64,000 nt of DNA, taken from positions 36,893-100,892 of the forward strand of contig CAZXEH010000001.1 in assembly GCA_964639885.1 (NCBI GenBank). Direction: 5' to 3'. This DNA comes from an uncultured Caldisericales bacterium. GTDB lineage: Bacteria; Caldisericota; Caldisericia; JAAYUI01. Positions 1 through 64,000 of the stretch are shown here, one piece after another (positions within the stretch are counted from its first letter, which is position 1; every line of letters begins with the position of its first letter). Position numbers and translations under genes: made by a program. Below the pieces are notes generated by a model that worked only from the letters and a program-made list of their open reading frames with translations, was not told the origin of the DNA and did no database searches.

Positions 1-15
1 GCGGGAGGTCTGGGA

Positions 16-435
16 ATGAATGTAAAAAAACACAGGGTGGCGGAAGCCATTCAAAATGCAATATCAATTATCCTTCATCGGGACATCATCGACAGGCGCA
101 TCGGTTTTGTGACCATCCTGCAGGTGAAGATTGACGATGAATACAAATCGGCAGACGTTTACTATTCTGTCATCGGAAACTCGAAGGTTAGAGAGAGGAC
201 AGCACAGGGGCTGTCAGCCGCCAACAGGTTCATCCAGAAAAAAGTCACCGAGATGGTGAAGATGGGCAAAACTCCAACCATCCGCTTCAAATTCGACGAA
301 ACCCCCAGCAAGGCCGAGAGGCTTGAACGACAATTCCAGGAGCTTGACCAAGATGGAAAGAATAAACAGGACTCAGGCATCGACAGAGCTGAAGAAGACA
401 ACGAAAGCCCTGATCCTGACTCACGAGAATCCTGA
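16..435 (+). CDS. rbfA: ribosome-binding factor A
   Basis: 139-aa ORF. RbfA-like N-terminus (hydrophobic core IGFVTILQVKID... then KSADVYYS). GGGAGG RBS upstream. Followed by truB/ribF as in the canonical nusA–infB–rbfA–truB cluster. Confidence 0.8.
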   Translation: MNVKKHRVAEAIQNAISIILHRDIIDRRIGFVTILQVKIDDEYKSADVYYSVIGNSKVRERTAQGLSAANRFIQKKVTEMVKMGKTPTIRFKFDETPSKAERLERQFQELDQDGKNKQDSGIDRAEEDNESPDPDSRES

Positions 436-1330
436 CGGCGACACGCTTGGATCGGCATCGGCACTCTTTTGTGCCATAACCGCTGAAGGCGGACAGGCTG
501 TAGTGTGTGCAACTGACGCACCACAGGATTTTTATGACTTTCTGCCTGGCTTTAAAGACATCAGACAAACTACCCAGGAGCTTGCGGAAAAGCTGGTTTC
601 AGAAGGTTACAGGCTGATCATTGTGGATGCACCGTCACCTGAGCGGGTTGGTCTGTCAAAAATTCCGGAAAATTCGGATACTCTCGTCATTGATCATCAC
701 CCGTCAAGGGATGATTTTGAGGCAAAAGCAATTATTGAGCCTCACGCCAGTGCAACGGCCGAACTCATCTACCACCTTCTCAAGGCAGCAAAATTCACAA
801 TCACCCACGACATAATGTCTGGCATTTTTGCTGGCATCGTCACAGACACCGGAAACTTCAAATACCCAAACGTCACGGCCGACACGATGAAAGTGGTTGG
901 CGAAATGATAAGCAATGGCCTGGATATCGCAAAGCTCTCGTCACTGATCTACGAGAGAACTAATCTTGCCAACAGAAAACTGCTTGGACGGACGATGGAG
1001 AGGCTTTTCTCGGCATTCGACGGGAAACTTGCCATCTCTGCAATCACATGGAGCGACATGATCGAGTTCTCAGCCCAGCACAGGGACACCGATTTCATTG
1101 TTGATGAGGTGAGAAAACTGGGTGGGCCGGAAGTCTATATCCTTGCCAAAGAAATAAAGCCTGAACAGTTCAGGGTTTCCATGAGAGGCAGAGGGAAGCT
1201 CGATCTCAACAAGGTTGCCCAGACCTATGGCGGTGGTGGTCACCACGATGCAGCCGGTTTCACCATTACCGGTGACTGGCTTAATGTGAGGGGGGCGCTC
1301 CTCCAGTTGTTTGAGCCCCTGATGGAGTGA
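353..1330 (+). CDS. nrnA: DHH-family phosphoesterase (NrnA-like bifunctional oligoribonuclease/pAp phosphatase)
   Basis: DHH motifs: LTHENPDGDTLGSASAL and IDHH. C-terminal DHHA1-like GGGGH motif. The ORF is open from 323; the start is taken as the Met at 353 and is uncertain. It overlaps the rbfA 3' end. Confidence 0.7.
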   Translation: MERINRTQASTELKKTTKALILTHENPDGDTLGSASALFCAITAEGGQAVVCATDAPQDFYDFLPGFKDIRQTTQELAEKLVSEGYRLIIVDAPSPERVGLSKIPENSDTLVIDHHPSRDDFEAKAIIEPHASATAELIYHLLKAAKFTITHDIMSGIFAGIVTDTGNFKYPNVTADTMKVVGEMISNGLDIAKLSSLIYERTNLANRKLLGRTMERLFSAFDGKLAISAITWSDMIEFSAQHRDTDFIVDEVRKLGGPEVYILAKEIKPEQFRVSMRGRGKLDLNKVAQTYGGGGHHDAAGFTITGDWLNVRGALLQLFEPLME

Positions 1331-2205
1331 TGGTTTCAGGCGGACTTGCGATAAACAAATCAGAAGGCGTGTCCTCGGCGCAGGTGGGCAACATTGCAAA
1401 AGCGATGTTTGGCTGCTCCAAGGTTGGTCACATCGGAACCCTTGATCCTAACGCAACCGGTGTCCTGATTCTCATGCTTGGAAACGCCACAAAAGTCATC
1501 CCCTATGTGCAGGAATTGCCCAAAACCTATATTGCCGGATTCAAACTCGGCTCCACCTCAAACACTTACGATATCTGGGGAGAAATGACCGAGCATGGCT
1601 ATGGTGGCGACATCCCCGAAACACACATCAAATCGGTGATGGAGGAGTTCACTGGCAAGATTGACCAGATTCCACCAATGTTTTGTGCCAAGAAAATTGA
1701 TGGCGTAAGACTTTACAACCTCGCCTACCAGGGCATCGAACTCCCGAGAAAACCAAATCCAGTTGAAATCTACAGACTTGAGTTGCTTTCATATGATCAG
1801 AGTATTGGAGAAGGCCAATTTCTGCTCGAGTGCTCAAAAGGTACCTATGTCCGGTCACTGATTTCTGACATCGGCATGAGCTGTGGCTGCGGTGCCGTCA
1901 TGAGCGCTTTGAGACGAACTGTTGACATGGGCTACAAAGTTGATGAGTGCATCACTTTAAACGATGTCCATGTGGCAGGTGATAGAGAAAGCCTTCTCAT
2001 CCAAATGGAAACATTCATCGACCATATCCCTCGAGTCGATCTCACTGATGCCCAGGCGAAGAAGATAAAGTTTGGCAACAACGCTTCGTTCCAGGGTTTT
2101 CCGGCACCTGCAGGTGTGGTTAGATGTTTTTATCAAGATACATTTCTGGCAATGGCCAAACTCGTGCTTTCAACAGGCGAAATCATCCCCGAAAGGCTCA
2201 TATGA
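1327..2205 (+). CDS. truB: tRNA pseudouridine(55) synthase
   Basis: Matches the TruB catalytic region (HIGTLDPNATGVLILMLGNATK) and has a PUA-like C-terminus. ATGA start/stop overlap with nrnA. Confidence 0.9.
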   Translation: MMVSGGLAINKSEGVSSAQVGNIAKAMFGCSKVGHIGTLDPNATGVLILMLGNATKVIPYVQELPKTYIAGFKLGSTSNTYDIWGEMTEHGYGGDIPETHIKSVMEEFTGKIDQIPPMFCAKKIDGVRLYNLAYQGIELPRKPNPVEIYRLELLSYDQSIGEGQFLLECSKGTYVRSLISDIGMSCGCGAVMSALRRTVDMGYKVDECITLNDVHVAGDRESLLIQMETFIDHIPRVDLTDAQAKKIKFGNNASFQGFPAPAGVVRCFYQDTFLAMAKLVLSTGEIIPERLI

Positions 2206-3137
2206 ACATAATTACTGGCGATCCCTTCTCAGTTGAGGTTCGTTGCGCAAAAGGCTGTTACATGCTCGGATACATGGACGGGGTTCATATCGGACACAGA
2301 AAGCTTGCCGAGACCGTCATAAATAAATCAGTGTCAACCAACTCTTTTCCAGCCGTATTCACTTTCAACGGCCTGCTCTACACCAAATCGATCCCAAGTT
2401 TCAGGGGGCTTTTGACCCCACACGAAGAAAAGCTGGAACTGTTGGAGGATTTGGGTATTGAAGAGATGATTCTGGCGGATTTTACCGAGAAACTCAGAGA
2501 CATGCCTGCACAGGATTTTGTCAGGTGTATACTCAGGGACAGGCTTGACGCCGGATTTGTAGCCTGTGGACCAGGTTTTTCCTTTGGCAAGGGCGGGCTT
2601 GGGAAATCGGATGACCTGATAAAATTTTGCAGTGAATTCGGCATCGAGGCTGAAGTGATAGGTTCGGTTCAGATGGATGGCAAACCGGTCTCATCAACCC
2701 GCATCAGAACTATGTTGCTTGAAGGTCAGGTTGAAGATGCCTCAAGAATGCTTGGCAGAAACTACACAATCAGGGGAAGCGTCATCCACGGTCATGGAAT
2801 AGGTAAAAATCTGGGGATACCGACGGCAAACATTGAGGTTCCTGACAAAATGAAGCTTGTGCCTGGTGATGGCGTGTACGCCTGCATCGCTCGTTTTGAT
2901 GGACGATCACTTCCGTCAGCGGTGAGCATTGGCATGAGGCCGACCTTTGATGACACGCAAAGGTCAATTGAGGCACATTTGCTTGACTTCGACGGGATAA
3001 TATATGATCATCAGATGGAACTGGAATTCGTTTCGTATCTGCGTGGGCAGAAGGTTTTTCACACTCATGAAGAGCTTGTTGCGCAGGTGCGGCAAAACAT
3101 AGAACAAACAAGATCGATTGTTGGAGGTTTGCTATGA
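2203..3137 (+). CDS. ribF: bifunctional riboflavin kinase / FMN adenylyltransferase
   Basis: RibF N-terminal FAD-synthetase motif (GYMDGVHIGHRKL) and C-terminal riboflavin-kinase region (GHGIGKNLGIPTANI...EAHLLDF). Start taken at ATG 2203, overlapping the truB stop. Confidence 0.85.
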
Positions 3138-4681
3138 GCGACAGGAAGCTGTTTTACAGGCCGGAAGACATTGGTGGAATGGACTACACGAAGGATCTCG
3201 GCGATCCAGGGTCATATCCATATACCAGAGGCGTTTACCCGTCAATGTATACGGGTCAGCTCTGGACAATGCGCCAGTATGCCGGATTCTCTTCGGCACA
3301 GGAGACAAACCAGCGCTTCAAGCTCCTTCTTGAAAAAGGCCAGACCGGTCTTTCAACCGCTTTCGACCTTCCAACGCAGATGGGCTATGACTCTGACCAT
3401 GACATGAGCGCGGGTGAAGTTGGAAAAGTCGGCGTCGCGGTATCAACAATCGATGACATGAAGATGCTCTTTGACGGCATTCCGCTTGAAAAGATTTCAA
3501 CATCGATGACGATCAATGCCTCGGCAACCGTTGTCCTGGCCATGTACATGCGAGTTGCAAGGGAACAGGGCGGAAACGTTTCGGCGCTTCAGGGAACCGT
3601 TCAAAACGACATCCTCAAGGAGTACATTGCCAGAGGAAACTACATCTATCCGGTCAAACCGTCCATGAGGCTCAATTGTGACCTCATCGAATACTGCTCG
3701 AAATATCTTCCAAAATTCAACACCATTTCAATTTCAGGCTACCACATCCGTGAAGCCGGTTCGACAGCCGTTCAGGAGCTTGCCTTCACGTTTGCAGACG
3801 CTTTCGCATATGTTGACGAACTGCTCAAGAGAGGCCTTTCAATCGATGATTTCGCCTCGAGGCTGTCATTCTTCTTTGCCAGCCACAACAATTTCCTTGA
3901 AGAGATTGCAAAATTCAGGGCTGCCAGACGCATCTGGGCAAGAAAGCTCCAGGACAAGTACCAGCCGAAGAACCCGAAGTCGCTCCTTCTCAGATTCCAC
4001 ACGCAGACCGGCGGTTCAACCCTCACAGCCCAGCAGCCTGAAAACAACATCATCCGTGTTGCGTTCCAGGCGATGGCGTCGGTGCTTGGCGGAACCCAGA
4101 GCCTCCACACCAACTCCTTTGACGAGGCGCTCGCTCTCCCGTCTCCAAAATCGGCAACAATCGCCCTGAGAACACAGCAGATAATTGGCTATGAAACCGG
4201 TGTAACAGACATCGTTGACCCTCTTGCTGGCTCCTATTATCTTGAAGCTCTCACAACAAAGATTGAAAATGAGGTTTACGAATACCTCGACCGCATCGAA
4301 AAGCTCGGTGGAACCATCACTTGTCTGGAGCGTGCATACTTCCAGAATGAAATCGCCAAATCAGCATATAAGTATCAGCAGGATGTTGAAGCCGACAGAC
4401 AGGTTGTTGTTGGCGTCAACAAATTCACAACAAGCGATAAGCCGGTTGTTGATCTTGCCAGGGCAGGAGTAGATGAAAACACAAGACTCAAGGTTCTTGC
4501 CGACTTCAGGGCAAAACGCGATGATGCAAAGTGGAAAAAGGCAATGAAAAACCTTGAGGATGTTGCAAGAGGCGAAGGAAATCTAATGGTTCCGATCATC
4601 GAAGCCGTCGATGCTGACGCAACCCTTGGCGAAATCTGCTGTCTTTTCCGTGACATTTACGGCGAATACCAGGAGGGATAA
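3134..4681 (+). CDS. methylmalonyl-CoA mutase family, catalytic (large) subunit without a B12-binding domain
   Basis: 515 aa with the MCM substrate-binding TIM-barrel signature (YTRGVYPSMYTGQLWTMRQYAGF...AFDLPTQMGYDSDH). The length fits a split-type MCM whose cobalamin-binding subunit is encoded elsewhere. Start overlaps the ribF stop (ATGA). Confidence 0.85.
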   Translation: MSDRKLFYRPEDIGGMDYTKDLGDPGSYPYTRGVYPSMYTGQLWTMRQYAGFSSAQETNQRFKLLLEKGQTGLSTAFDLPTQMGYDSDHDMSAGEVGKVGVAVSTIDDMKMLFDGIPLEKISTSMTINASATVVLAMYMRVAREQGGNVSALQGTVQNDILKEYIARGNYIYPVKPSMRLNCDLIEYCSKYLPKFNTISISGYHIREAGSTAVQELAFTFADAFAYVDELLKRGLSIDDFASRLSFFFASHNNFLEEIAKFRAARRIWARKLQDKYQPKNPKSLLLRFHTQTGGSTLTAQQPENNIIRVAFQAMASVLGGTQSLHTNSFDEALALPSPKSATIALRTQQIIGYETGVTDIVDPLAGSYYLEALTTKIENEVYEYLDRIEKLGGTITCLERAYFQNEIAKSAYKYQQDVEADRQVVVGVNKFTTSDKPVVDLARAGVDENTRLKVLADFRAKRDDAKWKKAMKNLEDVARGEGNLMVPIIEAVDADATLGEICCLFRDIYGEYQEG

Positions 4682-5074
4682 ATGTTTGGGCTTTCACACA
4701 TCGGAATTGCAGTTCCAAATCTCGAGGAAGCAAAAAAGGCTTGGCTCGATATGGGCTTTGTGCTCGACCATGAAACCGAAGTACCGGAGCAGAAGGTGAA
4801 AGTTGCAAAGCTCAAATGGCACGAAATGGTCATCGAGCTGCTTGAGCCGATCTCCGAAGACTCACCGATAAAGGGTTTCCTGGACAAGCGTGGCCCTGGA
4901 ATCCACCACATCTCAATTGAGGTTTCAGACGTTTCGTCGATGATTGCCGACCTTTTATCAAAAAATATCGCAATGATTGACAAGGTTGCACGCATTGGCG
5001 CTGCCGGAAAACCAATTGCTTTTGTCCACCCGAAGTCGACAGGCGGCGTCCTGCTTGAACTTGAACAGGAGTAG
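4682..5074 (+). CDS. mce: methylmalonyl-CoA epimerase (VOC/glyoxalase fold)
   Basis: 130-aa VOC protein with the Mce-like pattern (HIGIAV...IELLEP...GPGIHHISIEV...HPKSTGGVLLELEQ). Lies immediately after the MCM subunit. Confidence 0.75.
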   Translation: MFGLSHIGIAVPNLEEAKKAWLDMGFVLDHETEVPEQKVKVAKLKWHEMVIELLEPISEDSPIKGFLDKRGPGIHHISIEVSDVSSMIADLLSKNIAMIDKVARIGAAGKPIAFVHPKSTGGVLLELEQE

Positions 5075-5077
5075 GAG

Positions 5078-5839
5078 ATGAAGAAGCTCCTGCTTGCGTT
5101 TGCTATCTTCCTTGGTGCTGTTGTGCTGCTGTTTGTTGGATTTTCAGCGATAAAATGCGAGAAGAGCACACCCAAAAACTACGTTTCCCAGCTTCACATG
5201 GTTGTTGCTCCAGCGCAGAAGCAGGAAAACACCCAGTGGGACAAGCTGAAATCCATTTTGAAGGACAGATGTGGAAGCCTTGCAGAATTCAGAGTCTTCC
5301 AGTCGTTTGATGCTGGATATGCAGTTTTCGAGGTTTCTGGCGCCAAGGACCCAAACATGATCGCATCGATGCTGCTGATGAAGGGTGATGCCCAGATTCT
5401 CACGGCTGCAGGCGACAAGATCGCAAGCGGGGATGACATCCAGATGGCTGGAATAATGATGTCCCAATCAAGTTCAGGCAAGCCTGTGTTTGGCATCCAG
5501 ATTTCAGATGCAGCCGTTGAAAGGCTCGATTATTTCATCAAGAAACTCAAACCGGGCCAATCAATCCTGGCCGACCTTTTTGTTGATTCGGTAAAGACTA
5601 TTCATGCCGAGATACTCCCGAACAGTCAGAACAACATGATTGTATTCAGCACCCCGGAGAGCATGGACATGATGCTGCTCGACTACCTTGGACAGGCAAT
5701 CACCTATAAACTCCCGTATGATCTTGCCGTGGACAGAAACAACAGCTACCTCATTCCGCCACAGAGCGAAAAGGCTGCGCTTATCGATTTCCAGGACATT
5801 CTAGGCAAGATAACGCTGGCTGCCGATCAGAAGAAGTAA
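5078..5839 (+). CDS. hypothetical membrane-anchored/secreted protein
   Basis: N-terminal hydrophobic segment (MKKLLLAFAIFLGAVVLLFVGF). GGAG RBS. No family recognised. Confidence 0.45.
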   Translation: MKKLLLAFAIFLGAVVLLFVGFSAIKCEKSTPKNYVSQLHMVVAPAQKQENTQWDKLKSILKDRCGSLAEFRVFQSFDAGYAVFEVSGAKDPNMIASMLLMKGDAQILTAAGDKIASGDDIQMAGIMMSQSSSGKPVFGIQISDAAVERLDYFIKKLKPGQSILADLFVDSVKTIHAEILPNSQNNMIVFSTPESMDMMLLDYLGQAITYKLPYDLAVDRNNSYLIPPQSEKAALIDFQDILGKITLAADQKK

Positions 5840-5860
5840 CAACAGCCTGTTGAGGCAAAC

Positions 5861-6568
5861 ATGCCATCAGGAACAGGCAGAACGAAAAAAGCCGGTATTG
5901 GTAGTTTGATTTTCAGTTTGCTATATATTCTTGTATTCCCGGCGCTTTTGCTCTGGCTCTCAGGCAACTGGCTGTGGGTTGAAGGGCTGGTGTTCTCAGG
6001 CTGGTTCATCGGAATGTGCTATCCTTTGGTCATCTGGCTTTTTGTCAAGAATCCGTCGCTGTTCCTTGAGAGGATGAGGCCCGACACAACCAAACAGAAG
6101 CCTTGGGACAAAGTTTTTGTTTCACTGCTCGTGCTTTTGTTCATCTGTTGGTTTGTGATCATGCCGCTTGATACCTCAAGATTCCAATGGACTCAGAATT
6201 TTCCGGTATGGCTTGAGGTTATTGGTGGAGTATTGCTTTTACCGTCAGCATTCCTTTTTATCAAAACCTACATCGACAATCCATTTTTGTCCGGTGTTGT
6301 AAGGATTCAGGATGACAGAGGCCAGAAGGTTGTCTCAACAGGTGTGTACGGGTTCGTCAGACATCCAATGTACCTGGCGGGCATACTGCTGTTCATTGGT
6401 GCGCCGTTGCTCATGGGCTCCCTTTATGGCCTTGTCTTCACTGTGATTTTTATTGCCGGTCTGGTTTACAGGATTTTCGGTGAAGAAAAAATGCTTGAAA
6501 CTGAACTTGAAGGGTATGCAGACTACAAAAAGAAAGTCCGTTTCAGATTGTTCCCCTGTATTTGGTAA
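5861..6568 (+). CDS. membrane methyltransferase family protein (ICMT/PEMT-like)
   Basis: Polytopic protein with the C-terminal motif VVSTGVYGFVRHPMYLAGILLFIGAPLLMGS...GEEKMLETELEGYADY, typical of isoprenylcysteine carboxyl / phospholipid methyltransferases. Confidence 0.6.
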   Translation: MPSGTGRTKKAGIGSLIFSLLYILVFPALLLWLSGNWLWVEGLVFSGWFIGMCYPLVIWLFVKNPSLFLERMRPDTTKQKPWDKVFVSLLVLLFICWFVIMPLDTSRFQWTQNFPVWLEVIGGVLLLPSAFLFIKTYIDNPFLSGVVRIQDDRGQKVVSTGVYGFVRHPMYLAGILLFIGAPLLMGSLYGLVFTVIFIAGLVYRIFGEEKMLETELEGYADYKKKVRFRLFPCIW

Positions 6569-6570
6569 AT

Positions 6571-7491
6571 TCAGGGTTTCATCGGCAACACAAGCTGGTT
6601 GATGCCCAATCCTTCGCAGGTCATTGACCCAGAGCCATCAGGTTCCAAAACTGTCCTCTTCTTTATAAACCCATGCTTCAGGTAAGGATGTTGTGAGCCT
6701 GTTGCGGGAACGTGCATCTCTGTGCCGACATCATTGATGGTTGCAAAAACTTCGATGCGCTCCACTCTCATTTTCCTGGCAAATTCTCTTGTATACTTCA
6801 AAAGCTCGGTTGCCACGCCACGGTTTCTGAATTTCGGGTAGACAAACAGGTCAATGACTTGTAGAACCTTCATTTCAGGCAGTTCATCGACGAATCTGCA
6901 GCCGATCCTCCAGGCGATTGGTTTTGGAATGTGGGTGATGAAGCCGGCAACGTCAGAGTTGATGAAGGCTATACACATCATCCTGCCATAGCTGAGCGTC
7001 ATGTCCCTCATGAAATGGGTTGTCTCCTGCGACCCGAGATCGCCGAACCGGCAATCAAGACATGTTCCAGGCGACGGTAAACCCTGTCCTGAAATGTCCT
7101 GATCGGTGACTTCCCTAACCATGATTGTCGGATCTTCACGATTGGCGTTGAGCCTTGGATGGACGAAACAGTCAGGGATGTTTGGTTCAGAATGTTTCGT
7201 CGCCCCACGATTTTCAATCTCGACAGAAAGTGAATCCCATGACTTGTGTGACCCGATGAATTCGCCGTCTACGAATAAAAGTGGCCTTGCCCCCTGAATA
7301 TCCGACCAACGACCTTTTGTTCTTATCTCTTTGATCTTTTCTCCAACCGGCCTTGGAATGATTGAGTACATGGCGTCCCTGATGTCGGCAAGATTCCACG
7401 GTTTGAGCGTCAATCCATACACTTCCTCGGCTTGGTGGGCGATCCATCCGCTTGAGCAGTAGGGTGAGAAAATCCAGTCAAGAACCATCAT
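6571..7491 (-). CDS. fusion protein: N-terminal glutaredoxin-like domain + GNAT N-acetyltransferase domain
   Basis: N-terminus has IFSPYCSSGW (CPYC-like site with Ser in first position) ... RPLLFVDGEFIGSHKSWDSL (glutaredoxin C-terminal motif). C-terminal half has a GNAT core (LFVYPKFRNRGVATELLKYTREFARK). Confidence 0.55.
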   Translation of the reverse strand: MMVLDWIFSPYCSSGWIAHQAEEVYGLTLKPWNLADIRDAMYSIIPRPVGEKIKEIRTKGRWSDIQGARPLLFVDGEFIGSHKSWDSLSVEIENRGATKHSEPNIPDCFVHPRLNANREDPTIMVREVTDQDISGQGLPSPGTCLDCRFGDLGSQETTHFMRDMTLSYGRMMCIAFINSDVAGFITHIPKPIAWRIGCRFVDELPEMKVLQVIDLFVYPKFRNRGVATELLKYTREFARKMRVERIEVFATINDVGTEMHVPATGSQHPYLKHGFIKKRTVLEPDGSGSMTCEGLGINQLVLPMKP

Positions 7492-7496
7492 GCCTC

Positions 7497-8471
7497 CTAG
7501 TATCCAAATCTTTTGTCCACAACGTTTATGAGCGGTTTGCCAGCCTCAAGATTTTTGATGTTGGATGAGACGATTTCAGCAAAGCACGGCCAAAAATCTG
7601 CTCCAGAACCAGCAGCATGAGGTGTCATGATGATCTCTTTCATCTGCCTCAAAGGTGAATCCTCCGGCAATGGTTCTGTTTCAAAAACATCCAGTCCAGC
7701 CGATGCGATTTTACCGGATTTGATAGCCGAAATGAGAGATTCCGTGCCGATGATGTTGCCTCTCGAGATGTTGACAAGAATTGCTCCATCCTTGATGTGG
7801 CCAATCATTTCGTCATCCAGAAGGTGTGAGGTTTCAGCGGTATCGGGGAGCGCAACGGCAATTATGTCAGATTTTGAGAGCAGATCCTGCAGTTCATCCA
7901 TTCCGAAAACCTGATCAACAAACTCAGTTGATTTGGGATTCCTTCTCAGACCCAAAGTGTTCATGCCAAACCCGAGTTTGCCAATTTTTGCAATTCTGGA
8001 GCCGATTTCGCCTAAACCAAGAATGCCGAATGTTTTGCCCTGGATTGTCATAGGTTGTTGGCCACTTTCGATAGCTTTCAGTCCCCACCAGCCCTCCTTG
8101 TTGACTGAATCCATCAATGGCACAAGTTTTTTTGAGCATGCAAGGATCAGAGCAAAGGCGTGTTCAGCAATTGTTTGTGACCGGCAGCCTCTGGAGTTGC
8201 AAATGATGACATCAGATTCAATAATTTCAGGAAAAAGCCTGTGTTTTCCCATGCCATCAGTTGCGTAGATGATTGCCCTGAGATGTTTGAGTTTCCCGAA
8301 AACCTCAGACTTGATTGACCAGCAAACCCACAAATCAGCATCTGTGCAATCCTCACAGTCTGTTATCCTGACGATTTCATGTTCTGGATGTCTTGCTTTG
8401 AGCGCCTGATAAACATTTTCGGGAAGGCTGTAATATTTTGCGATGCCATCAAGGTCCAGTACGATCTTCAT
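7497..8471 (-). CDS. D-isomer-specific 2-hydroxyacid dehydrogenase family (PGDH-like), NAD-binding
   Basis: Rossmann GxGxxG (GILGLGEIGSRIA). Catalytic region ...ISRGNIIGTESL...GLDVFETEP...TPHAAG. Start taken at MKIVLDL, which has an AGGTGG RBS. Confidence 0.8.
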   Translation of the reverse strand: MKIVLDLDGIAKYYSLPENVYQALKARHPEHEIVRITDCEDCTDADLWVCWSIKSEVFGKLKHLRAIIYATDGMGKHRLFPEIIESDVIICNSRGCRSQTIAEHAFALILACSKKLVPLMDSVNKEGWWGLKAIESGQQPMTIQGKTFGILGLGEIGSRIAKIGKLGFGMNTLGLRRNPKSTEFVDQVFGMDELQDLLSKSDIIAVALPDTAETSHLLDDEMIGHIKDGAILVNISRGNIIGTESLISAIKSGKIASAGLDVFETEPLPEDSPLRQMKEIIMTPHAAGSGADFWPCFAEIVSSNIKNLEAGKPLINVVDKRFGY

Positions 8472-8541
8472 TGGCCACCTATCCATCTTTTAGTTACAGG
8501 ATAGCATATTTAACCAAAATGGCATACACGGAAAACCAGCG

Positions 8542-9261
8542 CTATTTTCTTAGTTTTGAAACCTCGTATAAGACGATGCCGGTTGAAACTGAAGCGTTGA
8601 GTGAATTGATACGCCCGAACATGGGGATTGAGACAAGAACGTCGCAGTGTTTTGTGACAAGTTGACGCATGCCTTTACCTTCGGAGCCGATCACGATTGC
8701 AGTTTTTTTGTCGAAGTTTGTTTTGTCAAGGCTTTGCCTGGCTTTTGCGTCGGTGCCGTAGACCCAGTAACCGGCGTTTTTCAGCTTTTCGAGACTGTCG
8801 GAAACGTTGGTCACTCTGGCAATTGGAATGTGGGTGGCTGCCCCTGCCGATGTTTTCAGAACCGTCATGTTCACTGGGCAGGCGTTGTTTTTTGGTATCA
8901 CAATCCCATCAACTCCGAAGCATTCGGCTGAACGGATGATTGCGCCAAGATTTCCAGGGTCTTCAATGCCGTCAAGGACAACAACAATTGAGGACTCGCC
9001 AGCATTTTCAATGATGTCTTCGATCTCGGCGTATTCAATTGGGCTGACAAACGCTGCAACATCCCTTGGGTTTCCCGGAAGAGACTCGATCTTTTGTGCT
9101 GGAAGCGTTTCAAACCTTATGTGCCTTTGTTTGCAAAGCTCGATGATCTCCGAAACGGTTTCAGGACGGATTCCCTGCCTGATGACGACACGGTTTACGG
9201 AAAGATCAGATTTAAGAACCTCGGTGACTGAATTCCTGCCTACTGCAACATCGTCGGTCAT
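8542..9261 (-). CDS. rlmB: 23S rRNA 2'-O-methyltransferase, SpoU/TrmH family (RlmB-like)
   Basis: SpoU_sub_bind-like N-terminus and SpoU methylase motifs (VVVLDGIEDPGNLGAIIRSAECFG...IVIGSEGKGMR...NSLNASVSTGIVLYE). Stop overlaps the cysS start. Confidence 0.75.
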   Translation of the reverse strand: MTDDVAVGRNSVTEVLKSDLSVNRVVIRQGIRPETVSEIIELCKQRHIRFETLPAQKIESLPGNPRDVAAFVSPIEYAEIEDIIENAGESSIVVVLDGIEDPGNLGAIIRSAECFGVDGIVIPKNNACPVNMTVLKTSAGAATHIPIARVTNVSDSLEKLKNAGYWVYGTDAKARQSLDKTNFDKKTAIVIGSEGKGMRQLVTKHCDVLVSIPMFGRINSLNASVSTGIVLYEVSKLRK

Positions 9262-10655
9262 GCCTTGATGACCCTTTGTCCTTGCGGAGTGTCTTTGACG
9301 ATGTATCCGAGTTTGGCGATGTCATCACGAATCTTGTCTGACATTGCCCAATCCTTGTTTTTCCTCGCATTGGTGCGGTCATCCAGGAGCTTCTGGATTT
9401 CAGCCGGTACTTCAAGTTCTGAACCTTCCATGAAGGCGAACACAGAGTTGACCCTGTCGATTGCTGCGAGAATGGCTTCACGCCCAGCTGTGCCGATCTG
9501 ACCGTCGTCTATTGCCTTGTTGAGAGCTCTGGTTGCGTCAAACACTGCTGCAATGGCAACCGGTGTGTTAAGGTCGTCGTCCATTCCCTCATCGAACTGG
9601 GCAAACATCTTGTCCAGAACTTCTTTTGTGTCGAAAGAGTCTTTGCTATCTGGGATCGCCCTGACTCTCGAAACGAATTCGATGAGGCTTGCCCTTGCTT
9701 TTCCTGCAGCCCTAACGGCTTCATCTGTGTAGTTGAGGCTGGTTCTATAATGGTTTGTCACCACGAAGAAGCGGAACATTTCTGGCGTAACGCCTTTTTT
9801 GACCAGGTCTTCAAGGGTGTAGAAATTGCCAAGTGATTTGCTCATCTTGGCTCCGTCAACCATCAGGTGGTAGCTGTGCGCCCAGTAGTTGCAAAACGGC
9901 TTTCCTGTTGCGCCTTCAGACTGGGCGATCTCGTTTTGGTGGTGCGGGAAGATGTTGTCGATTCCGCCGGTGTGGATGTCGAGCGTTTCACCAAGAATCT
10001 CCATGGACATGGCAGAGCATTCGATATGCCAGCCTGGTCTGCCTTTTCCAAGTTCGGTTTCCCAGAACACAGTTCCGTCGTTTTCGTCCCATGCTTTCCA
10101 AAGGGCGAAATCCGAAACTGAATCTTTTTCGTATTCATCGGAAGCGTTTCTGCCCGATGCACCTGACATCAAGGAGGATGTGTCCAGATGGGCGAGTTTG
10201 CCGTAATCAGGAAATTTTGCAATCGAGTAGTAGATGCAGTTATCGGATGCCTTGTAGGCTACGCCTTTGCCAAGCAGTTTTTTTACCAAACCAACCATCT
10301 GAGGGATGTAGTAGGTCGCCCTTGGGTAGAAGTTTGCATCAGTTATGTGCAGGGCTTTTCTGTCGTTGTGGAACATTCCGATGAACGGCTCGGTGACTTC
10401 GGAGAGCGGAATCTTCTTCTCCCTGCTGGCGCGAATGGTCTTGTCGTCAATGTCTGTGATGTTCATGACTTGTGTGACGTCATAACCTTTGTATCGCAGA
10501 TACCTGACTAGAATGTCCTCGAAGAGGAAAGTTTTGAAGTTTCCGATATGGATTTTGTTGTAAACTGTTGGGCCGCACGTGTAGATTCCGATTTTGCCGG
10601 AATTTACGGGAACAACTTCCTCTTTTGTGCGGGTCATCGTGTTGAAAAGTCTCAT
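9258..10655 (-). CDS. cysS: cysteine--tRNA ligase
   Basis: Class I aaRS HIGH motif (CGPTVYNKIHIGN) and KMSKS motif (KMSKSLGN). 465 aa. Confidence 0.95.
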   Translation of the reverse strand: MRLFNTMTRTKEEVVPVNSGKIGIYTCGPTVYNKIHIGNFKTFLFEDILVRYLRYKGYDVTQVMNITDIDDKTIRASREKKIPLSEVTEPFIGMFHNDRKALHITDANFYPRATYYIPQMVGLVKKLLGKGVAYKASDNCIYYSIAKFPDYGKLAHLDTSSLMSGASGRNASDEYEKDSVSDFALWKAWDENDGTVFWETELGKGRPGWHIECSAMSMEILGETLDIHTGGIDNIFPHHQNEIAQSEGATGKPFCNYWAHSYHLMVDGAKMSKSLGNFYTLEDLVKKGVTPEMFRFFVVTNHYRTSLNYTDEAVRAAGKARASLIEFVSRVRAIPDSKDSFDTKEVLDKMFAQFDEGMDDDLNTPVAIAAVFDATRALNKAIDDGQIGTAGREAILAAIDRVNSVFAFMEGSELEVPAEIQKLLDDRTNARKNKDWAMSDKIRDDIAKLGYIVKDTPQGQRVIKA

Positions 10656-11593
10656 CTCTTTATTCTGCCTTCTGTTGCCATATATTCGTCAAGTCCAAGC
10701 CTGACCATGAGCTGGTCGCCTGGCGGGAAATGCTTTGTTATCACTTTTGACAGCTGGTCGAATGCAAGCGGTGTTCCAACCAGGCTGTTGACGTAGTCAA
10801 TGATGTTCCACAGCAGCAGCTTCAGTGAGGAGACAACTTCCTCCTTGAGCAGCCCCTTGGTCATGAGCCCCGAGAACTTGAGATCATCGTCGAGTCTCAG
10901 TTCGTTCATGAACTTGTGCTTCTTCCCGATTTCCACGGAGAATTTGTCGATGATTTTTCTGTAGTGGTTCTTTCCGAGGTTGCGTTCGCCAAGCTCAATG
11001 CCGACATCATCGAGGAAAGCCATCGTCCTGTCTATGTCCTCGGTGTCCTGTTTTTCAAGCATGGCGATGTCCATGCTCATGAACTTGAGGATTGCCTTTG
11101 AAGTTTTGAACCTGCCAAGTGTCGAGTTTTCAAATACCTTTGCCACAAGTCCGTGGGTCTTGATAAGGTTGAAAACTTCCCATTCCTCCATGTTGAACAC
11201 AATATGCTCGCGTTCGTCATCAGGAATTGGGACGATCTTAAGCATTGCGTCGTCTGGTGGAAGTCGGTCTCGAATGGAGTTCCATTCGTCCATGAGGTTG
11301 GACCAGTTGAGCAAGAGACTCTCGATCTTGTTGCTTATTGTCTGCTTTGGCGTCCTCATGTCCGGGATGAATCCCCAGGTGCCTGAGGTTATTGTCAGCA
11401 GGTCGTAGAAGGCAGTTTCTCCTTCAAGGTTCTTGGTTTCGGCATGAACGATTGCTCCCTGGCCAAAATAGATGCGTGAAGTGTCCTCACCGGTTTTGAT
11501 CTCCATGCAACCAGTTTTCTTGCTTATATTCATGGTTTGGAGTATCACGGCCAAGTCCAGGTTCTCTATTGTGCCAGTTATTGCGTACACCAA
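10652..11593 (-). CDS. DUF4388 domain-containing protein
   Basis: N-terminal DUF4388-like pattern (GTIENLDLAVILQTMNISKKTGCMEI...IYFGQGAIVHAE...GETAFYDLL). Paralogue at 28463..29539. Confidence 0.5.
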   Translation of the reverse strand: MVYAITGTIENLDLAVILQTMNISKKTGCMEIKTGEDTSRIYFGQGAIVHAETKNLEGETAFYDLLTITSGTWGFIPDMRTPKQTISNKIESLLLNWSNLMDEWNSIRDRLPPDDAMLKIVPIPDDEREHIVFNMEEWEVFNLIKTHGLVAKVFENSTLGRFKTSKAILKFMSMDIAMLEKQDTEDIDRTMAFLDDVGIELGERNLGKNHYRKIIDKFSVEIGKKHKFMNELRLDDDLKFSGLMTKGLLKEEVVSSLKLLLWNIIDYVNSLVGTPLAFDQLSKVITKHFPPGDQLMVRLGLDEYMATEGRIKR

Positions 11594-11804
11594 GCACCTC
11601 CAATCAAAAATCTATTTTAGGTTTAATAAAACCCCGTGTCAAGCTGGATCATCTTTTGTTGTTTCAATCTTGGCCGAGATTATAATATCAGAAAATGAGA
11701 GGCTTGAGCCTTCCCCAACAAGATATGATCATCAAACCCACAATAGGTTTCATGCTGCCTGCAAGTTCCGTGCAGACCGACATTAATCATGCAGGTGGGT
11801 TTCT

Positions 11805-13049
11805 GTGGGTCTGATTGAGCTGCTCCTCGCACTGCTGATGGCTTTCACTTCAACGTCGAACGCCTTTTATGTCAAAAACACGACACCGGCAGAGCTTGAC
11901 GAGTTCAATACCCAAACGGTTCGAGCCTTTGCAATCCTCATAGACAACACGGCGGAAGGCCAGATAAGCATCATCAGACCAGGCAAGATCACTGAAATCG
12001 GTGTTGTAATAAGGCCTGCATTCCAGGCGGAACGGGCACCTGATTTGTTCTGGGCTTACCATTATTGTGGAGGTCAGAACGGTTCCAAAGGTGCTGTGGT
12101 TGGAACAGGTGTAAACACAATTGACATCAGGTGTGGCCCGAACAGATCATACGATCCCCAAAGGCCTAACAACTGGCTTGCATCCATCATTTCGATCATA
12201 CCGTTCACTGAAGAGGAAAACGCAACCCCAAACGACATCGTTGTAACCTGCCCGGGTGGTTCTGACATCTTCAACAAATGGTCACCGTTTGTTGGCAATC
12301 CAGTTTATGCGATGGATGGTGAGGAATGGGTTCCAATCGACAGCTACTTCACGTCGCCAACCAGAAATGCACCCAGGATGATCCTCATCGATGTAAGAAA
12401 ACCCAAGCTCTACCTGCCTTATATCGAGTTTGAAAACTGGATCAGGGGCGACACAATCAAAGGTGAAACAATGACCGATGATGGCGGAGTCTGGATTTTG
12501 AACCAGCAGGGCGAAAAAAAGAAGATAGCCAGAGTGCTTCAAAGGCTTGAGAGCACTGGACTTTTCACCGGTTCCGAGTATGCAGAAGTTGGACAGGTGA
12601 GGATAAACACCCCTGGATTGCTCGAGATTTCAACCAACCGCTGGAGAGGCAGGATTGAAGATCCCAATGATCGAGGCGGTGTGCAAATTCTTGCTGATAA
12701 CGATGCAAAATACCTTCACTACAACCTCGGCTATCAGTCGATAATCGGTGGCAAACCCTACATGATTATCGGCTCGCTTGACTCACAGCCATCCGATCTT
12801 GCAAATCCAGTTTACACAGATGACAATGGCCTCCTTGTCAAGCCAACAATGGGCTCACCTCCATTTTTCAATGGTTTCATCAGGCCTCATTACGAGATAG
12901 ACAACTTCGAGTCTTCGTTCAGGGTTTTCATCTCGGAGGATTTTGGCAGAACATGGCGTGCAATGCCTGAAATAACCGGAATCACACAACCTGGAGAAAT
13001 CAGCTCTGTCCACTATTGGACGAACATCAGGCTCATGATGGGCAGATAG
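11805..13049 (+). CDS. hypothetical secreted protein
   Basis: GTG start and a signal-peptide-like N-terminus (LLLALLMAFTSTSNA). 414 aa. No recognised family. Confidence 0.45.
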   Translation: MGLIELLLALLMAFTSTSNAFYVKNTTPAELDEFNTQTVRAFAILIDNTAEGQISIIRPGKITEIGVVIRPAFQAERAPDLFWAYHYCGGQNGSKGAVVGTGVNTIDIRCGPNRSYDPQRPNNWLASIISIIPFTEEENATPNDIVVTCPGGSDIFNKWSPFVGNPVYAMDGEEWVPIDSYFTSPTRNAPRMILIDVRKPKLYLPYIEFENWIRGDTIKGETMTDDGGVWILNQQGEKKKIARVLQRLESTGLFTGSEYAEVGQVRINTPGLLEISTNRWRGRIEDPNDRGGVQILADNDAKYLHYNLGYQSIIGGKPYMIIGSLDSQPSDLANPVYTDDNGLLVKPTMGSPPFFNGFIRPHYEIDNFESSFRVFISEDFGRTWRAMPEITGITQPGEISSVHYWTNIRLMMGR

Positions 13050-13120
13050 GTTTGTGGTTCTTAACTTAAAATCATAAACTCCCTTGAACGTTAAACAACC
13101 ACGCATTAAACTACATCTTT

Positions 13121-13864
13121 GTGAAAATAAACTGTGTTTTGTTTCCGCCGGCAACTTTGGACATCAGCGAGCATTATGCTGTTGTGGTCGATGTTTTAAG
13201 AGCAACCTCCAACATCCTCTGCTTTTTTGAACGCGGTGCAGCTCTTGTGAGACCGATCAAAGACATTGATGAAGCCAGAGATTACAAGCTCCATTACCCT
13301 AACTGTGTACTCGCCGGTGAACGTGATGGAAAGAAAATCGACGGATTCCAGCTGGGTAATTCGCCAACCGAGACCCTCAGCTCAAAAATAAAAGGCAAGG
13401 AAATTGTGCTTTCCACAACTAACGGAACATCTGCTCTCATTGAAGCAGCAAAAGCTCACAAGGCTTTTGTGAGTTCACTCCTCAACCTCACCAAAACTGC
13501 TGAAACAATCGGCAAAATGATGCGAGAGACAAGGCGTGACCTGACAATAATCTGTTCCGGCAAACTTGGGCAGGTTTCCCTTGAAGACCTTTACTGCGCT
13601 GGTGCAATTATTCAAAAGGCTGTGAGCATGGGCGGCCTCAGGGGTTTTGAAATGGATGACGGCGCAAAAGTGGCAAAGATGGTGCATGGCGGTTTTGGCA
13701 ACGGAATGGATGCCATGCTCGCCTCATCCCACGGTCAGTACCTTTCATCGCTCACCCTTACCGGCGACATTGCCCTGTGCGCTAAAACCGACCTAATACC
13801 TTACCTTCCCGAAATCAGAAATGACAAAGGAATTCATATCGTCTGTGAAACCAAGGAGGATTGA
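13121..13864 (+). CDS. comB: 2-phosphosulfolactate phosphatase family protein (ComB-like)
   Basis: ComB family signature near the N-terminus (YAVVVDVLRATSNI). 247 aa. GTG start. Confidence 0.65.
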   Translation: MKINCVLFPPATLDISEHYAVVVDVLRATSNILCFFERGAALVRPIKDIDEARDYKLHYPNCVLAGERDGKKIDGFQLGNSPTETLSSKIKGKEIVLSTTNGTSALIEAAKAHKAFVSSLLNLTKTAETIGKMMRETRRDLTIICSGKLGQVSLEDLYCAGAIIQKAVSMGGLRGFEMDDGAKVAKMVHGGFGNGMDAMLASSHGQYLSSLTLTGDIALCAKTDLIPYLPEIRNDKGIHIVCETKED

Positions 13865-15324
13865 TGGTTGTTGATGAATCTAAGATAAGGCAGGCTTACG
13901 AAAAGCTTGCGCCGATCCTGGGGAAACGCGTGTCAATCGACATCACCCACAGGATGAGCTACAGCAGGGACTGGAGCCCAAGGCACGACTACGACAATGA
14001 CATTCCTGACATGATCGCTGTCCCGAAAACCACCGAAGAATGCGCTGAAATCATCAAGGTCGCCTACGACCTGGAGATTCCGGTTTGCACCTTTGCCGGT
14101 GGAACCGGCATGGGTGGCGGTGTTAACGCCTGGAAGGGCGGAATCATGATCGACAGCAAGGGCATGGATCAGATTCTCGAATTCGACGAGAAGAACCTCA
14201 CTGTCCGTGTCCAGGCCGGCATCACCATCTGGCACCTCAATGAATTCCTCAAAAATCATGGCCTTTGGCTCGCCCACCAGCCTGAAAGCAAGCAGGCCTC
14301 TACAGTTGGTGCAGCCATTGGTTGTGACAACGATTCAACGTTTGGTATGAAGTTTGGAAAGATCCTCGAATACCTTACGTCAATCAAGGTTGTCACCGGA
14401 ACCGGCGAGATAGTGGATTTTGGTCACCGCAAGGCCAACATGTCTTCATCTGGCTACAAGATTATGCATTTGTTTGTAAACTCTGAAGCTACACTTGGCG
14501 TGGTCACGGAAGCAACCCTCAGGGTGTCATACCTTCCAAAAGCGCGCGAGGTCATGGGCTTCCTGGTCAAGTCAATCGGCGAGTGCTGCTACACATTTGA
14601 AAAGATGGTTGCTGAAGGCATCCAGCTTGAGTCGCTCCACATAAATGACAGACAGAGACTCCATTTCTACACCCACTCATACAGAACAAAATACAACCGT
14701 GAACCGGAAGTGCCGGATTGGACTGATGCAATAGCTTTTGTCTCAGTTGCAGGTGACCCAGACATCGTCGAGTTCATGGCAAAAAAAGTGCGTGAAAAGA
14801 TGGCTCCAATTGGTGTCGAGGTAAAAGAGAAAGAAATCGTTACCGGTTACTGGGCGTCCAAGCATACGCTCGATTTCGAGCCTTTCAAGCAGAAGTGGCC
14901 TGATTCGCAGCGTGACAGAAAGTTCGGCGCTGCCGACGTTGGTGTTCCTATCGGAAATGTTCCGGCAATCCACGACAAGTTTGTTGAATACTCGCAGAAA
15001 TACGATCAGAAGATACTTGGTATGACCGTCTACAATGAAGTTGCCGGCAGAATTTCTCCGTCAATTTCGTTTGCCATCTTTGTCGACGACAAGGATCCCA
15101 AAAATGTTGACAATTTCTTCAAGTTTGTTGAGGAGATGAGCAGATCCGCAATCGAGCTTGAAGGCACGATGAGCACCTACATTGGCGACGGCGACAGGCT
15201 TGGCGGATTCAACAAGCTTGAACACGGTGCATCCTTCGAATGGATGAAGAAGATCAAAAAAATGTTTGACCCAAAGAACATCATGAACCCTGGCAAAAAG
15301 TTTGAAAGCAGGTGGATCAGATGA
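13864..15324 (+). CDS. FAD-linked oxidase (GlcD / D-lactate dehydrogenase-like)
   Basis: FAD_binding_4 PCMH region (VPKTTEECAEIIKVAYDLEIPV..FAGGTGMGGG...TVRVQAGITIWHLNEF) and FAD-oxidase C-terminal region. Start overlaps the comB stop. Confidence 0.85.
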   Translation: MVVDESKIRQAYEKLAPILGKRVSIDITHRMSYSRDWSPRHDYDNDIPDMIAVPKTTEECAEIIKVAYDLEIPVCTFAGGTGMGGGVNAWKGGIMIDSKGMDQILEFDEKNLTVRVQAGITIWHLNEFLKNHGLWLAHQPESKQASTVGAAIGCDNDSTFGMKFGKILEYLTSIKVVTGTGEIVDFGHRKANMSSSGYKIMHLFVNSEATLGVVTEATLRVSYLPKAREVMGFLVKSIGECCYTFEKMVAEGIQLESLHINDRQRLHFYTHSYRTKYNREPEVPDWTDAIAFVSVAGDPDIVEFMAKKVREKMAPIGVEVKEKEIVTGYWASKHTLDFEPFKQKWPDSQRDRKFGAADVGVPIGNVPAIHDKFVEYSQKYDQKILGMTVYNEVAGRISPSISFAIFVDDKDPKNVDNFFKFVEEMSRSAIELEGTMSTYIGDGDRLGGFNKLEHGASFEWMKKIKKMFDPKNIMNPGKKFESRWIR

Positions 15325-16403
15325 AACACCTCGAGCAGTTCAAAGACGACATCTACACCTGTGTGCGAACCCGTTGCGGTTTCTGCATTCAGGAATGCCC
15401 GACATACCGCGATGGTCTGATCGAAAGCTACGCCTCAAGAGGCAAGATGCTCCAGGCAAAAGGTCTCCTCGAAGGCGAGATGAAACTGACCCAGGAACTT
15501 GCCGATTCAGTATTTTTCTGCACCATGTGTGGTTACTGCGAAGCCAAATGCGCCCTCCAGAACCTTGAAATCTTCAAGGCTCTCAGGGAAGAGCTTGTTG
15601 AAGCCGGATACACCAAGAAAGAAAACGACTCTGTCGCCAAAAACATCATCGAGAAGGGCGACCCACTCGGTTCCGGCAAACAATTCAAGGTTGACGGCGA
15701 TGTTCAGCTTTATCTCGGCTGCGCCTATAGGGACAGAGCCACCGATGCCGAAAGGATCGTGAAGGTTCTTGGCAAACTCGGCATCAAAGTCAGGATCACC
15801 GAAGAAGTCTGCTGTGCAAACGCTCTTTACAACACCGGCTACAAAAAGGAATATGAGCAGGCCAAGGCAAAATTCATGGAAGTCTACAAACCCTACCTTA
15901 ATGACACCATCATCACGGTTTGCCCGAGCTGCACCCTCACACTCAAGGAATATTACGGACTGCCAAAGGTTGTTCACGCTTCAGAGCTGATCCTCCAGAA
16001 GCTCCCAACCATGAAAATCAAGAAATCAACAGCAAAAGCCACCTACCACGACCCATGCCATCTTGGCAGGGGACTGAAGAACTTCGACGCACCTAGAGAA
16101 ATAATCAGGATGCTTGGCTATGATCTCGCCGAGATGAGGCTGAACAACAATTTCTCGCAGTGTTGCGGTGGCGGTGGCGGTCTCCAGGCTCACGCCGGTG
16201 ACACAGTAAAAGAAACAGCAAAACGCCGTGTCAGGGAGGCCATTGACACAGGCGCCGAATACATTTCAACCATCTGTCCGACGTGCGAGTCAACACTTTT
16301 CAGAGCAACAATGGCTGTCTCCCGTGAAGAAAAGGAAAAGGGCACAGGAAAGCGCATCAAGAGCAAAGACATCTGGCAGATGCTGGAGGAGGCTTTGGAA
16401 TGA
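15321..16403 (+). CDS. (Fe-S)-binding protein with two CCG cysteine-rich domains (GlcF / heterodisulfide-reductase-D-like)
   Basis: 4Fe-4S cysteine clusters (CVRTRCGFCIQECP; CTMCGYCEAKC) followed by two CCG-type motifs (VCCANALYNTGY; CCGGGGG). Translationally coupled to the upstream oxidase. Confidence 0.8.
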   Translation: MKHLEQFKDDIYTCVRTRCGFCIQECPTYRDGLIESYASRGKMLQAKGLLEGEMKLTQELADSVFFCTMCGYCEAKCALQNLEIFKALREELVEAGYTKKENDSVAKNIIEKGDPLGSGKQFKVDGDVQLYLGCAYRDRATDAERIVKVLGKLGIKVRITEEVCCANALYNTGYKKEYEQAKAKFMEVYKPYLNDTIITVCPSCTLTLKEYYGLPKVVHASELILQKLPTMKIKKSTAKATYHDPCHLGRGLKNFDAPREIIRMLGYDLAEMRLNNNFSQCCGGGGGLQAHAGDTVKETAKRRVREAIDTGAEYISTICPTCESTLFRATMAVSREEKEKGTGKRIKSKDIWQMLEEALE

Positions 16404-17092
16404 AGAAAATATTGATCGGACTTGCAGCTGTTGTCATTCTCCTTGCCGGTTGCGGTGCAGCTGACGATAAAAAACCTGACGCAAAAAAACCCGATGATGG
16501 CAAACCGGTTGTGACTGAAAGACCGGAAAAGATTGACGGCTACACACTTTTCACCACACCGGAAGGAACAAGCTTTTATGTTCCAGATGGCTGGAAGAGT
16601 GAAGTCTTCAAGTTCCCGCCAGTCACTGACCCAAACATTGTAATGGCCGGTGCAGAGATCGTTTTTTACCCACCCGACACTGATATAACTGACATCAAAG
16701 ACAAGCTTGCAAACGGCGATTTCAGGTATCAGGAGTTGAATCTTCAGGGCAAAACACTGCTAGTCTACATGCAGGGCGTAACAAACCGCTTCATGCCCGG
16801 TGCATGCAAGGATTATCCACAGGTCACATTCTACGAGAACGGGGACTCTAACTATAAAAACTACTACATCCCATATTCGAAGGATGAGAACACCGAAGCC
16901 TGCTCAGCCACACTGAAACCGCCAGCCCTCAAATACAACGGCGAAGCAAGTGTTTATATCGCATACGGCCAGCGCATGCCAACATCGACACAGCCACTGG
17001 CCCAGTTCTGTGGAATTGCGGTTACATCGTCATCCCTTTCGGTAAAAGACAGGGAGATGTTTGAAAAAATCAGCGCTTCATTCAGATTTTGA
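16400..17092 (+). CDS. hypothetical lipoprotein
   Basis: Lipobox (LLAGCGAADDKKPD). GGAGG RBS. Stop/start overlaps on both sides. Confidence 0.5.
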   Translation: MKKILIGLAAVVILLAGCGAADDKKPDAKKPDDGKPVVTERPEKIDGYTLFTTPEGTSFYVPDGWKSEVFKFPPVTDPNIVMAGAEIVFYPPDTDITDIKDKLANGDFRYQELNLQGKTLLVYMQGVTNRFMPGACKDYPQVTFYENGDSNYKNYYIPYSKDENTEACSATLKPPALKYNGEASVYIAYGQRMPTSTQPLAQFCGIAVTSSSLSVKDREMFEKISASFRF

Positions 17093-17103
17093 CAAAGGAG
17101 ACA

Positions 17104-18585
17104 ATGATGCATCTTAAGAATTACATTAACGGAGTTTGGAAAGACTCAGTCACAGGCAGAACATTTGATGATTTCGACCCGGCAAACGGTGAACTTCTGT
17201 GCACGGTCACAAAATCGAGCGCAGACGATGTAAATGAGGCTGTTGCAGCAGCAAAGGCAGCATTTGCTAAATGGAGAGCGCTTCCCGCACCGGCACGTGG
17301 CGAGATACTGATGAAAGCTGCACACATTCTCGAGGGCAGAAAAGAAGAGATTGCAAGGGAACTGACCTGCGAAATGGGCAAAGTCATTGCCGAGGCAAGG
17401 GGCGATGTTCAGGAAGCAATCGACATGTTCTACCTCATCGGTGGTGAAGGCCGCAGGATGAAGGGTGAAACTGTCCCGTCAGAGATGATGAACAAGCTGA
17501 TCTATGTTGTCCGTGACCCAATCGGCGTTTGTGGACTGATCACACCGTGGAACTTCCCTGTAGCCATTCCGTCATGGAAAATAGCTCCTGCGCTTGTCCT
17601 TGGAAATACCGTCGTGGTCAAGCCGGCAACCGACACACCGCGTTGCATGGTCAGGATGTTTGAAGCCCTAATCGATGCAGGACTCAAGGATTATCCAGGT
17701 GTAATCAACCTCGTTCTCGGTGGTGGCTCAGAAGTCGGCGAAACCATCATCAACCATAAGGACATCAGGATGATCAGCTTCACCGGTTCAACCGATGTTG
17801 GTACAAGGATCGCAACCGTTTGTGGCCAGATGCTCAAGAGATCGTCGCTTGAAATGGGCGGGAAGAACGGCATGATCGTCATGGACGACGCTGACCTTGA
17901 ACTCGCTGTCGAAGCTGCAATCTGGTCGGCGTTTGGAACCACAGGACAGCGTTGCACCGCTTGCTCAAGAATCATCATTCACAGGTCAGTAAAAGAGAAG
18001 TTTGAAAAGATGCTCCTCGACCGTGCGCTCAAGCTCAAGCTTGGACATGGACTTTCATCAGATGTCGGCCCGGTCATCAACAAAACCGCAAGGGAATCAA
18101 TCCACAAATACGTTGAAATCGGCAAGGCAGAAGGCGCAAAGATGCTTTGTGGCGGCGAGTTTGCAACCGATGGCGATCTTTCAAAAGGGTCATTCTACAA
18201 GCCAACAATCTTCACCGATGTCAAGAGAAACATGAGAATTGCACAGGAAGAAATCTTTGGGCCTGTCGTTGCACTCATTCCGTGCGACAGCCTTGAAGAG
18301 GCAATCGATATCAACAACGACACCGCTTTTGGCCTCTCATCCTCAGTCATCACTGCCGACGTGAACAACGCAATGATCGCAGCACGCGACATCACAACCG
18401 GACTGGTCTATGTCAACGCCGGAACGATCGGCGCAGAAGTCAGCTCGCCGTTTGGCGGAACACGCGGAACAGGCAACGGACATCGCGAAGGCGGCGTGCA
18501 GGTTCTCGACGCTTTCATGGAGTGGAAGGTTGTAACTGTCGACTTCTCCGGCCATGTGCAGAAGGCCCAGATAGACAACAAGTGA
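17104..18585 (+). CDS. NAD(P)+-dependent aldehyde dehydrogenase
   Basis: ALDH family, including the catalytic Cys region ([17 protein letters not shown]) and Glu region (LEMGGKNG). AAGGAG RBS before ATG 17104. Confidence 0.9.
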
Positions 18586-18602
18586 TTTGAAATGAAGTGA
18601 CG

Positions 18603-18632
18603 ATGGCGCCTCACAAAGAGGCGCCATTTTTT
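18603..18632. terminator. bidirectional Rho-independent terminator between convergent genes
   Basis: GGCGCCTC-acaaa-GAGGCGCC hairpin followed by a T-run (ATTTTTTAT). An A-run lies on the opposite side. Confidence 0.6.
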
Positions 18633-19602
18633 ATGGGTAGATTAGTTGAGTTATTGTCACTGATCTAGTTGCAGAATCGTACGAAACCCAACATTCAAAT
18701 ATTTCACCAATGAACCTGAATGGCACCATCAGTGAACCGTTGATTATTACTGGAGGTGTGCCGTTTATTGTTACTTCCTTGCCATTAAAAGTTCCTTTTG
18801 GATTGCCAACATAAATTACCAATAAATTACCTCCCAATTCGACTGTAATCATTTTTGATTCAGCGCTATATGTTACGTTGCCACCAAGGAAAGTATTACA
18901 GAAAAATCTGAGAGGCACCATTGTTGATGCTCTGTAGATTGTTAGTTCAACCGGCATTGTGAATTCAACTCCGTCGATGGTCGCTATTTTATTGTAGGTT
19001 TGCATTTTGCACGTTTTTTCGTGGATGTTTGTGATATTTAGGATGAATGTTGAGATATTACCATATTTGTCGGTAATTTTTATTATGTGGTCAGTTTTCG
19101 AGGGTGACTTTTCAATAGTGAGTTTGACCGTGAACATTATACCATCTTGTTCAGCTTTATTGCCATCTCCTTCGATGATGCATTCTGGTTCTGTGAATCC
19201 CACCTGTTGATATTCGTTGACGTCTTTTGTCTTAATATTAATTTGATTACCTGTCATTAGTTTACTTGAAATGCAAAAATGTACTTTTGGTGCTGTCGTC
19301 CTCATCTGCACGAGGATGCCTTTTGTCGTGGACTGGCCATCTTTTGTGGCTTTGAAGTGGAAGACGTTGTCACCCTCCTTAATTTCGAGGTCAATTTTAA
19401 AAACGCCGTCATCGCCAATTGTGGCGACTTTCTTGCCCCTCATGCTGACCTCGGTTCCTGGCGCAGCTTTACCGATGAGCGTAAAAGGCGATTTGTTCGT
19501 GTAATGAACAAGACCGATCTCAAATTCAACATTCTCTGCTTTTGCCCCAATCACAGGCATTATCAACACCGCAATAATCATTGTCAGAATCATTTTTTTC
19601 AT
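18631..19602 (-). CDS. secreted protein with C-terminal 'copper amine oxidase N-terminal-like' stalk domain
   Basis: Signal peptide (MKKMILTMIIAVLIMPVIGAKA). C-terminal module ...STMVPLRFF...GG.V.Y...VPFRFIGE...W..D...R.V.I, as seen in Cu_amine_oxidN1-type stalk domains. Confidence 0.55.
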   Translation of the reverse strand: MKKMILTMIIAVLIMPVIGAKAENVEFEIGLVHYTNKSPFTLIGKAAPGTEVSMRGKKVATIGDDGVFKIDLEIKEGDNVFHFKATKDGQSTTKGILVQMRTTAPKVHFCISSKLMTGNQINIKTKDVNEYQQVGFTEPECIIEGDGNKAEQDGIMFTVKLTIEKSPSKTDHIIKITDKYGNISTFILNITNIHEKTCKMQTYNKIATIDGVEFTMPVELTIYRASTMVPLRFFCNTFLGGNVTYSAESKMITVELGGNLLVIYVGNPKGTFNGKEVTINGTPPVIINGSLMVPFRFIGEIFECWVSYDSATRSVTITQLIYP

Positions 19603-19612
19603 TTTTGCCTCC

Positions 19613-20589
19613 TTATGGTTGGATGTCTTTTGTTAGCATTATCAACTCGGATACTTTGTCATACTCATAGCTAAACCCGAACAATTCAAAGAAAGATTTG
19701 ACTGGAACGTGAGTTGTGCCATTTTCGATGAATGGCGCTTCATCAATGTCGACAGTGGATCCATCGAAATTGGCAATCTTTTCGTTGGCTCTGCACAATA
19801 ATTTGTTGTCGCCAGCGGTTATGGCGGTGATTCTTGCGCTTGCATCCCACGAAAGCTGACCATTGATTACTTCGCAGAAAAGTCTGATGTTGAGCATGAA
19901 TGTTCCGTTTCTTGTCTTTATTTTATTTATTGAAATTTGTCTGTTGTCAATGGTCATGTTTCCTGAATTAATACCGATGTAGACTCTTTTTGTGTGAATG
20001 TTGTTTATGCCAAGGTTTACGTTGGTTTTGTTACCATATCTATCAACAACATTTATCATGTGAGAATTTTTTGATGGAGCCTCTTTTAATTCTATCTGCA
20101 GCCTGATCCTGTTTCCGTCCACTTCCTGCGTTGCGTTGTCAACGATTATTTTGCACCCAGGGTCAGTGAAGCAAAGAATATCGATTTTTTTGGCATCTTT
20201 GGCATCAAGGTTTATTTTCTGATCAGTGAATGTCTTGCCTCCGATGAACAATGTCACAACCGGTGGTGTCGAATCCATTTCAACATAAATGTCTTTTGTG
20301 ACCTTGGCTCCGTCTTCTGGGAGACCACCTGAAAAAAGTTGCCACCTTCGTTTACATCGAGATAAATCTTGAATGAACCATTATCATCTGCGTATGTGAA
20401 TAGGTTTTGCCCTTCAATTCCAACCTGACTCCCCGGTTCAGCTTTCCCTTCCAGAATAAATGGAGATTTATTGACATACCAAACCTGTTTTACCTCCAGC
20501 GCCAGAGATTGCGCCATACCGCTTGAGAGCGGAACAAACGTTGCAGCAATCAAACCCATCACCACCAATAACATGCCCAGCCGTTTCAT
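19613..20589 (-). pseudogene. frameshifted paralogue of 18631..19602 (secreted stalk-domain protein), disrupted at an A/T homopolymer
   Basis: Two consecutive ORFs (20254..20589 and 19613..20278) align collinearly to the upstream paralogue (VKQVWYVNKSPFILEGKAEPGSQV vs IGLVHYTNKSPFTLIGKAAPGTEV). The reading frame changes at the A6/T6 run near 20335–20340. Adding one base there restores ...EGGNFFSGGLPEDGAKVTKDIYVEMDSTPPVV. Confidence 0.6.
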
Positions 20590-20630
20590 ATTACCTCCGA
20601 AATTATTTACGGTCGAGCTGCAGGTTCGGT

Positions 20631-21266
20631 TCAGATGGTCTTGAAACGCTGGACTGGACAGGTTTGACAAACTGGTTTTGTTTTGCAGTTCTCCTTGCCA
20701 AGCCTGACGATCAACGCATGGTACTCGTTAAAAAGCTTGCGATCCCTTGGAAGATTGGACTCGAAAACTGCTTTCAGGCTTTCATACTCTTCAGCTTCAG
20801 GAATTTGCAGACACCTTGCAAGCCTTTTTGTATAGGCGTCGATTACAAAAGTTGTGTGGTTGCCTGCATAAAGCATGATGGAATCAGCAGTTTCAGGGCC
20901 AATTCCCTTGGTTGCCAGCAGTTCTTCCCTAACAATTTTTTGCGGTCTGTCGAGCATTTTCTCAATTGAGCCGAATTTTCTGAAGACCATTCTGGCAAAG
21001 TCAAGCAGCCTCTCGGTTTTCTGGTTATAAAATCCAACCGGTCTGATCAGGGTTTTGATCAGCTCTGGATCAGCATGAACCATTTTATCCAGCTCAAGAA
21101 GATTTTCGGACTTCAGGTTTGCGATGGCTTTCTCAACATTACTCCAGGCCACCTGTTGGGTCAGAATTGCGCCGACTGCAATCTCCCACGGCGAATCACC
21201 CGGCCACCAGCGCTGAGGCCCGAAATGGCTAAATAGAGCCTCATAGAGGCTTTCAAGTTTGGTCAC
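20631..21266 (-). CDS. HhH-GPD superfamily DNA glycosylase (endonuclease III-related)
   Basis: Helix-hairpin-helix GPD region (LLATKGIGPETADSIMLYA) and a C-terminal 4-Cys cluster (CKTKPVCQTCPVQRF), as in the EndoIII/Nth family. Confidence 0.7.
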   Translation of the reverse strand: MTKLESLYEALFSHFGPQRWWPGDSPWEIAVGAILTQQVAWSNVEKAIANLKSENLLELDKMVHADPELIKTLIRPVGFYNQKTERLLDFARMVFRKFGSIEKMLDRPQKIVREELLATKGIGPETADSIMLYAGNHTTFVIDAYTKRLARCLQIPEAEEYESLKAVFESNLPRDRKLFNEYHALIVRLGKENCKTKPVCQTCPVQRFKTI

Positions 21267-21269
21267 AGA

Positions 21270-21641
21270 TCACATCATTGCGTTTGGCAGGCTTTCGAAG
21301 ATGCTGATCCTGTTTCCGTCAAAATCCTCAAGGGTTGCGAAGTAACCGACTTCAGGAATAGGTGTTTTCTCCCTTACGATTTTCCATCCAACTTGAGCAG
21401 CCTTTGGGAGGGTTTCGTCGATGCTTGGTGCATGCAGATAAAGATCAAAATTCTTCAATGTCGTCGGCTCTTTCACAAGCATGATTCCGCCGCCCAACTT
21501 GTCGTCCGGGAACATGAAAAGCATGTATTGGCTGTCGTTTCCCCAGATTCTGAATGTCCATCCGAAGAAACCGTAGAATTTTTTGAACTTTTCAAAATCT
21601 GTTGTTGAAAATTCCATGTGTACCAGATCGCCAAATGCCAT
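21270..21641 (-). CDS. VOC family protein (glyoxalase/bleomycin-resistance fold)
   Basis: 123-aa single VOC domain; the call rests on its length and its pattern of conserved hydrophobic/Gly residues. Confidence 0.55.
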   Translation of the reverse strand: MAFGDLVHMEFSTTDFEKFKKFYGFFGWTFRIWGNDSQYMLFMFPDDKLGGGIMLVKEPTTLKNFDLYLHAPSIDETLPKAAQVGWKIVREKTPIPEVGYFATLEDFDGNRISIFESLPNAMM

Positions 21642-21685
21642 GAAACACCTCCTGCAAATATTTGATGACCATTGTACAGAAAATA

Positions 21686-21722
21686 AAAAACCGGCGCAAT
21701 GGGCGCCGGTTTTGTCGGTTTT
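21686..21722. terminator. Rho-independent terminator (bidirectional)
   Basis: CCGGCGC-aatg-GGCGCCGG hairpin flanked by AAAAAA upstream and TTTTGTCGGTTTT downstream. Confidence 0.6.
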
Positions 21723-21731
21723 GCTGTCAGA

Positions 21732-22745
21732 TCATTCGGAAGCTGTTTCCGGGAAGTAGCAAGTGACTGTCTTTGTTGCTGCTTCGTAGTCGACCCTTGC
21801 ACCAAGGAGTTCTGAGATCATCCTTACAGGAACGACTGTACTACCGTTGTAGTTGGTGGCCGCTGTCTTGACTGTGACCTTGTCTTTGAACATCTTGCCG
21901 TCGCCGGTCTTGAGCTCGAGAGTGACTGTTGTTGAGTTGAGCGGGAGGCTCATCTTGAAGTAGACGTTCTTGAACTCGAAGGTGTATGAGGCTGTTTTAG
22001 TTGCTGCGTCCCAGCCAACCTTGCAGTAGTCCTTGCCAATGACCTTTTCGCCCATGTCGCGCATCGGGAGATAGGTTGAGCCCTTGATTACAACCGGAGG
22101 AACCTTGAGGGTGTCGGTTGAGTCTGTCATCGGGTATCTCTTTGCCTTGTCCTTGTTTCTGATGTCCCAGGTAAGGCACTTTGTGAGCTTGAGTTCCTTG
22201 TTGTCTATCTGCATCTTTGCAACTGTGAACGGGATGAGCATGCAGCCAAAGTACATTGAGTCGATGGTTCCCTTGTCGCCAACCGGCCAGACATCGACAC
22301 GGCCTGTGCCCATCTGTCCGAACTTGCCGACTGAAGCCACACCGTGCGGAGAGAAGAGGGCGGTCATTGCTTCTTCAAATCCCGGTTCCTTTTCCTTGCC
22401 TGTTGTTCCGGTGACACCTGCGTTGTAGCATGCATCAGAGAAGCAGTATTCGACAATTTCCCAGTCGCCTGACTTTGTGTCTGCGTCATAAGGTGTTGTT
22501 GGGCCGAGGTTGTTCATCATGCCCTGGAACTTCTGTGTTCTGTCTGTGACGTTTTTCATCGAGTAGTGGAAGTGGTTGTTTGACTGGTACGGATAAACTG
22601 TCGGGTTTGGCGCAAACAGTGCCGAGAACTTGAACAGGAATGTCCTGTTGAGGTGCTTGAAAAAGCCCGGGCCTGCGTTGGCAGAGGTGCTGAAACCTGC
22701 AACTGCGATTGCCGCAATGGCAACGATTGCGATAATTTTCTTCAT
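21732..22745 (-). CDS. secreted protein with C-terminal copper-amine-oxidase-N-terminal-like stalk domain
   Basis: Signal peptide (MKKIIAIVAIAAIAVAGFSTSANA). C-terminal module ...STYLPMRDMGEKV...VGWDAATKT...STVVPVRMISELLGARVDYEAATKTVT. Confidence 0.55.
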   Translation of the reverse strand: MKKIIAIVAIAAIAVAGFSTSANAGPGFFKHLNRTFLFKFSALFAPNPTVYPYQSNNHFHYSMKNVTDRTQKFQGMMNNLGPTTPYDADTKSGDWEIVEYCFSDACYNAGVTGTTGKEKEPGFEEAMTALFSPHGVASVGKFGQMGTGRVDVWPVGDKGTIDSMYFGCMLIPFTVAKMQIDNKELKLTKCLTWDIRNKDKAKRYPMTDSTDTLKVPPVVIKGSTYLPMRDMGEKVIGKDYCKVGWDAATKTASYTFEFKNVYFKMSLPLNSTTVTLELKTGDGKMFKDKVTVKTAATNYNGSTVVPVRMISELLGARVDYEAATKTVTCYFPETASE

Positions 22746-22877
22746 CTTTAAGCCTCCAAAAGGTTATGATTGGTTTTTAATGTCCCTCAAATCTATTTCA
22801 ACAAAGTTTTTGGCAAGCTCCAATTAAGGTTTGGAATCCGGCTTGTCCTTTAAATAAAAGCATATAAACTTTCATTC

Positions 22878-23645
22878 ATGAAGCTGAGAGCATGGGTATG
22901 GATCGGTGTGGCTGGAATCGTTTTGGCTGCTGGCTTTTTTATGGTTGGCAGAATGCTGGTTTCTGCTCCGAAAACGGTAAATACGACATTTTCAGACGCC
23001 TCAGCGCTGGCAAGCAAGACAAACCTTGATCTGTCCATCGATCCCAAGGACAAATCAACCATCATAGTTTTCAGGCAATTGAACGATAATGCTCAAATCG
23101 GGCAATACTCAGTCTCAACCCTGCAAGCGATTGCCAGTTTGAAGAAAGTTTCAACAGACCTTGCCAATTTCCAGAAAGTCAGGTTCAACCTGAAGTCAGG
23201 CCATTCAAAACGCACTTTTGAAGTCAAGGTTGAAACCCTGCTTTCATATTTCAATGGTGAGATAGGCGAGAAGGCTTTGTGGGGCGAGATTCTTTCAAGT
23301 GGTGAACCTGTGTTTGCGCCAACCGACAGCGGGTTTGGAAAGCAGGATTTTGCTGACATTTTCACGGCTCTGGAACCCGATTCCACCGCAGCCTTTGACG
23401 GTGACACCTTCAAAATCGACCTCGGTTTGTCAAGATCGTTGCAAAGTGAGGCTGCAAGTGTGATGGTCTCGATCGCCTCTGCGTCGGAGGTTTCAGGTTT
23501 CTGGCCAACAAACGTTGAAATAATCGTCACTTCTGATGGCACACAATACCTGCTTGCGTTCAAGTCGACAGTACTTCGCGACATCTCCTCAGGCAAAATC
23601 ACTCCCCAGGAATTCGTTTCAAAGCTGCATCTGGAAAAGAAATAA
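22878..23645 (+). CDS. hypothetical membrane-anchored protein
   Basis: N-terminal TM helix (WVWIGVAGIVLAAGFFMVG). No family recognised. Confidence 0.4.
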   Translation: MKLRAWVWIGVAGIVLAAGFFMVGRMLVSAPKTVNTTFSDASALASKTNLDLSIDPKDKSTIIVFRQLNDNAQIGQYSVSTLQAIASLKKVSTDLANFQKVRFNLKSGHSKRTFEVKVETLLSYFNGEIGEKALWGEILSSGEPVFAPTDSGFGKQDFADIFTALEPDSTAAFDGDTFKIDLGLSRSLQSEAASVMVSIASASEVSGFWPTNVEIIVTSDGTQYLLAFKSTVLRDISSGKITPQEFVSKLHLEKK

Positions 23646-23702
23646 ACTCCCTCATCCGGCTTTCAGCCACCTTCTCCCGCTGACGCAGGCGAAGGAGTGT
23701 TT

Positions 23703-23793
23703 TCCTTTTTTTGCCCCTCTTGATAAGAGGGGGTAGGGGGGAGTTCATTATTTTCTTTGTTTGTCCCCCTTGAGAAGGGGGAATTAGAGGGGG
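23703..23793. repeat. tandem pair of GC-rich hairpin units, each a T-rich run, then a CCCC(C)T(C)TT-NNN-AAG(A)GGGG stem-loop, then a G5-6 tract
   Basis: Unit 1: TTTTTTTGCCCCTCTTgatAAGAGGGGGTAGGGGGGAGTTC. Unit 2: TCTTTGTTTGTCCCCCTTgagAAGGGGGAATTAGAGGGGGTTC. Four G-runs of at least 5 lie within about 75 nt on the + strand. Sits in the convergent intergenic region. Confidence 0.5.
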
Positions 23794-23862
23794 TTCTTGT
23801 ATGATCAACGATGAACCCACCGGCACTGTGTGCCACCTCCCTTCACAATGGAGGCAAAAAAT

Positions 23863-24228
23863 CTACTTAACTTCGATGGTGCGGATGAACTTGCGAGACC
23901 TGGTGGTGCTGTCCTTGATCAGGATCGTCACGTCGAACTTTCCGGCTTCAAAGGTTTTCTCGATTGGGCCAAGCGTGAGTGACCGCGACTCGAGGGACGC
24001 GCTGGAGCCGTCGCCCCAGTCAACCGAGAGCTTGAACGGCGGGAAAGCCTGGTCGAGCGTGGCAGTCAGGCTGACCGGGACGCTGACGCTGGCGATGCCG
24101 TCGTTAACGCCCTCAAAATCCAGCTGGGCGGTGATGGGGAAGATGACCGGCACGCCGATGAAAGCCCCCGCACCGGAAGGCATGGCGACGATGGCCAGGA
24201 GCGCAAGCGCAACAGAGAGTTTCTTCAT
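23863..24228 (-). CDS. small secreted protein with PKD-like (WGDGS) domain
   Basis: Signal peptide (MKKLSVALALLAIVAMPSGAGA). Motif LSVDWGDGSSASLESRSL aligns with the C-terminus of the giant protein at 36331..40950 (LKVNWGDGSPEELYTMRD). GGAGG RBS before MKKL. Confidence 0.5.
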   Translation of the reverse strand: MKKLSVALALLAIVAMPSGAGAFIGVPVIFPITAQLDFEGVNDGIASVSVPVSLTATLDQAFPPFKLSVDWGDGSSASLESRSLTLGPIEKTFEAGKFDVTILIKDSTTRSRKFIRTIEVK

Positions 24229-24246
24229 GCCTCCGGTGTAGCGCAT

Positions 24247-25941
24247 TTAAAGTTTGGATGCAAGACTGTTATCTATGCCTAATTTACAAACAATATCTTT
24301 TAAATATTTTTCAAGATGAATTTTATCATCATCAGAAAAATGCCAAGATTCGGTTTCTATTTCATCTATACGATTATAAACATTAAACTCATCCTTTTTT
24401 ACTAAACCAAAAATAGAGCAAAAATCACCATACAAAATGGAAACAGTTTCTTCGAATCGATTTTCAAGATAGTCTTTCAAAGATTTTATTTCTCGTAAGG
24501 TATCCGTATCACCTTTGTCGTCATCTAATGCGATGATGTAAGGAATTCCAAATTTATCTAATATTTTTGCATGATTCAATAATTTAGAATTCCCCCTTGA
24601 ATTATAGATACTGATATCATTACTATTTAGATTGTGACCTTGTTTCATCAATAACCAAGGTATGGCAATTCTTTCATTGTAGCCTTCGACTAATAATACT
24701 TTATCGGCAAAGAAAAATTCACGTAGTTCAGGTTCAAGCCTTAATGATGTAAAGAATTCGAAGAAATATTTATCAGAACCCAACACGTCAATTCCCTTTG
24801 ATTTTAGATAGTTTATTGAAAAATCGTATAACCCACTTCCATTATTGCTAACTTTTGTTAACCCGTTTATTTTTGATATGATTCTGAGTGAATGAATGTT
24901 CATAGGATCGATGAAATAAGATGAATGGGTGGAGAGGACTATTTTAAAATTTTTATTGCCCACGATCTCAAATAACTTATCTGAAACAGCTTTTTGTTGA
25001 TGTGGATGCATAAATATTTCTGGCTCTTCAATTAATAATATAAGATTGCTTTTGTTATCCTGTATCTTTTTTGAAGCCAATTGAGTAAATAACAACATTA
25101 TCAGCAATCTTTGTAAACCATGACCTAAATTTGTCCACTCTACAGATTCGATCCATTTATCACTTATTAATAATTGCCTGTCAGTAACCAGTTTTTTTGC
25201 ATCAAAATCAGTTGGAAGATACTCAATATTATTGATATCAGGTATAATTTTTTTCATTTCAGATTTAAGAGAGTTAATTATTTCCAAGGCATCTGTTTCT
25301 GGGATTTCTCGAATTTTCTTCAGCGCTTCGCAAATAATGACATTAATTTTTTCAGTATATGTTTTGCTGAATTTGTCATTTAAAAGTTTTCCGAGTATTG
25401 TTGTATTTGCAGTATTTGTTGCTTCTTTTAATATTGGAATTGCAGATAAATATAGAATATCAAATGGAGGTTTTTTATCGACCCAATCAAACTTACCATT
25501 AACTTCCGCTGTCGACTGGTAGATTTCTTTTTCACCTCCAGAATCAACCCAAATGTTTACCGTTGATCGTTTACTATTATTTCCAATATACTTACTAACA
25601 TCATTTTTAAGTGTTAATTTCTCTGATTCTCCTAAATTGGAAAAAGATTCTAATTCTAATAATTTTGCTTTGTAATCATCCTCTAATCTTTTATTGCATA
25701 TATCTGTTATTTCAAAAATACCTTTGTTAAATGCTTTATTTAGTGCAGTCATTATATTGCTTTTACCAGAATTATTTTTCCCTATCAATATCGTTTGATT
25801 ACTAAGGAATATTTCTAATTTATCTATTGTTCTAAAATTGTTTATTTCAATATGAATGTTATCCTCGGGATTGTCCATACAGCCTCCACAATGTTTATAA
25901 ACAAAATCCCCGAAGATTTCAATACCCTCGGGGATTGGCAA
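24247..25941 (-). CDS. OLD-family nuclease: N-terminal ABC-type ATPase + C-terminal TOPRIM domain (Gabija GajA / class-1 OLD-like)
   Basis: Walker A (ILIGKNNSGKSNIMTAL). Walker B/D-loop (LILLIEEPEIFMHPHQQ). C-terminal Toprim with a conserved Glu (LLVEGYNERIAIPWLL) and DxD (IIALDDDKGDTD). The gene is conspicuously AT-rich (about 25–30 %GC by eye) against GC-rich flanks. An alternative start is at the Met at 25878. Confidence 0.75.
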   Translation of the reverse strand: MPIPEGIEIFGDFVYKHCGGCMDNPEDNIHIEINNFRTIDKLEIFLSNQTILIGKNNSGKSNIMTALNKAFNKGIFEITDICNKRLEDDYKAKLLELESFSNLGESEKLTLKNDVSKYIGNNSKRSTVNIWVDSGGEKEIYQSTAEVNGKFDWVDKKPPFDILYLSAIPILKEATNTANTTILGKLLNDKFSKTYTEKINVIICEALKKIREIPETDALEIINSLKSEMKKIIPDINNIEYLPTDFDAKKLVTDRQLLISDKWIESVEWTNLGHGLQRLLIMLLFTQLASKKIQDNKSNLILLIEEPEIFMHPHQQKAVSDKLFEIVGNKNFKIVLSTHSSYFIDPMNIHSLRIISKINGLTKVSNNGSGLYDFSINYLKSKGIDVLGSDKYFFEFFTSLRLEPELREFFFADKVLLVEGYNERIAIPWLLMKQGHNLNSNDISIYNSRGNSKLLNHAKILDKFGIPYIIALDDDKGDTDTLREIKSLKDYLENRFEETVSILYGDFCSIFGLVKKDEFNVYNRIDEIETESWHFSDDDKIHLEKYLKDIVCKLGIDNSLASKL

Positions 25942-25979
25942 ATGTTTCCAAAAATGTCGGTTTGTGCTATGTTATCTCG

Positions 25980-27230
25980 TCACAGCCCGTACTTCTCGAT
26001 GATCTGATCCTTGGTTTTGCCAAGAATGCCGTACTTTTGGCCGATTTTGGTGAAGGCGTTTATGGCCTTGTCGAGATGCTCCATCTCGTGGCCGGCTGAA
26101 ATCTGAACCCTGATGCGTGCAAGACCCTTGCCAACGACCGGATAGTAGAAGCCGATGACGTAGATGCCTTCGCTGTAGAGGTCTGCGGCGAAGTCCTGGG
26201 CGAGCTTTGCGTTGTAGAGCATGATTGGGACGATGGGATGGACGCCTGGCCTGATGTCGAATCCGGCTGATGTCATCTTTTCCCTGAAGTACTTTGTGTT
26301 TCTTTCCAGCTTGTCGCGGCGCTCGGTGGTGGTTGAGAGAAGGTCGATGACCTTGAGCGCTGCAGCGGCGACCACTGGCGGGATCGTGTTTGAGAACAGG
26401 TATGGGCGCGATCTCTGGCGAAGGAGGTCGATGATCTCTTTCCTGCCCGAGGTTGCTCCGCCTGAGGCTCCGCCAAGGGCTTTGCCAAGGGTGGTTGTGA
26501 TGACGTCGATTCTGCCCATCACGCCGTTGTGCTCATGGGTTCCGCGGCCGGTTTTGCCCATGAAGCCTGTTGCGTGGGAGTCGTCAACCATGGTCATGCA
26601 GTCGTACTTGTCGGCAATGTCGCAGATTTCCTTGAGTTTTGCGACGTCGCCATCCATGGAGAACACGCCGTCTGTTGCGATCATGATGAACCTTACGCCG
26701 TCAGCCCTGGCCTGCTTGCACTTTTCCTCGCAGTCGGCCATGTCGTTGTGCTTGTAGACATAGCGTTTTGCCTTTGAAAGCCTCATGCCGTCGATGATTG
26801 AGGCGTGGTTGAGCTCTTCGGTGACGATTGCGTCCTCTTCCTTGAGCAGCGTTTCAAAAAGTCCGCCGTTTGCGTCAAAGCACGAGGAGTAGAGGATTGT
26901 GTCTTCGGTGCCCAGGAACTCTGAAATCTTTTTTTCAAGCTGTTTGTGGATGTCCTGGGTTCCGCAGATGAAACGGACTGAGCTGAGGCCGTAGCCCCTG
27001 TAGTCCAGACCTTCGTGGGCTGCCTTGATGACGTCGGGGTGGGATGAGAGGCCAAGGTAGTTGTTGGCGCAGAAGTTGAGGGTTTCCTTGATCGGTGCGT
27101 CTTCAGGGAAGCGAACCTTGATGTCTGCCGCCTGTTCGGAAACGATCACCCTTTCATTCTTCCAAAGGCCGGCATCCTTGATTCCGGCAAGCTCTTTTGT
27201 GAGGAATTCTTTCACTTTGCTGTATGCCAT
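25980..27230 (-). CDS. kbl: glycine C-acetyltransferase (2-amino-3-ketobutyrate CoA ligase)
   Basis: PLP-dependent α-oxoamine synthase family; Lys-PLP region [13 protein letters not shown]. Adjacent to tdh. Confidence 0.9.
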
Positions 27231-27242
27231 CTGGATTCTCCT

Positions 27243-28349
27243 TTACATGCCCATGCGCTTCTTGGCGGCTGCAAGCTCGTTTTTGTCCGGGAAGAGGACG
27301 ATTTTTGCACATTCCCTCGGGTTTGCCGTCAGAAGGTCGAAGGCAGTCTTGTAATCTTCGAGTGCGAACATGTGGGTTATGACCGGTTTAATGTCGAGTT
27401 TTCCTGATGAGAGCATCATTCCGTTCCTGTACCATGTGTCAAAGATTTTTCTGCCGTTGATGCCGTGAATCTGGATTCCTTTGAACACGATTCCGTCGTT
27501 GTAGTCGATGTTTGTGATGGACTGGCTCAGAACTCCGAATGCCGAGACCCTTCCGCCTTTCCTGACCATTTTCAGGCAGTCGTCAATGGCTGATGCAGCA
27601 CCGGCCATTTCGAGGGCAACATCCACGCCGAAGCCGTCAGTGCCGTCCAGAACTGTCTGGAGTCTCTGCTTTGCGTCTTCCTTGAGGATGTTCATCTGGA
27701 CATCAGCGCCCATGATTTTTCCGATTTTGAGGTTATATTCGGCCATGCCAACCTGGAAGATTTTGGATGCGCCGGCAGCTTTTGCGATTCCGACAGCGAA
27801 GAGTGCTATTGGGCCGTCACCGACGATGAGGACTCTCTTGCCATAAATGTCGTGATCCTCGCCAAGCGTGCAGTAGCAGGCGTTTCCGAGCGGTTCCTGT
27901 ACTGAGGCAAGCTCTGGTGAGAGCGACTTGTCATTCTTCCAGAGAACGATTTCCGGGGCGGCGATGTATTCGGCAAAGCAACCGTTTGTGTCCACGCCCA
28001 GAATCTTCATGTTCTTTCCCACATGAAGCACACCCAGCATTGAGGTTAAATCAGCCGGGTCGTAGATGTGGGTTTCACAGCTCACGTAGTCTCCAACCTT
28101 GATGCGGTTGCAGTACGGGCCGACTTCCACAACTTCTCCGCTGCATTCGTGGCCAAGTGTTTGTGGCAGCTTCTTTTCGCCAATTCTTCCCTGTGACCAT
28201 GGGTCCCAGTTCCAGATGTGGACGTCTGTTCCGCAGATTGACGTTGCCTTTACCTTGATGAGCACCCAACCCGGTGCAAGTTTGTCTGGTACCGGAACAT
28301 CAAGAAACTCTGCTCCGACCGCTGGTTTTGTTTTTACTACGGCTCTCAT
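27243..28349 (-). CDS. tdh: L-threonine 3-dehydrogenase (Zn-dependent MDR family)
   Basis: Zn-ADH motifs (GHECSGEV; Cys cluster; GDGPIALFAVGIAKAAGA). Forms the conserved kbl–tdh operon. Confidence 0.9.
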   Translation of the reverse strand: MRAVVKTKPAVGAEFLDVPVPDKLAPGWVLIKVKATSICGTDVHIWNWDPWSQGRIGEKKLPQTLGHECSGEVVEVGPYCNRIKVGDYVSCETHIYDPADLTSMLGVLHVGKNMKILGVDTNGCFAEYIAAPEIVLWKNDKSLSPELASVQEPLGNACYCTLGEDHDIYGKRVLIVGDGPIALFAVGIAKAAGASKIFQVGMAEYNLKIGKIMGADVQMNILKEDAKQRLQTVLDGTDGFGVDVALEMAGAASAIDDCLKMVRKGGRVSAFGVLSQSITNIDYNDGIVFKGIQIHGINGRKIFDTWYRNGMMLSSGKLDIKPVITHMFALEDYKTAFDLLTANPRECAKIVLFPDKNELAAAKKRMGM

Positions 28350-28462
28350 GAATCCTCCTTGTGCTTTTCTTTTTCAAACATCAAATTGATATGACCAGAG
28401 CTTGATTAAGTCAAGTTAACTGCGGTTGTTTTTAAAAGTAGGGTAAGCCTTGACCGGCCACT

Positions 28463-29539
28463 ATGCAAATTCTAAATAAGAATTATAATCAAAACATGAT
28501 TGCCGGCGAAGTCAGAGGGGATGGTATTGTCGATCTGATCAGTTTTGTTTTGCAAAAAGGCAAATCAGGGATCCTTCATGTTGAAAACGATGTCATCGAT
28601 GGACAAATTTATATAAGCGACTGGATTATCACTGGGGCTAAAACGTCGAATTTTGAAGGGAAAGAAGCCTTTCTAGAGATTTTCCGTGCTGACAATCTGC
28701 GGTTCCATTTTGAGGAAACATCGAAAACACTGAAAAATATTGGTTTGTCATTCAAGGAACTGATTCAGGAATCATCACATGGGAGACTCAGACAAACAAT
28801 CAACGCAACAGATATAGTTAAATCAACAAGTGGCTTCAATCCTGACCTGATCACTGACATGCAAAAAAAGAAACTGGCCATTGATGCCAAAAACGGCGAA
28901 TTTGTCCAGAATCTTCTGAGGAAGAACGACGGTTCACGGGCAGAGATAATGGACTTGATCTGTGAACTGACCGTCGAAAATGCAATAAGTCTTGCCAGAA
29001 CAGACAGTCTGAAATCATTCTTTCTGTTTCCAAAAAATGTACCGATGAGGCTGGACGAGAAGGAGACATCACTTTTCAGGCTCATCTATCCAGGGATGGC
29101 CGTTGTTGATCTGATAGAAAAAACATGCATACCGCCAAAACTACTTGGAGACAGCATTACATGGATGGTTGTGAAAAATGCTCTGACCATCTGCGATCAG
29201 AATGGACGTGTGGTGGAGCCAAGGGTTATCCGTCTTGGTTTGTCGCTAACCAGCGATGAAAGCTCATCAAGCCTGATTGTGATTTCAGACAGGGCCTTCG
29301 GAAGCAAAGCTGGTCAGGTGAAAGTTGATCCAATGCAGGTTTCTTTCTGGCAGCAGGCGATGCAGGGATCCAGAGTGCCTGTCATAAGAATTGAATCCGA
29401 GAGAAACTCTTTGACTGTATCCTGTGAGACAGGCCGGAATCTGCTTGGTCGAATCGCTCTCCATCCTCAAGATATTGACAGACTCGGGCTTTTTGACGGC
29501 GATGATGCGATGTGCACCCCTGTCGATGTCGACATATAG
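28463..29539 (+). CDS. DUF4388 domain-containing protein
   Basis: N-terminus GDGIVDLISFVLQKGKSGILHVEND...GQIYISDWIITGAKT...GKEAFLEIF resembles the N-terminus of 10652..11593. Confidence 0.5.
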   Translation: MQILNKNYNQNMIAGEVRGDGIVDLISFVLQKGKSGILHVENDVIDGQIYISDWIITGAKTSNFEGKEAFLEIFRADNLRFHFEETSKTLKNIGLSFKELIQESSHGRLRQTINATDIVKSTSGFNPDLITDMQKKKLAIDAKNGEFVQNLLRKNDGSRAEIMDLICELTVENAISLARTDSLKSFFLFPKNVPMRLDEKETSLFRLIYPGMAVVDLIEKTCIPPKLLGDSITWMVVKNALTICDQNGRVVEPRVIRLGLSLTSDESSSSLIVISDRAFGSKAGQVKVDPMQVSFWQQAMQGSRVPVIRIESERNSLTVSCETGRNLLGRIALHPQDIDRLGLFDGDDAMCTPVDVDI

Positions 29540-29617
29540 CCCGGCATTTAACCTAAAGAAATGAACCTTTGTTTTGTTAAATGATATGAATATTGAATAT
29601 TCACCAAGGAGATAAGA

Positions 29618-30031
29618 ATGAAGAGAATGCTTGCCTGTGCAATGTTGCTTGCGGTAGTTTCCGTTGGCTGTTCAAATGCCAGTTCATCTGATGTGAGTCT
29701 TTCGGGTACCAACTGGAAGTTGGTGGGCTGGTCAATAAGCTCACAACATCCGTCCAGTTTTGAGATCACCGCAAATTTTGATGAGAAGATGGTTGCTGGA
29801 AAGTCGGCCGTAAACCAGTACAGCGGCACATACGAGCTTTCTGGAGATGGAAAAATCACCCTTGGCCCGCTGATGTCCACAGAAATGGCTGGGTCTGAAG
29901 AGGACATGAGAGCTGAAAACAACTATATAAACCTTCTGACTTCAGTAAAGAAATTCGCGATTGAAAACGGCCAGCTTTTGATGACAGATGAAAACGGCAA
30001 TCAACTGCTCATCTTCTCGAAAGCGGAGTAG
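29618..30031 (+). CDS. META-domain lipoprotein (HslJ-like)
   Basis: Lipobox (LLAVVSVGCSNA). META-like motifs (LSGTNWKLVGW; NQYSGTYELSGDGKITLGPLMSTEMAG). Confidence 0.6.
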   Translation: MKRMLACAMLLAVVSVGCSNASSSDVSLSGTNWKLVGWSISSQHPSSFEITANFDEKMVAGKSAVNQYSGTYELSGDGKITLGPLMSTEMAGSEEDMRAENNYINLLTSVKKFAIENGQLLMTDENGNQLLIFSKAE

Positions 30032-30037
30032 TCAGCT

Positions 30038-30517
30038 TTAGAATTTTATTGCCGGCTTGAGCTGTTTGTAAATCTCTTCCAGACTTGTCGGGTGAATTTT
30101 TACTTCACCTATTACCGGCATGAAGTTTGCATCACCGTCCCATCTTGGAACGATATGAACGTGGATATGATCGGCAATTCCTGCGCCAGCCACTTTTCCA
30201 AGGTTCATTCCAATGTTGAAGCCATCCGGTTCGAGAGTCGCCGAAATGACCTTGGTCATCTCTCTGGCAACCTTGAATATTTCGCAGGTCTCTTCGTCTG
30301 TGAGATCTGCAATCGAGCTGACGTGGCGGTTTGGAATGACCATGCAGTGGCCGGTTGTGTATGGGTACAAATTGAGGATGACAAAGCAATTTTTGCCTCT
30401 CCAGAGCACAAAATTCCTCTCATCCTGATTTTCCGAAACTGCCTTGCAAAACACGCATTTGTCAGGCTTTGGCGATTTGATGAAAGCCATGCGCCAGGGT
30501 GTGAAGATGCTCTTCAC
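30038..30517 (-). CDS. HIT family hydrolase
   Basis: Histidine-triad motif (HIHVHIVPR). C-x-x-C near the N-terminus (CVFCK). Confidence 0.8.
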   Translation of the reverse strand: MKSIFTPWRMAFIKSPKPDKCVFCKAVSENQDERNFVLWRGKNCFVILNLYPYTTGHCMVIPNRHVSSIADLTDEETCEIFKVAREMTKVISATLEPDGFNIGMNLGKVAGAGIADHIHVHIVPRWDGDANFMPVIGEVKIHPTSLEEIYKQLKPAIKF

Positions 30518-31035
30518 GACCCCTTTCCTTCAATGGTTGAGATGTCCTTCATGTGAATGTGGGTGGCAAGGCTGATTGATTTTGCGATTGTCAGAGCGTT
30601 TTCAACGGCTGTTTTTCTGCCGCAGAGAACAAACAGGGACTTCATGCCGTTTCCACCTGCAAGCTGAACTTCGCTGGCTTCAACTCCCTGAACTTCCATC
30701 GCTGCATTGAGTGCTGCAATTGTCGCCTGGATGCCGATGGTTTCAAAGATGCCTGTGTATTCACATCTCGTTGACATCCTCTGGCTTGTTAGCGCTCCTA
30801 TTGTTTTGGAATTGATGCCTCTGATATGGGCGATGTTTGAAACATCTTTTGTCGGATATTCGGCGAGTTTCTCGAACAGCCTCAAAAGTTGGTCTTCCTC
30901 ACCGAAAGCGACAATCTTGGGCGGAAGCAGCGAACGGTCAATTGTCGGAATGACGGTGAGCCCACTTCTTGCTATGGTCTCCCTGACCTTTTGTCTGTCC
31001 GCCCGTGAGTTTGTTTGAATGATAGCTATGTCCAT
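30514..31035 (-). CDS. BMC (bacterial microcompartment shell) domain protein with N-terminal extension
   Basis: C-terminal half fits the BMC pattern (GIFETIGIQATIAALNAAMEVQGVEASEVQLAGGNGMKSLFVLCGRKTAVENALTIA). The roughly 80-aa N-terminal extension is of unknown function. Confidence 0.4.
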   Translation of the reverse strand: MDIAIIQTNSRADRQKVRETIARSGLTVIPTIDRSLLPPKIVAFGEEDQLLRLFEKLAEYPTKDVSNIAHIRGINSKTIGALTSQRMSTRCEYTGIFETIGIQATIAALNAAMEVQGVEASEVQLAGGNGMKSLFVLCGRKTAVENALTIAKSISLATHIHMKDISTIEGKGS

Positions 31036-31039
31036 TTAA

Positions 31040-32602
31040 TCAGGCCGGGTCTGTGTCGTTGAAGTAGAGATTGGCGATTGTGTCAACACCACCTTCAATG
31101 CCTTTGGCGATCCTTTCCTCTTTGTTGTAGCTGTCAACAACTTCTCCAGGGATGATTGTCTTTGCTGTCTTTGTGGCTGCAGTGGAGAACATTCTCGAGA
31201 TCATGTTCACAATCGGAGTTCCGATAACACCAAACACAGCACCGAAAGCAAGCAGCATGACGATGACGAGAAGCGGGTCACCGGTGATGCCTGAGAACCA
31301 CATGAACATCTGGCTGGCGTGAGTGAAATCGAAGGCAAACCACAGGATGAATGACAGAACTGTGAAGAGTACAACCCTGACGATTGTGAGTACAGAACCT
31401 TCACCGTTCTTGATTTTTGCAACTGCCTTCGCAACTGAGGCGTAAAGCTCCGGCTTGTCCAGCAGTGATGCCGGGACGAAGAGGTAATAGAGCATGAAGA
31501 AGCCGTAGACTTTTGTCTCAACCGATTTGTCGCCGTCGAGCTCATAGGTGTGGATGCCAAGTGGGATGATGCTCATTCTCTTGCATATTTCCCTGATTTT
31601 GTCGGTCTTCTCATCACCGATGTCACGAGTCTGGAAAGCTCCCACAAACTCAATGAACATGATTGGAATGAGGACAGCCACTGCCGCGAAGTAAGCCATG
31701 GTGATGATGATTGTGTCTTTAGTCTGGCCAAGCATTCCGAACAGATACATGCCAATCCATGAAGTGATGATCACCGTGAAAATCAGATAAGCGATTGAAA
31801 GCTGAGTCTCTCTGGATTTGAGCTGTCCAATCATCATCAGGACGAAAATGATTATCCAACCAAGTGTTATGACGAGTCCAAGTGCAACCCATCCTGGATA
31901 AACAAGCAGTCTGAGTGTGTTGAATACGGTCCACATGCCAAAGAGTGCAAGGAAGTTGAGGATGGCCATTGTAATGACCAGGACGATGCTTGCCGGTTCA
32001 TGAGACCTTATGACTCTCTTTACGCTGTTGCCAAGGAGGGTGACCAATGCTTTTCTGACAAGGAAATAGATCGGGATGAGTATGATGGCGAGTGCTCCTG
32101 AAAGGATCCACCAGTTTGATGAGGCATGTTCGCCTGGAGCAAGTTCCGGGCTGAAAGTGATGGGGAGGAAGAACATTGTGAGCACGTACATGGCAATGAA
32201 GAAGAAGCCGAACGAGTCAATGAAAGTCGTTCTTGCCCATCTGCCAAGCACAGAAACAAATGGCATGTTGTGGATGCCGTGCTCGTATGCAAGGCTGTTT
32301 TCAACCTTCCAGTCAACAAAGAACGTGATGATGCTGTAAAGAAGATATACAAGGATTGCGAATCCGCCCCAGATGAGGAATGAGAAAGGGTAACCCCTCT
32401 CATAGGCAAGATCGCTGAGGACTCTACCAAGGCCAGTGAACAGGATGACAAGACTGAGAACGAGCCAGATGCCGAACTTGATCAGGTTCTGCTGCCATTT
32501 TTTTGTGAGGAAGCCCGGCTTATAGGGCATTTCCGGTCTTGATGTTTCCGGAATGCTGTCATTGACTGTCGTGTTTACGGGTCTGTAAATCTCTTCTTTC
32601 AT
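31040..32602 (-). CDS. hypothetical polytopic membrane protein
   Basis: 520 aa with at least 10 predicted hydrophobic helices. No family recognised. Confidence 0.45.
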   Translation of the reverse strand: MKEEIYRPVNTTVNDSIPETSRPEMPYKPGFLTKKWQQNLIKFGIWLVLSLVILFTGLGRVLSDLAYERGYPFSFLIWGGFAILVYLLYSIITFFVDWKVENSLAYEHGIHNMPFVSVLGRWARTTFIDSFGFFFIAMYVLTMFFLPITFSPELAPGEHASSNWWILSGALAIILIPIYFLVRKALVTLLGNSVKRVIRSHEPASIVLVITMAILNFLALFGMWTVFNTLRLLVYPGWVALGLVITLGWIIIFVLMMIGQLKSRETQLSIAYLIFTVIITSWIGMYLFGMLGQTKDTIIITMAYFAAVAVLIPIMFIEFVGAFQTRDIGDEKTDKIREICKRMSIIPLGIHTYELDGDKSVETKVYGFFMLYYLFVPASLLDKPELYASVAKAVAKIKNGEGSVLTIVRVVLFTVLSFILWFAFDFTHASQMFMWFSGITGDPLLVIVMLLAFGAVFGVIGTPIVNMISRMFSTAATKTAKTIIPGEVVDSYNKEERIAKGIEGGVDTIANLYFNDTDPA

Positions 32603-32604
32603 TT

Positions 32605-33246
32605 CTACCTCACTATCCTGACTTTATCGCCTGAGTTCAGCCAGGCGCCGTTTGCTTCGTCTGTGTCAACATGGAAATCTAGCGCAAAGGCAGCGTCGAC
32701 TCTGATCACTACATCTCCAACAATGGTTTTTCTTGGAGTGTTGGCGACCACCCAAACCTCTTCCTTGTCCTTGATGCCGAATTTCTCGGCTTCCGAGGTA
32801 TGCATGTGGATGTGTCTGGCTGGAACAATAACACCTTTGTCAATTGTTATTTCACCGTTAGGGCCAACAATCTTGAGTCCCGGTGTGCCTTCGATGTCGC
32901 CTGAAGTTCTGAGAACAGGATCTACTCCCAGAAGGAAGGCGTCAGTTTTTGAAATTTCGACCTGCGTTGCTTTTCTTGCCGGGCCAAGGATTCTGACGTT
33001 CTTGATGGTGTTCTTCGGGCCAACAATGTCAACCTTCTCATTTGAAGCGTACTGTCCCGGCTGTGTCAGATCCTTGTAAACGGTGAGGTCGTGCCCGAAA
33101 AGTATCTGTACGTGTTCGGCTGTGAGGTGTGCGTGTCTTGCCGAGACGCCAACATTGATGTCAAGAGCGTTCTTATCGGCAAGCGTTTTTTCTACAAGTT
33201 CATTTATATTCATATCTTCAAAACCCCTTAGGTATTTTTTCCACAA
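32605..33246 (-). CDS. pduL: phosphate propanoyltransferase PduL-like (phosphotransacylase)
   Basis: Two PduL repeat motifs (GVSARHAHL...; VPARHIHMH). 213 aa. Confidence 0.7.
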   Translation of the reverse strand: MWKKYLRGFEDMNINELVEKTLADKNALDINVGVSARHAHLTAEHVQILFGHDLTVYKDLTQPGQYASNEKVDIVGPKNTIKNVRILGPARKATQVEISKTDAFLLGVDPVLRTSGDIEGTPGLKIVGPNGEITIDKGVIVPARHIHMHTSEAEKFGIKDKEEVWVVANTPRKTIVGDVVIRVDAAFALDFHVDTDEANGAWLNSGDKVRIVR

Positions 33247-34219
33247 TCGAGTCTGCTATCGAGCATAGTAAATCAAGCGCTTCCTTTTTAACAAAAAATG
33301 AAACCGCTTCAAGGTCTTTTTTGGCTTTTGAACAATAACCCCTGGTTATTTCCAGAGACTTTGCAAGTGTCTGTTTTTCAACTGCTTCTTTCTTCACAGA
33401 GTCAAAATCCCTGTCCCAGAAGCCATCTTTTGGTTCGAGGAGGATCATGGGGTAAGTAAGGATGCCTTCCTCAAAATCCTTTCCCATCTTCTTTCCTTCA
33501 GGGCCGATCATGTCCATGAGGTCATCAGCCATCTGGAAAGCCATGCCAAGGTTGAGACCGTAATCAGTCATCGCTTTTCTGACCTCCAGGTCGCAGTTGG
33601 CGATGATGCATGGGGCAAGTGAACAAAAGGACATCAGGGAGCCGGTTTTCAGGGAGATGGTTCCCAGATAATGACTCAAAGTCCTGTCCTTGTCATATGT
33701 TGTGTCGATTTCCATCGCCTCGCCAAGGGTCATCTGTGAGATGACATTGGCGAAAACCGAAACCAGTTCCTGGGATTTGAAAATCCCAAGCTCTATCAGA
33801 GCCTGGGAGATGATGTAGTCTCCGGTGAGGACAGCGAACCTGTTGCCGTAAAGTACGTTTACGGTTTGTTTTCCTCTTCTTGAGTTTGCTTCATCCACAA
33901 CATCATCGTGCACAAGGCTTGCTGCCTGGATGAGTTCGACAAAGGTTCCCAGGTGAATGGATGTTTCGATGTCAACACCGAGAATGTTTGACACCGCAAC
34001 CGCAAGCCTGGCCCTGTATCTCTTGCCTGAAAGCTGGCTTGATGAAGACATGCTCTTGATCTTGTCAAACCAGTCTATGTTGCTGTGGCTTTGAAGGCTA
34101 GTATTGGTTTTTATCATGAGTCTGACCGCATCAGCGATTGGACCTTCGGCAACTTTTTGCAGCCTCGAGTTCACACCTTCAATTGAGCGGTCTATATAGT
34201 CACTTGAAAAAAATTCCAC
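33218..34219 (-). CDS. polyprenyl diphosphate synthase (trans-isoprenyl diphosphate synthase family)
   Basis: First and second Asp-rich motifs (LVHDDVVD; FQMADDLMD). GTG start at 34219 is inferred; the ORF is open to 34378. Confidence 0.75.
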   Translation of the reverse strand: MEFFSSDYIDRSIEGVNSRLQKVAEGPIADAVRLMIKTNTSLQSHSNIDWFDKIKSMSSSSQLSGKRYRARLAVAVSNILGVDIETSIHLGTFVELIQAASLVHDDVVDEANSRRGKQTVNVLYGNRFAVLTGDYIISQALIELGIFKSQELVSVFANVISQMTLGEAMEIDTTYDKDRTLSHYLGTISLKTGSLMSFCSLAPCIIANCDLEVRKAMTDYGLNLGMAFQMADDLMDMIGPEGKKMGKDFEEGILTYPMILLEPKDGFWDRDFDSVKKEAVEKQTLAKSLEITRGYCSKAKKDLEAVSFFVKKEALDLLCSIADSIVEKIPKGF

Positions 34220-34298
34220 GGATGGAAATTCTACATCCTCTTTTGCCCCATTCAAGGTTTGGGTTGACTTTGGTTTTTGGGGCGACCATAATTGGTTT

Positions 34299-34949
34299 GT
34301 GGTAGGTTTTGAATCTGAATCGAAGTTCACGATATTCAAGAATCCAAAGTCATTCCAGGATGATGTGGTCGCAAGCATCTCAACCCTTGGCTATGAATCA
34401 AGCCAGTTGAAGGTGACCGACCAGGTTGACGTATATCTTGACTGCCAGATGAAAATCTACAAAGCTGGTTATTCACTCAGAAACAGGTACAGGCAAAGCT
34501 CCCTGCACATGATAACGCTTAAAACCCTCGAAAGGCTTGATGAGGCTGGGAATGTCCGAATCGAGGAAGAAGCAAGAACGCTCAAGGATCTTGTCAAAAA
34601 ACTGACAGGAAAGCTAACCTCAATTTATCAGGATCCCGTTGACGAAGATGTGATAAACCTGATCAAAACCCCAGAAGTTCTTAGTCCGGTTCTGATACTC
34701 ACAAACCACAGGGAGATGCTTGAAATAAAGCTGGGAAAGCAGAAATGCGAGGTTGCATTCGACACCTATGCGTACCTCTTTCCCACAGCCTCTGCTCCTG
34801 TTTATGAACTTGAGATTGAAGGCTCCAAAGAATTCGATACAATACGGGACTACATATACAAGAAGTATGGGCATGGAAGATGGCAGACCATTGGCCTGAC
34901 AACCATGAGCAAGTTTGAAAACGGACTCAGGCTAGGAGGAATGATATGA
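34299..34949 (+). CDS. CYTH (triphosphate tunnel metalloenzyme) domain protein
   Basis: N-terminal ExExK-type motif (ESESKFTI) and CYTH-length β-barrel pattern. Stop/start overlaps the next gene. Confidence 0.5.
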   Translation: MVGFESESKFTIFKNPKSFQDDVVASISTLGYESSQLKVTDQVDVYLDCQMKIYKAGYSLRNRYRQSSLHMITLKTLERLDEAGNVRIEEEARTLKDLVKKLTGKLTSIYQDPVDEDVINLIKTPEVLSPVLILTNHREMLEIKLGKQKCEVAFDTYAYLFPTASAPVYELEIEGSKEFDTIRDYIYKKYGHGRWQTIGLTTMSKFENGLRLGGMI

Positions 34950-35644
34950 TCCCCACATCAGAAAGAGAACTCAAGCTCGACGTGAATCCACTTGGTGCAC
35001 TCAAGCTTATCGATAACCTGCCGCAACTTATGGAACGAAATGGCTGGCCCGTAAAGTCAAAACTCACCCAGATCAACTATGACCGATATTTTGACAGACT
35101 GCTTCCTCCAGGTGTGTTCATGCTCTCTTCCAACGATTCATACATCAGGGTCAGGAAGACCGTTTGGCCAAACTCCTCCCGAGAGGCAGAGTTCGTTGCC
35201 TACAGAAAGCTCAACGAAGCAGCCTACGGAAAACCGGCAGAAATTTTTGATTATGAGATTTCGGTTCTCAAAACCAGGGAGATTATCCAGGAGCTGGTGA
35301 AAGACATGCCCGACAAGCTCAATTACCCAACTCCGGATGCAATCGGGCCAATTGAAAACCTGGAATCGATGGGCCTTTCAGAGATTATAAGGCTGAAATG
35401 CGAGAGGACAGTTTTTCCAATCACTTTCTCGGATCAGCCAAACGACATGGTTAAAATAAAAATCGATCTCTTCACCTTCAAATCACGACAGGACAAGCTC
35501 TTTGGTCAAATTGAGGTTGATTATTACAATCCGACCCTGTTTGACCTTTCCAGCCAGATTTTCAAAACGATACAGAATGTTCCGGAACTCGAAGCAAAGT
35601 TCTCGTCTACTTCAAAATTAGCCTTTGGGATGGAGCTTATCTAA
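34946..35644 (+). CDS. CYTH-like domain protein (second, tandem)
   Basis: N-terminal ERELKL motif. Similar length, and coupled to the upstream CYTH gene. Confidence 0.4.
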   Translation: MIPTSERELKLDVNPLGALKLIDNLPQLMERNGWPVKSKLTQINYDRYFDRLLPPGVFMLSSNDSYIRVRKTVWPNSSREAEFVAYRKLNEAAYGKPAEIFDYEISVLKTREIIQELVKDMPDKLNYPTPDAIGPIENLESMGLSEIIRLKCERTVFPITFSDQPNDMVKIKIDLFTFKSRQDKLFGQIEVDYYNPTLFDLSSQIFKTIQNVPELEAKFSSTSKLAFGMELI

Positions 35645-35749
35645 CAAATAGCAATCATCATCGATGTTCATGAAAAAGTAACGTCACAGGTTAAATATTA
35701 ATGATTTATAATATCCTATCCGAAATAATTTTCGGGTGTCGACCCAATA

Positions 35750-35779
35750 AAAAACGGCACCTATATCGGTGCCGTTTTC
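35750..35779. terminator. bidirectional Rho-independent terminator
   Basis: AAAAACGGCACC-tatatc-GGTGCCGTTTT: an 8-bp GC-rich stem with an A-run and a T-run flanking. Confidence 0.65.
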
Positions 35780-35803
35780 AAAACCTTTTCAGTTTCTACA
35801 GCT

Positions 35804-35983
35804 TCAGGAGCAGGTGATTGCTGAAACCGGGCAATTGTCCATTGCTTCCTGGCAGCACGGAACGTTGCAGTCCACTGCCTTTGCTATTGCGATATTGTCA
35901 TCGCCCATTTCAAACACGTCTGGACACAGCGAGGCGCAGACTCCACAACCAATACAGGTGTCGGCATCAACTTTGGCCTTCAT
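35804..35983 (-). CDS. 4Fe-4S ferredoxin
   Basis: 59 aa. CIGCGVCASLCP cluster motif plus further Cys residues. GGAGG RBS before MKAKVDADTC. Confidence 0.75.
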   Translation of the reverse strand: MKAKVDADTCIGCGVCASLCPDVFEMGDDNIAIAKAVDCNVPCCQEAMDNCPVSAITCS

Positions 35984-36218
35984 TTTTCCTCCTTGGAGAT
36001 AATGACATGCGTAGTATATTAAGGGCATTGGTGATGTCAACCCATTCAAGATTTGGTTTTGGTGGAGCCATATAAAATTATGAATCGGTCATACTAATCT
36101 GTGTTCACGCATATCATACATATTTACCTATCTGTGCAATTTTTTCTCGTTTTTTAGCATTTTATGCATTGTCCACCGACACCCATATGTTAAATTTCGG
36201 TTGTCGCTTGGGGCGCTC

Positions 36219-36253
36219 TTGACTTCATGCCGTACTTAGCTATTATTCTATTT
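36219..36253 (+). promoter_or_regulatory. putative sigma70-type promoter within a 330-bp AT-rich leader
   Basis: TTGACT, a 16-nt spacer, then TATTAT. Followed by an AAAGGAGAAG RBS before ATG 36331. Confidence 0.35.
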
Positions 36254-36330
36254 GCCGATATGTTTTTCGGTCTTGTCTTTATTTAGGTCTTGTGTAATCA
36301 AATTTTGTATTTATTTAAAGGAGAAGAAAT

Positions 36331-39300
36331 ATGAAGAAGATAGCATTCCTCATTGCTATTGTGCTTTGCATGCAGATGTTTGCAATTCCTGCATTCGCAA
36401 CCAGCAACTCTACAGTCACGCCAGATGATGATTACAAGCCTGCATCCATTATCCTCGATGTCACACAGTGGGCTTCAAGAACAACATCATACTGGACAGA
36501 CCCGCAGTTCCTTACCGAGAGCAGACAGGTCGTCGGCTCAATGATAAGAAACATGGGTTTTGACAGACTTGCCAAAGAAAACCCGGGAAGCGTGATGCTG
36601 CCTGTCGTTTACCATTCAATCAATGGCAAAGTCCAGGTTTCTCCTCCACCGAAAAATATCTCTCTTTCATCAAAAGGTCTCAATCCATTCTCAACAAAAT
36701 CGGTTACAGCGCTCCCATCAGGAACGATCACCTGGGATTTCGTTGGTTCCTGTACCTCTGGCGCACCACTGTCCGGACCACTCTTTGACTGCGCAACCGA
36801 AATGCCTTACATCAATGACTTCATCACGCCGACCGGCTCTGGTTTCTGGACATCAGGCATGAACAACTGCATCCGCGATGTATTTGGTTCTCCGTTCTAC
36901 ACCATCAAGGTTCAGTTTGTCCGTGATGATGCCCTTCCAACCGGTGTTGCCGGCCAGTATTGGTCATCTGGTGGAACGGGTATTGGAAAGATTCACATTC
37001 CAACAGCCATCGCCGCACCACCGAACAATGCACTTTGGGGCGCAACGGTAGGCGAATACATGCTCAACACTCTCACCCACGAAATGATCCACGCCTACTA
37101 CGACGACATGAACCTTTACTATCACGCATGGTCAGAAGGTCTCACTGAATGCCAGGCAGTCCTTGCCAGAAAGCTCTTCTGCCAGAGAAACTCATATAAT
37201 CCGTCAACATTCGTCACTCTCACCTGGGGAATCCCGCCATATGTTGCACAGTACGAACTGTTCAACCAGGAAGGTCTTCCAGGCGCACAGGGTCTCTTCT
37301 ACACAAACGTTTCAGGTGAAAGAATCATCTCTATGATGACTCCACGCTATGGAATGGCTGCAGCCTACTGGTGGAAGATTTACAGGGAAACAATTCCTGT
37401 AAACAGTGGCACAATCGACACTGGTGTTCCGGCAACATATGGTAACCAGGCATTCTTCAGCAATTTCAACGGAATGTTGTTCGACACCTGGTCAACATAC
37501 GCCGGTTCTTTCTCTGCCTACATGAGGGACTGGAACCTTCACAACACACTCGTTGCCAATACTCTTGTCAACGACAAAGGCAACAGTAATGTCGAAAGCA
37601 AGGATTTTGCATCAACATGGTTCGGCCTTCAGGAAATTATCCAGATCAGAACAAAAACCATCCTTCACCTCTACTTCCCGTACGGCCCAATAACACCGAT
37701 GGGCGGACTTACATCTCCAGCCGGAACACAGAACCAGATTTGCGACAATGGAAGCTATTTTGGCGGATTCTCTGGCCCAGGGTATCTTGTTGGTGGCGGA
37801 AACGCCCCATGCCTTTACACAACCCAGCCTGGTGGATTTGAAGTCCCTGCAAATGGTACAGCAACAATTACAGTCACCTCGATGCATGCTTCAGGTCTTA
37901 CAGTTGGTCAGAACGTAACAAACCGCGTGGGTTACAGGCCAGCCTATTCAGGTGCGGCTCCAGGAGCATGGGTTACAATCCCTGCGCTCACATTCTCGTC
38001 AGGTGCCGATGGCAGATATCCGCAGTACAACACAGCCAGCTTTGTCAACCCAGCCGGTTTCTACTTCGGTTGGACCGGTGGACCGGGTGGCGCTCTCCCG
38101 ATCGGTGCATACATGCTCCAAGTCGATGCAGTCTCAGGTGCAAGCACGGCTCAGCAGTTCTGCTATTTCGCCTCTGGATACCAGAACCAGTATTACAACT
38201 CAGGAGTCATCATTGGTTCGGGAACACAGACAGGCGATGTCATGGCTGTCAATCTCAATGGCAGCGCATGGGTGAACCTTCCAGGCGTAACACCGCCATG
38301 GGGCGCACCACCAAGAGCAGCATTCCAGGGCAACTACAACGGTGCCTCATATGCAAACGGTGGCATGATCGGTTACAGATTCAGGGCAAATGGTGCAGCC
38401 TACTACGATTATGACTATGCCAACGGTGGCATGTACTATTATGTAAAGAACTTCGTAACCTCATTCAACAGACTCACGCACACCCTCCCGCCTTATGTTG
38501 GCAGATACGGATTTGCTGTAATCTCCCAGTCAACCGACTTCCTCGGAGCCGCAGACCCAACTGGTGACAATCACGCAGCATTGACGTATTATGAAAAATT
38601 CTGCTCGGAGTCCTCACAGCCATCAACTGCAGGTCTCTCAAGGCTTGTCTACAGACCGGACTACATTCCTGATGGCTCAAGAGTGATTGCCTGCTTCCTC
38701 TACGCCAATACTGTCGGACGCAATAACGGTGGTGTTTACGAAGAGAGACCATTGAGAGTCAGAACCGGGACAGATGCAAATTGGCACGATGTTTATGGTC
38801 TCTTCCTCGGCCGCGACGATGAACCTCTCAGAAACTCTACAGGGTCATGTGCTTGCGGTGGATGGGCTCCATACCAGTCAACATTCAGATTCGACCTCAC
38901 ACCGTACATCACAGGATGCTACGACACAATCAGAATCAACAACCTGTACCAGGCGTATGAGCCAAACGGCCAGCAGTTGTTCTACGGCTTCGAGATGGTT
39001 CTTGTCTATGAGAATCCAACACTCGAATACTCACAGATTATGATCGCTGACGGCGCACTCAGAATCTGTGCAAACGAAAGAACTCAGGATGCAACAACAT
39101 TCACAGGCTTCAGAACTCCTCCAACGCCAGCAACCTGGCCAAGAGACAAATCAAGAGCCTCAGCATACATGGCAATCCTTGGCAACTCAGCCGACAATGG
39201 CTCGGGTGGAGCTGGCAGGGTCAACAATGAATGGGACTTCTGGGCAGTAGGTTCCGACAAGTACACAATGGACAGAATCTGGATCAACCCGGAACCAGCC

Positions 39301-40950
39301 GATCCCGTTTCGTCACAATCTGGTGCTTGGTATTCGCCAGGTGATATTAATGGATTATTACCAACATGGACTGGTCCGACAACTGTTACGAATTATAACT
39401 GCGCAGCAAGACCAACCGATTTCCCTAACCCCTATTTCTATTGGTCACGACCAATAGATAACAACGTTGCCAATTTCACAAATTATTGGGGTGGTTCACA
39501 ATCCTGCAAACAATTCAGCTCTGCATGGTTCTGGAACAATAATTTTACGACCGTTGCCAACAAGACTGCGATCGTCTGGGAAAACGGTTCATGGTGGGAT
39601 GTTGTAAACTCTGACTATTCAGGAGCCGTTCACAACACCAACAGGACATACCTTGCAGGTGATGACACCTCTATTACTGTCAGACCGTATATGGTCTGTT
39701 CAAATGCAACAGCAGGTGCAGCAGGATACGCTGATGGTTTTGGCCCATGTGTCGCGACCTGGCGAGGCAATCAAACGAATAATAACTGTCAGGCACCAGT
39801 CGGTACAGATTACTGGGCAAGATCAGATGAACGTGGACACCTTCAGGCAATCATCCTTCAGGTTCCAATCGTCCCGTCACTTGAGATCACAAAGACAGGC
39901 GTGCCAGACCCAGTTCTTCCTGGCAACCTCCTCACCTACACAATCACCGTCAGAAACTCAACCCCATACAGAAGCAATGGCGTTCACGTAATCGAAACCT
40001 ATCCGGCAGGAGTCCAGTTCTACGATGCAAACCCACCGGCAGACATCAACAACAATGAGTGGACAACATCAATCGGTACAAACGGCGATGGCTCACTCAA
40101 TCCGAACGAAGAGGCAATCATAGTTGTCAGACTCAAAGTCGGCAAACTCGCCAAAGGTACAAAGCTTACAAACCTTGTAATGGCCTACTCAGAAACCTCA
40201 CCTGCACCGGTTTACGCAGAAGAGACCAACACAGTCCTTGGCGAACCAAAACTGACAATCACAAAATACACAAAGCGTTTCATGGCTCTCCAGGGCGAAA
40301 AGGTCAAATTCTACATCACAGTCAAAAACGTTGGCGATCGTGAAGCAACTGGCGTCTCAATCTTTGACCTTCTTCCACGTGAGTTCATGTATGACTCATC
40401 ACTTCCATCAGGATCAGTCGGCCTCCAGAAGATTTACTGGGCAGTCGGCACACTCAATCCAACAGAAAGCTACACAATCGAACTCATCCTCAAGGTCAGG
40501 GATGACATCACGATCAACCCGGGCACAACCCTCACAAACACAGCCTTTGCGACAAGCCTTGAAGACCTCTTTGTCCAAGACACAGCAGTTCTCATGGTCA
40601 GAGCCGGTGGCAAGGAACCGATCGTCTGCGCAAAACCAGACGTCAGCCTCATTGTCGAAGGCCTCAAGCCAGTCCAGGAAAAAGACGGACTCTACTGGAT
40701 GTTCAAGTCAGGCCAGGAATACAAGATCAGCGTAAAGGTCTATGACAACGGCGGATGCAGCCCATACGAACTCAAAGTCAACTGGGGCGACGGCTCACCA
40801 GAAGAACTCTACACAATGAGAGACGGCGATTCGGTAATGCTCAAGGATCTCAAACCGCACTCATTCACATCAGGCGAAAAGATTTCGATCAGCCTCAAGA
40901 ACCGATACGACGGCCAGTACGAATCAATCTTCAAGTACAAAATCCAGTAA
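36331..40950 (+). CDS. giant secreted surface protein (1539 aa): HExxH metalloprotease-like motif, two DUF11 repeats, C-terminal PKD-like domain
   Basis: Signal peptide (MKKIAFLIAIVLCMQMFAIPAFA). HEMIH at TLTHEMIHAYYDD. DUF11-like repeats (LEITKTGVPDPVLPGNLLTYTITVRNS...; LTITKYTKRFMALQGEKVKFYITVKNVGD...). C-terminal VNWGDGS. Gly/Tyr/Asn/Trp-rich central region. Confidence 0.7.
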   Translation: MKKIAFLIAIVLCMQMFAIPAFATSNSTVTPDDDYKPASIILDVTQWASRTTSYWTDPQFLTESRQVVGSMIRNMGFDRLAKENPGSVMLPVVYHSINGKVQVSPPPKNISLSSKGLNPFSTKSVTALPSGTITWDFVGSCTSGAPLSGPLFDCATEMPYINDFITPTGSGFWTSGMNNCIRDVFGSPFYTIKVQFVRDDALPTGVAGQYWSSGGTGIGKIHIPTAIAAPPNNALWGATVGEYMLNTLTHEMIHAYYDDMNLYYHAWSEGLTECQAVLARKLFCQRNSYNPSTFVTLTWGIPPYVAQYELFNQEGLPGAQGLFYTNVSGERIISMMTPRYGMAAAYWWKIYRETIPVNSGTIDTGVPATYGNQAFFSNFNGMLFDTWSTYAGSFSAYMRDWNLHNTLVANTLVNDKGNSNVESKDFASTWFGLQEIIQIRTKTILHLYFPYGPITPMGGLTSPAGTQNQICDNGSYFGGFSGPGYLVGGGNAPCLYTTQPGGFEVPANGTATITVTSMHASGLTVGQNVTNRVGYRPAYSGAAPGAWVTIPALTFSSGADGRYPQYNTASFVNPAGFYFGWTGGPGGALPIGAYMLQVDAVSGASTAQQFCYFASGYQNQYYNSGVIIGSGTQTGDVMAVNLNGSAWVNLPGVTPPWGAPPRAAFQGNYNGASYANGGMIGYRFRANGAAYYDYDYANGGMYYYVKNFVTSFNRLTHTLPPYVGRYGFAVISQSTDFLGAADPTGDNHAALTYYEKFCSESSQPSTAGLSRLVYRPDYIPDGSRVIACFLYANTVGRNNGGVYEERPLRVRTGTDANWHDVYGLFLGRDDEPLRNSTGSCACGGWAPYQSTFRFDLTPYITGCYDTIRINNLYQAYEPNGQQLFYGFEMVLVYENPTLEYSQIMIADGALRICANERTQDATTFTGFRTPPTPATWPRDKSRASAYMAILGNSADNGSGGAGRVNNEWDFWAVGSDKYTMDRIWINPEPADPVSSQSGAWYSPGDINGLLPTWTGPTTVTNYNCAARPTDFPNPYFYWSRPIDNNVANFTNYWGGSQSCKQFSSAWFWNNNFTTVANKTAIVWENGSWWDVVNSDYSGAVHNTNRTYLAGDDTSITVRPYMVCSNATAGAAGYADGFGPCVATWRGNQTNNNCQAPVGTDYWARSDERGHLQAIILQVPIVPSLEITKTGVPDPVLPGNLLTYTITVRNSTPYRSNGVHVIETYPAGVQFYDANPPADINNNEWTTSIGTNGDGSLNPNEEAIIVVRLKVGKLAKGTKLTNLVMAYSETSPAPVYAEETNTVLGEPKLTITKYTKRFMALQGEKVKFYITVKNVGDREATGVSIFDLLPREFMYDSSLPSGSVGLQKIYWAVGTLNPTESYTIELILKVRDDITINPGTTLTNTAFATSLEDLFVQDTAVLMVRAGGKEPIVCAKPDVSLIVEGLKPVQEKDGLYWMFKSGQEYKISVKVYDNGGCSPYELKVNWGDGSPEELYTMRDGDSVMLKDLKPHSFTSGEKISISLKNRYDGQYESIFKYKIQ

Positions 40951-40965
40951 GGTTCAACCATCACA

Positions 40966-40998
40966 AAAGACCCCCGTTAACCGGGGGTCTTTTTCTTT
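40966..40998 (+). terminator. Rho-independent terminator
   Basis: GACCCCCG-gttaa-CGGGGGTC hairpin followed by TTTTTCTTTTT. Confidence 0.7.
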
Positions 40999-41025
40999 TT
41001 AACCGATATATGTTAGCATTCAGCC

Positions 41026-42609
41026 ATGAGGACGGTTGGGATTTGGGCAATTCTGTTTTGCCTTCTGATTTCGGGTTCCGGTGTAGCAGGGGAGCTTTGC
41101 AATTGGCCAATGTTTCGGGGTGACAAGGCAAGGTCTGGCGTTTGCCAGTCCGAGTGCATGCCCAAAACCAACGATTTGTTGTGGACTTGTCAAACTCAGG
41201 GAGCCGTCGAGAGTTCGCCTGCAATTGTCGATGGAAAAGCCTACGTTGGTTCATTTGATGGCCATCTTTACTGCATTAATCTGGAAACAGGGAAACCTGA
41301 CTGGAAGTATCAGGCAACCGGTGGCGTGAAATCCTCTCCTTGTGTAGATGCTGAGAAGGTCTATTTCGGATCAACGAACCAAACAAACGGCAAGGGCGGT
41401 TTTTACTGTCTGAACACGAAAAGTGGGGACTTGATCTGGAAGCTGGATTTGCCATTAAAAGTTGACTCGTCGCCTCTGGTTGTTGGTGACAAAGTCGTTT
41501 TTGGCTGTGGTGATGACAACCTTTACGGCGCAAACAAAGAGAATGGCGATATTGTCTGGACTTGTCAGACGGAAGGTGCGATTGATTCAAGTCCTTCGTA
41601 TGATGGTGGCAGGATTTATGTTGGAAGCACCGATAACAATCTCTACTGTGTTGACGAAAATGATGGCTCAGTGCTCTGGAGCTTCAAAACTTTGGATGAC
41701 ATCGTTTCAACGCCTGCCATAATCAACGATTTGGTGTGTTTCGGGTCGATGGATAAAAGGGTTTATGCACTCGACAAGGTTTCAGGAAAGCTCAGATGGA
41801 AGTATGAAACCAAAGGATTTGTTGAATCCTCACCGGCGTTTGTCAACGGCAACATCGTGATTGGGTGTGACGACTACAGCCTTTATTGCCTGGATTCCGC
41901 CACTGGCAAACTCGAGTGGAGATTTTCGACCACAGAAGACAAGATAGTTTCATCCCCTACCGTTGTTGGTGATTATATACTTGTAGGAACCTGAGACTCT
42001 AACCTCTACTGCCTGGATGGCGGTACCGGCAAAATGCTTTGGAAGCACCACACAAACGGAGTGGTCAGGTCGTCGCCTGCTGTTGGCAATGGCAGGATTG
42101 TGTTTGGGTCGTACGATAATGTTGTTTATTGTTTAGGCGAGAAATCGATCGAAAATCCTACACCGCCCACGCCGGAACCGCCAAAACCCGAGCCTCCAAA
42201 ACCGCCGGAGAAAAAGACTATGAAGCTTGAATTCTGGCTGGATCGGAAAACATACACAGTTGACGGTGTGACCAAAGAGATGTCGGTCAAACCTTTTGTT
42301 TTCAAGGGTTCAACGATGCTGCCGGCAAGATATCTGGTCGAAGGCATTGGCGGAACCGCAACCTGGCTACAAGAGCAGAAAATGGTTGAGTGCAGGACTG
42401 ACAGGCATACGCTCAGGATGTGGGTTGGCAAAGGCACGGCTGAGCTTGATGGTGTTGAGGTAGCAATTGGCAAGGACGCTTCTGTCAATCCTCAGATTGT
42501 TGACGGTCGCGTGTTTGTTCCGTTCCGTTTCCTCGGCGAGTCGCTTGGATGTGTTGTCGAGTGGGATGCTGGTGAGAAAAGGATGAGTCTTGTTTATCAA
42601 TCGGAATAA
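41026..42609 (+). pseudogene. PQQ-repeat beta-propeller (BamB-like) + Pro-rich linker + copper-amine-oxidase-N-like stalk domain, interrupted by an in-frame TGA at 41992–41994
   Basis: Seven or more PQQ-type repeats (G.[FT]D..LYC[LIV][DN]..[TS]G...W). ORFs 41026..41994 and 42034..42609 are in the same frame. The TGA falls inside the repeat VGT*DSNLYCLD. PTPPTPEPPKPEPPKPP linker. C-terminal MLPARYLVEGIGG...VPFRFLGESLGCVVEWDAGEKRMSL module. Confidence 0.6.
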
Positions 42610-43661
42610 TTATACTTTTTTTTCATGAAATCATGAACTTCATATGAATATTCTAATTCTTTATAAACGTTATCTATATCTTGTTCTTTTAATTTGTCAA
42701 AACTTAAGTGGCTTAAGTATTCTGGCGCTGAATCAGACCCAAAAAGAGCTTTCCAGATATCTAATGTGTATTGGCATAAATCAAATAACAATTCCTCAGC
42801 AATTATTAGCCACTCATTGCTTTTCTTATAAAGGAAATCATTATTAGACGATATGTCAAAATGACTTATTTTATGTCTACTTTCAATATTTTTATCTAAT
42901 CGGTGATACTTTTGCTTAAAAATCGACCAATCCTTGTTAAAATTAGTTAAATCAAAATTATTAATGATTAGAAAACCTTTTTTGAAAATATCGTGACTAG
43001 ATTTATCGTTAGGATATAATTCTTTATATTTATTGATATGTTTATTAAATTCTTTTATGCTATTACTCATTTTCGCATTGATGTTTGTGTCATTAATCAT
43101 TGATTCTAGAAAACAATTTGTGAAGTTTAAAATGCTGAGAATTGACTGAATAGCATAATTTGCACAAAAGGTATTTGCGTTTGTTTTATAAAGTATTTCC
43201 TTTGTTGGCGAAGAAAAATTAGGCATTATATTTTCATAATACTGTCGATAATAAAAGGCTTTAAGGTATAACATTATTGAAAAGTGGAGAAAAATGTTTT
43301 CCTCATTTAATATACTTACATTACCCTTAAAAATTGATATATGCGACCTTTTTGGTAAATCTTTAGGTATATAGCGACAATTAATAACATCAACATAAAT
43401 TAATAATTCTGAAAGTTGAAATCCCTTTATCTGAGACGAAGTTTTTAATAAACTTGCTTTATCTTCTAAATAATATGCTAAATCATGAAGAGTTTTGTTT
43501 GGATTTATAGGCAAGAATTTTTTTGCTTTTTCTAGCAGTAACAAGTGTAAATCTTGAGGAAGACTTATTGACTTTTCTGAATAAATCCTGATTCTGTCTA
43601 GTTCATTATTTAATAAACAATAAAAAGAAATATAAATAAGCTCCTGCTGAAGTATATCCAT
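42597..43661 (-). CDS. hypothetical protein, AT-rich orphan (354 aa) with Rx4H (HEPN-like) motif
   Basis: Strong compositional contrast (about 25 %GC by eye). Lys/Asn/Ile-rich. The motif ESRHKISHFD contains R-x4-H. No secretion signal. Confidence 0.45.
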   Translation of the reverse strand: MDILQQELIYISFYCLLNNELDRIRIYSEKSISLPQDLHLLLLEKAKKFLPINPNKTLHDLAYYLEDKASLLKTSSQIKGFQLSELLIYVDVINCRYIPKDLPKRSHISIFKGNVSILNEENIFLHFSIMLYLKAFYYRQYYENIMPNFSSPTKEILYKTNANTFCANYAIQSILSILNFTNCFLESMINDTNINAKMSNSIKEFNKHINKYKELYPNDKSSHDIFKKGFLIINNFDLTNFNKDWSIFKQKYHRLDKNIESRHKISHFDISSNNDFLYKKSNEWLIIAEELLFDLCQYTLDIWKALFGSDSAPEYLSHLSFDKLKEQDIDNVYKELEYSYEVHDFMKKKYNYSD

Positions 43662-43707
43662 AGTTTCATTCTATATTTCTGTTTAAAAATGTAAATATAA
43701 CCCCCTC

Positions 43708-43737
43708 GATGTATGTTGCGAGGGGGTTATAAACGAA
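43708..43737 (-). terminator. Rho-independent terminator downstream of hbd
   Basis: AACCCCCTCG-atgtatgttg-CGAGGGGGTT, a 10-bp stem, followed on the − strand by a T-rich tract. Confidence 0.55.
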
Positions 43738-43770
43738 TGAAAATTGTTACCAAGCTTTAGCCGGTTTGGG

Positions 43771-44631
43771 CTATTTTGCTTCCCTATAATCGTAGAACCC
43801 GACACCGTTCTTCCTGCCAAGCAGTCCTGCAGCCACCATCTTGCGAAGGAGAGGGCACGGTCTGTACTTGGAATCGCCGAGGCCTTCATGGAGCACTTCC
43901 ATGATGGCAAGGCAGGTGTCAAGTCCGATCAGGTCGGCGAGGGCGAGTGGGCCCATCGGGTGGTTCATGCCAAGCTTCATGACTGTGTCAATGTTTTCCT
44001 TGGTCGCAACACCTTCCATGAGGCAATAAACGGCTTCGTTGATCATCGGCATGAGGATTCGGTTGCTGACAAAACCCGGGAAATCGTTTGCAACTGCCGG
44101 CGTCTTTCCGAGTTTTTTCGAAAGATCGTCGATGATTGTGTAAACTTCGTCGGTTGTCAGCATTCCACGGATGATTTCGACAAGCTGCATCAATGGAACC
44201 GGGTTCATGAAGTGCATTCCGATGAAGCGTTCCGGTTTTTTGTACTTTGCCGCAAGCTCAGTGATCGAGATGGTTGAGGTGTTTGAGGCGAGAATGGCTG
44301 TTTCGGCCAGTATTCCGTTGAGCTTTTCGTAGATTGCGTACTTGAGCTGCCTGTTCTCGGAAACGGCTTCAATGACCAGTTCACAGCCGGCAAGGTCGGA
44401 AAGGCTCTCTGAAATCTTGATGTTTCCAAGGGTCGAGTCGACTTCAGCCTGGGTGATCTTTTCCTTTGAAAGCAGCCTTTCAAGGTTCTTTTTGATGATG
44501 CCTTTTGCTTTTTCTGCCAACGTCAGGTTTGCTTCACAAATTGTCACATCATAACCCTTGTTTGCAAAAACGTGGGCGATTCCGTTGCCCATGACTCCGC
44601 CGCCGATGACTCCAACTTTCTTAATCTCCAT
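43771..44631 (-). CDS. hbd: 3-hydroxybutyryl-CoA dehydrogenase
   Basis: 3HCDH N-terminal GxGxxG ([14 protein letters not shown]) and C-terminal domain. 286 aa. Confidence 0.9.
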
Positions 44632-44645
44632 TTGCCTCTCCTTTA

Positions 44646-45821
44646 TCAGACGAGTTCAACAGCCATTGCAACCGCGCCACCGCCACCGAGGCAAAGCGTC
44701 ACGAGTCCGCGTTTTCCACCTGTGCGCTTGAGGTTGCCGATGAGTGTGGCAAGGCATCTTGCGCCTGATGCACCGATTGGGTGTCCGAGAGCAATCGCTC
44801 CGCCTGCCATGTTGACCTTGTTCCAGTCCCAGCCGAGGTGCTTGCCGTTGACAAACGCCTGGACCGCGAAGGCTTCGTTGGCTTCAATTGCGTCAAAGTC
44901 TGAAATCTTCCAGCCGTTTTTGTCCATGAGCTTTCTGACGGCGTGAATCGGCGCCCAGAAGAGCTTCTTTGGTTCAACGTGTGCGGATGCGAAATCGAGC
45001 ACGGCTGCAACCGGCTTGTAGTTCTTTGCTGCCTTTTCGGAAGCCACAACCACTGCCGAAGCGCCATCGGAGAGTCCAGGTGCGTTTCCGGCTGTCACGA
45101 TTCCGTCCTTGTCGAAGGCCGGTCTGAGCTTTGTAAGCGATTCCATTGTTGTCGGTCTCGGAGTTTCGTCCTTGTCAAAGATGATTGGGTCTTTCTTTGG
45201 AACCTCGATCTTTATTGGCACTGTTTCGTCAACGAACCAGCCGTTTGCAAGAGCCTTTGCAGCCTTGTCCTGTGAGTTGAAAGCGAGGTTGTCGACATCT
45301 TCACGAGTGACTCCCTCTTCCTTGCCGGTGTATTCGGCGAGATTGCCCATGTGTGAGTTGTTGAATGCGCACCAGAGGCCATCCTTTACCACGCCGTCTA
45401 TGAGGGCTCCGTCGCCATAACGATAGCCTTTGTGCCTTGCTGCATCGAGAAGGTACGGTCCATTGGTCATCGATTCCATGCCACCGGCCACTACGATGTC
45501 AGCATCTCCAAGCTGTGTTGCCTGTGTGCCAAGCATGACGGCTTTGAGTCCTGAGCCGCAGACTTTGTTGATCGTGAGAGCGTTTGTTTCAGGAGCGACA
45601 CCTGCCTTGATGAGAGCCTGTCTTGCCGGGTTCTGGCCACAGCCTGCGCCGACAACAAGACCCATAACAACTTCATCAACCTTGTCAAAACCAACATTTG
45701 CCTTTTCGAGTGCACCTTTTATGGCCACTGCACCAAGATCCATCGCTGTAAACGGCTGGAGTGTTCCCAAAAATTTTCCGATCGGCGTTCTGACGGCCGA
45801 CAAAATGTAACTTCTTGCCAT
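44646..45821 (-). CDS. acetyl-CoA C-acetyltransferase (thiolase II)
   Basis: Thiolase active-site regions ([12 protein letters not shown]; [13 protein letters not shown]; [13 protein letters not shown]). GGAGG RBS. Confidence 0.9.
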
Positions 45822-45870
45822 AACTCCTCCTTATGAATTTAGATAATTTTACAACATACTAAGTTACTTG

Positions 45871-45898
45871 TTGACCCAGTTAAATTCAAGCCTATACT
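45871..45898 (+). promoter_or_regulatory. putative sigma70 promoter for the ccm operon
   Basis: TTGACC, a 16-nt spacer, then TATACT. The predicted TSS is about at the first in-frame start of ccmA. Confidence 0.4.
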
Positions 45899-45905
45899 GG
45901 CTTGT

Positions 45906-46481
45906 GTGCAAATATCGGGAATGAATCTGGGACTTGCTTTTGGCAGGGCGAAGGTGTTTGAAAACCTCAGCTTCAGGGCTGACGGTGGAACATGGCTTGT
46001 CAAAGGTGCAAACGGTTCAGGGAAAACCTCGCTTTGCAGGATTATTGCCGGATTGATGAGACCGACAAAAGGCGAGTTTTCTTGGTTCGATGGCAAAAGC
46101 CTTGAAAGGCACGACCTCGTTGGCAGGATAGGATTTGCCACTCCAGAAATGGGTCTTTTTGAGGATCAGACTGTAAATTCAAACATAAAGCTCTTTGAAA
46201 CGCTTGCCAATGCAAAGCTGGATGATTCATTCGGGGTATCAAGGCATGGCGGGAAGCTCCTTGGCGAGCTTTCAAGCGGATGGAAGCAAAGATTGAAGCT
46301 GCTTGTTGCCTTCCTGGGAGATCCCGAACTTCTTGTGCTTGATGAACCAGAGCAGCATCTGGATGATGAGGGGATTTCGATTCTTACTGATTTGATTGCC
46401 AGAAGGGACAAACTGACAATTGTCTCCACAAACAACCCGTGGATGAAACTTGAGACTTTGGTTGATCTGGGGTCAAAGTGA
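45906..46481 (+). CDS. ccmA: heme exporter ABC ATPase CcmA
   Basis: Walker A (GANGSGKTSLCRI). Signature/Walker B region (LSSGWKQRLKLLVAFLGDPELLVLDEP). Start is ambiguous: GTG 45906 or ATG 45921. Confidence 0.75.
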   Translation: MQISGMNLGLAFGRAKVFENLSFRADGGTWLVKGANGSGKTSLCRIIAGLMRPTKGEFSWFDGKSLERHDLVGRIGFATPEMGLFEDQTVNSNIKLFETLANAKLDDSFGVSRHGGKLLGELSSGWKQRLKLLVAFLGDPELLVLDEPEQHLDDEGISILTDLIARRDKLTIVSTNNPWMKLETLVDLGSK

Positions 46482-47128
46482 AGACATTTGCAGCGCTTTT
46501 CAAACTCGAAACTGGAACTGCCTTCAGATCAAAACAGATGCTTGGGCTGGGTTTGTCTCTGGCGCTGGCTTTCTCGATTGCTGTTGCCTTTCCGCTCTCC
46601 TCTGAGCAGCTTTCTCCAAAAATAGCCTCGGCCTTGATTTGGATGATCATGTTCTTCTCTTCCTCGGATCAGGCTTACAGGACTTTTTTAAGGGATGAGG
46701 AGCGTGGAACGGCGGATCAGCTAAGGTTGCGGGTAAGCTCAGGCACGGTTTTTCTGGCAAAGGTCGCCTCCAACGCCCTGATGCTTGCTGTTATCGGTTT
46801 TGCTTCATCGCTGATCCTTTCTGTCTGGCTGAAGGTTGAAGTTTCAAGGATACCGGCTGTCACTCTCTCCGTTGTGGGAGGTTCGGTTGCGCTTGCCATC
46901 TCCCAGGGAGCGGTTGGGTTTCTGCTTGGGTTTGGCAAAGGCGGTGGCTCGTTTTATCCGCTTGTGGTCATGCCTGTTGTTCTGCCATCACTTGTTTCTT
47001 TAATCGTCATAACCTCGACGTGTATTGAAGGGGTCGTCGTTTCGCTTAATCTTGTTATCGTGGTGTGCGCATTGTCGCTGGCCATTTTGACGGCTGGAAT
47101 CACACTGCTGCCACACATTGAGGTATAG
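46478..47128 (+). CDS. ccmB: heme exporter permease CcmB
   Basis: About 216 aa with six hydrophobic segments. Position is between ccmA and ccmC. Overlapping start. Confidence 0.7.
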   Translation: MKTFAALFKLETGTAFRSKQMLGLGLSLALAFSIAVAFPLSSEQLSPKIASALIWMIMFFSSSDQAYRTFLRDEERGTADQLRLRVSSGTVFLAKVASNALMLAVIGFASSLILSVWLKVEVSRIPAVTLSVVGGSVALAISQGAVGFLLGFGKGGGSFYPLVVMPVVLPSLVSLIVITSTCIEGVVVSLNLVIVVCALSLAILTAGITLLPHIEV

Positions 47129-47746
47129 ATGATATACGCTTCGATTGCCATTTTGATACCATCGATTGCATACTGCCTTTTCTATGCACCTGCGGAAGCA
47201 ACGCTGGGCGAGGTTTACAGGTCAATCTTCTTCCACATCCCGTGTTCGTGGGGGGCGGTGCTGGCGTTTCTGGTTTCGCTGGTTTTCTCAATTCTTGTGC
47301 TCATAAGGAGAAAGCCTGAGCATGACTTTTACGCTCACAGGTCTGCTGAGATCGGGCTCCTGTTTGCTCTGCTTGCAACAATCACCGGCTCAATCTATGC
47401 CGGTGCGACATGGGGCAGTTACTGGAACTGGGATCCGCGAGAGGTTTCGATTGTTTTCCTCATTCTTATCTATCTGGCTTACCTTGGCATCAGATCTGCG
47501 GTTTCAAATCCGATCAAACGTGCAAGAATAGCTGCCGGATACAATATTATCGCCACCATCACCATGCCGTTTCTGGTTTTCATCTACCCGAGGATCATGC
47601 CTTCGCTGCACCCTGAAACTGTAGGCGGTCTGGGACTTCCAAAAACAATGTATTTTGGGCTTCTGGGCATGGTTGCCGGCATCACTCTGCTTTACATCTC
47701 GATGCTCAAAATGGCCGTCAGAATCGACAAGGAGGCAATATGCTGA
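47129..47746 (+). CDS. ccmC: heme exporter protein CcmC
   Basis: WWD domain (WGSYWNWDPRE). Confidence 0.85.
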   Translation: MIYASIAILIPSIAYCLFYAPAEATLGEVYRSIFFHIPCSWGAVLAFLVSLVFSILVLIRRKPEHDFYAHRSAEIGLLFALLATITGSIYAGATWGSYWNWDPREVSIVFLILIYLAYLGIRSAVSNPIKRARIAAGYNIIATITMPFLVFIYPRIMPSLHPETVGGLGLPKTMYFGLLGMVAGITLLYISMLKMAVRIDKEAIC

Positions 47747-47844
47747 CCGTGCTCATCGTTGCTGTCGTCATGCTTGCTGGAATATTGACATACTTCATCA
47801 TCCTGGACAGGCGACTGAAATCGCTTGAGAACCATGAAAAATAG
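47740..47844 (+). CDS. ccmD: heme exporter protein CcmD (34 aa)
   Basis: Small TM peptide (MLTVLIVAVVMLAGILTYFIILDRRLKSLENHEK). Overlaps the ccmC stop (ATGCTGA). GGAGG RBS. Confidence 0.5.
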   Translation: MLTVLIVAVVMLAGILTYFIILDRRLKSLENHEK

Positions 47845-48196
47845 GGCAACCCTCATTGGTCTCATCGTCGCAGCCATTTTGGCCGGGATCGCCATCTGGG
47901 CGTTCTCGTCGACAGTAGTTCCCTACACGCACGATTTTAATGAGGCTAAGTCCGGCAAATACATCCAGGTCTACGCAAAGATAGACAAAACATCAATTGA
48001 AACCGATACCTTCATGGTTACCGATGAAAAGGGTCTTGAGATGCAAATCCTTGCCCTTAAGGGGATTCCGCAGAACCTGACACAAGCTCAATATTGCGTT
48101 GCACTCGGACGGTTCAATAAGGGGAAAAACATGTTCGAGGCTGAATCGATCCTCGTAAAGTGCCCGTCAAAATATGAGGAGCAGAATACCCCCTGA
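47834..48196 (+). CDS. ccmE: cytochrome c-type biogenesis heme chaperone CcmE
   Basis: N-terminal TM anchor plus the CcmE OB-fold region. Position in operon. Confidence 0.75.
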   Translation: MKNRATLIGLIVAAILAGIAIWAFSSTVVPYTHDFNEAKSGKYIQVYAKIDKTSIETDTFMVTDEKGLEMQILALKGIPQNLTQAQYCVALGRFNKGKNMFEAESILVKCPSKYEEQNTP

Positions 48197-48259
48197 GGGC
48201 TTGAGAAATCGGCGCAATCTGCTAAAATTAGCAAACAACGTCAATTTCTGGAGTGTGAA

Positions 48260-50356
48260 ATGCCTGCACAGATTTGCCTCTATGTTCTCCTCGCTTTAGC
48301 TGTTTCGGGCATTGTTTTTTCCAGACAATACAAGGTCTCAATCTGGATTGCATGGATTCAGCTTGGTTTGTCAGGCTTCATTTTTTTGTTCCTCGCAAAC
48401 GCCCTGCTCAAAGGCAGCTTTGGATACCAGTACGTTTTCCACAACTCCGAGAAGGCGCTTTCAACGATCTATAAAATATCAGCCATCTGGTCCGGCGATT
48501 CAGGATCATTGATCCTTTGGATGCTCATGGTCTCAGTGCTTGTCCTTGTTTGTGCGAGACTTGGCGAAATGTTCAGAGCAGCAACAAACACCTCATATGG
48601 ACTGCTGTTTTTCATTGTTCTGCTGGTAATCCTTGGCCAACCTTTCAAGGCTGTTGTGCCAGTTCCGATTGATGGAATGGGTCTTTCACCGCTTCTGCAA
48701 AATCCGTGGATGGTCTCTCACCCGCTGGTTGTTTTTGCCTCCTACGCACTGCTTGCGATTCCGTTTGGATTGACTGTGCAATATCTTCTCAAGCCAAGTC
48801 CACAGGTTCAGGGCGAGTGGCGGAAAAATATTTTGCAATGGGTTCTTGGATCATGGTTTTTTCTTGGTCTCGGGATACTCCTTGGCGCCATCTGGGCTTA
48901 TGATACGCTTGGCTGGGGCGGTTACTGGGGTTGGGATCCTGTTGAAAACTCGTCGCTTGTGCCCTGGCTTCTGCTGACTGTTTCCGTTCACGCACTGCTC
49001 ATCGACGAAGGCACAAACAACGGATCAAAGGCTGCAGCTTCAAGCATCCTCGCCTCTTTCCTGACCATGATTGCAGCGGTTTTCATCACAAGGTCAGGCG
49101 CACTATCTGAGATGTCGGTGCACACTTTTTCAGGCTCAGACCTGGCTTTCTGGATCATCCTCGCCGGTTTTGCCGTTGCGCTTGGTTTCTCGGTTTTCTC
49201 GATGATCAAGGGCTGGAAGCTGACACCAAACACTGACCAGGCCGACTGGACATCAAAACCGTTCACAATCGGCATCGCAAATATTGCGACAACCGTTTTT
49301 GCCATAGCTGTACTGGTTGGGACTTTCCTGCCGATGTTTGGCGGACAGTCGCTGAGCAGGATTTACTATCAGACCGTTATGGTTCCGGTGGCGTCAATAA
49401 TGCTGCTTGGTGCTGGTATTGCACCGATGCAGGCCTGGAAGGCGACCGGATTGAAGCAATTGGTCAGGAAAATGATTCTTCCTCTGATGATTGCAGCCGG
49501 AACAATCCTGACCTTCCCGCAAAACGGCGATTGGTTGATGCTTATCGTCGGACTTTTTGCCTGTTTGGTTGTTGGCACAAATATCGTTGCGATGGCCAGC
49601 GTATCTATCAAAAAATGGGGCTCATACCTTTCACACATCGGGCTTGGTCTGCTTGCTGCCGGAATCCTGGTTTCATCAATTGTTCAAGACACAAAGATTT
49701 TGCCGATGACCAGAGGTGTGCAGCAGGACTTCTTTGGTTTTGCCACAAAAATAACCAGCTTTGCTGAGAGTCAGTCCGGCGATACATTTTCAGCCCAATA
49801 TGAGATGAATTATAAAAACGAGAAAATAATCGGAACTGTAAGTGGCAAGTGGGATAGAAAAGCCTCGCAGTGGATTATGGAGCCGTCGATAAACAGATCG
49901 GTTCAAAGAGACGTTATTTTCGTGGTCTCGAACATGTCTGAAGGACAGATATTCGACATGAGGGAAGCCAAGATATCAGAGCGCAATGGCTATAAGCTGG
50001 AAGTTGTCGCAATTGACGAAAAGCAGGCTGAGGTCTGGATAACGGATGGCAAGGAGAAGATGCACCTTGTTGCTCCATACGATGAAGAGAACCCTAAACC
50101 GGTGACGATTTCTCCTAATCTTGAGGTCATGTATCGGGGTGATGGCACCTTTTACTTGAAAGATATTCGTGATGATCGTCCAGGAACATTGAAATTCTCG
50201 GTTTCGGTTTCGATCAGGTATTGGACTTTCTTCCTCTGGCTCGGAGGTTTGGTTTTATTGGCTGGTATTCTCTGGGCCTTGTTTTTCAGAATCTTCAAGC
50301 CAAAAAGGCTTGCCCTCATTGGTGCCGTGAAGGTTGAGGCCGTTCAGACATGGTAA
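48260..50356 (+). CDS. ccmF: cytochrome c-type biogenesis protein CcmF (698 aa, extended C-terminus)
   Basis: WWD domain (YDTLGWGGYWGWDPVEN). Multi-TM. Roughly 130-aa soluble C-terminal extension. Confidence 0.8.
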   Translation: MPAQICLYVLLALAVSGIVFSRQYKVSIWIAWIQLGLSGFIFLFLANALLKGSFGYQYVFHNSEKALSTIYKISAIWSGDSGSLILWMLMVSVLVLVCARLGEMFRAATNTSYGLLFFIVLLVILGQPFKAVVPVPIDGMGLSPLLQNPWMVSHPLVVFASYALLAIPFGLTVQYLLKPSPQVQGEWRKNILQWVLGSWFFLGLGILLGAIWAYDTLGWGGYWGWDPVENSSLVPWLLLTVSVHALLIDEGTNNGSKAAASSILASFLTMIAAVFITRSGALSEMSVHTFSGSDLAFWIILAGFAVALGFSVFSMIKGWKLTPNTDQADWTSKPFTIGIANIATTVFAIAVLVGTFLPMFGGQSLSRIYYQTVMVPVASIMLLGAGIAPMQAWKATGLKQLVRKMILPLMIAAGTILTFPQNGDWLMLIVGLFACLVVGTNIVAMASVSIKKWGSYLSHIGLGLLAAGILVSSIVQDTKILPMTRGVQQDFFGFATKITSFAESQSGDTFSAQYEMNYKNEKIIGTVSGKWDRKASQWIMEPSINRSVQRDVIFVVSNMSEGQIFDMREAKISERNGYKLEVVAIDEKQAEVWITDGKEKMHLVAPYDEENPKPVTISPNLEVMYRGDGTFYLKDIRDDRPGTLKFSVSVSIRYWTFFLWLGGLVLLAGILWALFFRIFKPKRLALIGAVKVEAVQTW

Positions 50357-51939
50357 ACCGGCTGGTTGCCTTGTTTGTGTGCCTTGCCGTCGGTGTTTCG
50401 GCATTCCCATACAATAAGGAAAAGGCAACTCCAGTTGACTGCAATGTGAAAGTATCCGTTTCCAACGTTTATGATCAGCCAATAGTTGTTGCAAATGATC
50501 ATTTCGAACAATTTCTCGATGAAACCAAAACAAAATTCCTGAAAGCCAAGGTCACCGTCATCACTCAGTCGATGTCTAATGGCGACGTGCTTATCAGGTA
50601 CATACAGGATCAAAATAGCGAGAGGTCATACATCGATCTCGATTTTGCAGTAAAAAATCCAACAGGCAGTGTCAATGTCTGGAGGCACCAGCCATACGTT
50701 GACCGTTCCGAATATGCTGCCGATCCAATCAAGTCCTTTTACCAGCGCGAAACAGTTACCGGTTCATCTGTCCAGCTGACAGAAGGCCCGACCCTGGTTG
50801 AGCTTGGAATTGACATGCCGTCGGTTTTTATCTGCCGTCCCGGGCGATTTACCCCACAGGGAATCGGTCTAATCAGGTATGCGAATTCAATCCAGCTTTC
50901 AATGGTCATTTTCAGACCGAACCTTATAAAGATAAGGCTTTACCTTGAACCAACCGCCGATGAGTTTGAGGATGGATTTGTGATTGTCTCAAATTCTAGG
51001 CTCCTCGATCTTGATAACAAGCGTAACCACATGTTCCTTGTTGCGCACGATTTCTGGCGTGTAAAGCCTTTGCTTTCCGACAGCTGGTGGTATTCTTCCC
51101 AGCAAGGTGTATATGAGGGGGCAATTCAAGATTGTTATTACCCCAACCCGGGTTTTTATCCTTCAAGGTCGATGCTCATGTGGTACTGTCAGCTTGACAA
51201 CAGGCTTTTCTACGACATTGTTTTGACAACCATGAAAATGGCCTGTGACAGGGTGACACCGGAAGGTTTTGCAAGAATGCCGATCAAGCCGGTTCATTTC
51301 TCGTCAATCTACGGCTACTTCAAGGATTATGTGGACACGAGGTTTTCAACAGATGGAGCCAGGTTTTTGATCAAATGTGCAAAGCTCCTTGATTGTAAAA
51401 AAGCAAGAGACGCAGCCGGAAAACTTGCACAGTTCTATCTTGAAAACCTTGACCAAGCCTCAACAAAAATTGGAAATGGTTTGCTTATCAGCGACTACAT
51501 CTTCGACAGTCCTCCGTCGCAGCCTGTCCATGTTTCGCTCAACCACTCGCTTTGTATTGTCAATTACCTGCTCGAGTATGAAGAACTATTCGGTTATTCG
51601 GAATACTCGGAGCTTGCCGATAAAATTTTGACAGCCATCGACGAAACTTCGTCCCGATGGATAAGGGTGAATGGCGACCTCTGGTATGCCTACTATCCGG
51701 CGACCGACACCTTTGATACCGACGATTATGAGCTTTTAACCTACAACGATCTTCAAGAAACCCAGTGGTTGCTTGAGAAAGTCAGGAGAAAATCTGCAAT
51801 TGCAATCCAGACGCTGTTCCAGAGCAAGCAGGCATACCTTGAGGAAAAGTCAATACTTCGGAAGAGACAGAACGCAAACACGCCGGCCGTGCCTATCATT
51901 TCAACGGACGGTCACAACATATCTTCCATTTCAGAATAA
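50350..51939 (+). CDS. hypothetical secreted protein
   Basis: Signal peptide (LVALFVCLAVGVSAFPYN). 529 aa. Start overlaps the ccmF stop. Confidence 0.4.
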   Translation: MVNRLVALFVCLAVGVSAFPYNKEKATPVDCNVKVSVSNVYDQPIVVANDHFEQFLDETKTKFLKAKVTVITQSMSNGDVLIRYIQDQNSERSYIDLDFAVKNPTGSVNVWRHQPYVDRSEYAADPIKSFYQRETVTGSSVQLTEGPTLVELGIDMPSVFICRPGRFTPQGIGLIRYANSIQLSMVIFRPNLIKIRLYLEPTADEFEDGFVIVSNSRLLDLDNKRNHMFLVAHDFWRVKPLLSDSWWYSSQQGVYEGAIQDCYYPNPGFYPSRSMLMWYCQLDNRLFYDIVLTTMKMACDRVTPEGFARMPIKPVHFSSIYGYFKDYVDTRFSTDGARFLIKCAKLLDCKKARDAAGKLAQFYLENLDQASTKIGNGLLISDYIFDSPPSQPVHVSLNHSLCIVNYLLEYEELFGYSEYSELADKILTAIDETSSRWIRVNGDLWYAYYPATDTFDTDDYELLTYNDLQETQWLLEKVRRKSAIAIQTLFQSKQAYLEEKSILRKRQNANTPAVPIISTDGHNISSISE

Positions 51940-51960
51940 TCTGTGGTATGATCACTTAAA

Positions 51961-52560
51961 ATGGAGAAAAGAACTGAGACTGCATTCAAAATCGACAGTG
52001 AGGGCAACCAGGTCGAGAAGCATGTCTTTGGCTGGCCCGGTCACGGCCTGTACGTTCCACAGAACGATTCGTGGGTTTTTGCCAGCCCTCAAATCGAAGA
52101 CCCTCAGAGAATCTACAGCTATGCCGGCGGAACCGTGCTTTTGCCGTGGAAATTCGATGGCGACAAGTGGATTCCTGACACCGCCCTTTCAATTATCAGT
52201 GGCGGTGTTGTGGCTGATCCAAAGGTCATCGACGGAAATCCAAAAGAATCAATCAGGGTTATCGGCCATCACGGAAACGCCATTCTCGTTATCGGCTGGC
52301 CGGACTCCGGCGATTTCACAATCTACATTTTCGACTGGCTTGGTCGACTGCTTACAACTGGCATACATGCCTGGAGCCTCGGAAGCGACCCGCCATATCC
52401 GTTCTGCACAAACATCAGCAGACCTGTTTTCAAGGATTTTCCAAAGGGTGTTGAGCTTGTCATTACAAAGGGCAACAAGATCAAAACCTCGATAACGGTT
52501 GCGCTTCCATCAACAAAGAATCCGTCAGAGAACATCCCGCTGCTTGTGTTTTCGATGTAA
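51961..52560 (+). CDS. hypothetical protein
   Basis: 199-aa ORF. No family recognised. Confidence 0.4.
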   Translation: MEKRTETAFKIDSEGNQVEKHVFGWPGHGLYVPQNDSWVFASPQIEDPQRIYSYAGGTVLLPWKFDGDKWIPDTALSIISGGVVADPKVIDGNPKESIRVIGHHGNAILVIGWPDSGDFTIYIFDWLGRLLTTGIHAWSLGSDPPYPFCTNISRPVFKDFPKGVELVITKGNKIKTSITVALPSTKNPSENIPLLVFSM

Positions 52561-52668
52561 ATTAATTAGTACGGATTCAAAATAAACAACAAGTTTAATT
52601 TACGATATTATTAGTAATCTGATATTTTGAAATTGATGTCGATTTTTTTATTGGCGTGCTATTGAAAG

Positions 52669-53508
52669 CTACAGGCTTCGGTAATACTCCTGCATCCTGA
52701 GAGCGTCCTGTTCAAGGATCGGGCTTTCACAGATGATCGTTCCGGAGCAGTCGAAGGCTTTGAAAGCCTTGAAAAGCTCGCGCCACTTTATATCCGACTC
52801 CTCAAGAGGCAGGTGTTTCCTTTCGCCCTTTGCCGTGTATTCGATTCCGGACATGTGTACGTGTAAATCTTGTAAACCGTCGTCACCAAGGGCTTTATGT
52901 GTGGTTTCAAGAACCTGGCAGAATTCGTCATAAGAGTTGAATTTTCCGCCGCTTCTTGCATGAAGGTGGGCAAAATCGATGGTCGGTCTTGTGTTTGGCA
53001 GCTCCTTGCTGAGCCTGAGTATCTCTTCAAGCGAACCATATTGAGTGCCTTTGCCGGTTGTTTCCGGTCTCAGAATTACGTTTGTTATCTTTTCTGATTC
53101 AAGCTGATCTAGAATTATTCTGAGGCTCTCGACAACAAGCCTGTGAGTTTCCTCTGGTGAGAGCGACTGATAGAACGCAGGATGGAAAACAACATTGCGT
53201 CCACCTGCTTTCCCCAGGCACCAGCACGCCTTGTAGATTCTCTCGCGTGATTTCTCGATAACGTCTTTTTCACCGGCAAGGTTGATGTAGTACGAACCGT
53301 GGGCGGAGAGGATTACTTTCGGTTCCTTGTTGGATTCGTCGAGAGCGTCTGTGAGTGACTTGACGTTTGACATCGGCGGTGAACCCTGTACCCACTCAAG
53401 CTCGAGCGCACCGAGGCCAAGTTCGCGAACTCTTTTTATTGCGCCTGTTTTGTGCGGTTCGGTCGTTGAAAGCGGTGTTCCGCCCGTGCCAAAGATCAGT
53501 CCCTTCAT
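52669..53508 (-). CDS. TIM-barrel AP endonuclease family 2 / endonuclease IV-like (xylose-isomerase-like fold)
   Basis: Metal-binding His/Asp/Glu pattern (HGSYYINLA...VVFHPAF...IDFAHLHARSG...ICESP) as in the Nfo family. Confidence 0.55.
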   Translation of the reverse strand: MKGLIFGTGGTPLSTTEPHKTGAIKRVRELGLGALELEWVQGSPPMSNVKSLTDALDESNKEPKVILSAHGSYYINLAGEKDVIEKSRERIYKACWCLGKAGGRNVVFHPAFYQSLSPEETHRLVVESLRIILDQLESEKITNVILRPETTGKGTQYGSLEEILRLSKELPNTRPTIDFAHLHARSGGKFNSYDEFCQVLETTHKALGDDGLQDLHVHMSGIEYTAKGERKHLPLEESDIKWRELFKAFKAFDCSGTIICESPILEQDALRMQEYYRSL

Positions 53509-54593
53509 CTCTTCTTTTTCAACCCCGAAAGCTCTTCGAGAGCCGTTTTTTCTTTTGATGTGAGTTTTTTTGGAATCTCAACCCTGAAGGTTATGACGTG
53601 GTCGCCTTTTCTTGAGCTGTTGAGCACTGGCATGCCTTTTCCCTTCAGAACCAGTGTGTCGCCGGGTTGGGTTCCTGATTTGACCGCTATTTTTTCCTTG
53701 CCGTCGATTGTGAATATTGAAATGTCGGCCCCAAGCGCTGCCTCGTACATTGAGATGGTTACGGAACTGTGGAGTTCAGGGCCTTCGCGCTCGAAAACCT
53801 TGTGATCCTTTATGTGCACGACAACGTAGAGGTCACCGGTTGAACCGCCGTGTTTTCCGGCGTCTCCCTGACCCCTGACCCTCACGCGCATTCCGTCTTC
53901 AATGCCGGCTGGGATGTCAACTTCGATGTGATGGGTGCTTTTGACGACTGTTTGACCCATGCACTTTGGACATTTGTCTTTGACATAGGTTCCCTGGCCA
54001 TGACATTCCGGGCAGGTCTGGGCAGTCTGGAAAGTTCCAAAAATTGTTGACTGCGTTCTTTTTACCGTGCCCTTGCCGTTACAGATGACGCATTTTGTCG
54101 GTTTTGTTCCAGGAGCAGCGCCTGTCCCGCCACAATCCGGGCATTTGTCATACCTTGGAATCTCAAGAACAACCTTTTTGCCTGAGAACGCTTCCTCAAG
54201 GGTGATTGAAACCTCAGCCCTGAGATCGGCGCCTTCATTGTTTGTGGTCTGGGTTCTGGTTCTTCCGCCGCCACCGCCGAAGAAGGTTTCAAAGACATCG
54301 CCGAAAGAGCCGAAATCGTCTGTGAAATTTACTCCTCCGCCAGGGTAACCGCCGTATCCGCCGCTTGCGCCCGGTGGTGGGACAGAACCGAACTGGTCGT
54401 ACTGAGCCTTCTTTTCCTTGTTGGAAAGGACAGAGTAGGCTTCATTGATCTCAGCCATCTTCTTTTCGGCATCTTCTGCCTTGTTTGTGTCTGGATGGTA
54501 CTGCCTGACCAGCTTCCTGTATGAGCTTTTTATCTCGTCTTCAGAGGCACCCCTGGAAACACCAAGAATGTCGTAATAATCTTTTCCTGCCAT
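53505..54593 (-). CDS. dnaJ: molecular chaperone DnaJ
   Basis: J-domain with HPD (YHPDTN). G/F-rich region. Four CxxCxGxG zinc-finger repeats. Confidence 0.95.
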   Translation of the reverse strand: MAGKDYYDILGVSRGASEDEIKSSYRKLVRQYHPDTNKAEDAEKKMAEINEAYSVLSNKEKKAQYDQFGSVPPPGASGGYGGYPGGGVNFTDDFGSFGDVFETFFGGGGGRTRTQTTNNEGADLRAEVSITLEEAFSGKKVVLEIPRYDKCPDCGGTGAAPGTKPTKCVICNGKGTVKRTQSTIFGTFQTAQTCPECHGQGTYVKDKCPKCMGQTVVKSTHHIEVDIPAGIEDGMRVRVRGQGDAGKHGGSTGDLYVVVHIKDHKVFEREGPELHSSVTISMYEAALGADISIFTIDGKEKIAVKSGTQPGDTLVLKGKGMPVLNSSRKGDHVITFRVEIPKKLTSKEKTALEELSGLKKKR

Positions 54594-54660
54594 CACACCC
54601 ATTTTGGTCAATCATGCCTTCAAGTCAAGGAGGCAGGCGAACCTGCCTCCTGTTTTTTGT

Positions 54661-56514
54661 TTAGTCTCTTGCTCTGCCTTCGCCGTCAACTGTTGGGCCT
54701 TCACCGTTTGGAGGCGGCGTCTGCTGCCCCTGATCCTGCGGCTGTTCCTGTGTTGGTGGAGTCTGCTGGTTCTTGTACATTTCCTGTCCAAGCTCCGAGA
54801 GCACCTTTTCAAGCTCGTTGAGCTTGGATTCGATGCCGTCGGTTTTGTCTTCCCTGACAAGCTGGTCAACTTCGTCGGCAAGCGTGGTCACAGCTGATAT
54901 CTTTGCCTCATCAACCTTGCCTTTTGCGTCTGTTGCTGATTTCCTTGCAGAGTAGACGAGCGTGTCAGCCTTGTTCTTGAGTTCGACCTTTTCACGCCTT
55001 GCCTTGTCAGCGTTTGCGTACATCTCGGCTTCACGTTTCATCTTCTCGATTGCGTCCTTGTCGAGCTTGTTTGCGTTCTCGATCCTTATGGACTGGCGCT
55101 TGCCGGTTGCCTTGTCGACTGCTGAAACATTCACGATTCCGTTGCTGTCGATCTCGTATGTGACTTCAACCTGCGGAACTCCCCTTGGTGCTGGCGGGAT
55201 TCCGTCCAGGATGAACTTTCCAAGGCTCAGGTTGTCCTGCGCCATCGGTCTTTCACCCTGGAGCACGTTGATTTCGACTGACGGCTGGTTGTCGGATGCG
55301 GTTGAGAAAATCTGGGTCTGCTTGGTTGGGACAGGAGTGTTTCTCTCGATCATCTTTGTCAGGACTCCACCCATGGTCTCGATTCCGAGTGTGAGTGGCG
55401 TAACATCGACGAGGACAACATCCTTGACGTCACCGGCGAGAACGGCTCCCTGAATGGCTGCGCCCATTGCGACGCATTCCATCGGGTCTATTCCGCGTTC
55501 AACCTGCTTGCCCATGTAGTCTTCTACGAACTTGAGAACCATCGGCATTCTGGTTGGTCCGCCGACCATGATGATCTTGTCGATCTGGTTTGGTGAAAGT
55601 CCAGCGTCCTTGATGGCTCTTTCAAGTGGACCCCTGCAACGGTCGATGATCGGCTTTATGAGCGTTTCGAGCTTGGAACGCGTAATTGTGAGGGTGAGGT
55701 GCTTCGGAGCTCCGCTGCTGTCCTGTGCTATGAACGGGAGGTTTATCTGGGTCTCGAGGGTGGTTGAAAGCTCGATCTTTGCCTTCTCTGCAGCTTCCTT
55801 GAGCCTGAACGAGGCGTCCTTGTTGCCTCTCAGGTCAATGCCGGTCTCCCTTGAGAATTCACTTGTGATGTAATCGATGAGAACGTTGTCCATGTCAGTT
55901 CCGCCAAGCTGTGTGTCGCCTGATGTCGAACGAACCTCGAAGACTCCGTGGCCAAAATCCATGATTGTTACGTCGAGTGTGCCACCGCCAAGGTCAAAGA
56001 CCATGATTTTCATGTCCTGGCCAGTTTTGTCCACACCGAAGGCAAGGGCAGCAGCTGTCGGTTCATTGACTAGTCTTACGACCTCAAGACCTGCAATTGA
56101 TCCTGCATCTTTTGTGGCCTGTCTCTGGTCATCGTTGAAATATGCTGGCACTGTGATGACGGCTTTGCTAACCGGTTCACCGAGGTAGGCCTCTGCGTCC
56201 CTTTTGATCTTCTGGAGGATGTACGAGGAAATCTGCTGCGGTGTGTATGTTTTGCCGAACAGGCTGACAGTCGTGTTCTGACCCATCTTCCTTTTGATTG
56301 CTGTGATCGTGTTTTCTGGGTTGAGGGCAGCCTGTCTCCTTGCCGGTTCACCAACCAGGAGCTGTCCGTCCTTTGTCATGGCCACGTATGACGGTGTGGT
56401 CTTTCCGCCGATTGAAACACCTTCGGCTGCAGGGACGATTGTCGGTTTTCCGCCGATCAGCACCGCCGCCGCACTGTTGCTTGTTCCAAGGTCAATTCCT
56501 ATAATTTTACTCAT
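54661..56514 (-). CDS. dnaK: molecular chaperone DnaK (Hsp70)
   Basis: [13 protein letters not shown]; [11 protein letters not shown]; canonical Hsp70 throughout. Confidence 0.97.
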
Positions 56515-57032
56515 TTTTCTTCCTCCGTTGCTGCCTTCTGGCAAACCGAACATACTACCATCGCAGGCCTTATCAGCTCGTCACCGATGGCGTAACCCTT
56601 TCTGACAACCTTGCACACTGTTCCTGTCGGCTGATCCGACGGTTCCTGACCTGCAAGCTCACACGAGTGTGGATCAAACATCGATCCGGTCGGGTCAACT
56701 TCAACGAGGCCAATCTGCTCCAAGGCTTTCTTGAGGCTGTTCATGATGAACTCCACCGAGGAGCGGTTGGAATCGTCACCAAGCATTGAATAGGCTCTTT
56801 CAAGGTCGTCGGCAACCGGCAGAAGGAATCTTGCGATTTCCTTCCTGGTCTTTGCATCCTGCTGCGACTTCTCGCGTTCTGCGATGCGCTGCAGTCTGGT
56901 GTTGTCGCTGACCTGGTTGTAGAGGCTGGTTCTAAGCCTGGCAACTTCTTCCTCAAGCTCGGACACTTTTGCTGTGAGATCGTTTTCCATTTCCGGGGTT
57001 GCTGGTGCGTTGTTCTCAGTGTCGTCGTTCAT
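56511..57032 (-). CDS. grpE: nucleotide exchange factor GrpE
   Basis: GrpE C-terminal region ([10 protein letters not shown]...[21 protein letters not shown]). Start taken at MNDDTENN. Overlaps the dnaK start. Confidence 0.85.
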
Positions 57033-57084
57033 CTCTGCCTTCTTTGCATTTTTTGGCAGTCTCACCTTCTGACTGCTAAATCGT

Positions 57085-57112
57085 ATTTTAGGGAAGCACA
57101 TTTTTTTGTCAA
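57085..57112 (-). promoter_or_regulatory. putative sigma70 promoter of grpE–dnaK–dnaJ
   Basis: On the − strand: TTGACA, a 16-nt spacer, then TAAAAT. No CIRCE element recognised. Confidence 0.4.
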
Positions 57113-57170
57113 CTCCCTTCCTTTTACCTTGACACCGCAAGGTGTGTCCATAAAATTATCTGTGCCGTGC

Positions 57171-57248
57171 GGTGGATGTAGCTCAGTTGGTTAGAGCGCC
57201 AGTCTGTGGAACTGGAGGCCGGGGGTTCAAATCCCCTCATCCACCCCA
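57171..57248 (+). tRNA. tRNA-His (anticodon GTG) with encoded G-1 and 3' CCA
   Basis: G-1 + GTGGATG acceptor stem pairing with CATCCAC. Discriminator C. D-arm GCTCAGTTGGTTAGAGC. Anticodon loop CTGTGGA. T-arm GGGGGTTCAAATCCCCT. CCA encoded. Confidence 0.85.
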
Positions 57249-57326
57249 TCCATTATATCAAAACCCCAGTTTTTATAAAACCTGTTCCTATTGCCATCAG
57301 GCCTTTTAATGCTATTATTGAACAAA

Positions 57327-60300
57327 ATGAACGTTGCCGGCAGATATGAACTGATCGAAAAGATTGGCGAGGGGGGAATGGGCGAGGTTCACATGGCCCT
57401 CGACCTACAAACGGGAGAAGTTGTAGCTGTCAAGATTTCCAACATGTGGCAAGCCAGGGATCGCGAAGCGATGAATGAAAGGTTTGCCAGGGAAATAGAA
57501 ATCCTTTCCAGAATAAACCATAAAAACATTGTCAGATTCAAGGATTCCGGTTCAGGTGATGATTACATGTTTTATGTCATGGAATTCATACCTGGCCAGC
57601 CTATTTCAAGGATCGGCGACTATCTCAAATCCACAAGGCACATCATCCAGATTGCCGAGGCACTGGACGAAATCCACAGTAAGGGCATCATCCATCGGGA
57701 CTTGAAACCATCGAACATTTTGGTCACGGAGGGTGAAATAAAGCTGCTAGATTTTGGAATTGCCCATATCACCGAGCGATCGGCAATGATGACAAAGGTT
57801 GGAACTTTTATTGGAACAGCCGAGTACATGTCACCCGAACAGGTCATGTGTTCAGGACTGGATGAACGTTCTGACATCTACTCGCTTGGAACGGTGCTTT
57901 ACGAGGTTCTCACCGGAAGGCCACCTTTTGTTGCGCCTGACATCATCACCCTCATCCACAAAGTGATTCAGGAAAGACCGATTCCGCCTACGCAAATTGA
58001 CAATGCAATCCCGCAGGGACTGGAGCTAATCTGTCTGAAGATGCTTGAGAAAAGGTCGGAAAGACGATACCAGACTGCAAGAGAACTGATCTCTGACCTG
58101 GTGCAGTTCGTGGAGGGTGTGGTTCCGTCTCAGAAACTGTCTTTCAATTATCTCAGCAGAGAGTCACCATTCATTGGCAGGAAGGATATTTTTGCAGCCT
58201 TTTCCGAGTTGATTGCCAATGTTGTCAATGGTTTGGGTCAGTCGCTCGAGCTGGTCGGAGGAATCGGATCAGGCAAGACAAGGACACTGGCTGAACTTCA
58301 ATCGCTGTCGCTCTCGAGGTATGTAAGGTTTCTTGTCTGTGACAACAACATCGTTGAACCTGGATCGCTCTCGATTACATCACTGCTTGATTCGCTTTCA
58401 GATTATGAGATCAATGTCGAGCCGGAGTTTGTCCTGGCGCATGCCCAGCTCATCCGCTCCCTGTCAGAAAAACTTGCCAGCAGACTTAATCTTCCACCTG
58501 ACGCCCAATCGCAGAATGAAGGAAACCAGGCGCCATACATCATAGCAGACCTCCTCCTGAAGGCTTTCCCGGGGATACCGGTGGTTTACGCATTTGACAG
58601 CAACATTGATCCATTCACCCAGAAGGTTGTTGAGATTCTTGTCGGTTCGGCCGAGTTCTCCAGAGTGCTTGTCGTCAGTGCCGTCAACTTGCACCAGAGT
58701 CTCGAGTTCACTAAATCTTTTGAGCTGAAACCTTTGACAAGCGAGGAAATGTCTCAGCTAGCAGAGAGAATTCTTGGCCGATCAATCAGTGGCGAAGAAC
58801 TGGCTTCGCTTTCTTCACGAACAGGCGGCAATCCGCAGTTTGCCTTTGAGCTGATCAGAGAGTCGAGGGACGCAAGAAAGACCATAACTTTAACCTCACT
58901 GCCCGAATCACTCTCAGATCTTCTTGGCAGGAAGATTTCCGAGATCAGTGAGGATTCAAGGAAAATCCTGTCCAAACTTTCGCTGCTTTCAACGCCAATG
59001 CCGATATATGAGCTCCAGGTTTTGCTCGGTATTGAAGAAGTCAAGCTGAGGATGTCATTGCAGGATTTGTTTGGTGAGGGACTCATTGTTGAAAGATTAG
59101 CCGGTTCAGAATTTGTTGTGGAAATCAGCTCCGGCGCGCTTGCTGAAGTCATCTGCGGCATGATTCCCGAAACAATCCTGCCAGGACTTCATTTAGAAAT
59201 TGCCTTTGCCCTTGAGCTGCTAAATCCTGGCAAGTATGCGTTCGTCATAGGTTCGCACTATTTTGAGGCCGGAGACGCAGAAAAAGGCTCGAAATACATG
59301 CTTGAAGCGCTGAAAGAATCATACGGACACCAGCAAAACAGAAAGGCCGAACTCTGTTCATCAATTCTCATGCCTCACCTTGATGAGATCAGGGACGACA
59401 CGCTCAGATACAACTGTTATTATTTCAGCACAAGAAGCCTTGTCAGTGCAGGTAAACTTACCGAATCGGCAAGTTTGATTCTGAAATTTTCGGAATCACT
59501 GTCGAAGATGAAGGCGACCAATGAGATGTGGATGAACTTCCATATCTGCGAAATGGCACTGTATCTTGGCATGAGGAACATCGAAAAACAGCTCAAGGCT
59601 GCAATGGAGGCCCTCAAAAGGTTTGACCGGACGATTCCAAACGGGTTGAGATCGACTGTTTACTACTACATTGCTTCGGCCTACATCAACCTTAGCCAGC
59701 CTGAAAAAGGTGTTCCGTTTGCAAAAAAGGCTATCGAACTTGCACAAACTTCCCAGGAACGCTTTATGGCCAGAAACATACTTTCAATCGGTTATGCAAA
59801 GCTTTCAAAGTTGGACGAGGCTATTCAGCTTCAAGAAACAATAATAAACGAAGCCCAGCGTGAGAACCAGATCAATACGGAACTGGCAGCAAGGTTCAAC
59901 CTGTCAACATTTTACACGAATCTTGGCAAAGTGGAGCAATCTAATGCACTGGTCAAAGAAGTCCTGGATAAATCGATAATACACCACTATGACATCATCA
60001 CTGCAAATTCGTATTTAAAAGTAATAATAAACAACAACGTTCTGATGAGAATCAAGGACAACAAGAACCTCATTGACGACTGCGTTCTTTTCTTCGAGAG
60101 AAAAAACCTCAAGACAAACATTGTCCATATCTACCAGCAAGGCGTACTTGTCAGCCTGCTTGAAAAGAATCATCAGAAATTTACAACAATGCTCGAAAGA
60201 CTCAAGAAGGAAGCCGTAGCAATGAAGCTTAGGGCTTACATCGTCGTTTGCGACATCCTCAAGTCAGATGAGATTGTCGAAAGAAAAGAATGGCAGGAGT

Positions 60301-60920
60301 TGATTGATTTCCTTGCCGAAGCAGAGATTGAGCTCAAAACCCTGATGCCACAGGAATGCCTTGACGATTTCATGGTTCTCAGACATTCACAAACCGCAAC
60401 TGCCTATGCAAACATGGGTATGGTGGAAAAAGCCAGAAACCAGCTGAAGATGGCTGAATCAATCGTCAATTCCGAAAACAAGAAATGTGATCTTTCGTGG
60501 GTTGGAATTGTTTACATGCTCGCCAAAAATGAAGTCGGTATTTTTGAGTCATTCCAGGGACAAACCACCATGGGCTCGTTCTTTTCAAGGCAGACTTCCG
60601 AAAGTCCCAAACGCATTGTGCCTGATACCTGGGCAAAGGTTTATGCAGACATACAGGACAATATGGGAAAGGAACGCATCTCGCCGACCATGTCCTTCTA
60701 CTATAAGCCCAGACTGACATATCTTTATGCAAAACACATTTTCAACAAGATAAGGCTTGAGCCTGCGAGTGCGGATCGCTCGGAGATTGCAAACAAGGCG
60801 CTTATTGCAATAAATGAAACACTTGGTTACCTAGACGACAATGAGCTTGAGGCCTACAAGGACGATTTGAAGACTATAAGCAGAAGCATCACCGATGCGA
60901 TAATAAAAAAGAGGTATTGA
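57327..60920 (+). CDS. Ser/Thr protein kinase fused to STAND-type P-loop NTPase and TPR/helical repeats
   Basis: Kinase subdomains (GEGGMGEV...VAVK; HRDLKPSNIL; DFGIA; AEYMSPE). P-loop (LVGGIGSGKTRTLAEL). About 700 aa of α-helical TPR-like repeats. Confidence 0.8.
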   Translation: MNVAGRYELIEKIGEGGMGEVHMALDLQTGEVVAVKISNMWQARDREAMNERFAREIEILSRINHKNIVRFKDSGSGDDYMFYVMEFIPGQPISRIGDYLKSTRHIIQIAEALDEIHSKGIIHRDLKPSNILVTEGEIKLLDFGIAHITERSAMMTKVGTFIGTAEYMSPEQVMCSGLDERSDIYSLGTVLYEVLTGRPPFVAPDIITLIHKVIQERPIPPTQIDNAIPQGLELICLKMLEKRSERRYQTARELISDLVQFVEGVVPSQKLSFNYLSRESPFIGRKDIFAAFSELIANVVNGLGQSLELVGGIGSGKTRTLAELQSLSLSRYVRFLVCDNNIVEPGSLSITSLLDSLSDYEINVEPEFVLAHAQLIRSLSEKLASRLNLPPDAQSQNEGNQAPYIIADLLLKAFPGIPVVYAFDSNIDPFTQKVVEILVGSAEFSRVLVVSAVNLHQSLEFTKSFELKPLTSEEMSQLAERILGRSISGEELASLSSRTGGNPQFAFELIRESRDARKTITLTSLPESLSDLLGRKISEISEDSRKILSKLSLLSTPMPIYELQVLLGIEEVKLRMSLQDLFGEGLIVERLAGSEFVVEISSGALAEVICGMIPETILPGLHLEIAFALELLNPGKYAFVIGSHYFEAGDAEKGSKYMLEALKESYGHQQNRKAELCSSILMPHLDEIRDDTLRYNCYYFSTRSLVSAGKLTESASLILKFSESLSKMKATNEMWMNFHICEMALYLGMRNIEKQLKAAMEALKRFDRTIPNGLRSTVYYYIASAYINLSQPEKGVPFAKKAIELAQTSQERFMARNILSIGYAKLSKLDEAIQLQETIINEAQRENQINTELAARFNLSTFYTNLGKVEQSNALVKEVLDKSIIHHYDIITANSYLKVIINNNVLMRIKDNKNLIDDCVLFFERKNLKTNIVHIYQQGVLVSLLEKNHQKFTTMLERLKKEAVAMKLRAYIVVCDILKSDEIVERKEWQELIDFLAEAEIELKTLMPQECLDDFMVLRHSQTATAYANMGMVEKARNQLKMAESIVNSENKKCDLSWVGIVYMLAKNEVGIFESFQGQTTMGSFFSRQTSESPKRIVPDTWAKVYADIQDNMGKERISPTMSFYYKPRLTYLYAKHIFNKIRLEPASADRSEIANKALIAINETLGYLDDNELEAYKDDLKTISRSITDAIIKKRY

Positions 60921-61465
60921 TGATAACCGATTTCACCATGCCGACAATCGAAACGCCGAGACTGACCCTCAGAAAGATGACGCTTGAAGATTCTGCCGAC
61001 ATCTTTGATTATGGGAGGATGCCCGATGTTTCGAAATACTGCATCTGGGACACCCACACAAGCGAAGAAGACGCAAAAATCTATATCAGATCGGCGTTGG
61101 CCAAATACGAAAACAACGAGCCTTCAGACTGGGGAATCTATCTTAAATCAGAAAACAAACTCATTGGAGCAATCGGTTTTGTGTTTGTTTCAGATCGCAA
61201 CATGAGTTGTGAGGTTGGCTACGCCATCTCAAAAAACTATTGGGGTCAGGGCATCACAACAGAGGCGTTAAAAGCTGTAATAAACTATATTTTTAACGAT
61301 ATGGGCTTTCACCGCGTGGAAGCCAGGTGCTACCTCGAAAACGTTGGCTCGTACCGGGTTATGGAGAAAGCCGGCATGGTTTATGAGGGCACAGCAGTCG
61401 ACCAGATGTACGTCAAGGGCAACTTCTGGACGATGAGGCAGTACGCAATCGTAAACAAAAAGTAG
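60920..61465 (+). CDS. GNAT family N-acetyltransferase (RimJ/RimL-like)
   Basis: GNAT core (IGAIGFVFVSD...GYAISKNYWGQGITTEALKAVINYIF). Start overlaps the kinase stop. Confidence 0.8.
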   Translation: MITDFTMPTIETPRLTLRKMTLEDSADIFDYGRMPDVSKYCIWDTHTSEEDAKIYIRSALAKYENNEPSDWGIYLKSENKLIGAIGFVFVSDRNMSCEVGYAISKNYWGQGITTEALKAVINYIFNDMGFHRVEARCYLENVGSYRVMEKAGMVYEGTAVDQMYVKGNFWTMRQYAIVNKK

Positions 61466-61466
61466 G

Positions 61467-62036
61467 CTATTTCTTCGAATAAAGACCGATGTAAGCAGTT
61501 TTGGCAATGATGTGTTCTTCTATTGAGCTGTCAAACTCGCTTCTTTTCGGTGGTTTGTTGAAGCTGATCCTGTCGTCAAGAGCGTAGAGCGTGAAAACGT
61601 AATGGTGAGGTTTGCCTGGTGGTGGGCATGGGCCGTTCCAGCCGATGTTTCCCGTGTCATTTTCGCCCTGGCTGGCACCGTTGATCGTTAGCGTTGTTCT
61701 TGGTTGACCTTCAGCAAGCCTTGGAATTGACGGCAAAATATCGTAAACGATCCAATGTGTGAAGGTTCCCTTCGGCGCATCAGGGTCTTCGCAAACAAGC
61801 GCAAGGCTGGCCGTCTTTTCAGGTACACTGTACCAGGATATTTGTGGAGAGACATCTCCACCGTCACACGCAAACTGCCTTGGAATTTCCTTGCCATCTT
61901 CAAACGATTGGCTTTTGATCATGAAATCCTTGGGCTGGTGATCCTTGTCCGTTTGTGCCGGTTCGTTCGTTGCGCATCCTGCAAACAGTGTCATCAAAAC
62001 AAAAAGAGCCATGAATTTTTTCATGGCTCCAATCAT
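61467..62036 (-). CDS. YbhB/YbcL-family PEBP lipoprotein
   Basis: Lipobox (LFAGCA). PEBP motifs (DPDAP...THW; GPCPP.G.HHY.F.LYAL). Confidence 0.7.
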   Translation of the reverse strand: MIGAMKKFMALFVLMTLFAGCATNEPAQTDKDHQPKDFMIKSQSFEDGKEIPRQFACDGGDVSPQISWYSVPEKTASLALVCEDPDAPKGTFTHWIVYDILPSIPRLAEGQPRTTLTINGASQGENDTGNIGWNGPCPPPGKPHHYVFTLYALDDRISFNKPPKRSEFDSSIEEHIIAKTAYIGLYSKK

Positions 62037-62057
62037 AGCAATTGACGTTGGTTTTGT

Positions 62058-62603
62058 CTAGCGTCCCGTGTCAACCATCCGGTAAAGCTTCAGCTTGCTG
62101 TTCTCGGTTTTATAGAAGTTGAACGTCCAGCCGACTTGTTCTGTGTAGATTTCGTAGACGAAAAGAAATTTTTGTTTTGTCTCGTTCACTTTTGCCTGGT
62201 CGAACATTGGGAGACCGTAGGCGAGCTGAGCATGGGTGATGATGAACTGGTCAGTGGTCTGGGTGCCAAACGAAGGGATGACGCTGATCATGTCAAACTT
62301 TGGGAACTGGGCTCCCGACTTTGTTTTCCATATCTCAGCCTCGCAAACAAGGAAACCGCCATCTTTGCTGTAGATGTTTTCAAACGGGCTGTCCTTGTCA
62401 ACGTTTGGGATGGTGAAGACTATATCAGATTTGTCGAGTTTGAAGAAAACTCCGTCCGAAATGCTTATTTCTTCGCTTGTCTGAGCCAGCTGGAAATCCG
62501 GTGTGCGCTCGAGGTTCAGCAAAAACTCGTTTTGAACCGGACCTTGGGTTGGCCCGCAACCTGCAAGCAGGACAAGACCTATGACTATGGCAATCTTTCT
62601 CAT
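62058..62603 (-). CDS. hypothetical lipoprotein
   Basis: Lipobox (LLAGCGP). 181 aa. Confidence 0.45.
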   Translation of the reverse strand: MRKIAIVIGLVLLAGCGPTQGPVQNEFLLNLERTPDFQLAQTSEEISISDGVFFKLDKSDIVFTIPNVDKDSPFENIYSKDGGFLVCEAEIWKTKSGAQFPKFDMISVIPSFGTQTTDQFIITHAQLAYGLPMFDQAKVNETKQKFLFVYEIYTEQVGWTFNFYKTENSKLKLYRMVDTGR

Positions 62604-63151
62604 ATTCCCATATCGATGAGGGCAAGCCTTTTTTCGGGGGTTGCCGTTTTGTCGAGGATTTCAATCGAAAGACCCTGGGTTTTCTTTAGCCCTTCAAAAA
62701 TGATTGTGACCTTGTAGCCAAGTGATGACATTGCCGGGATCATTTTAACCGGTATTCTGCCCGTGAAATTTGAATAGAGACTCTCGTTCTCAGTTGGCAG
62801 GAACCTGTTTCCAAACACATCGACCATCTCAAACCTGACGTTTTCAAGGTTCATCGGGGCTGTGGCGTCGATGTCGACATCGACAACATGGAACATTTCC
62901 TTCGTAGGAGCGGTTTCGCCAATCTTTTCCATCGCCCTGTAGTTTGAAAATGTCCATGTGGCATCGAACAGCTTGAACGATTTGCCGATCCAGATCGGGT
63001 TTGCAAGGTCGGTTATCACGTCGCTGGCAGGTTCCCTGTTGCCGTTTGGTGGCTGGTCAGTCTTTGGCAGGTCTGTTGCTGCCTGTCCGCATGAAGCCAG
63101 GAATACGATCAGGGTGGCTGCTGCACAGATGGTTTTAAGGATTTTTGCCAT
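62600..63151 (-). CDS. hypothetical lipoprotein (DUF4352-like)
   Basis: Lipobox (FLASCG). β-rich immunoglobulin-like profile. Confidence 0.4.
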   Translation of the reverse strand: MAKILKTICAAATLIVFLASCGQAATDLPKTDQPPNGNREPASDVITDLANPIWIGKSFKLFDATWTFSNYRAMEKIGETAPTKEMFHVVDVDIDATAPMNLENVRFEMVDVFGNRFLPTENESLYSNFTGRIPVKMIPAMSSLGYKVTIIFEGLKKTQGLSIEILDKTATPEKRLALIDMGI

Positions 63152-63459
63152 AATTCCTCCAGGTTGTAGTACATTCTCTCTTCTTTTCCGAAGAGGTTGA
63201 CTATAACGTCACCAAAATCAACGAGCACCCATTTTGAACGGGCCGAACCCTCGATCTTCCTGACGTTTATCTGTTTGTGCTTTGTTATCTCCATGAGCCT
63301 TTCAGTGATGGCCTGTGTCTGGGGTGGCGCAAGGACGGTTGCCAGCACGAAATAGTCACATATCGGAGTCCTGCCGGTGACATCGATGACTGAAATATCC
63401 TCGGCTTTCAAATCTTCAAGTACTTCCTTTACCTTTTCCACAAGTTCAAATGGTTCCAG
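63109..63459 (-). CDS. rsfS: ribosome silencing factor RsfS (Iojap)
   Basis: Matches the RsfS core (AEDISVIDVTGRTPICDYFVLATVL...VLVDFGDVIVNLF). The start is uncertain; there is a possible CTG after an AGGAGG RBS. Confidence 0.65.
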   Translation of the reverse strand: MEPFELVEKVKEVLEDLKAEDISVIDVTGRTPICDYFVLATVLAPPQTQAITERLMEITKHKQINVRKIEGSARSKWVLVDFGDVIVNLFGKEERMYYNLEELWQKSLKPSVQQPP

Positions 63460-63460
63460 T

Positions 63461-64000
63461 TTATTCCTCCTTTGAATAAAGGTTGTTGGCCTTAATGTAA
63501 TCAAGCACTGCGCTATCGACAAGATGTTCACAGGGAAAGCCTTTCTTAAGCCTTTCCCTTATGATGGTTGATGAGATGTCATTTCTCGGAAAATCGAGCA
63601 TCAGTATTCCAGACTCATTTTTGCCAGCTTTTACCAATGCCTCTTTCGCCTTCTCAAAGCCGTCGTTTCGTGGGACAACGATAAAATCTGTGAATTTTAT
63701 AAGCGTTGCAGCTTCCCTCCACTCATGGATTCTTGAGAGGGAGTCTGAGCCGCCGATAAGAAAAAGATCATCTTTGGGGTGGATACTTTTCAGATGTTCA
63801 AGCGTTTCATAAGAATATGTCGGGTTTTTTTTCAATTCAAAATCATCAACTTCCAGCCAAGGCACACCAAAACAGGCCATCACGCACATGTTGAATCTAT
63901 GGTTGGGTTCGATTGGCTTTTCGGCCTTGTCAAAAGTCGGAACAGAGCAAGGCATTATCAAGATTTTATCTAGATTGAACTGGGATTTGGCAAAGGTTGC
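63461..64000 (-). CDS. nadD: nicotinate-nucleotide adenylyltransferase (5' end truncated by the window edge)
   Basis: NadD C-terminal motifs (LDKILIMP; SSTIIRERL) sit upstream of rsfS as usual. The reading frame continues past position 64000. Confidence 0.7.
   Translation of the reverse strand, partial: ATFAKSQFNLDKILIMPCSVPTFDKAEKPIEPNHRFNMCVMACFGVPWLEVDDFELKKNPTYSYETLEHLKSIHPKDDLFLIGGSDSLSRIHEWREAATLIKFTDFIVVPRNDGFEKAKEALVKAGKNESGILMLDFPRNDISSTIIRERLKKGFPCEHLVDSAVLDYIKANNLYSKEE

Follow-up and report, generated by a model that had tools for sequence, protein, structure and literature searches.

Does the TGA that interrupts an otherwise continuous gene at positions 41026–42609 of the forward strand terminate translation, or is it decoded? 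Within the window, i.e., the whole 64-kb stretch of DNA that was analyzed, this locus represents one frame of 528 codons, featuring a sole internal stop at codon 323 (TGA, 41992–41994; local context YILVGT, stop, DSNLYCLDGGTGK). Translation of the region confirmed the preliminary description, in which ORFs 41026..41994 and 42034..42609 had been reported to share one frame of this length. The complete recoded gene consists of 527 sense or recoded codons followed by TAA, whereas gene callers break it into two products of 322 and 191 amino acids. Previously, four options had been considered for the internal stop: selenocysteine (Sec) and readthrough remain viable, whereas a sequencing error and a recent nonsense mutation had to be rejected.

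Orthologues were reached exclusively via a genome scan, an exhaustive search with the C-terminal ORF as query, and cluster listings. They were recovered from at least ten datasets and fall into five distinct lineages, namely the window (= L001, L002, and L015), L003 (a Caldisericales MAG), L016/L017, L018, and L011–L014 (Caldisericia MAG GCA_017999835.1). The comparison of orthologues at codon 323, as proposed in the preliminary description, revealed TGA at the identical codon in every orthologue recovered (5/5 lineages) and no sense codon at all. The proteins of the window and of L018 share 57% identity, and their synonymous sites are saturated (pS approximately 0.78). The UGA is ancient and universal within this gene family. 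Furthermore, an orthologue carrying a sense codon was not found among the matches listed in the protein-database searches, and all six protein variants in two 90% clusters were fragments starting past the stop. The whole-protein database search was dominated by multi-blade propellers, none of them exceeding 43% identity among the matches listed, and peptide-pattern scans of metagenomes recovered distant PQQ proteins only.

Past the TGA, the sequence is translated or, at a minimum, maintained as coding by selection. In three pairwise comparisons, dN/dS amounted to 0.08–0.11 downstream of the TGA versus 0.11 upstream. Since purifying selection is thus as strong downstream as upstream, the TGA is not a recent nonsense mutation, as had been considered earlier; it is, moreover, common to lineages with saturated dS. 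Downstream changes comprised 47 synonymous versus 18 non-synonymous ones, compared to approximately 15 versus 50 predicted under neutrality (our own arithmetic from the counts of S and N sites). In the 39-nt interval that separates the TGA from the following ATG, the window and L003 differ at one position, compared to approximately eight differences predicted by our own arithmetic from the neutral rate. As it has persisted over very long times beside a conserved RNA hairpin, the UGA is almost certainly read through and does not represent a mutation or a sequencing error.

The encoded protein starts with an N-terminal signal peptide (MRTVGIWAILFCLLISGSGVAG; 41026–41091), which was deduced from the sequence and from a helix in the structural model (residues 2–16), with a putative cleavage site; L003 and L016 share this conserved peptide, and the corresponding segment of L018 is hydrophobic. 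It is followed by an eight-bladed PQQ-like (BamB/YxaL-type) β-propeller (residues ~27–372; 41104–42141), a Pro/Glu/Lys-rich linker of low pLDDT (residues ~373–397; 42142–42216), and a C-terminal Cu_amine_oxidN1 (‘stalk’) domain (residues 411–521; 42256–42588), all encoded on the forward strand. As stated in the preliminary description, repeats, linker, and C-terminal domain are intact past the TGA: the Pfam matches span the stop (Beta-prop_ACSF4, 1e-78; PQQ_2, 8.6e-49; Cu_amine_oxidN1, 2.6e-26), and AlphaFold2 predicted a closed eight-blade propeller with pLDDT values of approximately 98 on either side of residue 323. In this model, the UGA is placed in blade 7 between strands B and C, and a product ending there would be 1.7 blades short. 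Structural matches obtained with Foldseek included Cake8, BamB, YxaL, and tetrathionate hydrolase; the closest solved quinoprotein reached a TM value of 0.56 at 18% identity. A full-length match to PF01011 (quinoprotein dehydrogenase) was not found; the match covered just profile positions 51–86 of 595. Conserved Cys residues of the propeller protein are C25, C40, C44, and C329. The Cu_amine_oxidN1 domain also occurs in three other proteins of the window.

According to the preliminary description, no obvious SECIS-like hairpin lies downstream of the TGA. This proved to be wrong, because a perfect 7-bp hairpin begins 12 nt past the UGA (UACUGCC-UGGAU-GGCGGUA; 42007–42025, forward strand; 5-nt loop; −9.6 kcal/mol), with a distance of 19 nt between UGA and loop. 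The bSECIS model of Zhang and Gladyshev, as quoted in PMC13188914, specifies a loop of 3–9 nt, a stem of 4–16 bp, a G among the first two nucleotides of the loop, a spacing of 16–37 nt, and an energy of ≤ −7.5 kcal/mol; the hairpin agrees with all four constraints quoted there. It is extended by pairing of C42003/C42004 with G42028/G42029, and the sole change in its stem among the lineages is a G-C to G-U replacement in L018. The hairpin appears to form the apical part of a predicted 76-nt RNA element (41992–42067, forward strand), in the basal helix of which the UGA (41992–94) and ACUCU (41996–42000) would pair with GGAGU (42058–62) and UCA (42065–67). Substitutions at paired positions are few and pairing is kept; for example, the pair 41998–42060 is represented by U-A, U-G, G-U, or G-C in different lineages. 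Among the five sequences, 97.6% of the cells are compatible with the 76-nt structure; covariation, based on these five sequences only, was not significant (observed score matched in 53 of 500 shuffles).

Detailed analysis of synonymous sites revealed a conserved zone at 42003–42077 (forward strand) in cross-clade codon comparisons. Within the 28 codons past the TGA, codons for identical residues are conserved at 20/23 positions (87%) in L011 and 17/23 (74%) in L018, compared to 51/135 and 99/254, respectively, elsewhere in the gene (38–39%; Fisher p = 1e-5 for L011 and 1e-3 for L018). This stretch represents the peak of the synonymous-conservation scan over the whole gene. Nucleotide blocks 42001–42029 and 42040–42077 are near-invariant in both clades and are separated by diverged patches. 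A recombination tract was considered as the source of the local similarity and rejected, because highly diverged patches break the conserved blocks beside the TGA.

The window contains 3006 TGA triplets, of which 0.9% are followed by an equally good hairpin, and none of the equivalent positions in the other blades (0/7) features such a structure. However, between 4% and 8% of synonymous recodings of the same amino acid sequence yield a qualifying hairpin, so that the hairpin by itself is weak evidence, and the case for recoding rests mainly on the cross-clade conservation of synonymous sites. An Rfam scan of 41800–42300 (E up to 10) returned no SECIS family, but meaningless lncRNA matches only. 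In summary, a hairpin that agrees with the bSECIS model is present, and its synonymous sites are conserved.

We therefore regard programmed recoding of the UGA, most likely by insertion of Sec, as the probable explanation, and the gene would represent a new candidate selenoprotein family. The gene would accordingly specify a single functional, secreted protein of 527 residues, in which the UGA at codon 323 is decoded and does not act as a stop. During decoding of the UGA by the ribosome, the mRNA past this codon would fold into the SECIS-type stem-loop at 42007–42025 within the structure of approximately 76 nt, with the UGA in its base, and SelB-GTP-Sec-tRNA(Sec) would be recruited by the stem-loop. 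Residue 323 would then be Sec, located in the turn that connects strands B and C of blade 7; judging from general propeller topology, this turn probably lies on one face of the propeller. These genomes would be expected to carry selA, selB, selC, and selD.

Several observations speak against the insertion of Sec or weaken the case for it. As proposed in the preliminary description, the TGA sits at a variable position of the propeller repeat: in 115 aligned distant homologues, the corresponding residue is V, D, H, A, E, N, Y, and others. A Cys homologue at this site was encountered in 1 of the 115 (P0108), which equals chance expectation, and the same repeat position is occupied by Cys in 2 of 702 blades. 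No redox motif of the CxxU/UxxC type was found in the sequence context (VG[TS]-U-D[SG]NLYC), and the nearest Cys is located at +6 in the next β-strand. Neither sel genes nor tRNA-Sec were found in the window and approximately 20 kb of flanking sequence, the sole tRNA of this region being tRNA-His. Caldisericum exile, the sole cultured representative of the order, was recorded with zero selenoproteins and without SelA, SPS, and ybbB (PMC4561486 supplement), and Sec utilization is not listed among the core functions of Caldiserica (PMC9751293). This negative entry and the core-function statement were the only literature found on Sec in Caldisericota.

Alternatively, decoding of the UGA may be independent of selenium and due to a near-cognate or specialized tRNA that reads it with a certain frequency, which is possible, albeit unlikely. 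Its most plausible variant is insertion of Trp by tRNA-Trp(CCA), given that TGG and TGA differ by one transition; the conserved RNA structure might stimulate decoding, and the stop would serve as a built-in attenuator permitting little full-length protein. The evidence for an old, selected, and translated-through UGA applies equally to such readthrough. Trp is tolerated at the repeat position (4 of 115 aligned homologues and 4% of all blades), the variable position devoid of Cys homologues fits a non-catalytic residue, and C. exile lacks all markers of selenium utilization. Moreover, variants of tRNA-Trp(CCA) that read UGA have been found in diverse bacteria (PMC13092985). On the other hand, it is precisely by a UGA with a hairpin next to it that bacteria specify Sec. 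Furthermore, eight of the nine single-base changes of TGA would create a sense codon at a tolerant position, and yet no reversion was observed, which suggests that the UGA itself is selected. The base at +4 is G, which is not the leakiest UGA context in E. coli; G occupies +4 in 3 of the 23 TGA-ending ORFs tallied, the internal TGA included. To our knowledge, no chromosomal bacterial gene features structure-stimulated UGA readthrough other than for Sec. It appears quite doubtful that these Caldisericia, like C. exile, lack Sec machinery and that the RNA structure drives selenium-independent programmed readthrough or an unknown type of recoding. We know of no description in bacteria of a domain-internal, structure-driven signal of this class in a chromosomal gene.

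A conserved split gene, in which the UGA terminates translation and reinitiation or internal initiation (e.g., at ATG 42034) yields the C-terminal part as a second polypeptide, is highly unlikely. Gene callers predict exactly the two products that such an arrangement requires, and a weak SD-like sequence (GGCGGU) precedes ATG 42034 by 9 nt, with an anti-SD duplex energy of −6.2 kcal/mol that is close to the median of the genes in the window. However, ATG 42034 is not conserved, as clade B features GTT at this position and a first possible start (GTG) 22 codons past the stop, and the 13 codons between stop and ATG 42034 are conserved like coding sequence. The downstream piece would also be devoid of a signal peptide, although Cu_amine_oxidN1 belongs to exported proteins. 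In the AlphaFold2 model, the break falls inside blade 7, and thus neither piece would be able to form a closed propeller.

It is barely conceivable that the TGA is a functionless nonsense lesion of a pseudogene, or an assembly or sequencing error. Among disabling lesions, single internal stops are the most common type, and homology of L011–L014 ends approximately 260 nt upstream of the TGA, where the Logan contigs L012 and L013 also begin, so that this allele may be 5′-truncated. However, L018, belonging to the same clade as L011, has an intact upstream part. The identical TGA in at least ten independent datasets, obtained by different assembly pipelines, rules out the consensus error that had been proposed, and its presence in lineages of saturated dS, together with the downstream dN/dS values, refutes a pseudogene for the gene in the window; the divergence also excludes one recent clone. 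Further disabling lesions, which the preliminary description had named as the mark of a pseudogene, were absent from approximately 525 codons in four lineages, and neither additional stops nor frameshifts were detected in any lineage. The predominance of synonymous over non-synonymous downstream changes likewise contradicts a loss of function.

As stated previously, TGA is a genuine stop elsewhere in the window. It is the commonest true stop there, terminating 27 of the 54 long ORFs, including some at overlapping ATGA/GTGA junctions, and no other gene in the window shows a long coding continuation past a TGA. It follows that the standard code is used and that this gene is a real exception and not a chance occurrence. 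Consequently, lineage-wide reassignment of UGA (genetic codes 4 or 25), to which an in-frame UGA within a conserved gene might point, is practically out of the question, being refuted by this stop usage. A trio of same-frame ORFs at 20631–22745 (reverse strand) was considered as a second recoded gene and rejected, as it consists of unrelated genes.

If the residue is Sec, the gene defines a new selenoprotein family, represented by a secreted, non-oxidoreductase-like β-propeller that bears Sec in a turn at its surface and has no Cys counterparts, a case that standard searches for Cys/Sec pairs miss by design. It would also imply Sec decoding in Caldisericota, the sole cultured species of which has no selenium-utilization genes, and annotations would be wrong in every genome harboring the gene, where two ‘proteins’ are listed, one of them named just for its C-terminal domain. 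If the residue is not Sec, the conserved structure beside a conserved UGA would hint at bacterial stop-codon readthrough assisted by RNA structure, an even less expected outcome. In either case, the locus provides a conserved recoding cassette that is compact (approximately 80 nt) and amenable to experimental tests.

Compared to known systems, the protein resembles PQQ-like, BamB, and YxaL propellers, as indicated by Pfam scores far above threshold (PF13570, 265.5 bits at a cut-off of 133; PF13360, 166.7 bits at a cut-off of 27.6) and by the motif SSP...G[ST]xD..LY.LD..tG...W in its eight blades. The AlphaFold2 model superposes on the designed protein Cake8 with a TM value of 0.95 on the target, and also on BamB, YxaL, and tetrathionate hydrolase. 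It differs from these propellers in its C-terminal Cu_amine_oxidN1 domain and in-frame UGA, and from PQQ-dependent dehydrogenases in its short, partial PF01011 match, with no sign of PQQ binding or dehydrogenase activity. In contrast to BamB, it is found in the context of a monoderm-like Caldisericia cell envelope, and is thus not a lipoprotein of the BAM complex.

With the coding-region SECIS elements of bacteria (E. coli fdhF, fdnG, and fdoG), the locus shares an in-frame UGA conserved among orthologues, an ORF-internal stem-loop immediately 3′ of it that conforms to the bSECIS model, the predicted position of the UGA in the base of the structure, and synonymous constraint over the element. 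Unlike known selenoproteins, the propeller protein is no oxidoreductase of a known selenoprotein family, the recoded gene has neither Cys homologues at the site nor a CxxU-type motif, and the Sec residue would occupy a variable turn at the surface of a propeller that is secreted. Known selenoprotein genes also differ in that here the only cultured species of the phylum lacks Sec machinery and no SECIS match was obtained with Rfam. Finally, the UGA leakiness of tRNA-Trp, known from phage Qbeta A1 and from the tRNA variants mentioned above (PMC13092985), resembles the present case in that readthrough of an in-frame UGA yields a functional longer product and that Trp would be acceptable at codon 323. 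However, those cases either add a minor C-terminal extension to a protein that is already complete or reflect genome-wide reassignment. The present stop, in contrast, lies inside a domain, so that termination should leave a product of no use, and a conserved RNA structure follows it.

Translation confirmed that the propeller gene (window positions 41026-42609, + strand) forms one continuous frame of 528 codons, with the TGA at 41992-41994 (codon 323) as its sole internal stop. The conceptual protein begins with a signal peptide, which is followed by a PQQ-like propeller (PF13570, 1e-78; PF13360, 8.6e-49), a Pro-rich linker and a C-terminal Cu_amine_oxidN1 domain (Pfam, 2.6e-26), and is a member of the PQQ-like/BamB-type propeller families; an identity as a quinoprotein dehydrogenase was rejected. 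Eight blades were counted from the repeat motif, the TGA falling in blade 7 at x of G[ST]xD..LYCLD, a position correctly described before as variable (V, D, H, A, E, N and others in homologues). The Pfam domains and an AlphaFold2 model (45 sequences) agree that repeats, linker and C-terminal domain continue normally past the TGA. The model is a closed eight-blade propeller with a pLDDT of ~98 on either side of residue 323, and among solved folds it comes closest to the designed Cake8, tetrathionate hydrolase, BamB and YxaL. Many distant homologues are kinase-propeller fusions.

Directly upstream lies a gene for a 1539-aa protein with DUF11/CLIPPER repeats (36331-40950, +), which has its own strong terminator (40965-40993). 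The propeller start codon follows 32 nt past the end of this terminator stem and has no recognisable Shine-Dalgarno sequence, GGAGG being present in many window genes. On the 3' side, a 354-aa ORF (42597-43661, -; GC ~37%) overlaps the 3' end of the propeller gene by 13 nt and had no match in Pfam, NCBIfam or PADLOC. It is absent here from the orthologous contigs L003 and L015, where the 3-hydroxyacyl-CoA dehydrogenase gene follows directly, and is replaced by an unrelated 165-aa ORF in L011 (Caldisericia MAG GCA_017999835.1); this site looks like a variable insertion spot. The system I cytochrome c maturation cluster (ccmA, B, C, (D), E, F; 45906-50356, +), followed by a gene for a 529-aa protein of unassigned family, is syntenic in the window, L003 and L011, the three lineages with enough flank.

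The 322-aa N-terminal product was also found on JGI contig 3300022666 and Logan contig SRR6476076, both 100% identical to the window. Scanning species-representative genomes yielded L003, an uncultured Caldisericales MAG with 86-92% identical DNA, in which the TGA is kept and bracketed by substitutions at -7 and +8. The C-terminal ORF, used as query in an exhaustive search, recovered P0126 (MBP7733190.1, 'Caldisericia bacterium'; 59% identity, 185 aa), whose syntenic contigs L011 and L012-L014 read ...FILVGS*DGNLYCLDGGTGK..., with the TGA at the same codon. The TGA is also present in all three further variants from a cluster listing (L015, L016/L017 and L018), and L018 contains the entire upstream propeller of the divergent clade (L011-L014 and L018). 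The orthologue comparison proposed in the preliminary description thus placed the TGA at the same codon in five distinct lineages and at least ten datasets; no sense-codon orthologue was found among those recovered by protein searches and cluster listing. The number of datasets contradicts a sequencing or consensus error, and a recent nonsense mutation is contradicted by the sharing of the TGA between lineages with saturated synonymous sites (window versus L018: pS 0.78, 57% of residues identical). The UGA is a genuine, ancient recoding site. Contig L011 is 100% identical to L018 3' of L011:540, 70-77% identical at L011:120-330 and unrelated before ~L011:110 (comparison over L011:1-540), and the independent Logan contigs L012 and L013 both start at L011:98; for the 5' end in that lineage there are two readings, a mosaic or 5'-truncated allele and an assembly break induced by a repeat.

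No obvious SECIS-like hairpin had been noticed directly downstream, but a minimum-free-energy fold revealed a perfect 7-bp hairpin at 42007-42025 (UACUGCC-UGGAU-GGCGGUA, -9.6 kcal/mol), beginning 12 nt past the UGA, with a UGA-to-loop distance of 19 nt. It lies within every constraint of the consensus bacterial SECIS (bSECIS) model quoted in PMC13188914, namely a loop of 3-9 nt, a stem of 4-16 bp, G within the first two loop positions, a spacing of 16-37 nt and an energy of ≤ -7.5 kcal/mol. Of the window's 3006 TGA triplets, scored by one simple rule, 2% had any qualifying hairpin and 0.9% one as stable; the equivalent sites of the other seven blades had none (0/7, best -4.4 kcal/mol). However, 7.6% of synonymous recodings of the same protein stretch qualified (4.1% as stable), so the amino-acid sequence predisposes to the hairpin, which alone is only suggestive.

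Comparative synonymous conservation is stronger evidence than the hairpin alone. Among codons for identical amino acids, 20 of 23 were identical between the window and L011 in the 28 codons after the UGA, versus 51 of 135 in the rest of the gene (Fisher p 1e-5); for L018, the values were 17/23 and 99/254 (p 1.2e-3). When a sliding scan was run along the full gene, the conservation maximum fell on the 28-codon segment starting at the UGA codon. Near-invariant blocks (42001-42029 and 42040-42077) are interrupted by strongly diverged patches directly on both sides of the UGA and at 42030-42039, for which reason a recombination tract was rejected; such patchiness fits selection on specific nucleotides. 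RNAalifold (five sequences) predicted a 76-nt structure in which the UGA and ACUCU pair with GGAGU..UCA (42058-42067), enclosing the apical hairpin. Substitutions in paired positions are few and preserve pairing: G-C becomes G-U in the L018 apical stem, pair 41998/42060 occurs as U-A, U-G, G-U and G-C, and two further pairs change from C-G to U-G. In the predicted structure 97.6% of cells are paired, versus 26-54% with partners slid by 1-3 columns, and the covariation score, from five sequences only, was reached by 53 of 500 shuffles. The predicted structure is compatible with the data, not proven by covariation.

Given the old intradomain UGA, purifying selection on both sides and a conserved stem-loop at canonical distance with a small, G-containing loop, bacterial selenocysteine (Sec) insertion is considered, with moderate confidence, the most likely mechanism. 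The gene-carrying organisms would then possess SelB and tRNA-Sec, Sec would be inserted at codon 323, and the gene probably represents a new selenoprotein family in Caldisericia. Several observations count against Sec. The UGA-aligned position is among the most variable in the repeat (115 distant homologues: V16, D14, H13, A9, E8, N7 and others, W4, C1), only 2 blades out of 702 have Cys at the matching motif position, and no CxxU-like motif surrounds the UGA. No sel genes occur in the 64-kb window and roughly 20 kb of adjoining flank, where tRNA-His is the only tRNA; the cultured relative Caldisericum exile is listed with no selenoproteins and without SelA, SPS and ybbB (PMC4561486, supplementary table), and Caldiserica core functions do not include Sec utilisation (PMC9751293). 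The sole Cys at the UGA position, residue 353 of P0108 (568 aa, JGI metagenome protein), lies in the same blade and in similar surroundings (GSCDSKIYCLN versus GTUDSNLYCLD); this single candidate Cys counterpart is compatible with chance. Selenium-independent readthrough, for instance by tRNA-Trp restoring Trp (compare PMC13092985) with the RNA structure as stimulator, is a possible though rather unlikely alternative, in keeping with the Trp tolerated in four of the 115 homologues; if the Sec machinery is truly absent from these genomes, it would be the explanation, and new for bacteria.

The remaining alternatives are disfavoured by the data. Downstream of the TGA, dN/dS (Nei-Gojobori) was 0.08-0.11, compared with 0.11 upstream (window/L003, window/L016 and L003/L016). 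The window and L003 differ downstream by 47 synonymous versus 18 non-synonymous changes, against ~15 versus 50 expected under neutrality by our own arithmetic from site counts. The 39 nt from the TGA to ATG 42034 contain one difference between these two, a synonymous one, where ~8 would be expected if untranslated and neutral (own arithmetic). Judging from these substitutions, the sequence 3' of the UGA is translated, or at least under selection as coding sequence. A conserved split gene producing two separate polypeptides is very unlikely, because ATG 42034 is GTT in the divergent clade, so that reinitiation at this codon is not conserved, and because a break within a blade and a downstream piece without signal peptide make little structural sense. 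A pseudogene or error is still less probable in view of purifying selection on both sides, the TGA in five lineages and no additional stops or frameshifts in any of them. Lineage-wide reassignment of UGA can practically be dismissed, since TGA, rightly regarded as a genuine stop elsewhere, is the commonest stop in the window (27 of 54 long ORFs) and no other gene in the 64 kb has a long coding continuation past one, indicating that the standard code is used and the observation is real. A same-frame ORF trio at 20631-22745 (-), considered as a second recoding case, comprises unrelated genes (one for a protein with Cu_amine_oxidN1, then an open stretch of 153 codons without match and an HhH-GPD glycosylase, with TGA codons between) and was judged a coincidence of frame.

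Four proteins in this one window end in Cu_amine_oxidN1 (18631-19602, 19613-20278 and 21732-22745, all -; 41026-42609, +), which suggests that the organism uses this domain as its general surface-attachment module for proteins. An OLD-family ATPase/TOPRIM nuclease (24247-25941, -; PADLOC 'Old' 5.5e-50, also GajA-like; Pfam AAA_15 and OLD-like_TOPRIM) within a sharply AT-rich island (24001-26000, GC 34%) is probably an acquired anti-phage defence gene. The kinase domain is the only recognised part of a long-tailed Ser/Thr protein kinase of 1209 aa (57291-60920, +).

No PQQ or propeller selenoprotein family was found among the reviews and database papers searched. The propeller gene departs from known bacterial selenoprotein genes with regard to Cys homologues and a redox motif, but shares their cis-acting features, namely a UGA conserved among orthologues, coding that continues past it, a bSECIS-type hairpin and constraint at the RNA level; under Sec decoding, the locus would work like an fdhF-type selenoprotein mRNA.

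Follow-up and report, generated by a model that had tools for sequence, protein, structure and literature searches.

A rare AT-rich orphan gene of a Caldisericales bacterium encodes a predicted HEPN-like protein of an undescribed family

The signature of HEPN domains is an Rx4-6H motif with a polar residue (N, D, or H) after the arginine, and the domains carry this motif at the end of a helix (PMC3710099). RiboL-PSP-HEPN (PF18735) is a bacterial family that is distantly related to AbiD/AbiF (Anantharaman et al. 2013, PMC3710099). The AbiD/F proteins are Cas13-like and act with an upstream abiF-motif RNA antitoxin. The lactococcal and clostridial AbiD, AbiD1, and AbiF are encoded by stand-alone AT-rich genes, have around 350 residues, and are predicted HEPN RNase toxins with a patchy, mobile distribution. 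AbiV, AbiJ, and AbiU2 are HEPN abortive-infection modules consisting of one gene or of a gene plus an RNA, and the N-terminal domains of AbiJ are variable. Minimal HEPN toxins contain a single HEPN domain and dimerize to form the RNase site. Those of the HEPN-MNT modules (type II/VII toxin-antitoxin systems; PDB 7AE6 and 7BXO) have ∼130–150 residues and are always paired with a gene for an MNT nucleotidyltransferase antitoxin. To our knowledge, phage defense in the Caldisericota has hardly been studied so far.

The gene described here lies on the minus strand at positions 42597–43661 of a 64,000-nucleotide stretch of DNA from an uncultured Caldisericales bacterium, which we refer to as the window. 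A preliminary description had noted an AT-rich orphan open reading frame of 354 residues at this position, by implication on the plus strand. The frame is present and has full-length homologues, and it runs on the opposite strand from an ATG start to a TGA stop that is followed by an in-frame TAA. Its GC content is 26.2% (32/23/23% by codon position), close to the earlier estimate by eye of ∼25%, compared with 47.3% for the window and 47–54% for the flanking genes. The product is rich in lysine, asparagine, and isoleucine as described (36, 32, and 36 residues, with 33 serines), though leucine is the most abundant residue (44). No basic n-region is present at its N terminus, which AlphaFold predicts to be helical, in agreement with the proposed lack of a signal peptide. 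At 26% GC stop codons make up ∼8.6% of random triplets, and we estimate the probability of a 354-codon open frame arising by chance as ∼1e-14. Because of this low probability, and because full-length homologues of equal length exist, the frame represents a real gene. The identical full-length protein was called in five independent samples (JGI 3300022666 and four Logan assemblies). The orphan is thus a genuine gene of foreign composition, and it is a horizontally acquired, stand-alone single gene. The second foreign islet that had been proposed for the window was also recovered, as an AT-rich minus-strand gene at 24247–25941 encoding a 564-residue protein with AAA_15 and OLD-like TOPRIM domains. 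This gene is 17 kb from the orphan, whose own site in the window is outside any defense island.

On its upstream side the AT-rich islet is bounded by the intrinsic terminator of hbd (43696–43731, minus strand; repeat I10), which has a perfect 13-bp stem, a 10-nt loop, a T-rich tail on the minus strand, and a fold z-score of −5.7. Given the minus-strand orientation of the orphan, its start lies 35 nt beyond this hairpin in the downstream direction. The 109 nt upstream of the gene are mostly taken up by the terminator, with the addition of a promoter-like site (43668–43695, minus strand; TTTACA-16 nt-TAGAAT) whose −10 box ends 6 nt short of the ATG. In P0002, the closest homologue, a TATAAT is located 6 nt upstream of the start codon. 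No Shine-Dalgarno sequence was seen at the orphan start, whereas the native hbd, thl, and surface protein genes have AAGGAG. From the proximity of the −10 box to the ATG together with the absence of a Shine-Dalgarno sequence we infer a leaderless mRNA, and on these sequence features the orphan probably has its own promoter. At its 3′ end the gene is convergent to a PQQ/Cu_amine_oxidN1 open reading frame (42034–42609, plus strand) and overlaps the stop region of the latter by 13 nt (42597–42609). No terminator was detected between these two genes, and so antisense transcription of the overlap is possible. An Rfam scan of positions 42000–44000 at E ≤ 1 returned no match, including none to abiF, and the same interval contains no tandem repeats. 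A search around the islet revealed no convincing insertion scar or flanking direct repeat. An insertion site shared with P0002 was considered and rejected, the common upstream sequence ATCGAGGG..TT being too short.

An exhaustive search of 1.84 billion representative proteins found five relatives of the window protein, the cluster representative of which (P0001) is a 150-residue fragment. Full-length homologues of conserved length and motifs have 42 and 31% identity to the window protein. The most distant of the five relatives, P0005, in turn has 13 further relatives and about 40 (41) metagenomic loci. Alignment of this sister clade with the window clade by hhalign gave a probability of 98.4% and an E value of 4e-15 over 270 columns, and at this level of profile similarity the two clades are homologous. 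A word-index homologue search with the window protein found no match, scans of GTDB species genomes, IMG/VR, and JGI metagenomes found no window-clade relatives, and IMG/VR likewise contained no member of the sister clade. Nor did tblastn searches of plasmid and phage collections with the window protein and P0005 find any match. No source gave a name or annotation for the orphan. The family exists, conserves R[D/N/H]xxxH, is undescribed, and is very rare, accounting for some 60 of ∼15 billion proteins.

The preliminary description had singled out the sequence ESRHKISHFD (residues 260–269) as containing an R-x4-H, HEPN-like motif. The motif, R262-H-K-I-S-H267 (42861–42878, minus strand), is the sole R-x(4-6)-H in the window protein. 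We estimate that ∼0.2 R-x4-H motifs would be expected by chance in a protein of 354 residues, so that its occurrence is not significant alone; it carries weight because it is invariant across the family. Arg-262 and His-267 are present in all 42 distinct members, which have 13–42% identity to the window protein, and the residue directly after the arginine is aspartate in 37, asparagine in three, and histidine in two. The family motif therefore satisfies the HEPN definition, including the polar residue, and the significance attached to it earlier is borne out. The acidic Ex3[KR] element that many HEPN domains possess is not evident.

Profile searches gave sub-threshold matches, confined to the sister clade, that point to the proposed HEPN relationship. 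The window protein had no match in Pfam, PADLOC-DB v2.0.0, NCBIfam, or PHROGs at E ≤ 10, and neither it nor its two closest homologues matched a HEPN or any other profile at this threshold. A defense assignment through PADLOC, as the preliminary description had envisaged, was accordingly not obtained. In the sister clade, HEPN_RiboL-PSP was the top Pfam match for 8 of 14 members, with E values from 3.2e-5 to 1 and all scores below the gathering threshold. The best of these matches was that of P0005 (E value of 3.2e-5; 24.4 bits compared with a gathering score of 28.4 bits). The matches share one register across the eight members and the family consensus, aligning positions 9–67 of the Pfam model to the region equivalent to window residues ∼152–204. 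In every case the alignment stops short of the R-x4-H motif. Scans of the sister clade with PADLOC gave isolated, one-off weak matches only (BrxA, Cas13b, and Csm2), and an NCBIfam scan of 18 members gave nothing meaningful.

An AlphaFold model computed with the family alignment had a pLDDT of 77.7 and a pTM of 0.70, while the single-sequence model was poor (pLDDT of 46). The former is nearly all helical except for one β-hairpin. The N-terminal domain (residues 1–147; 43221–43661, minus strand) comprises helices and this hairpin (residues 107–118), and library scans found no match of the domain to any known family. Among 42 sequences its residues Gly-80, Pro-103, and Glu-120 are invariant, and Asp-91, Asp-101, and Glu-121 are nearly so. 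The codons of Glu-120 and Glu-121 (GAGGAA) are at 43299–43304 on the minus strand; position 120 is glutamate in 42 of 42 sequences, and position 121 is glutamate in 40 and aspartate in two. The C-terminal HEPN-like helical domain (residues 148–312; 42726–43220, minus strand) has proposed helices at residues 152–189, 192–215, 241–264, and, after a loop, 281–307. The motif is at the end of helix 253–264, with Arg-262 in the last helical turn and His-267 opening the low-confidence loop ahead of the long helix, so that the model would place the motif as in HEPN domains. Fold searches with the model gave no significant HEPN match. Three profile searches of the PDB, with the full family, a small family, and the C-terminal domain, gave chance matches only, namely STING, trehalose phosphatase, dCK, and SorC.

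RiboL-PSP-HEPN is the only known family matched by any member, and the two have in common a single HEPN domain, predicted for the orphan family, and a conserved Rx4H motif. However, the window clade does not match it, P0005 does so below the gathering threshold, and the orphan has neither the L-PSP endoribonuclease fusion nor the ParB operon and adds a new N-terminal domain of ∼147 residues. The resemblance to AbiD/F that had been suggested from size and composition does extend to length, AT-richness, stand-alone organization, predicted HEPN RNase toxicity, and patchy mobile distribution. Nevertheless, no Abi_2 (PF07751) match was obtained for the window protein, P0002, P0003, and P0005 (E ≤ 10) or for 14 further relatives (E ≤ 1), there is one R-x4-H rather than a Cas13-like pair, and no abiF RNA is present upstream. 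The orphan falls outside the AbiD/F family. Foldseek comparison with the minimal toxins of HEPN-MNT modules was non-significant (E value of about 3; target TM-scores of 0.33–0.43). Unlike those toxins the orphan is unpaired; its neighbors are hbd and the PQQ gene, and no MNT gene is found beside it or among the 25 families listed of the 59 Pfam families that neighbor family members. The HEPN_AbiV, AbiJ, and AbiU2 models matched no member (E ≤ 10 for four members and E ≤ 1 for the rest), and none of the AbiJ N-terminal domains in Pfam is related to that of the orphan.

Genes of the family usually have a lower GC content than the contigs that carry them, and their contexts vary. P0005 immediately follows two DNA methyltransferases on a ParA/HTH element, and in some loci the neighbors of relatives are caspase-helicase fusion, MqsA, DUF4160, or nSTAND genes. 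Neighbor domains among the matches listed include N6_N4_Mtase, PIN, HNH, McrBC, Fic, and SWI2/SNF2. Numerous members are found amid ordinary metabolic genes, and the 106 neighbor open reading frames include no recurrent partner gene. Conserved housekeeping contexts, which would have spoken against a defense function in the terms of the preliminary description, were thus not seen, and some members are near restriction-modification or toxin-antitoxin genes.

In the nearest sequenced relative, thl, hbd, and the terminator are followed directly by a large surface-protein gene and the orphan is absent. In the strain of runs SRR31913526/7 an IS-like element replaces the segment at 43025–43687 (minus strand), which comprises the promoter and codons 1–212. 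The contigs concerned, L003 and L102, diverge from the window at 43687 and 43025, respectively, and their foreign ends are inverted repeats with 19 of 23 positions matching. Mapping of the mismatches between the window and L006, L102, and L003 further showed that a 2.7-kb block containing the PQQ tail, PQQ2, the orphan, and hbd (41914–44622) is identical between strains that differ by 4–7% in its flanks. The orphan locus therefore bears both a strain-level disruption and a recombination signature.

The reading that we prefer, with confidence that is evenly balanced, is that the orphan is a single-gene HEPN-like RNase toxin or abortive-infection module of a new family. The product would be a cytoplasmic two-domain protein, of which the C-terminal ∼165 residues may form a divergent HEPN-type helical domain with Arg-262 and His-267 as the predicted site of a metal-independent endoribonuclease. 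Because each chain has only one motif, this site would probably be completed by dimerization. The N-terminal ∼147 residues, which would make up a new domain containing invariant acidic positions, could act as the sensor of a trigger or as a restraint on the nuclease. Once triggered, the effector would most likely cleave cellular or phage RNA. Alternatively, the protein may be something other than a HEPN RNase, namely a novel helical protein (for example, a regulator, a scaffold, or another enzyme) in which the invariant arginine and histidine together with Gly-80, Asp-91, Pro-103, and Glu-120/Glu-121 form some other active or binding site. The failure of the model to match HEPN structures significantly is in keeping with such a protein, as are the absence of profile matches in the window clade, the sub-threshold status of the sister-clade matches with the motif outside them, and the location of several invariant residues beyond the proposed HEPN domain. 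It does not readily explain why the exact R[D/N/H]xxxH grammar is invariant at 13–42% identity, why the motif lies where a helix gives way to a loop, or why one HEPN family, always in the same register, is the top Pfam match of 8 of 14 members, and we consider it somewhat unlikely.

The orphan product might instead be the toxin of an addiction module that stabilizes mobile DNA and does not serve in phage defense, with an unrecognized antitoxin such as a small RNA, antisense RNA from the convergent PQQ gene, or its own N-terminal domain. Toxin-antitoxin systems commonly use HEPN toxins (PMC3710099), AbiD/F, AbiV, and AbiQ are now seen as pairs of a protein and an RNA antitoxin, toxin-antitoxin genes adjoin some relatives, and the 13-nt overlap without a terminator would permit antisense transcription. 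Yet the region from 42000 to 44000 has no Rfam family, abiF included, and no tandem repeats, the short 109-nt upstream region is mostly terminator, no neighbor gene is conserved, and the window gene is chromosomal with no obvious mobile element; this makes addiction quite improbable. The position of P0005 behind two methyltransferases is that of a restriction gene, and the conserved acidic residues flank the sole β-hairpin, as might be expected of a restriction-endonuclease-like DNA nuclease with Asp-91, Asp-101, and Glu-120/Glu-121 as catalytic residues. An adjacent methyltransferase was, however, found only at P0005 and about three other loci among the matches listed and not in the window, a restriction enzyme on its own would be lethal, the nearly all-helical fold lacks the mixed sheet of PD-(D/E)xK enzymes, and no nuclease profile matched. 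Because most loci have no methyltransferase we reject this very improbable reading. A spurious frame or functionless, decaying remnant has a negligible likelihood. The gene is unnamed in every source and in one strain it is interrupted by an IS-like element, but a 354-codon frame is hardly to be expected by chance at 26% GC and five independent samples contain the same intact sequence; the length of the frame and its conserved homologues, at 42 and 31% identity, lead us to reject this explanation as well.

We put forward more tentatively that the orphan founds a single-gene abortive-infection or toxin family that would combine a one-motif HEPN RNase and a new N-terminal domain bearing invariant acidic residues with a leaderless mRNA, without a protein or RNA antitoxin, and that would spread among Caldisericota strains by homologous recombination in its flanks. 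Small AT-rich islets with HEPN RNases are a well known theme, and in this respect the gene brings no conceptual surprise. Current defense-finding tools such as PADLOC and Pfam miss the orphan family entirely. If the preferred reading is true, the family would be a new and extremely rare branch of the HEPN toxin superfamily in which the N-terminal domain is new and an antitoxin partner is lacking. Because intact and IS-disrupted alleles and a putative gene-centered recombination tract coexist in environmental populations, the cost and benefit of carrying the orphan is open to testing.

The orphan gene was identified as an ORF at 42597..43661 encoding 354 aa, with an ATG start and a TGA stop followed by an in-frame TAA, as in the preliminary description except that it lies on the minus strand. 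The gene order on that strand is thiolase, hbd, a hairpin terminator (43696-43731; 13-bp perfect hairpin), a promoter-like site and the orphan, the last 13 nt of which overlap the stop region of the convergent plus-strand PQQ/Cu_amine_oxidN1 ORF (42034..42609). The GC content of the orphan is 26.2% (32/23/23% by codon position), whereas the window as a whole has 47.3% and the genes on either side have 47-54%, and its characterization as a compositionally foreign single-gene islet was upheld. We estimate the chance of a 354-codon open frame at 26% GC as ~1e-14. The window is identical to the JGI metagenome contig Ga0248168_1000348 across the 13 kb compared, and the same protein has been called in four further public assemblies. 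The ORF is a real gene.

A 1-kb composition profile of the window showed a dip at the orphan and a second at 24-26 kb (about 30-38% GC), in agreement with the two AT-rich islets originally proposed. The second contains an OLD-family gene on the minus strand (24247-25941; 564 aa, apparent TTG start) encoding an AAA_15 ATPase and an OLD-like TOPRIM domain. This islet also looks to be a single gene, because the adjacent gene (25980-27230) lies mostly within a 55%-GC stretch.

A promoter-like sequence, TTTACA-16-TAGAAT, ends 6 nt before the orphan ATG. No Shine-Dalgarno sequence is present at the orphan start; the native hbd, thl and surface-protein genes all have AAGGAG. A leaderless transcript is plausible given the position of the -10-like box and the missing Shine-Dalgarno sequence. 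TATAAT is likewise found 6 nt before the ATG of the relative P0002. No terminator was detected where the orphan meets the convergent ORF, and no Rfam families (including the abiF motif) or tandem repeats were found in 42000-44000.

When 1.84 billion representative proteins were searched exhaustively with phmmer, only five matched the window protein: P0001 (a remnant; 97% identity), P0002 (42%; also 354 aa), P0003 (31%), P0004 (a fragment) and P0005 (26%; E 1e-6). P0005 in turn has 13 relatives, plus 41 loci in JGI metagenome contigs. Profile-profile comparison of this sister clade with the window clade using hhalign gave 98.4% probability (E 4e-15, 270 columns). In an alignment of 42 family sequences (13-42% identity to the window protein), G80, P103, E120, F184, R262, H267, W284 and P313 were invariant among the positions checked, and W303, Y315 and L316 were conserved in 41 of the 42. 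The HEPN-like R-x4-H motif noticed earlier (ESRHKISHFD, residues 260-269) is therefore conserved, both R262 and H267 being invariant; residue 263 is Asp in 37 sequences, Asn in three and His in two.

The window protein itself had no match in Pfam, PADLOC, NCBIfam or PHROGs at E<=10, and the profile support came from the sister clade. P0005 matched Pfam HEPN_RiboL-PSP (E 3.2e-5, 24.4 bits; gathering score 28.4), as did, in the same register, the family consensus and 8 of the 14 sister-clade proteins. All these matches are under threshold and stop short of the R-x4-H motif; the hhalign alignment places the region they cover at window residues ~152-204. AlphaFold modelling with the family alignment as input (pLDDT 77.7, pTM 0.70) gave a structure that is helical except for one β-hairpin. 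In this model R262 falls in the final turn of helix 253-264, and H267 opens a low-confidence loop that precedes a long helix (281-307). Foldseek against the PDB gave a best E of 0.69, with the HEPN toxins 7bxo and 7ae6 at E ~3, and neither a BFVD structure search nor PDB sequence-profile searches gave a match. We consider it likely that the segment of residues ~148-312 is a domain of the HEPN superfamily. The N-terminal ~147 residues (conserved Asp-91, Asp-101, Pro-103 and Glu-120/Glu-121) matched nothing.

RiboL-PSP-HEPN has been listed among the distant relatives of AbiF and AbiD (PMC3710099), and the preliminary description likened the protein to the AbiD/F family. AbiD/F proteins are Cas13-like and need an upstream abiF RNA antitoxin, whereas the orphan lacks abiF RNA and its product has one R-x4-H motif only. 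Together with the failure of 18 members to match the Abi_2 profile, this led us to reject an AbiD/F identity; of the earlier interpretation, the foreign islet and the conserved HEPN-like motif stand. The RiboL-PSP-HEPN family differs in its L-PSP fusion and ParB operon, both lacking here, in addition to the sub-threshold Pfam scores. HEPN-MNT systems have an MNT partner, which is absent from the orphan, and no PADLOC model covers the protein.

The relatives have no conserved partner gene: when 106 neighbouring ORFs were compared all against all, only near-duplicate loci emerged. P0003 (L012 6565-12159) is a single 30%-GC gene on a 45%-GC contig, directly beside a Cu_amine_oxidN1-domain gene that is in tandem, not convergent as in the window. 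Downstream of P0003 are two unknown genes (188 and 181 aa), for which the window has counterparts of 25-26% identity at 62064-62989. The resemblance could reflect chance, a common lineage or a preference for this insertion context. P0011 is a lone gene flanked by GH43 and aldehyde dehydrogenase genes. P0005 (L009 7574-13989; JGI Ga0401259_00010, also GCA_002058965.1 MWWH01000748.1) follows two DNA methyltransferases (N6_Mtase/Eco57I/TaqI_C and N6_N4_Mtase) inside a block of 34-40% GC that also holds several unknown genes; the contig bears ParA, LexA-like, HTH and PDDEXK genes. No restriction enzyme was recognised in this block, which probably represents a defence block of a plasmid or integrative element. 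P0007 and P0012 are near MqsA, DUF4160 and nSTAND genes. Immediately upstream of P0018 is a 999-aa fusion (L101 201-3200) that joins a caspase-like Peptidase_C14 domain to a DEAD/Helicase_C helicase, an unusual architecture that looks defence-related. The pooled neighbours include N6_N4_Mtase, N6_Mtase/HsdM_N, PIN, HNH_3, McrBC, Fic_N and SWI2_SNF2 among housekeeping enzymes. The family genes mostly have a lower GC content than the DNA flanking them, the hosts spanning 33 to 70% GC, and none was found on viral contigs, phages or plasmids in the collections searched. The neighbourhoods reveal no consistent housekeeping context, and their association with defence genes is loose.

Since the closest thiolases among 185,579 species genomes, from Caldisericales and Caldisericia MAGs, are only 71% identical, the host belongs to a Caldisericota lineage with poor genome representation. 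In L016, the nearest relative (Caldisericales MAG JAKIZT010000011.1, 10001-16840), ccm-thl-hbd and a terminator lead directly into a convergent surface-protein gene, whose 1562-aa product shares 43% identity with the 1539-aa protein of the window. Both the PQQ gene and the orphan are missing from this locus; the PQQ gene, which has native GC, is therefore also lineage-specific at the hbd site. The PQQ ORFs (322 and 191 aa) constitute one PQQ β-propeller and Cu_amine_oxidN1 gene (41026-42609, plus strand) split by a single in-frame TGA at 41992-41994 (..ILVGT*DSNLYCLDGGTGKMLWK..). The same TGA occurs in a second strain (L006). The split gene is either a pseudogene or a case of read-through or recoding at this codon.

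Between L006 and the window there are 69 differences, all at positions <=41913 (PQQ1 is 7.4% divergent), and the two are identical from 41914 through the orphan. In the contig L003 the thiolase gene is 3.8% different and hbd has one difference only. Hence a 2.7-kb block centred on the orphan (41914-44622) is identical between backgrounds that diverge by 4-7% on its flanks. With the caveat of assembly chimerism, this pattern fits recent spread by homologous recombination, and the block may be a recombination tract or a gene-specific sweep. The window sequence ends at 43687 in L003 (run SRR31913527) and picks up again at 43024 (breakpoint also given as 43025) in L102 (run SRR31913526). The foreign DNA at the two junctions (L003 1804-1878 and L102 1-76) forms inverted repeats with a 19/23 match (CGGCATTRTGYAYYTGACAAACC); in another strain, therefore, an IS-like element that is absent from the window has taken the place of the promoter and codons 1-212 of the orphan. 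The 150-aa "homologue" P0001 is the remnant of the orphan left by this truncation. It also represents the 90% cluster of the window protein, and a word-index homologue search gave no match for the latter even though its exact sequence is in the collection.

The family shows the pattern of a mobile single-gene module, loosely associated with defence and toxin-antitoxin genes, and fits neither a housekeeping role nor strict residence in defence islands. The orphan product is predicted to work, probably, like a HEPN toxin or abortive-infection RNase. Our best reading, which we regard as evenly balanced, is that it belongs to a new and very rare HEPN-superfamily family acting as a stand-alone toxin or abortive-infection module; we place more confidence than this in the assignment as a HEPN-like RNase and less in an anti-phage role.
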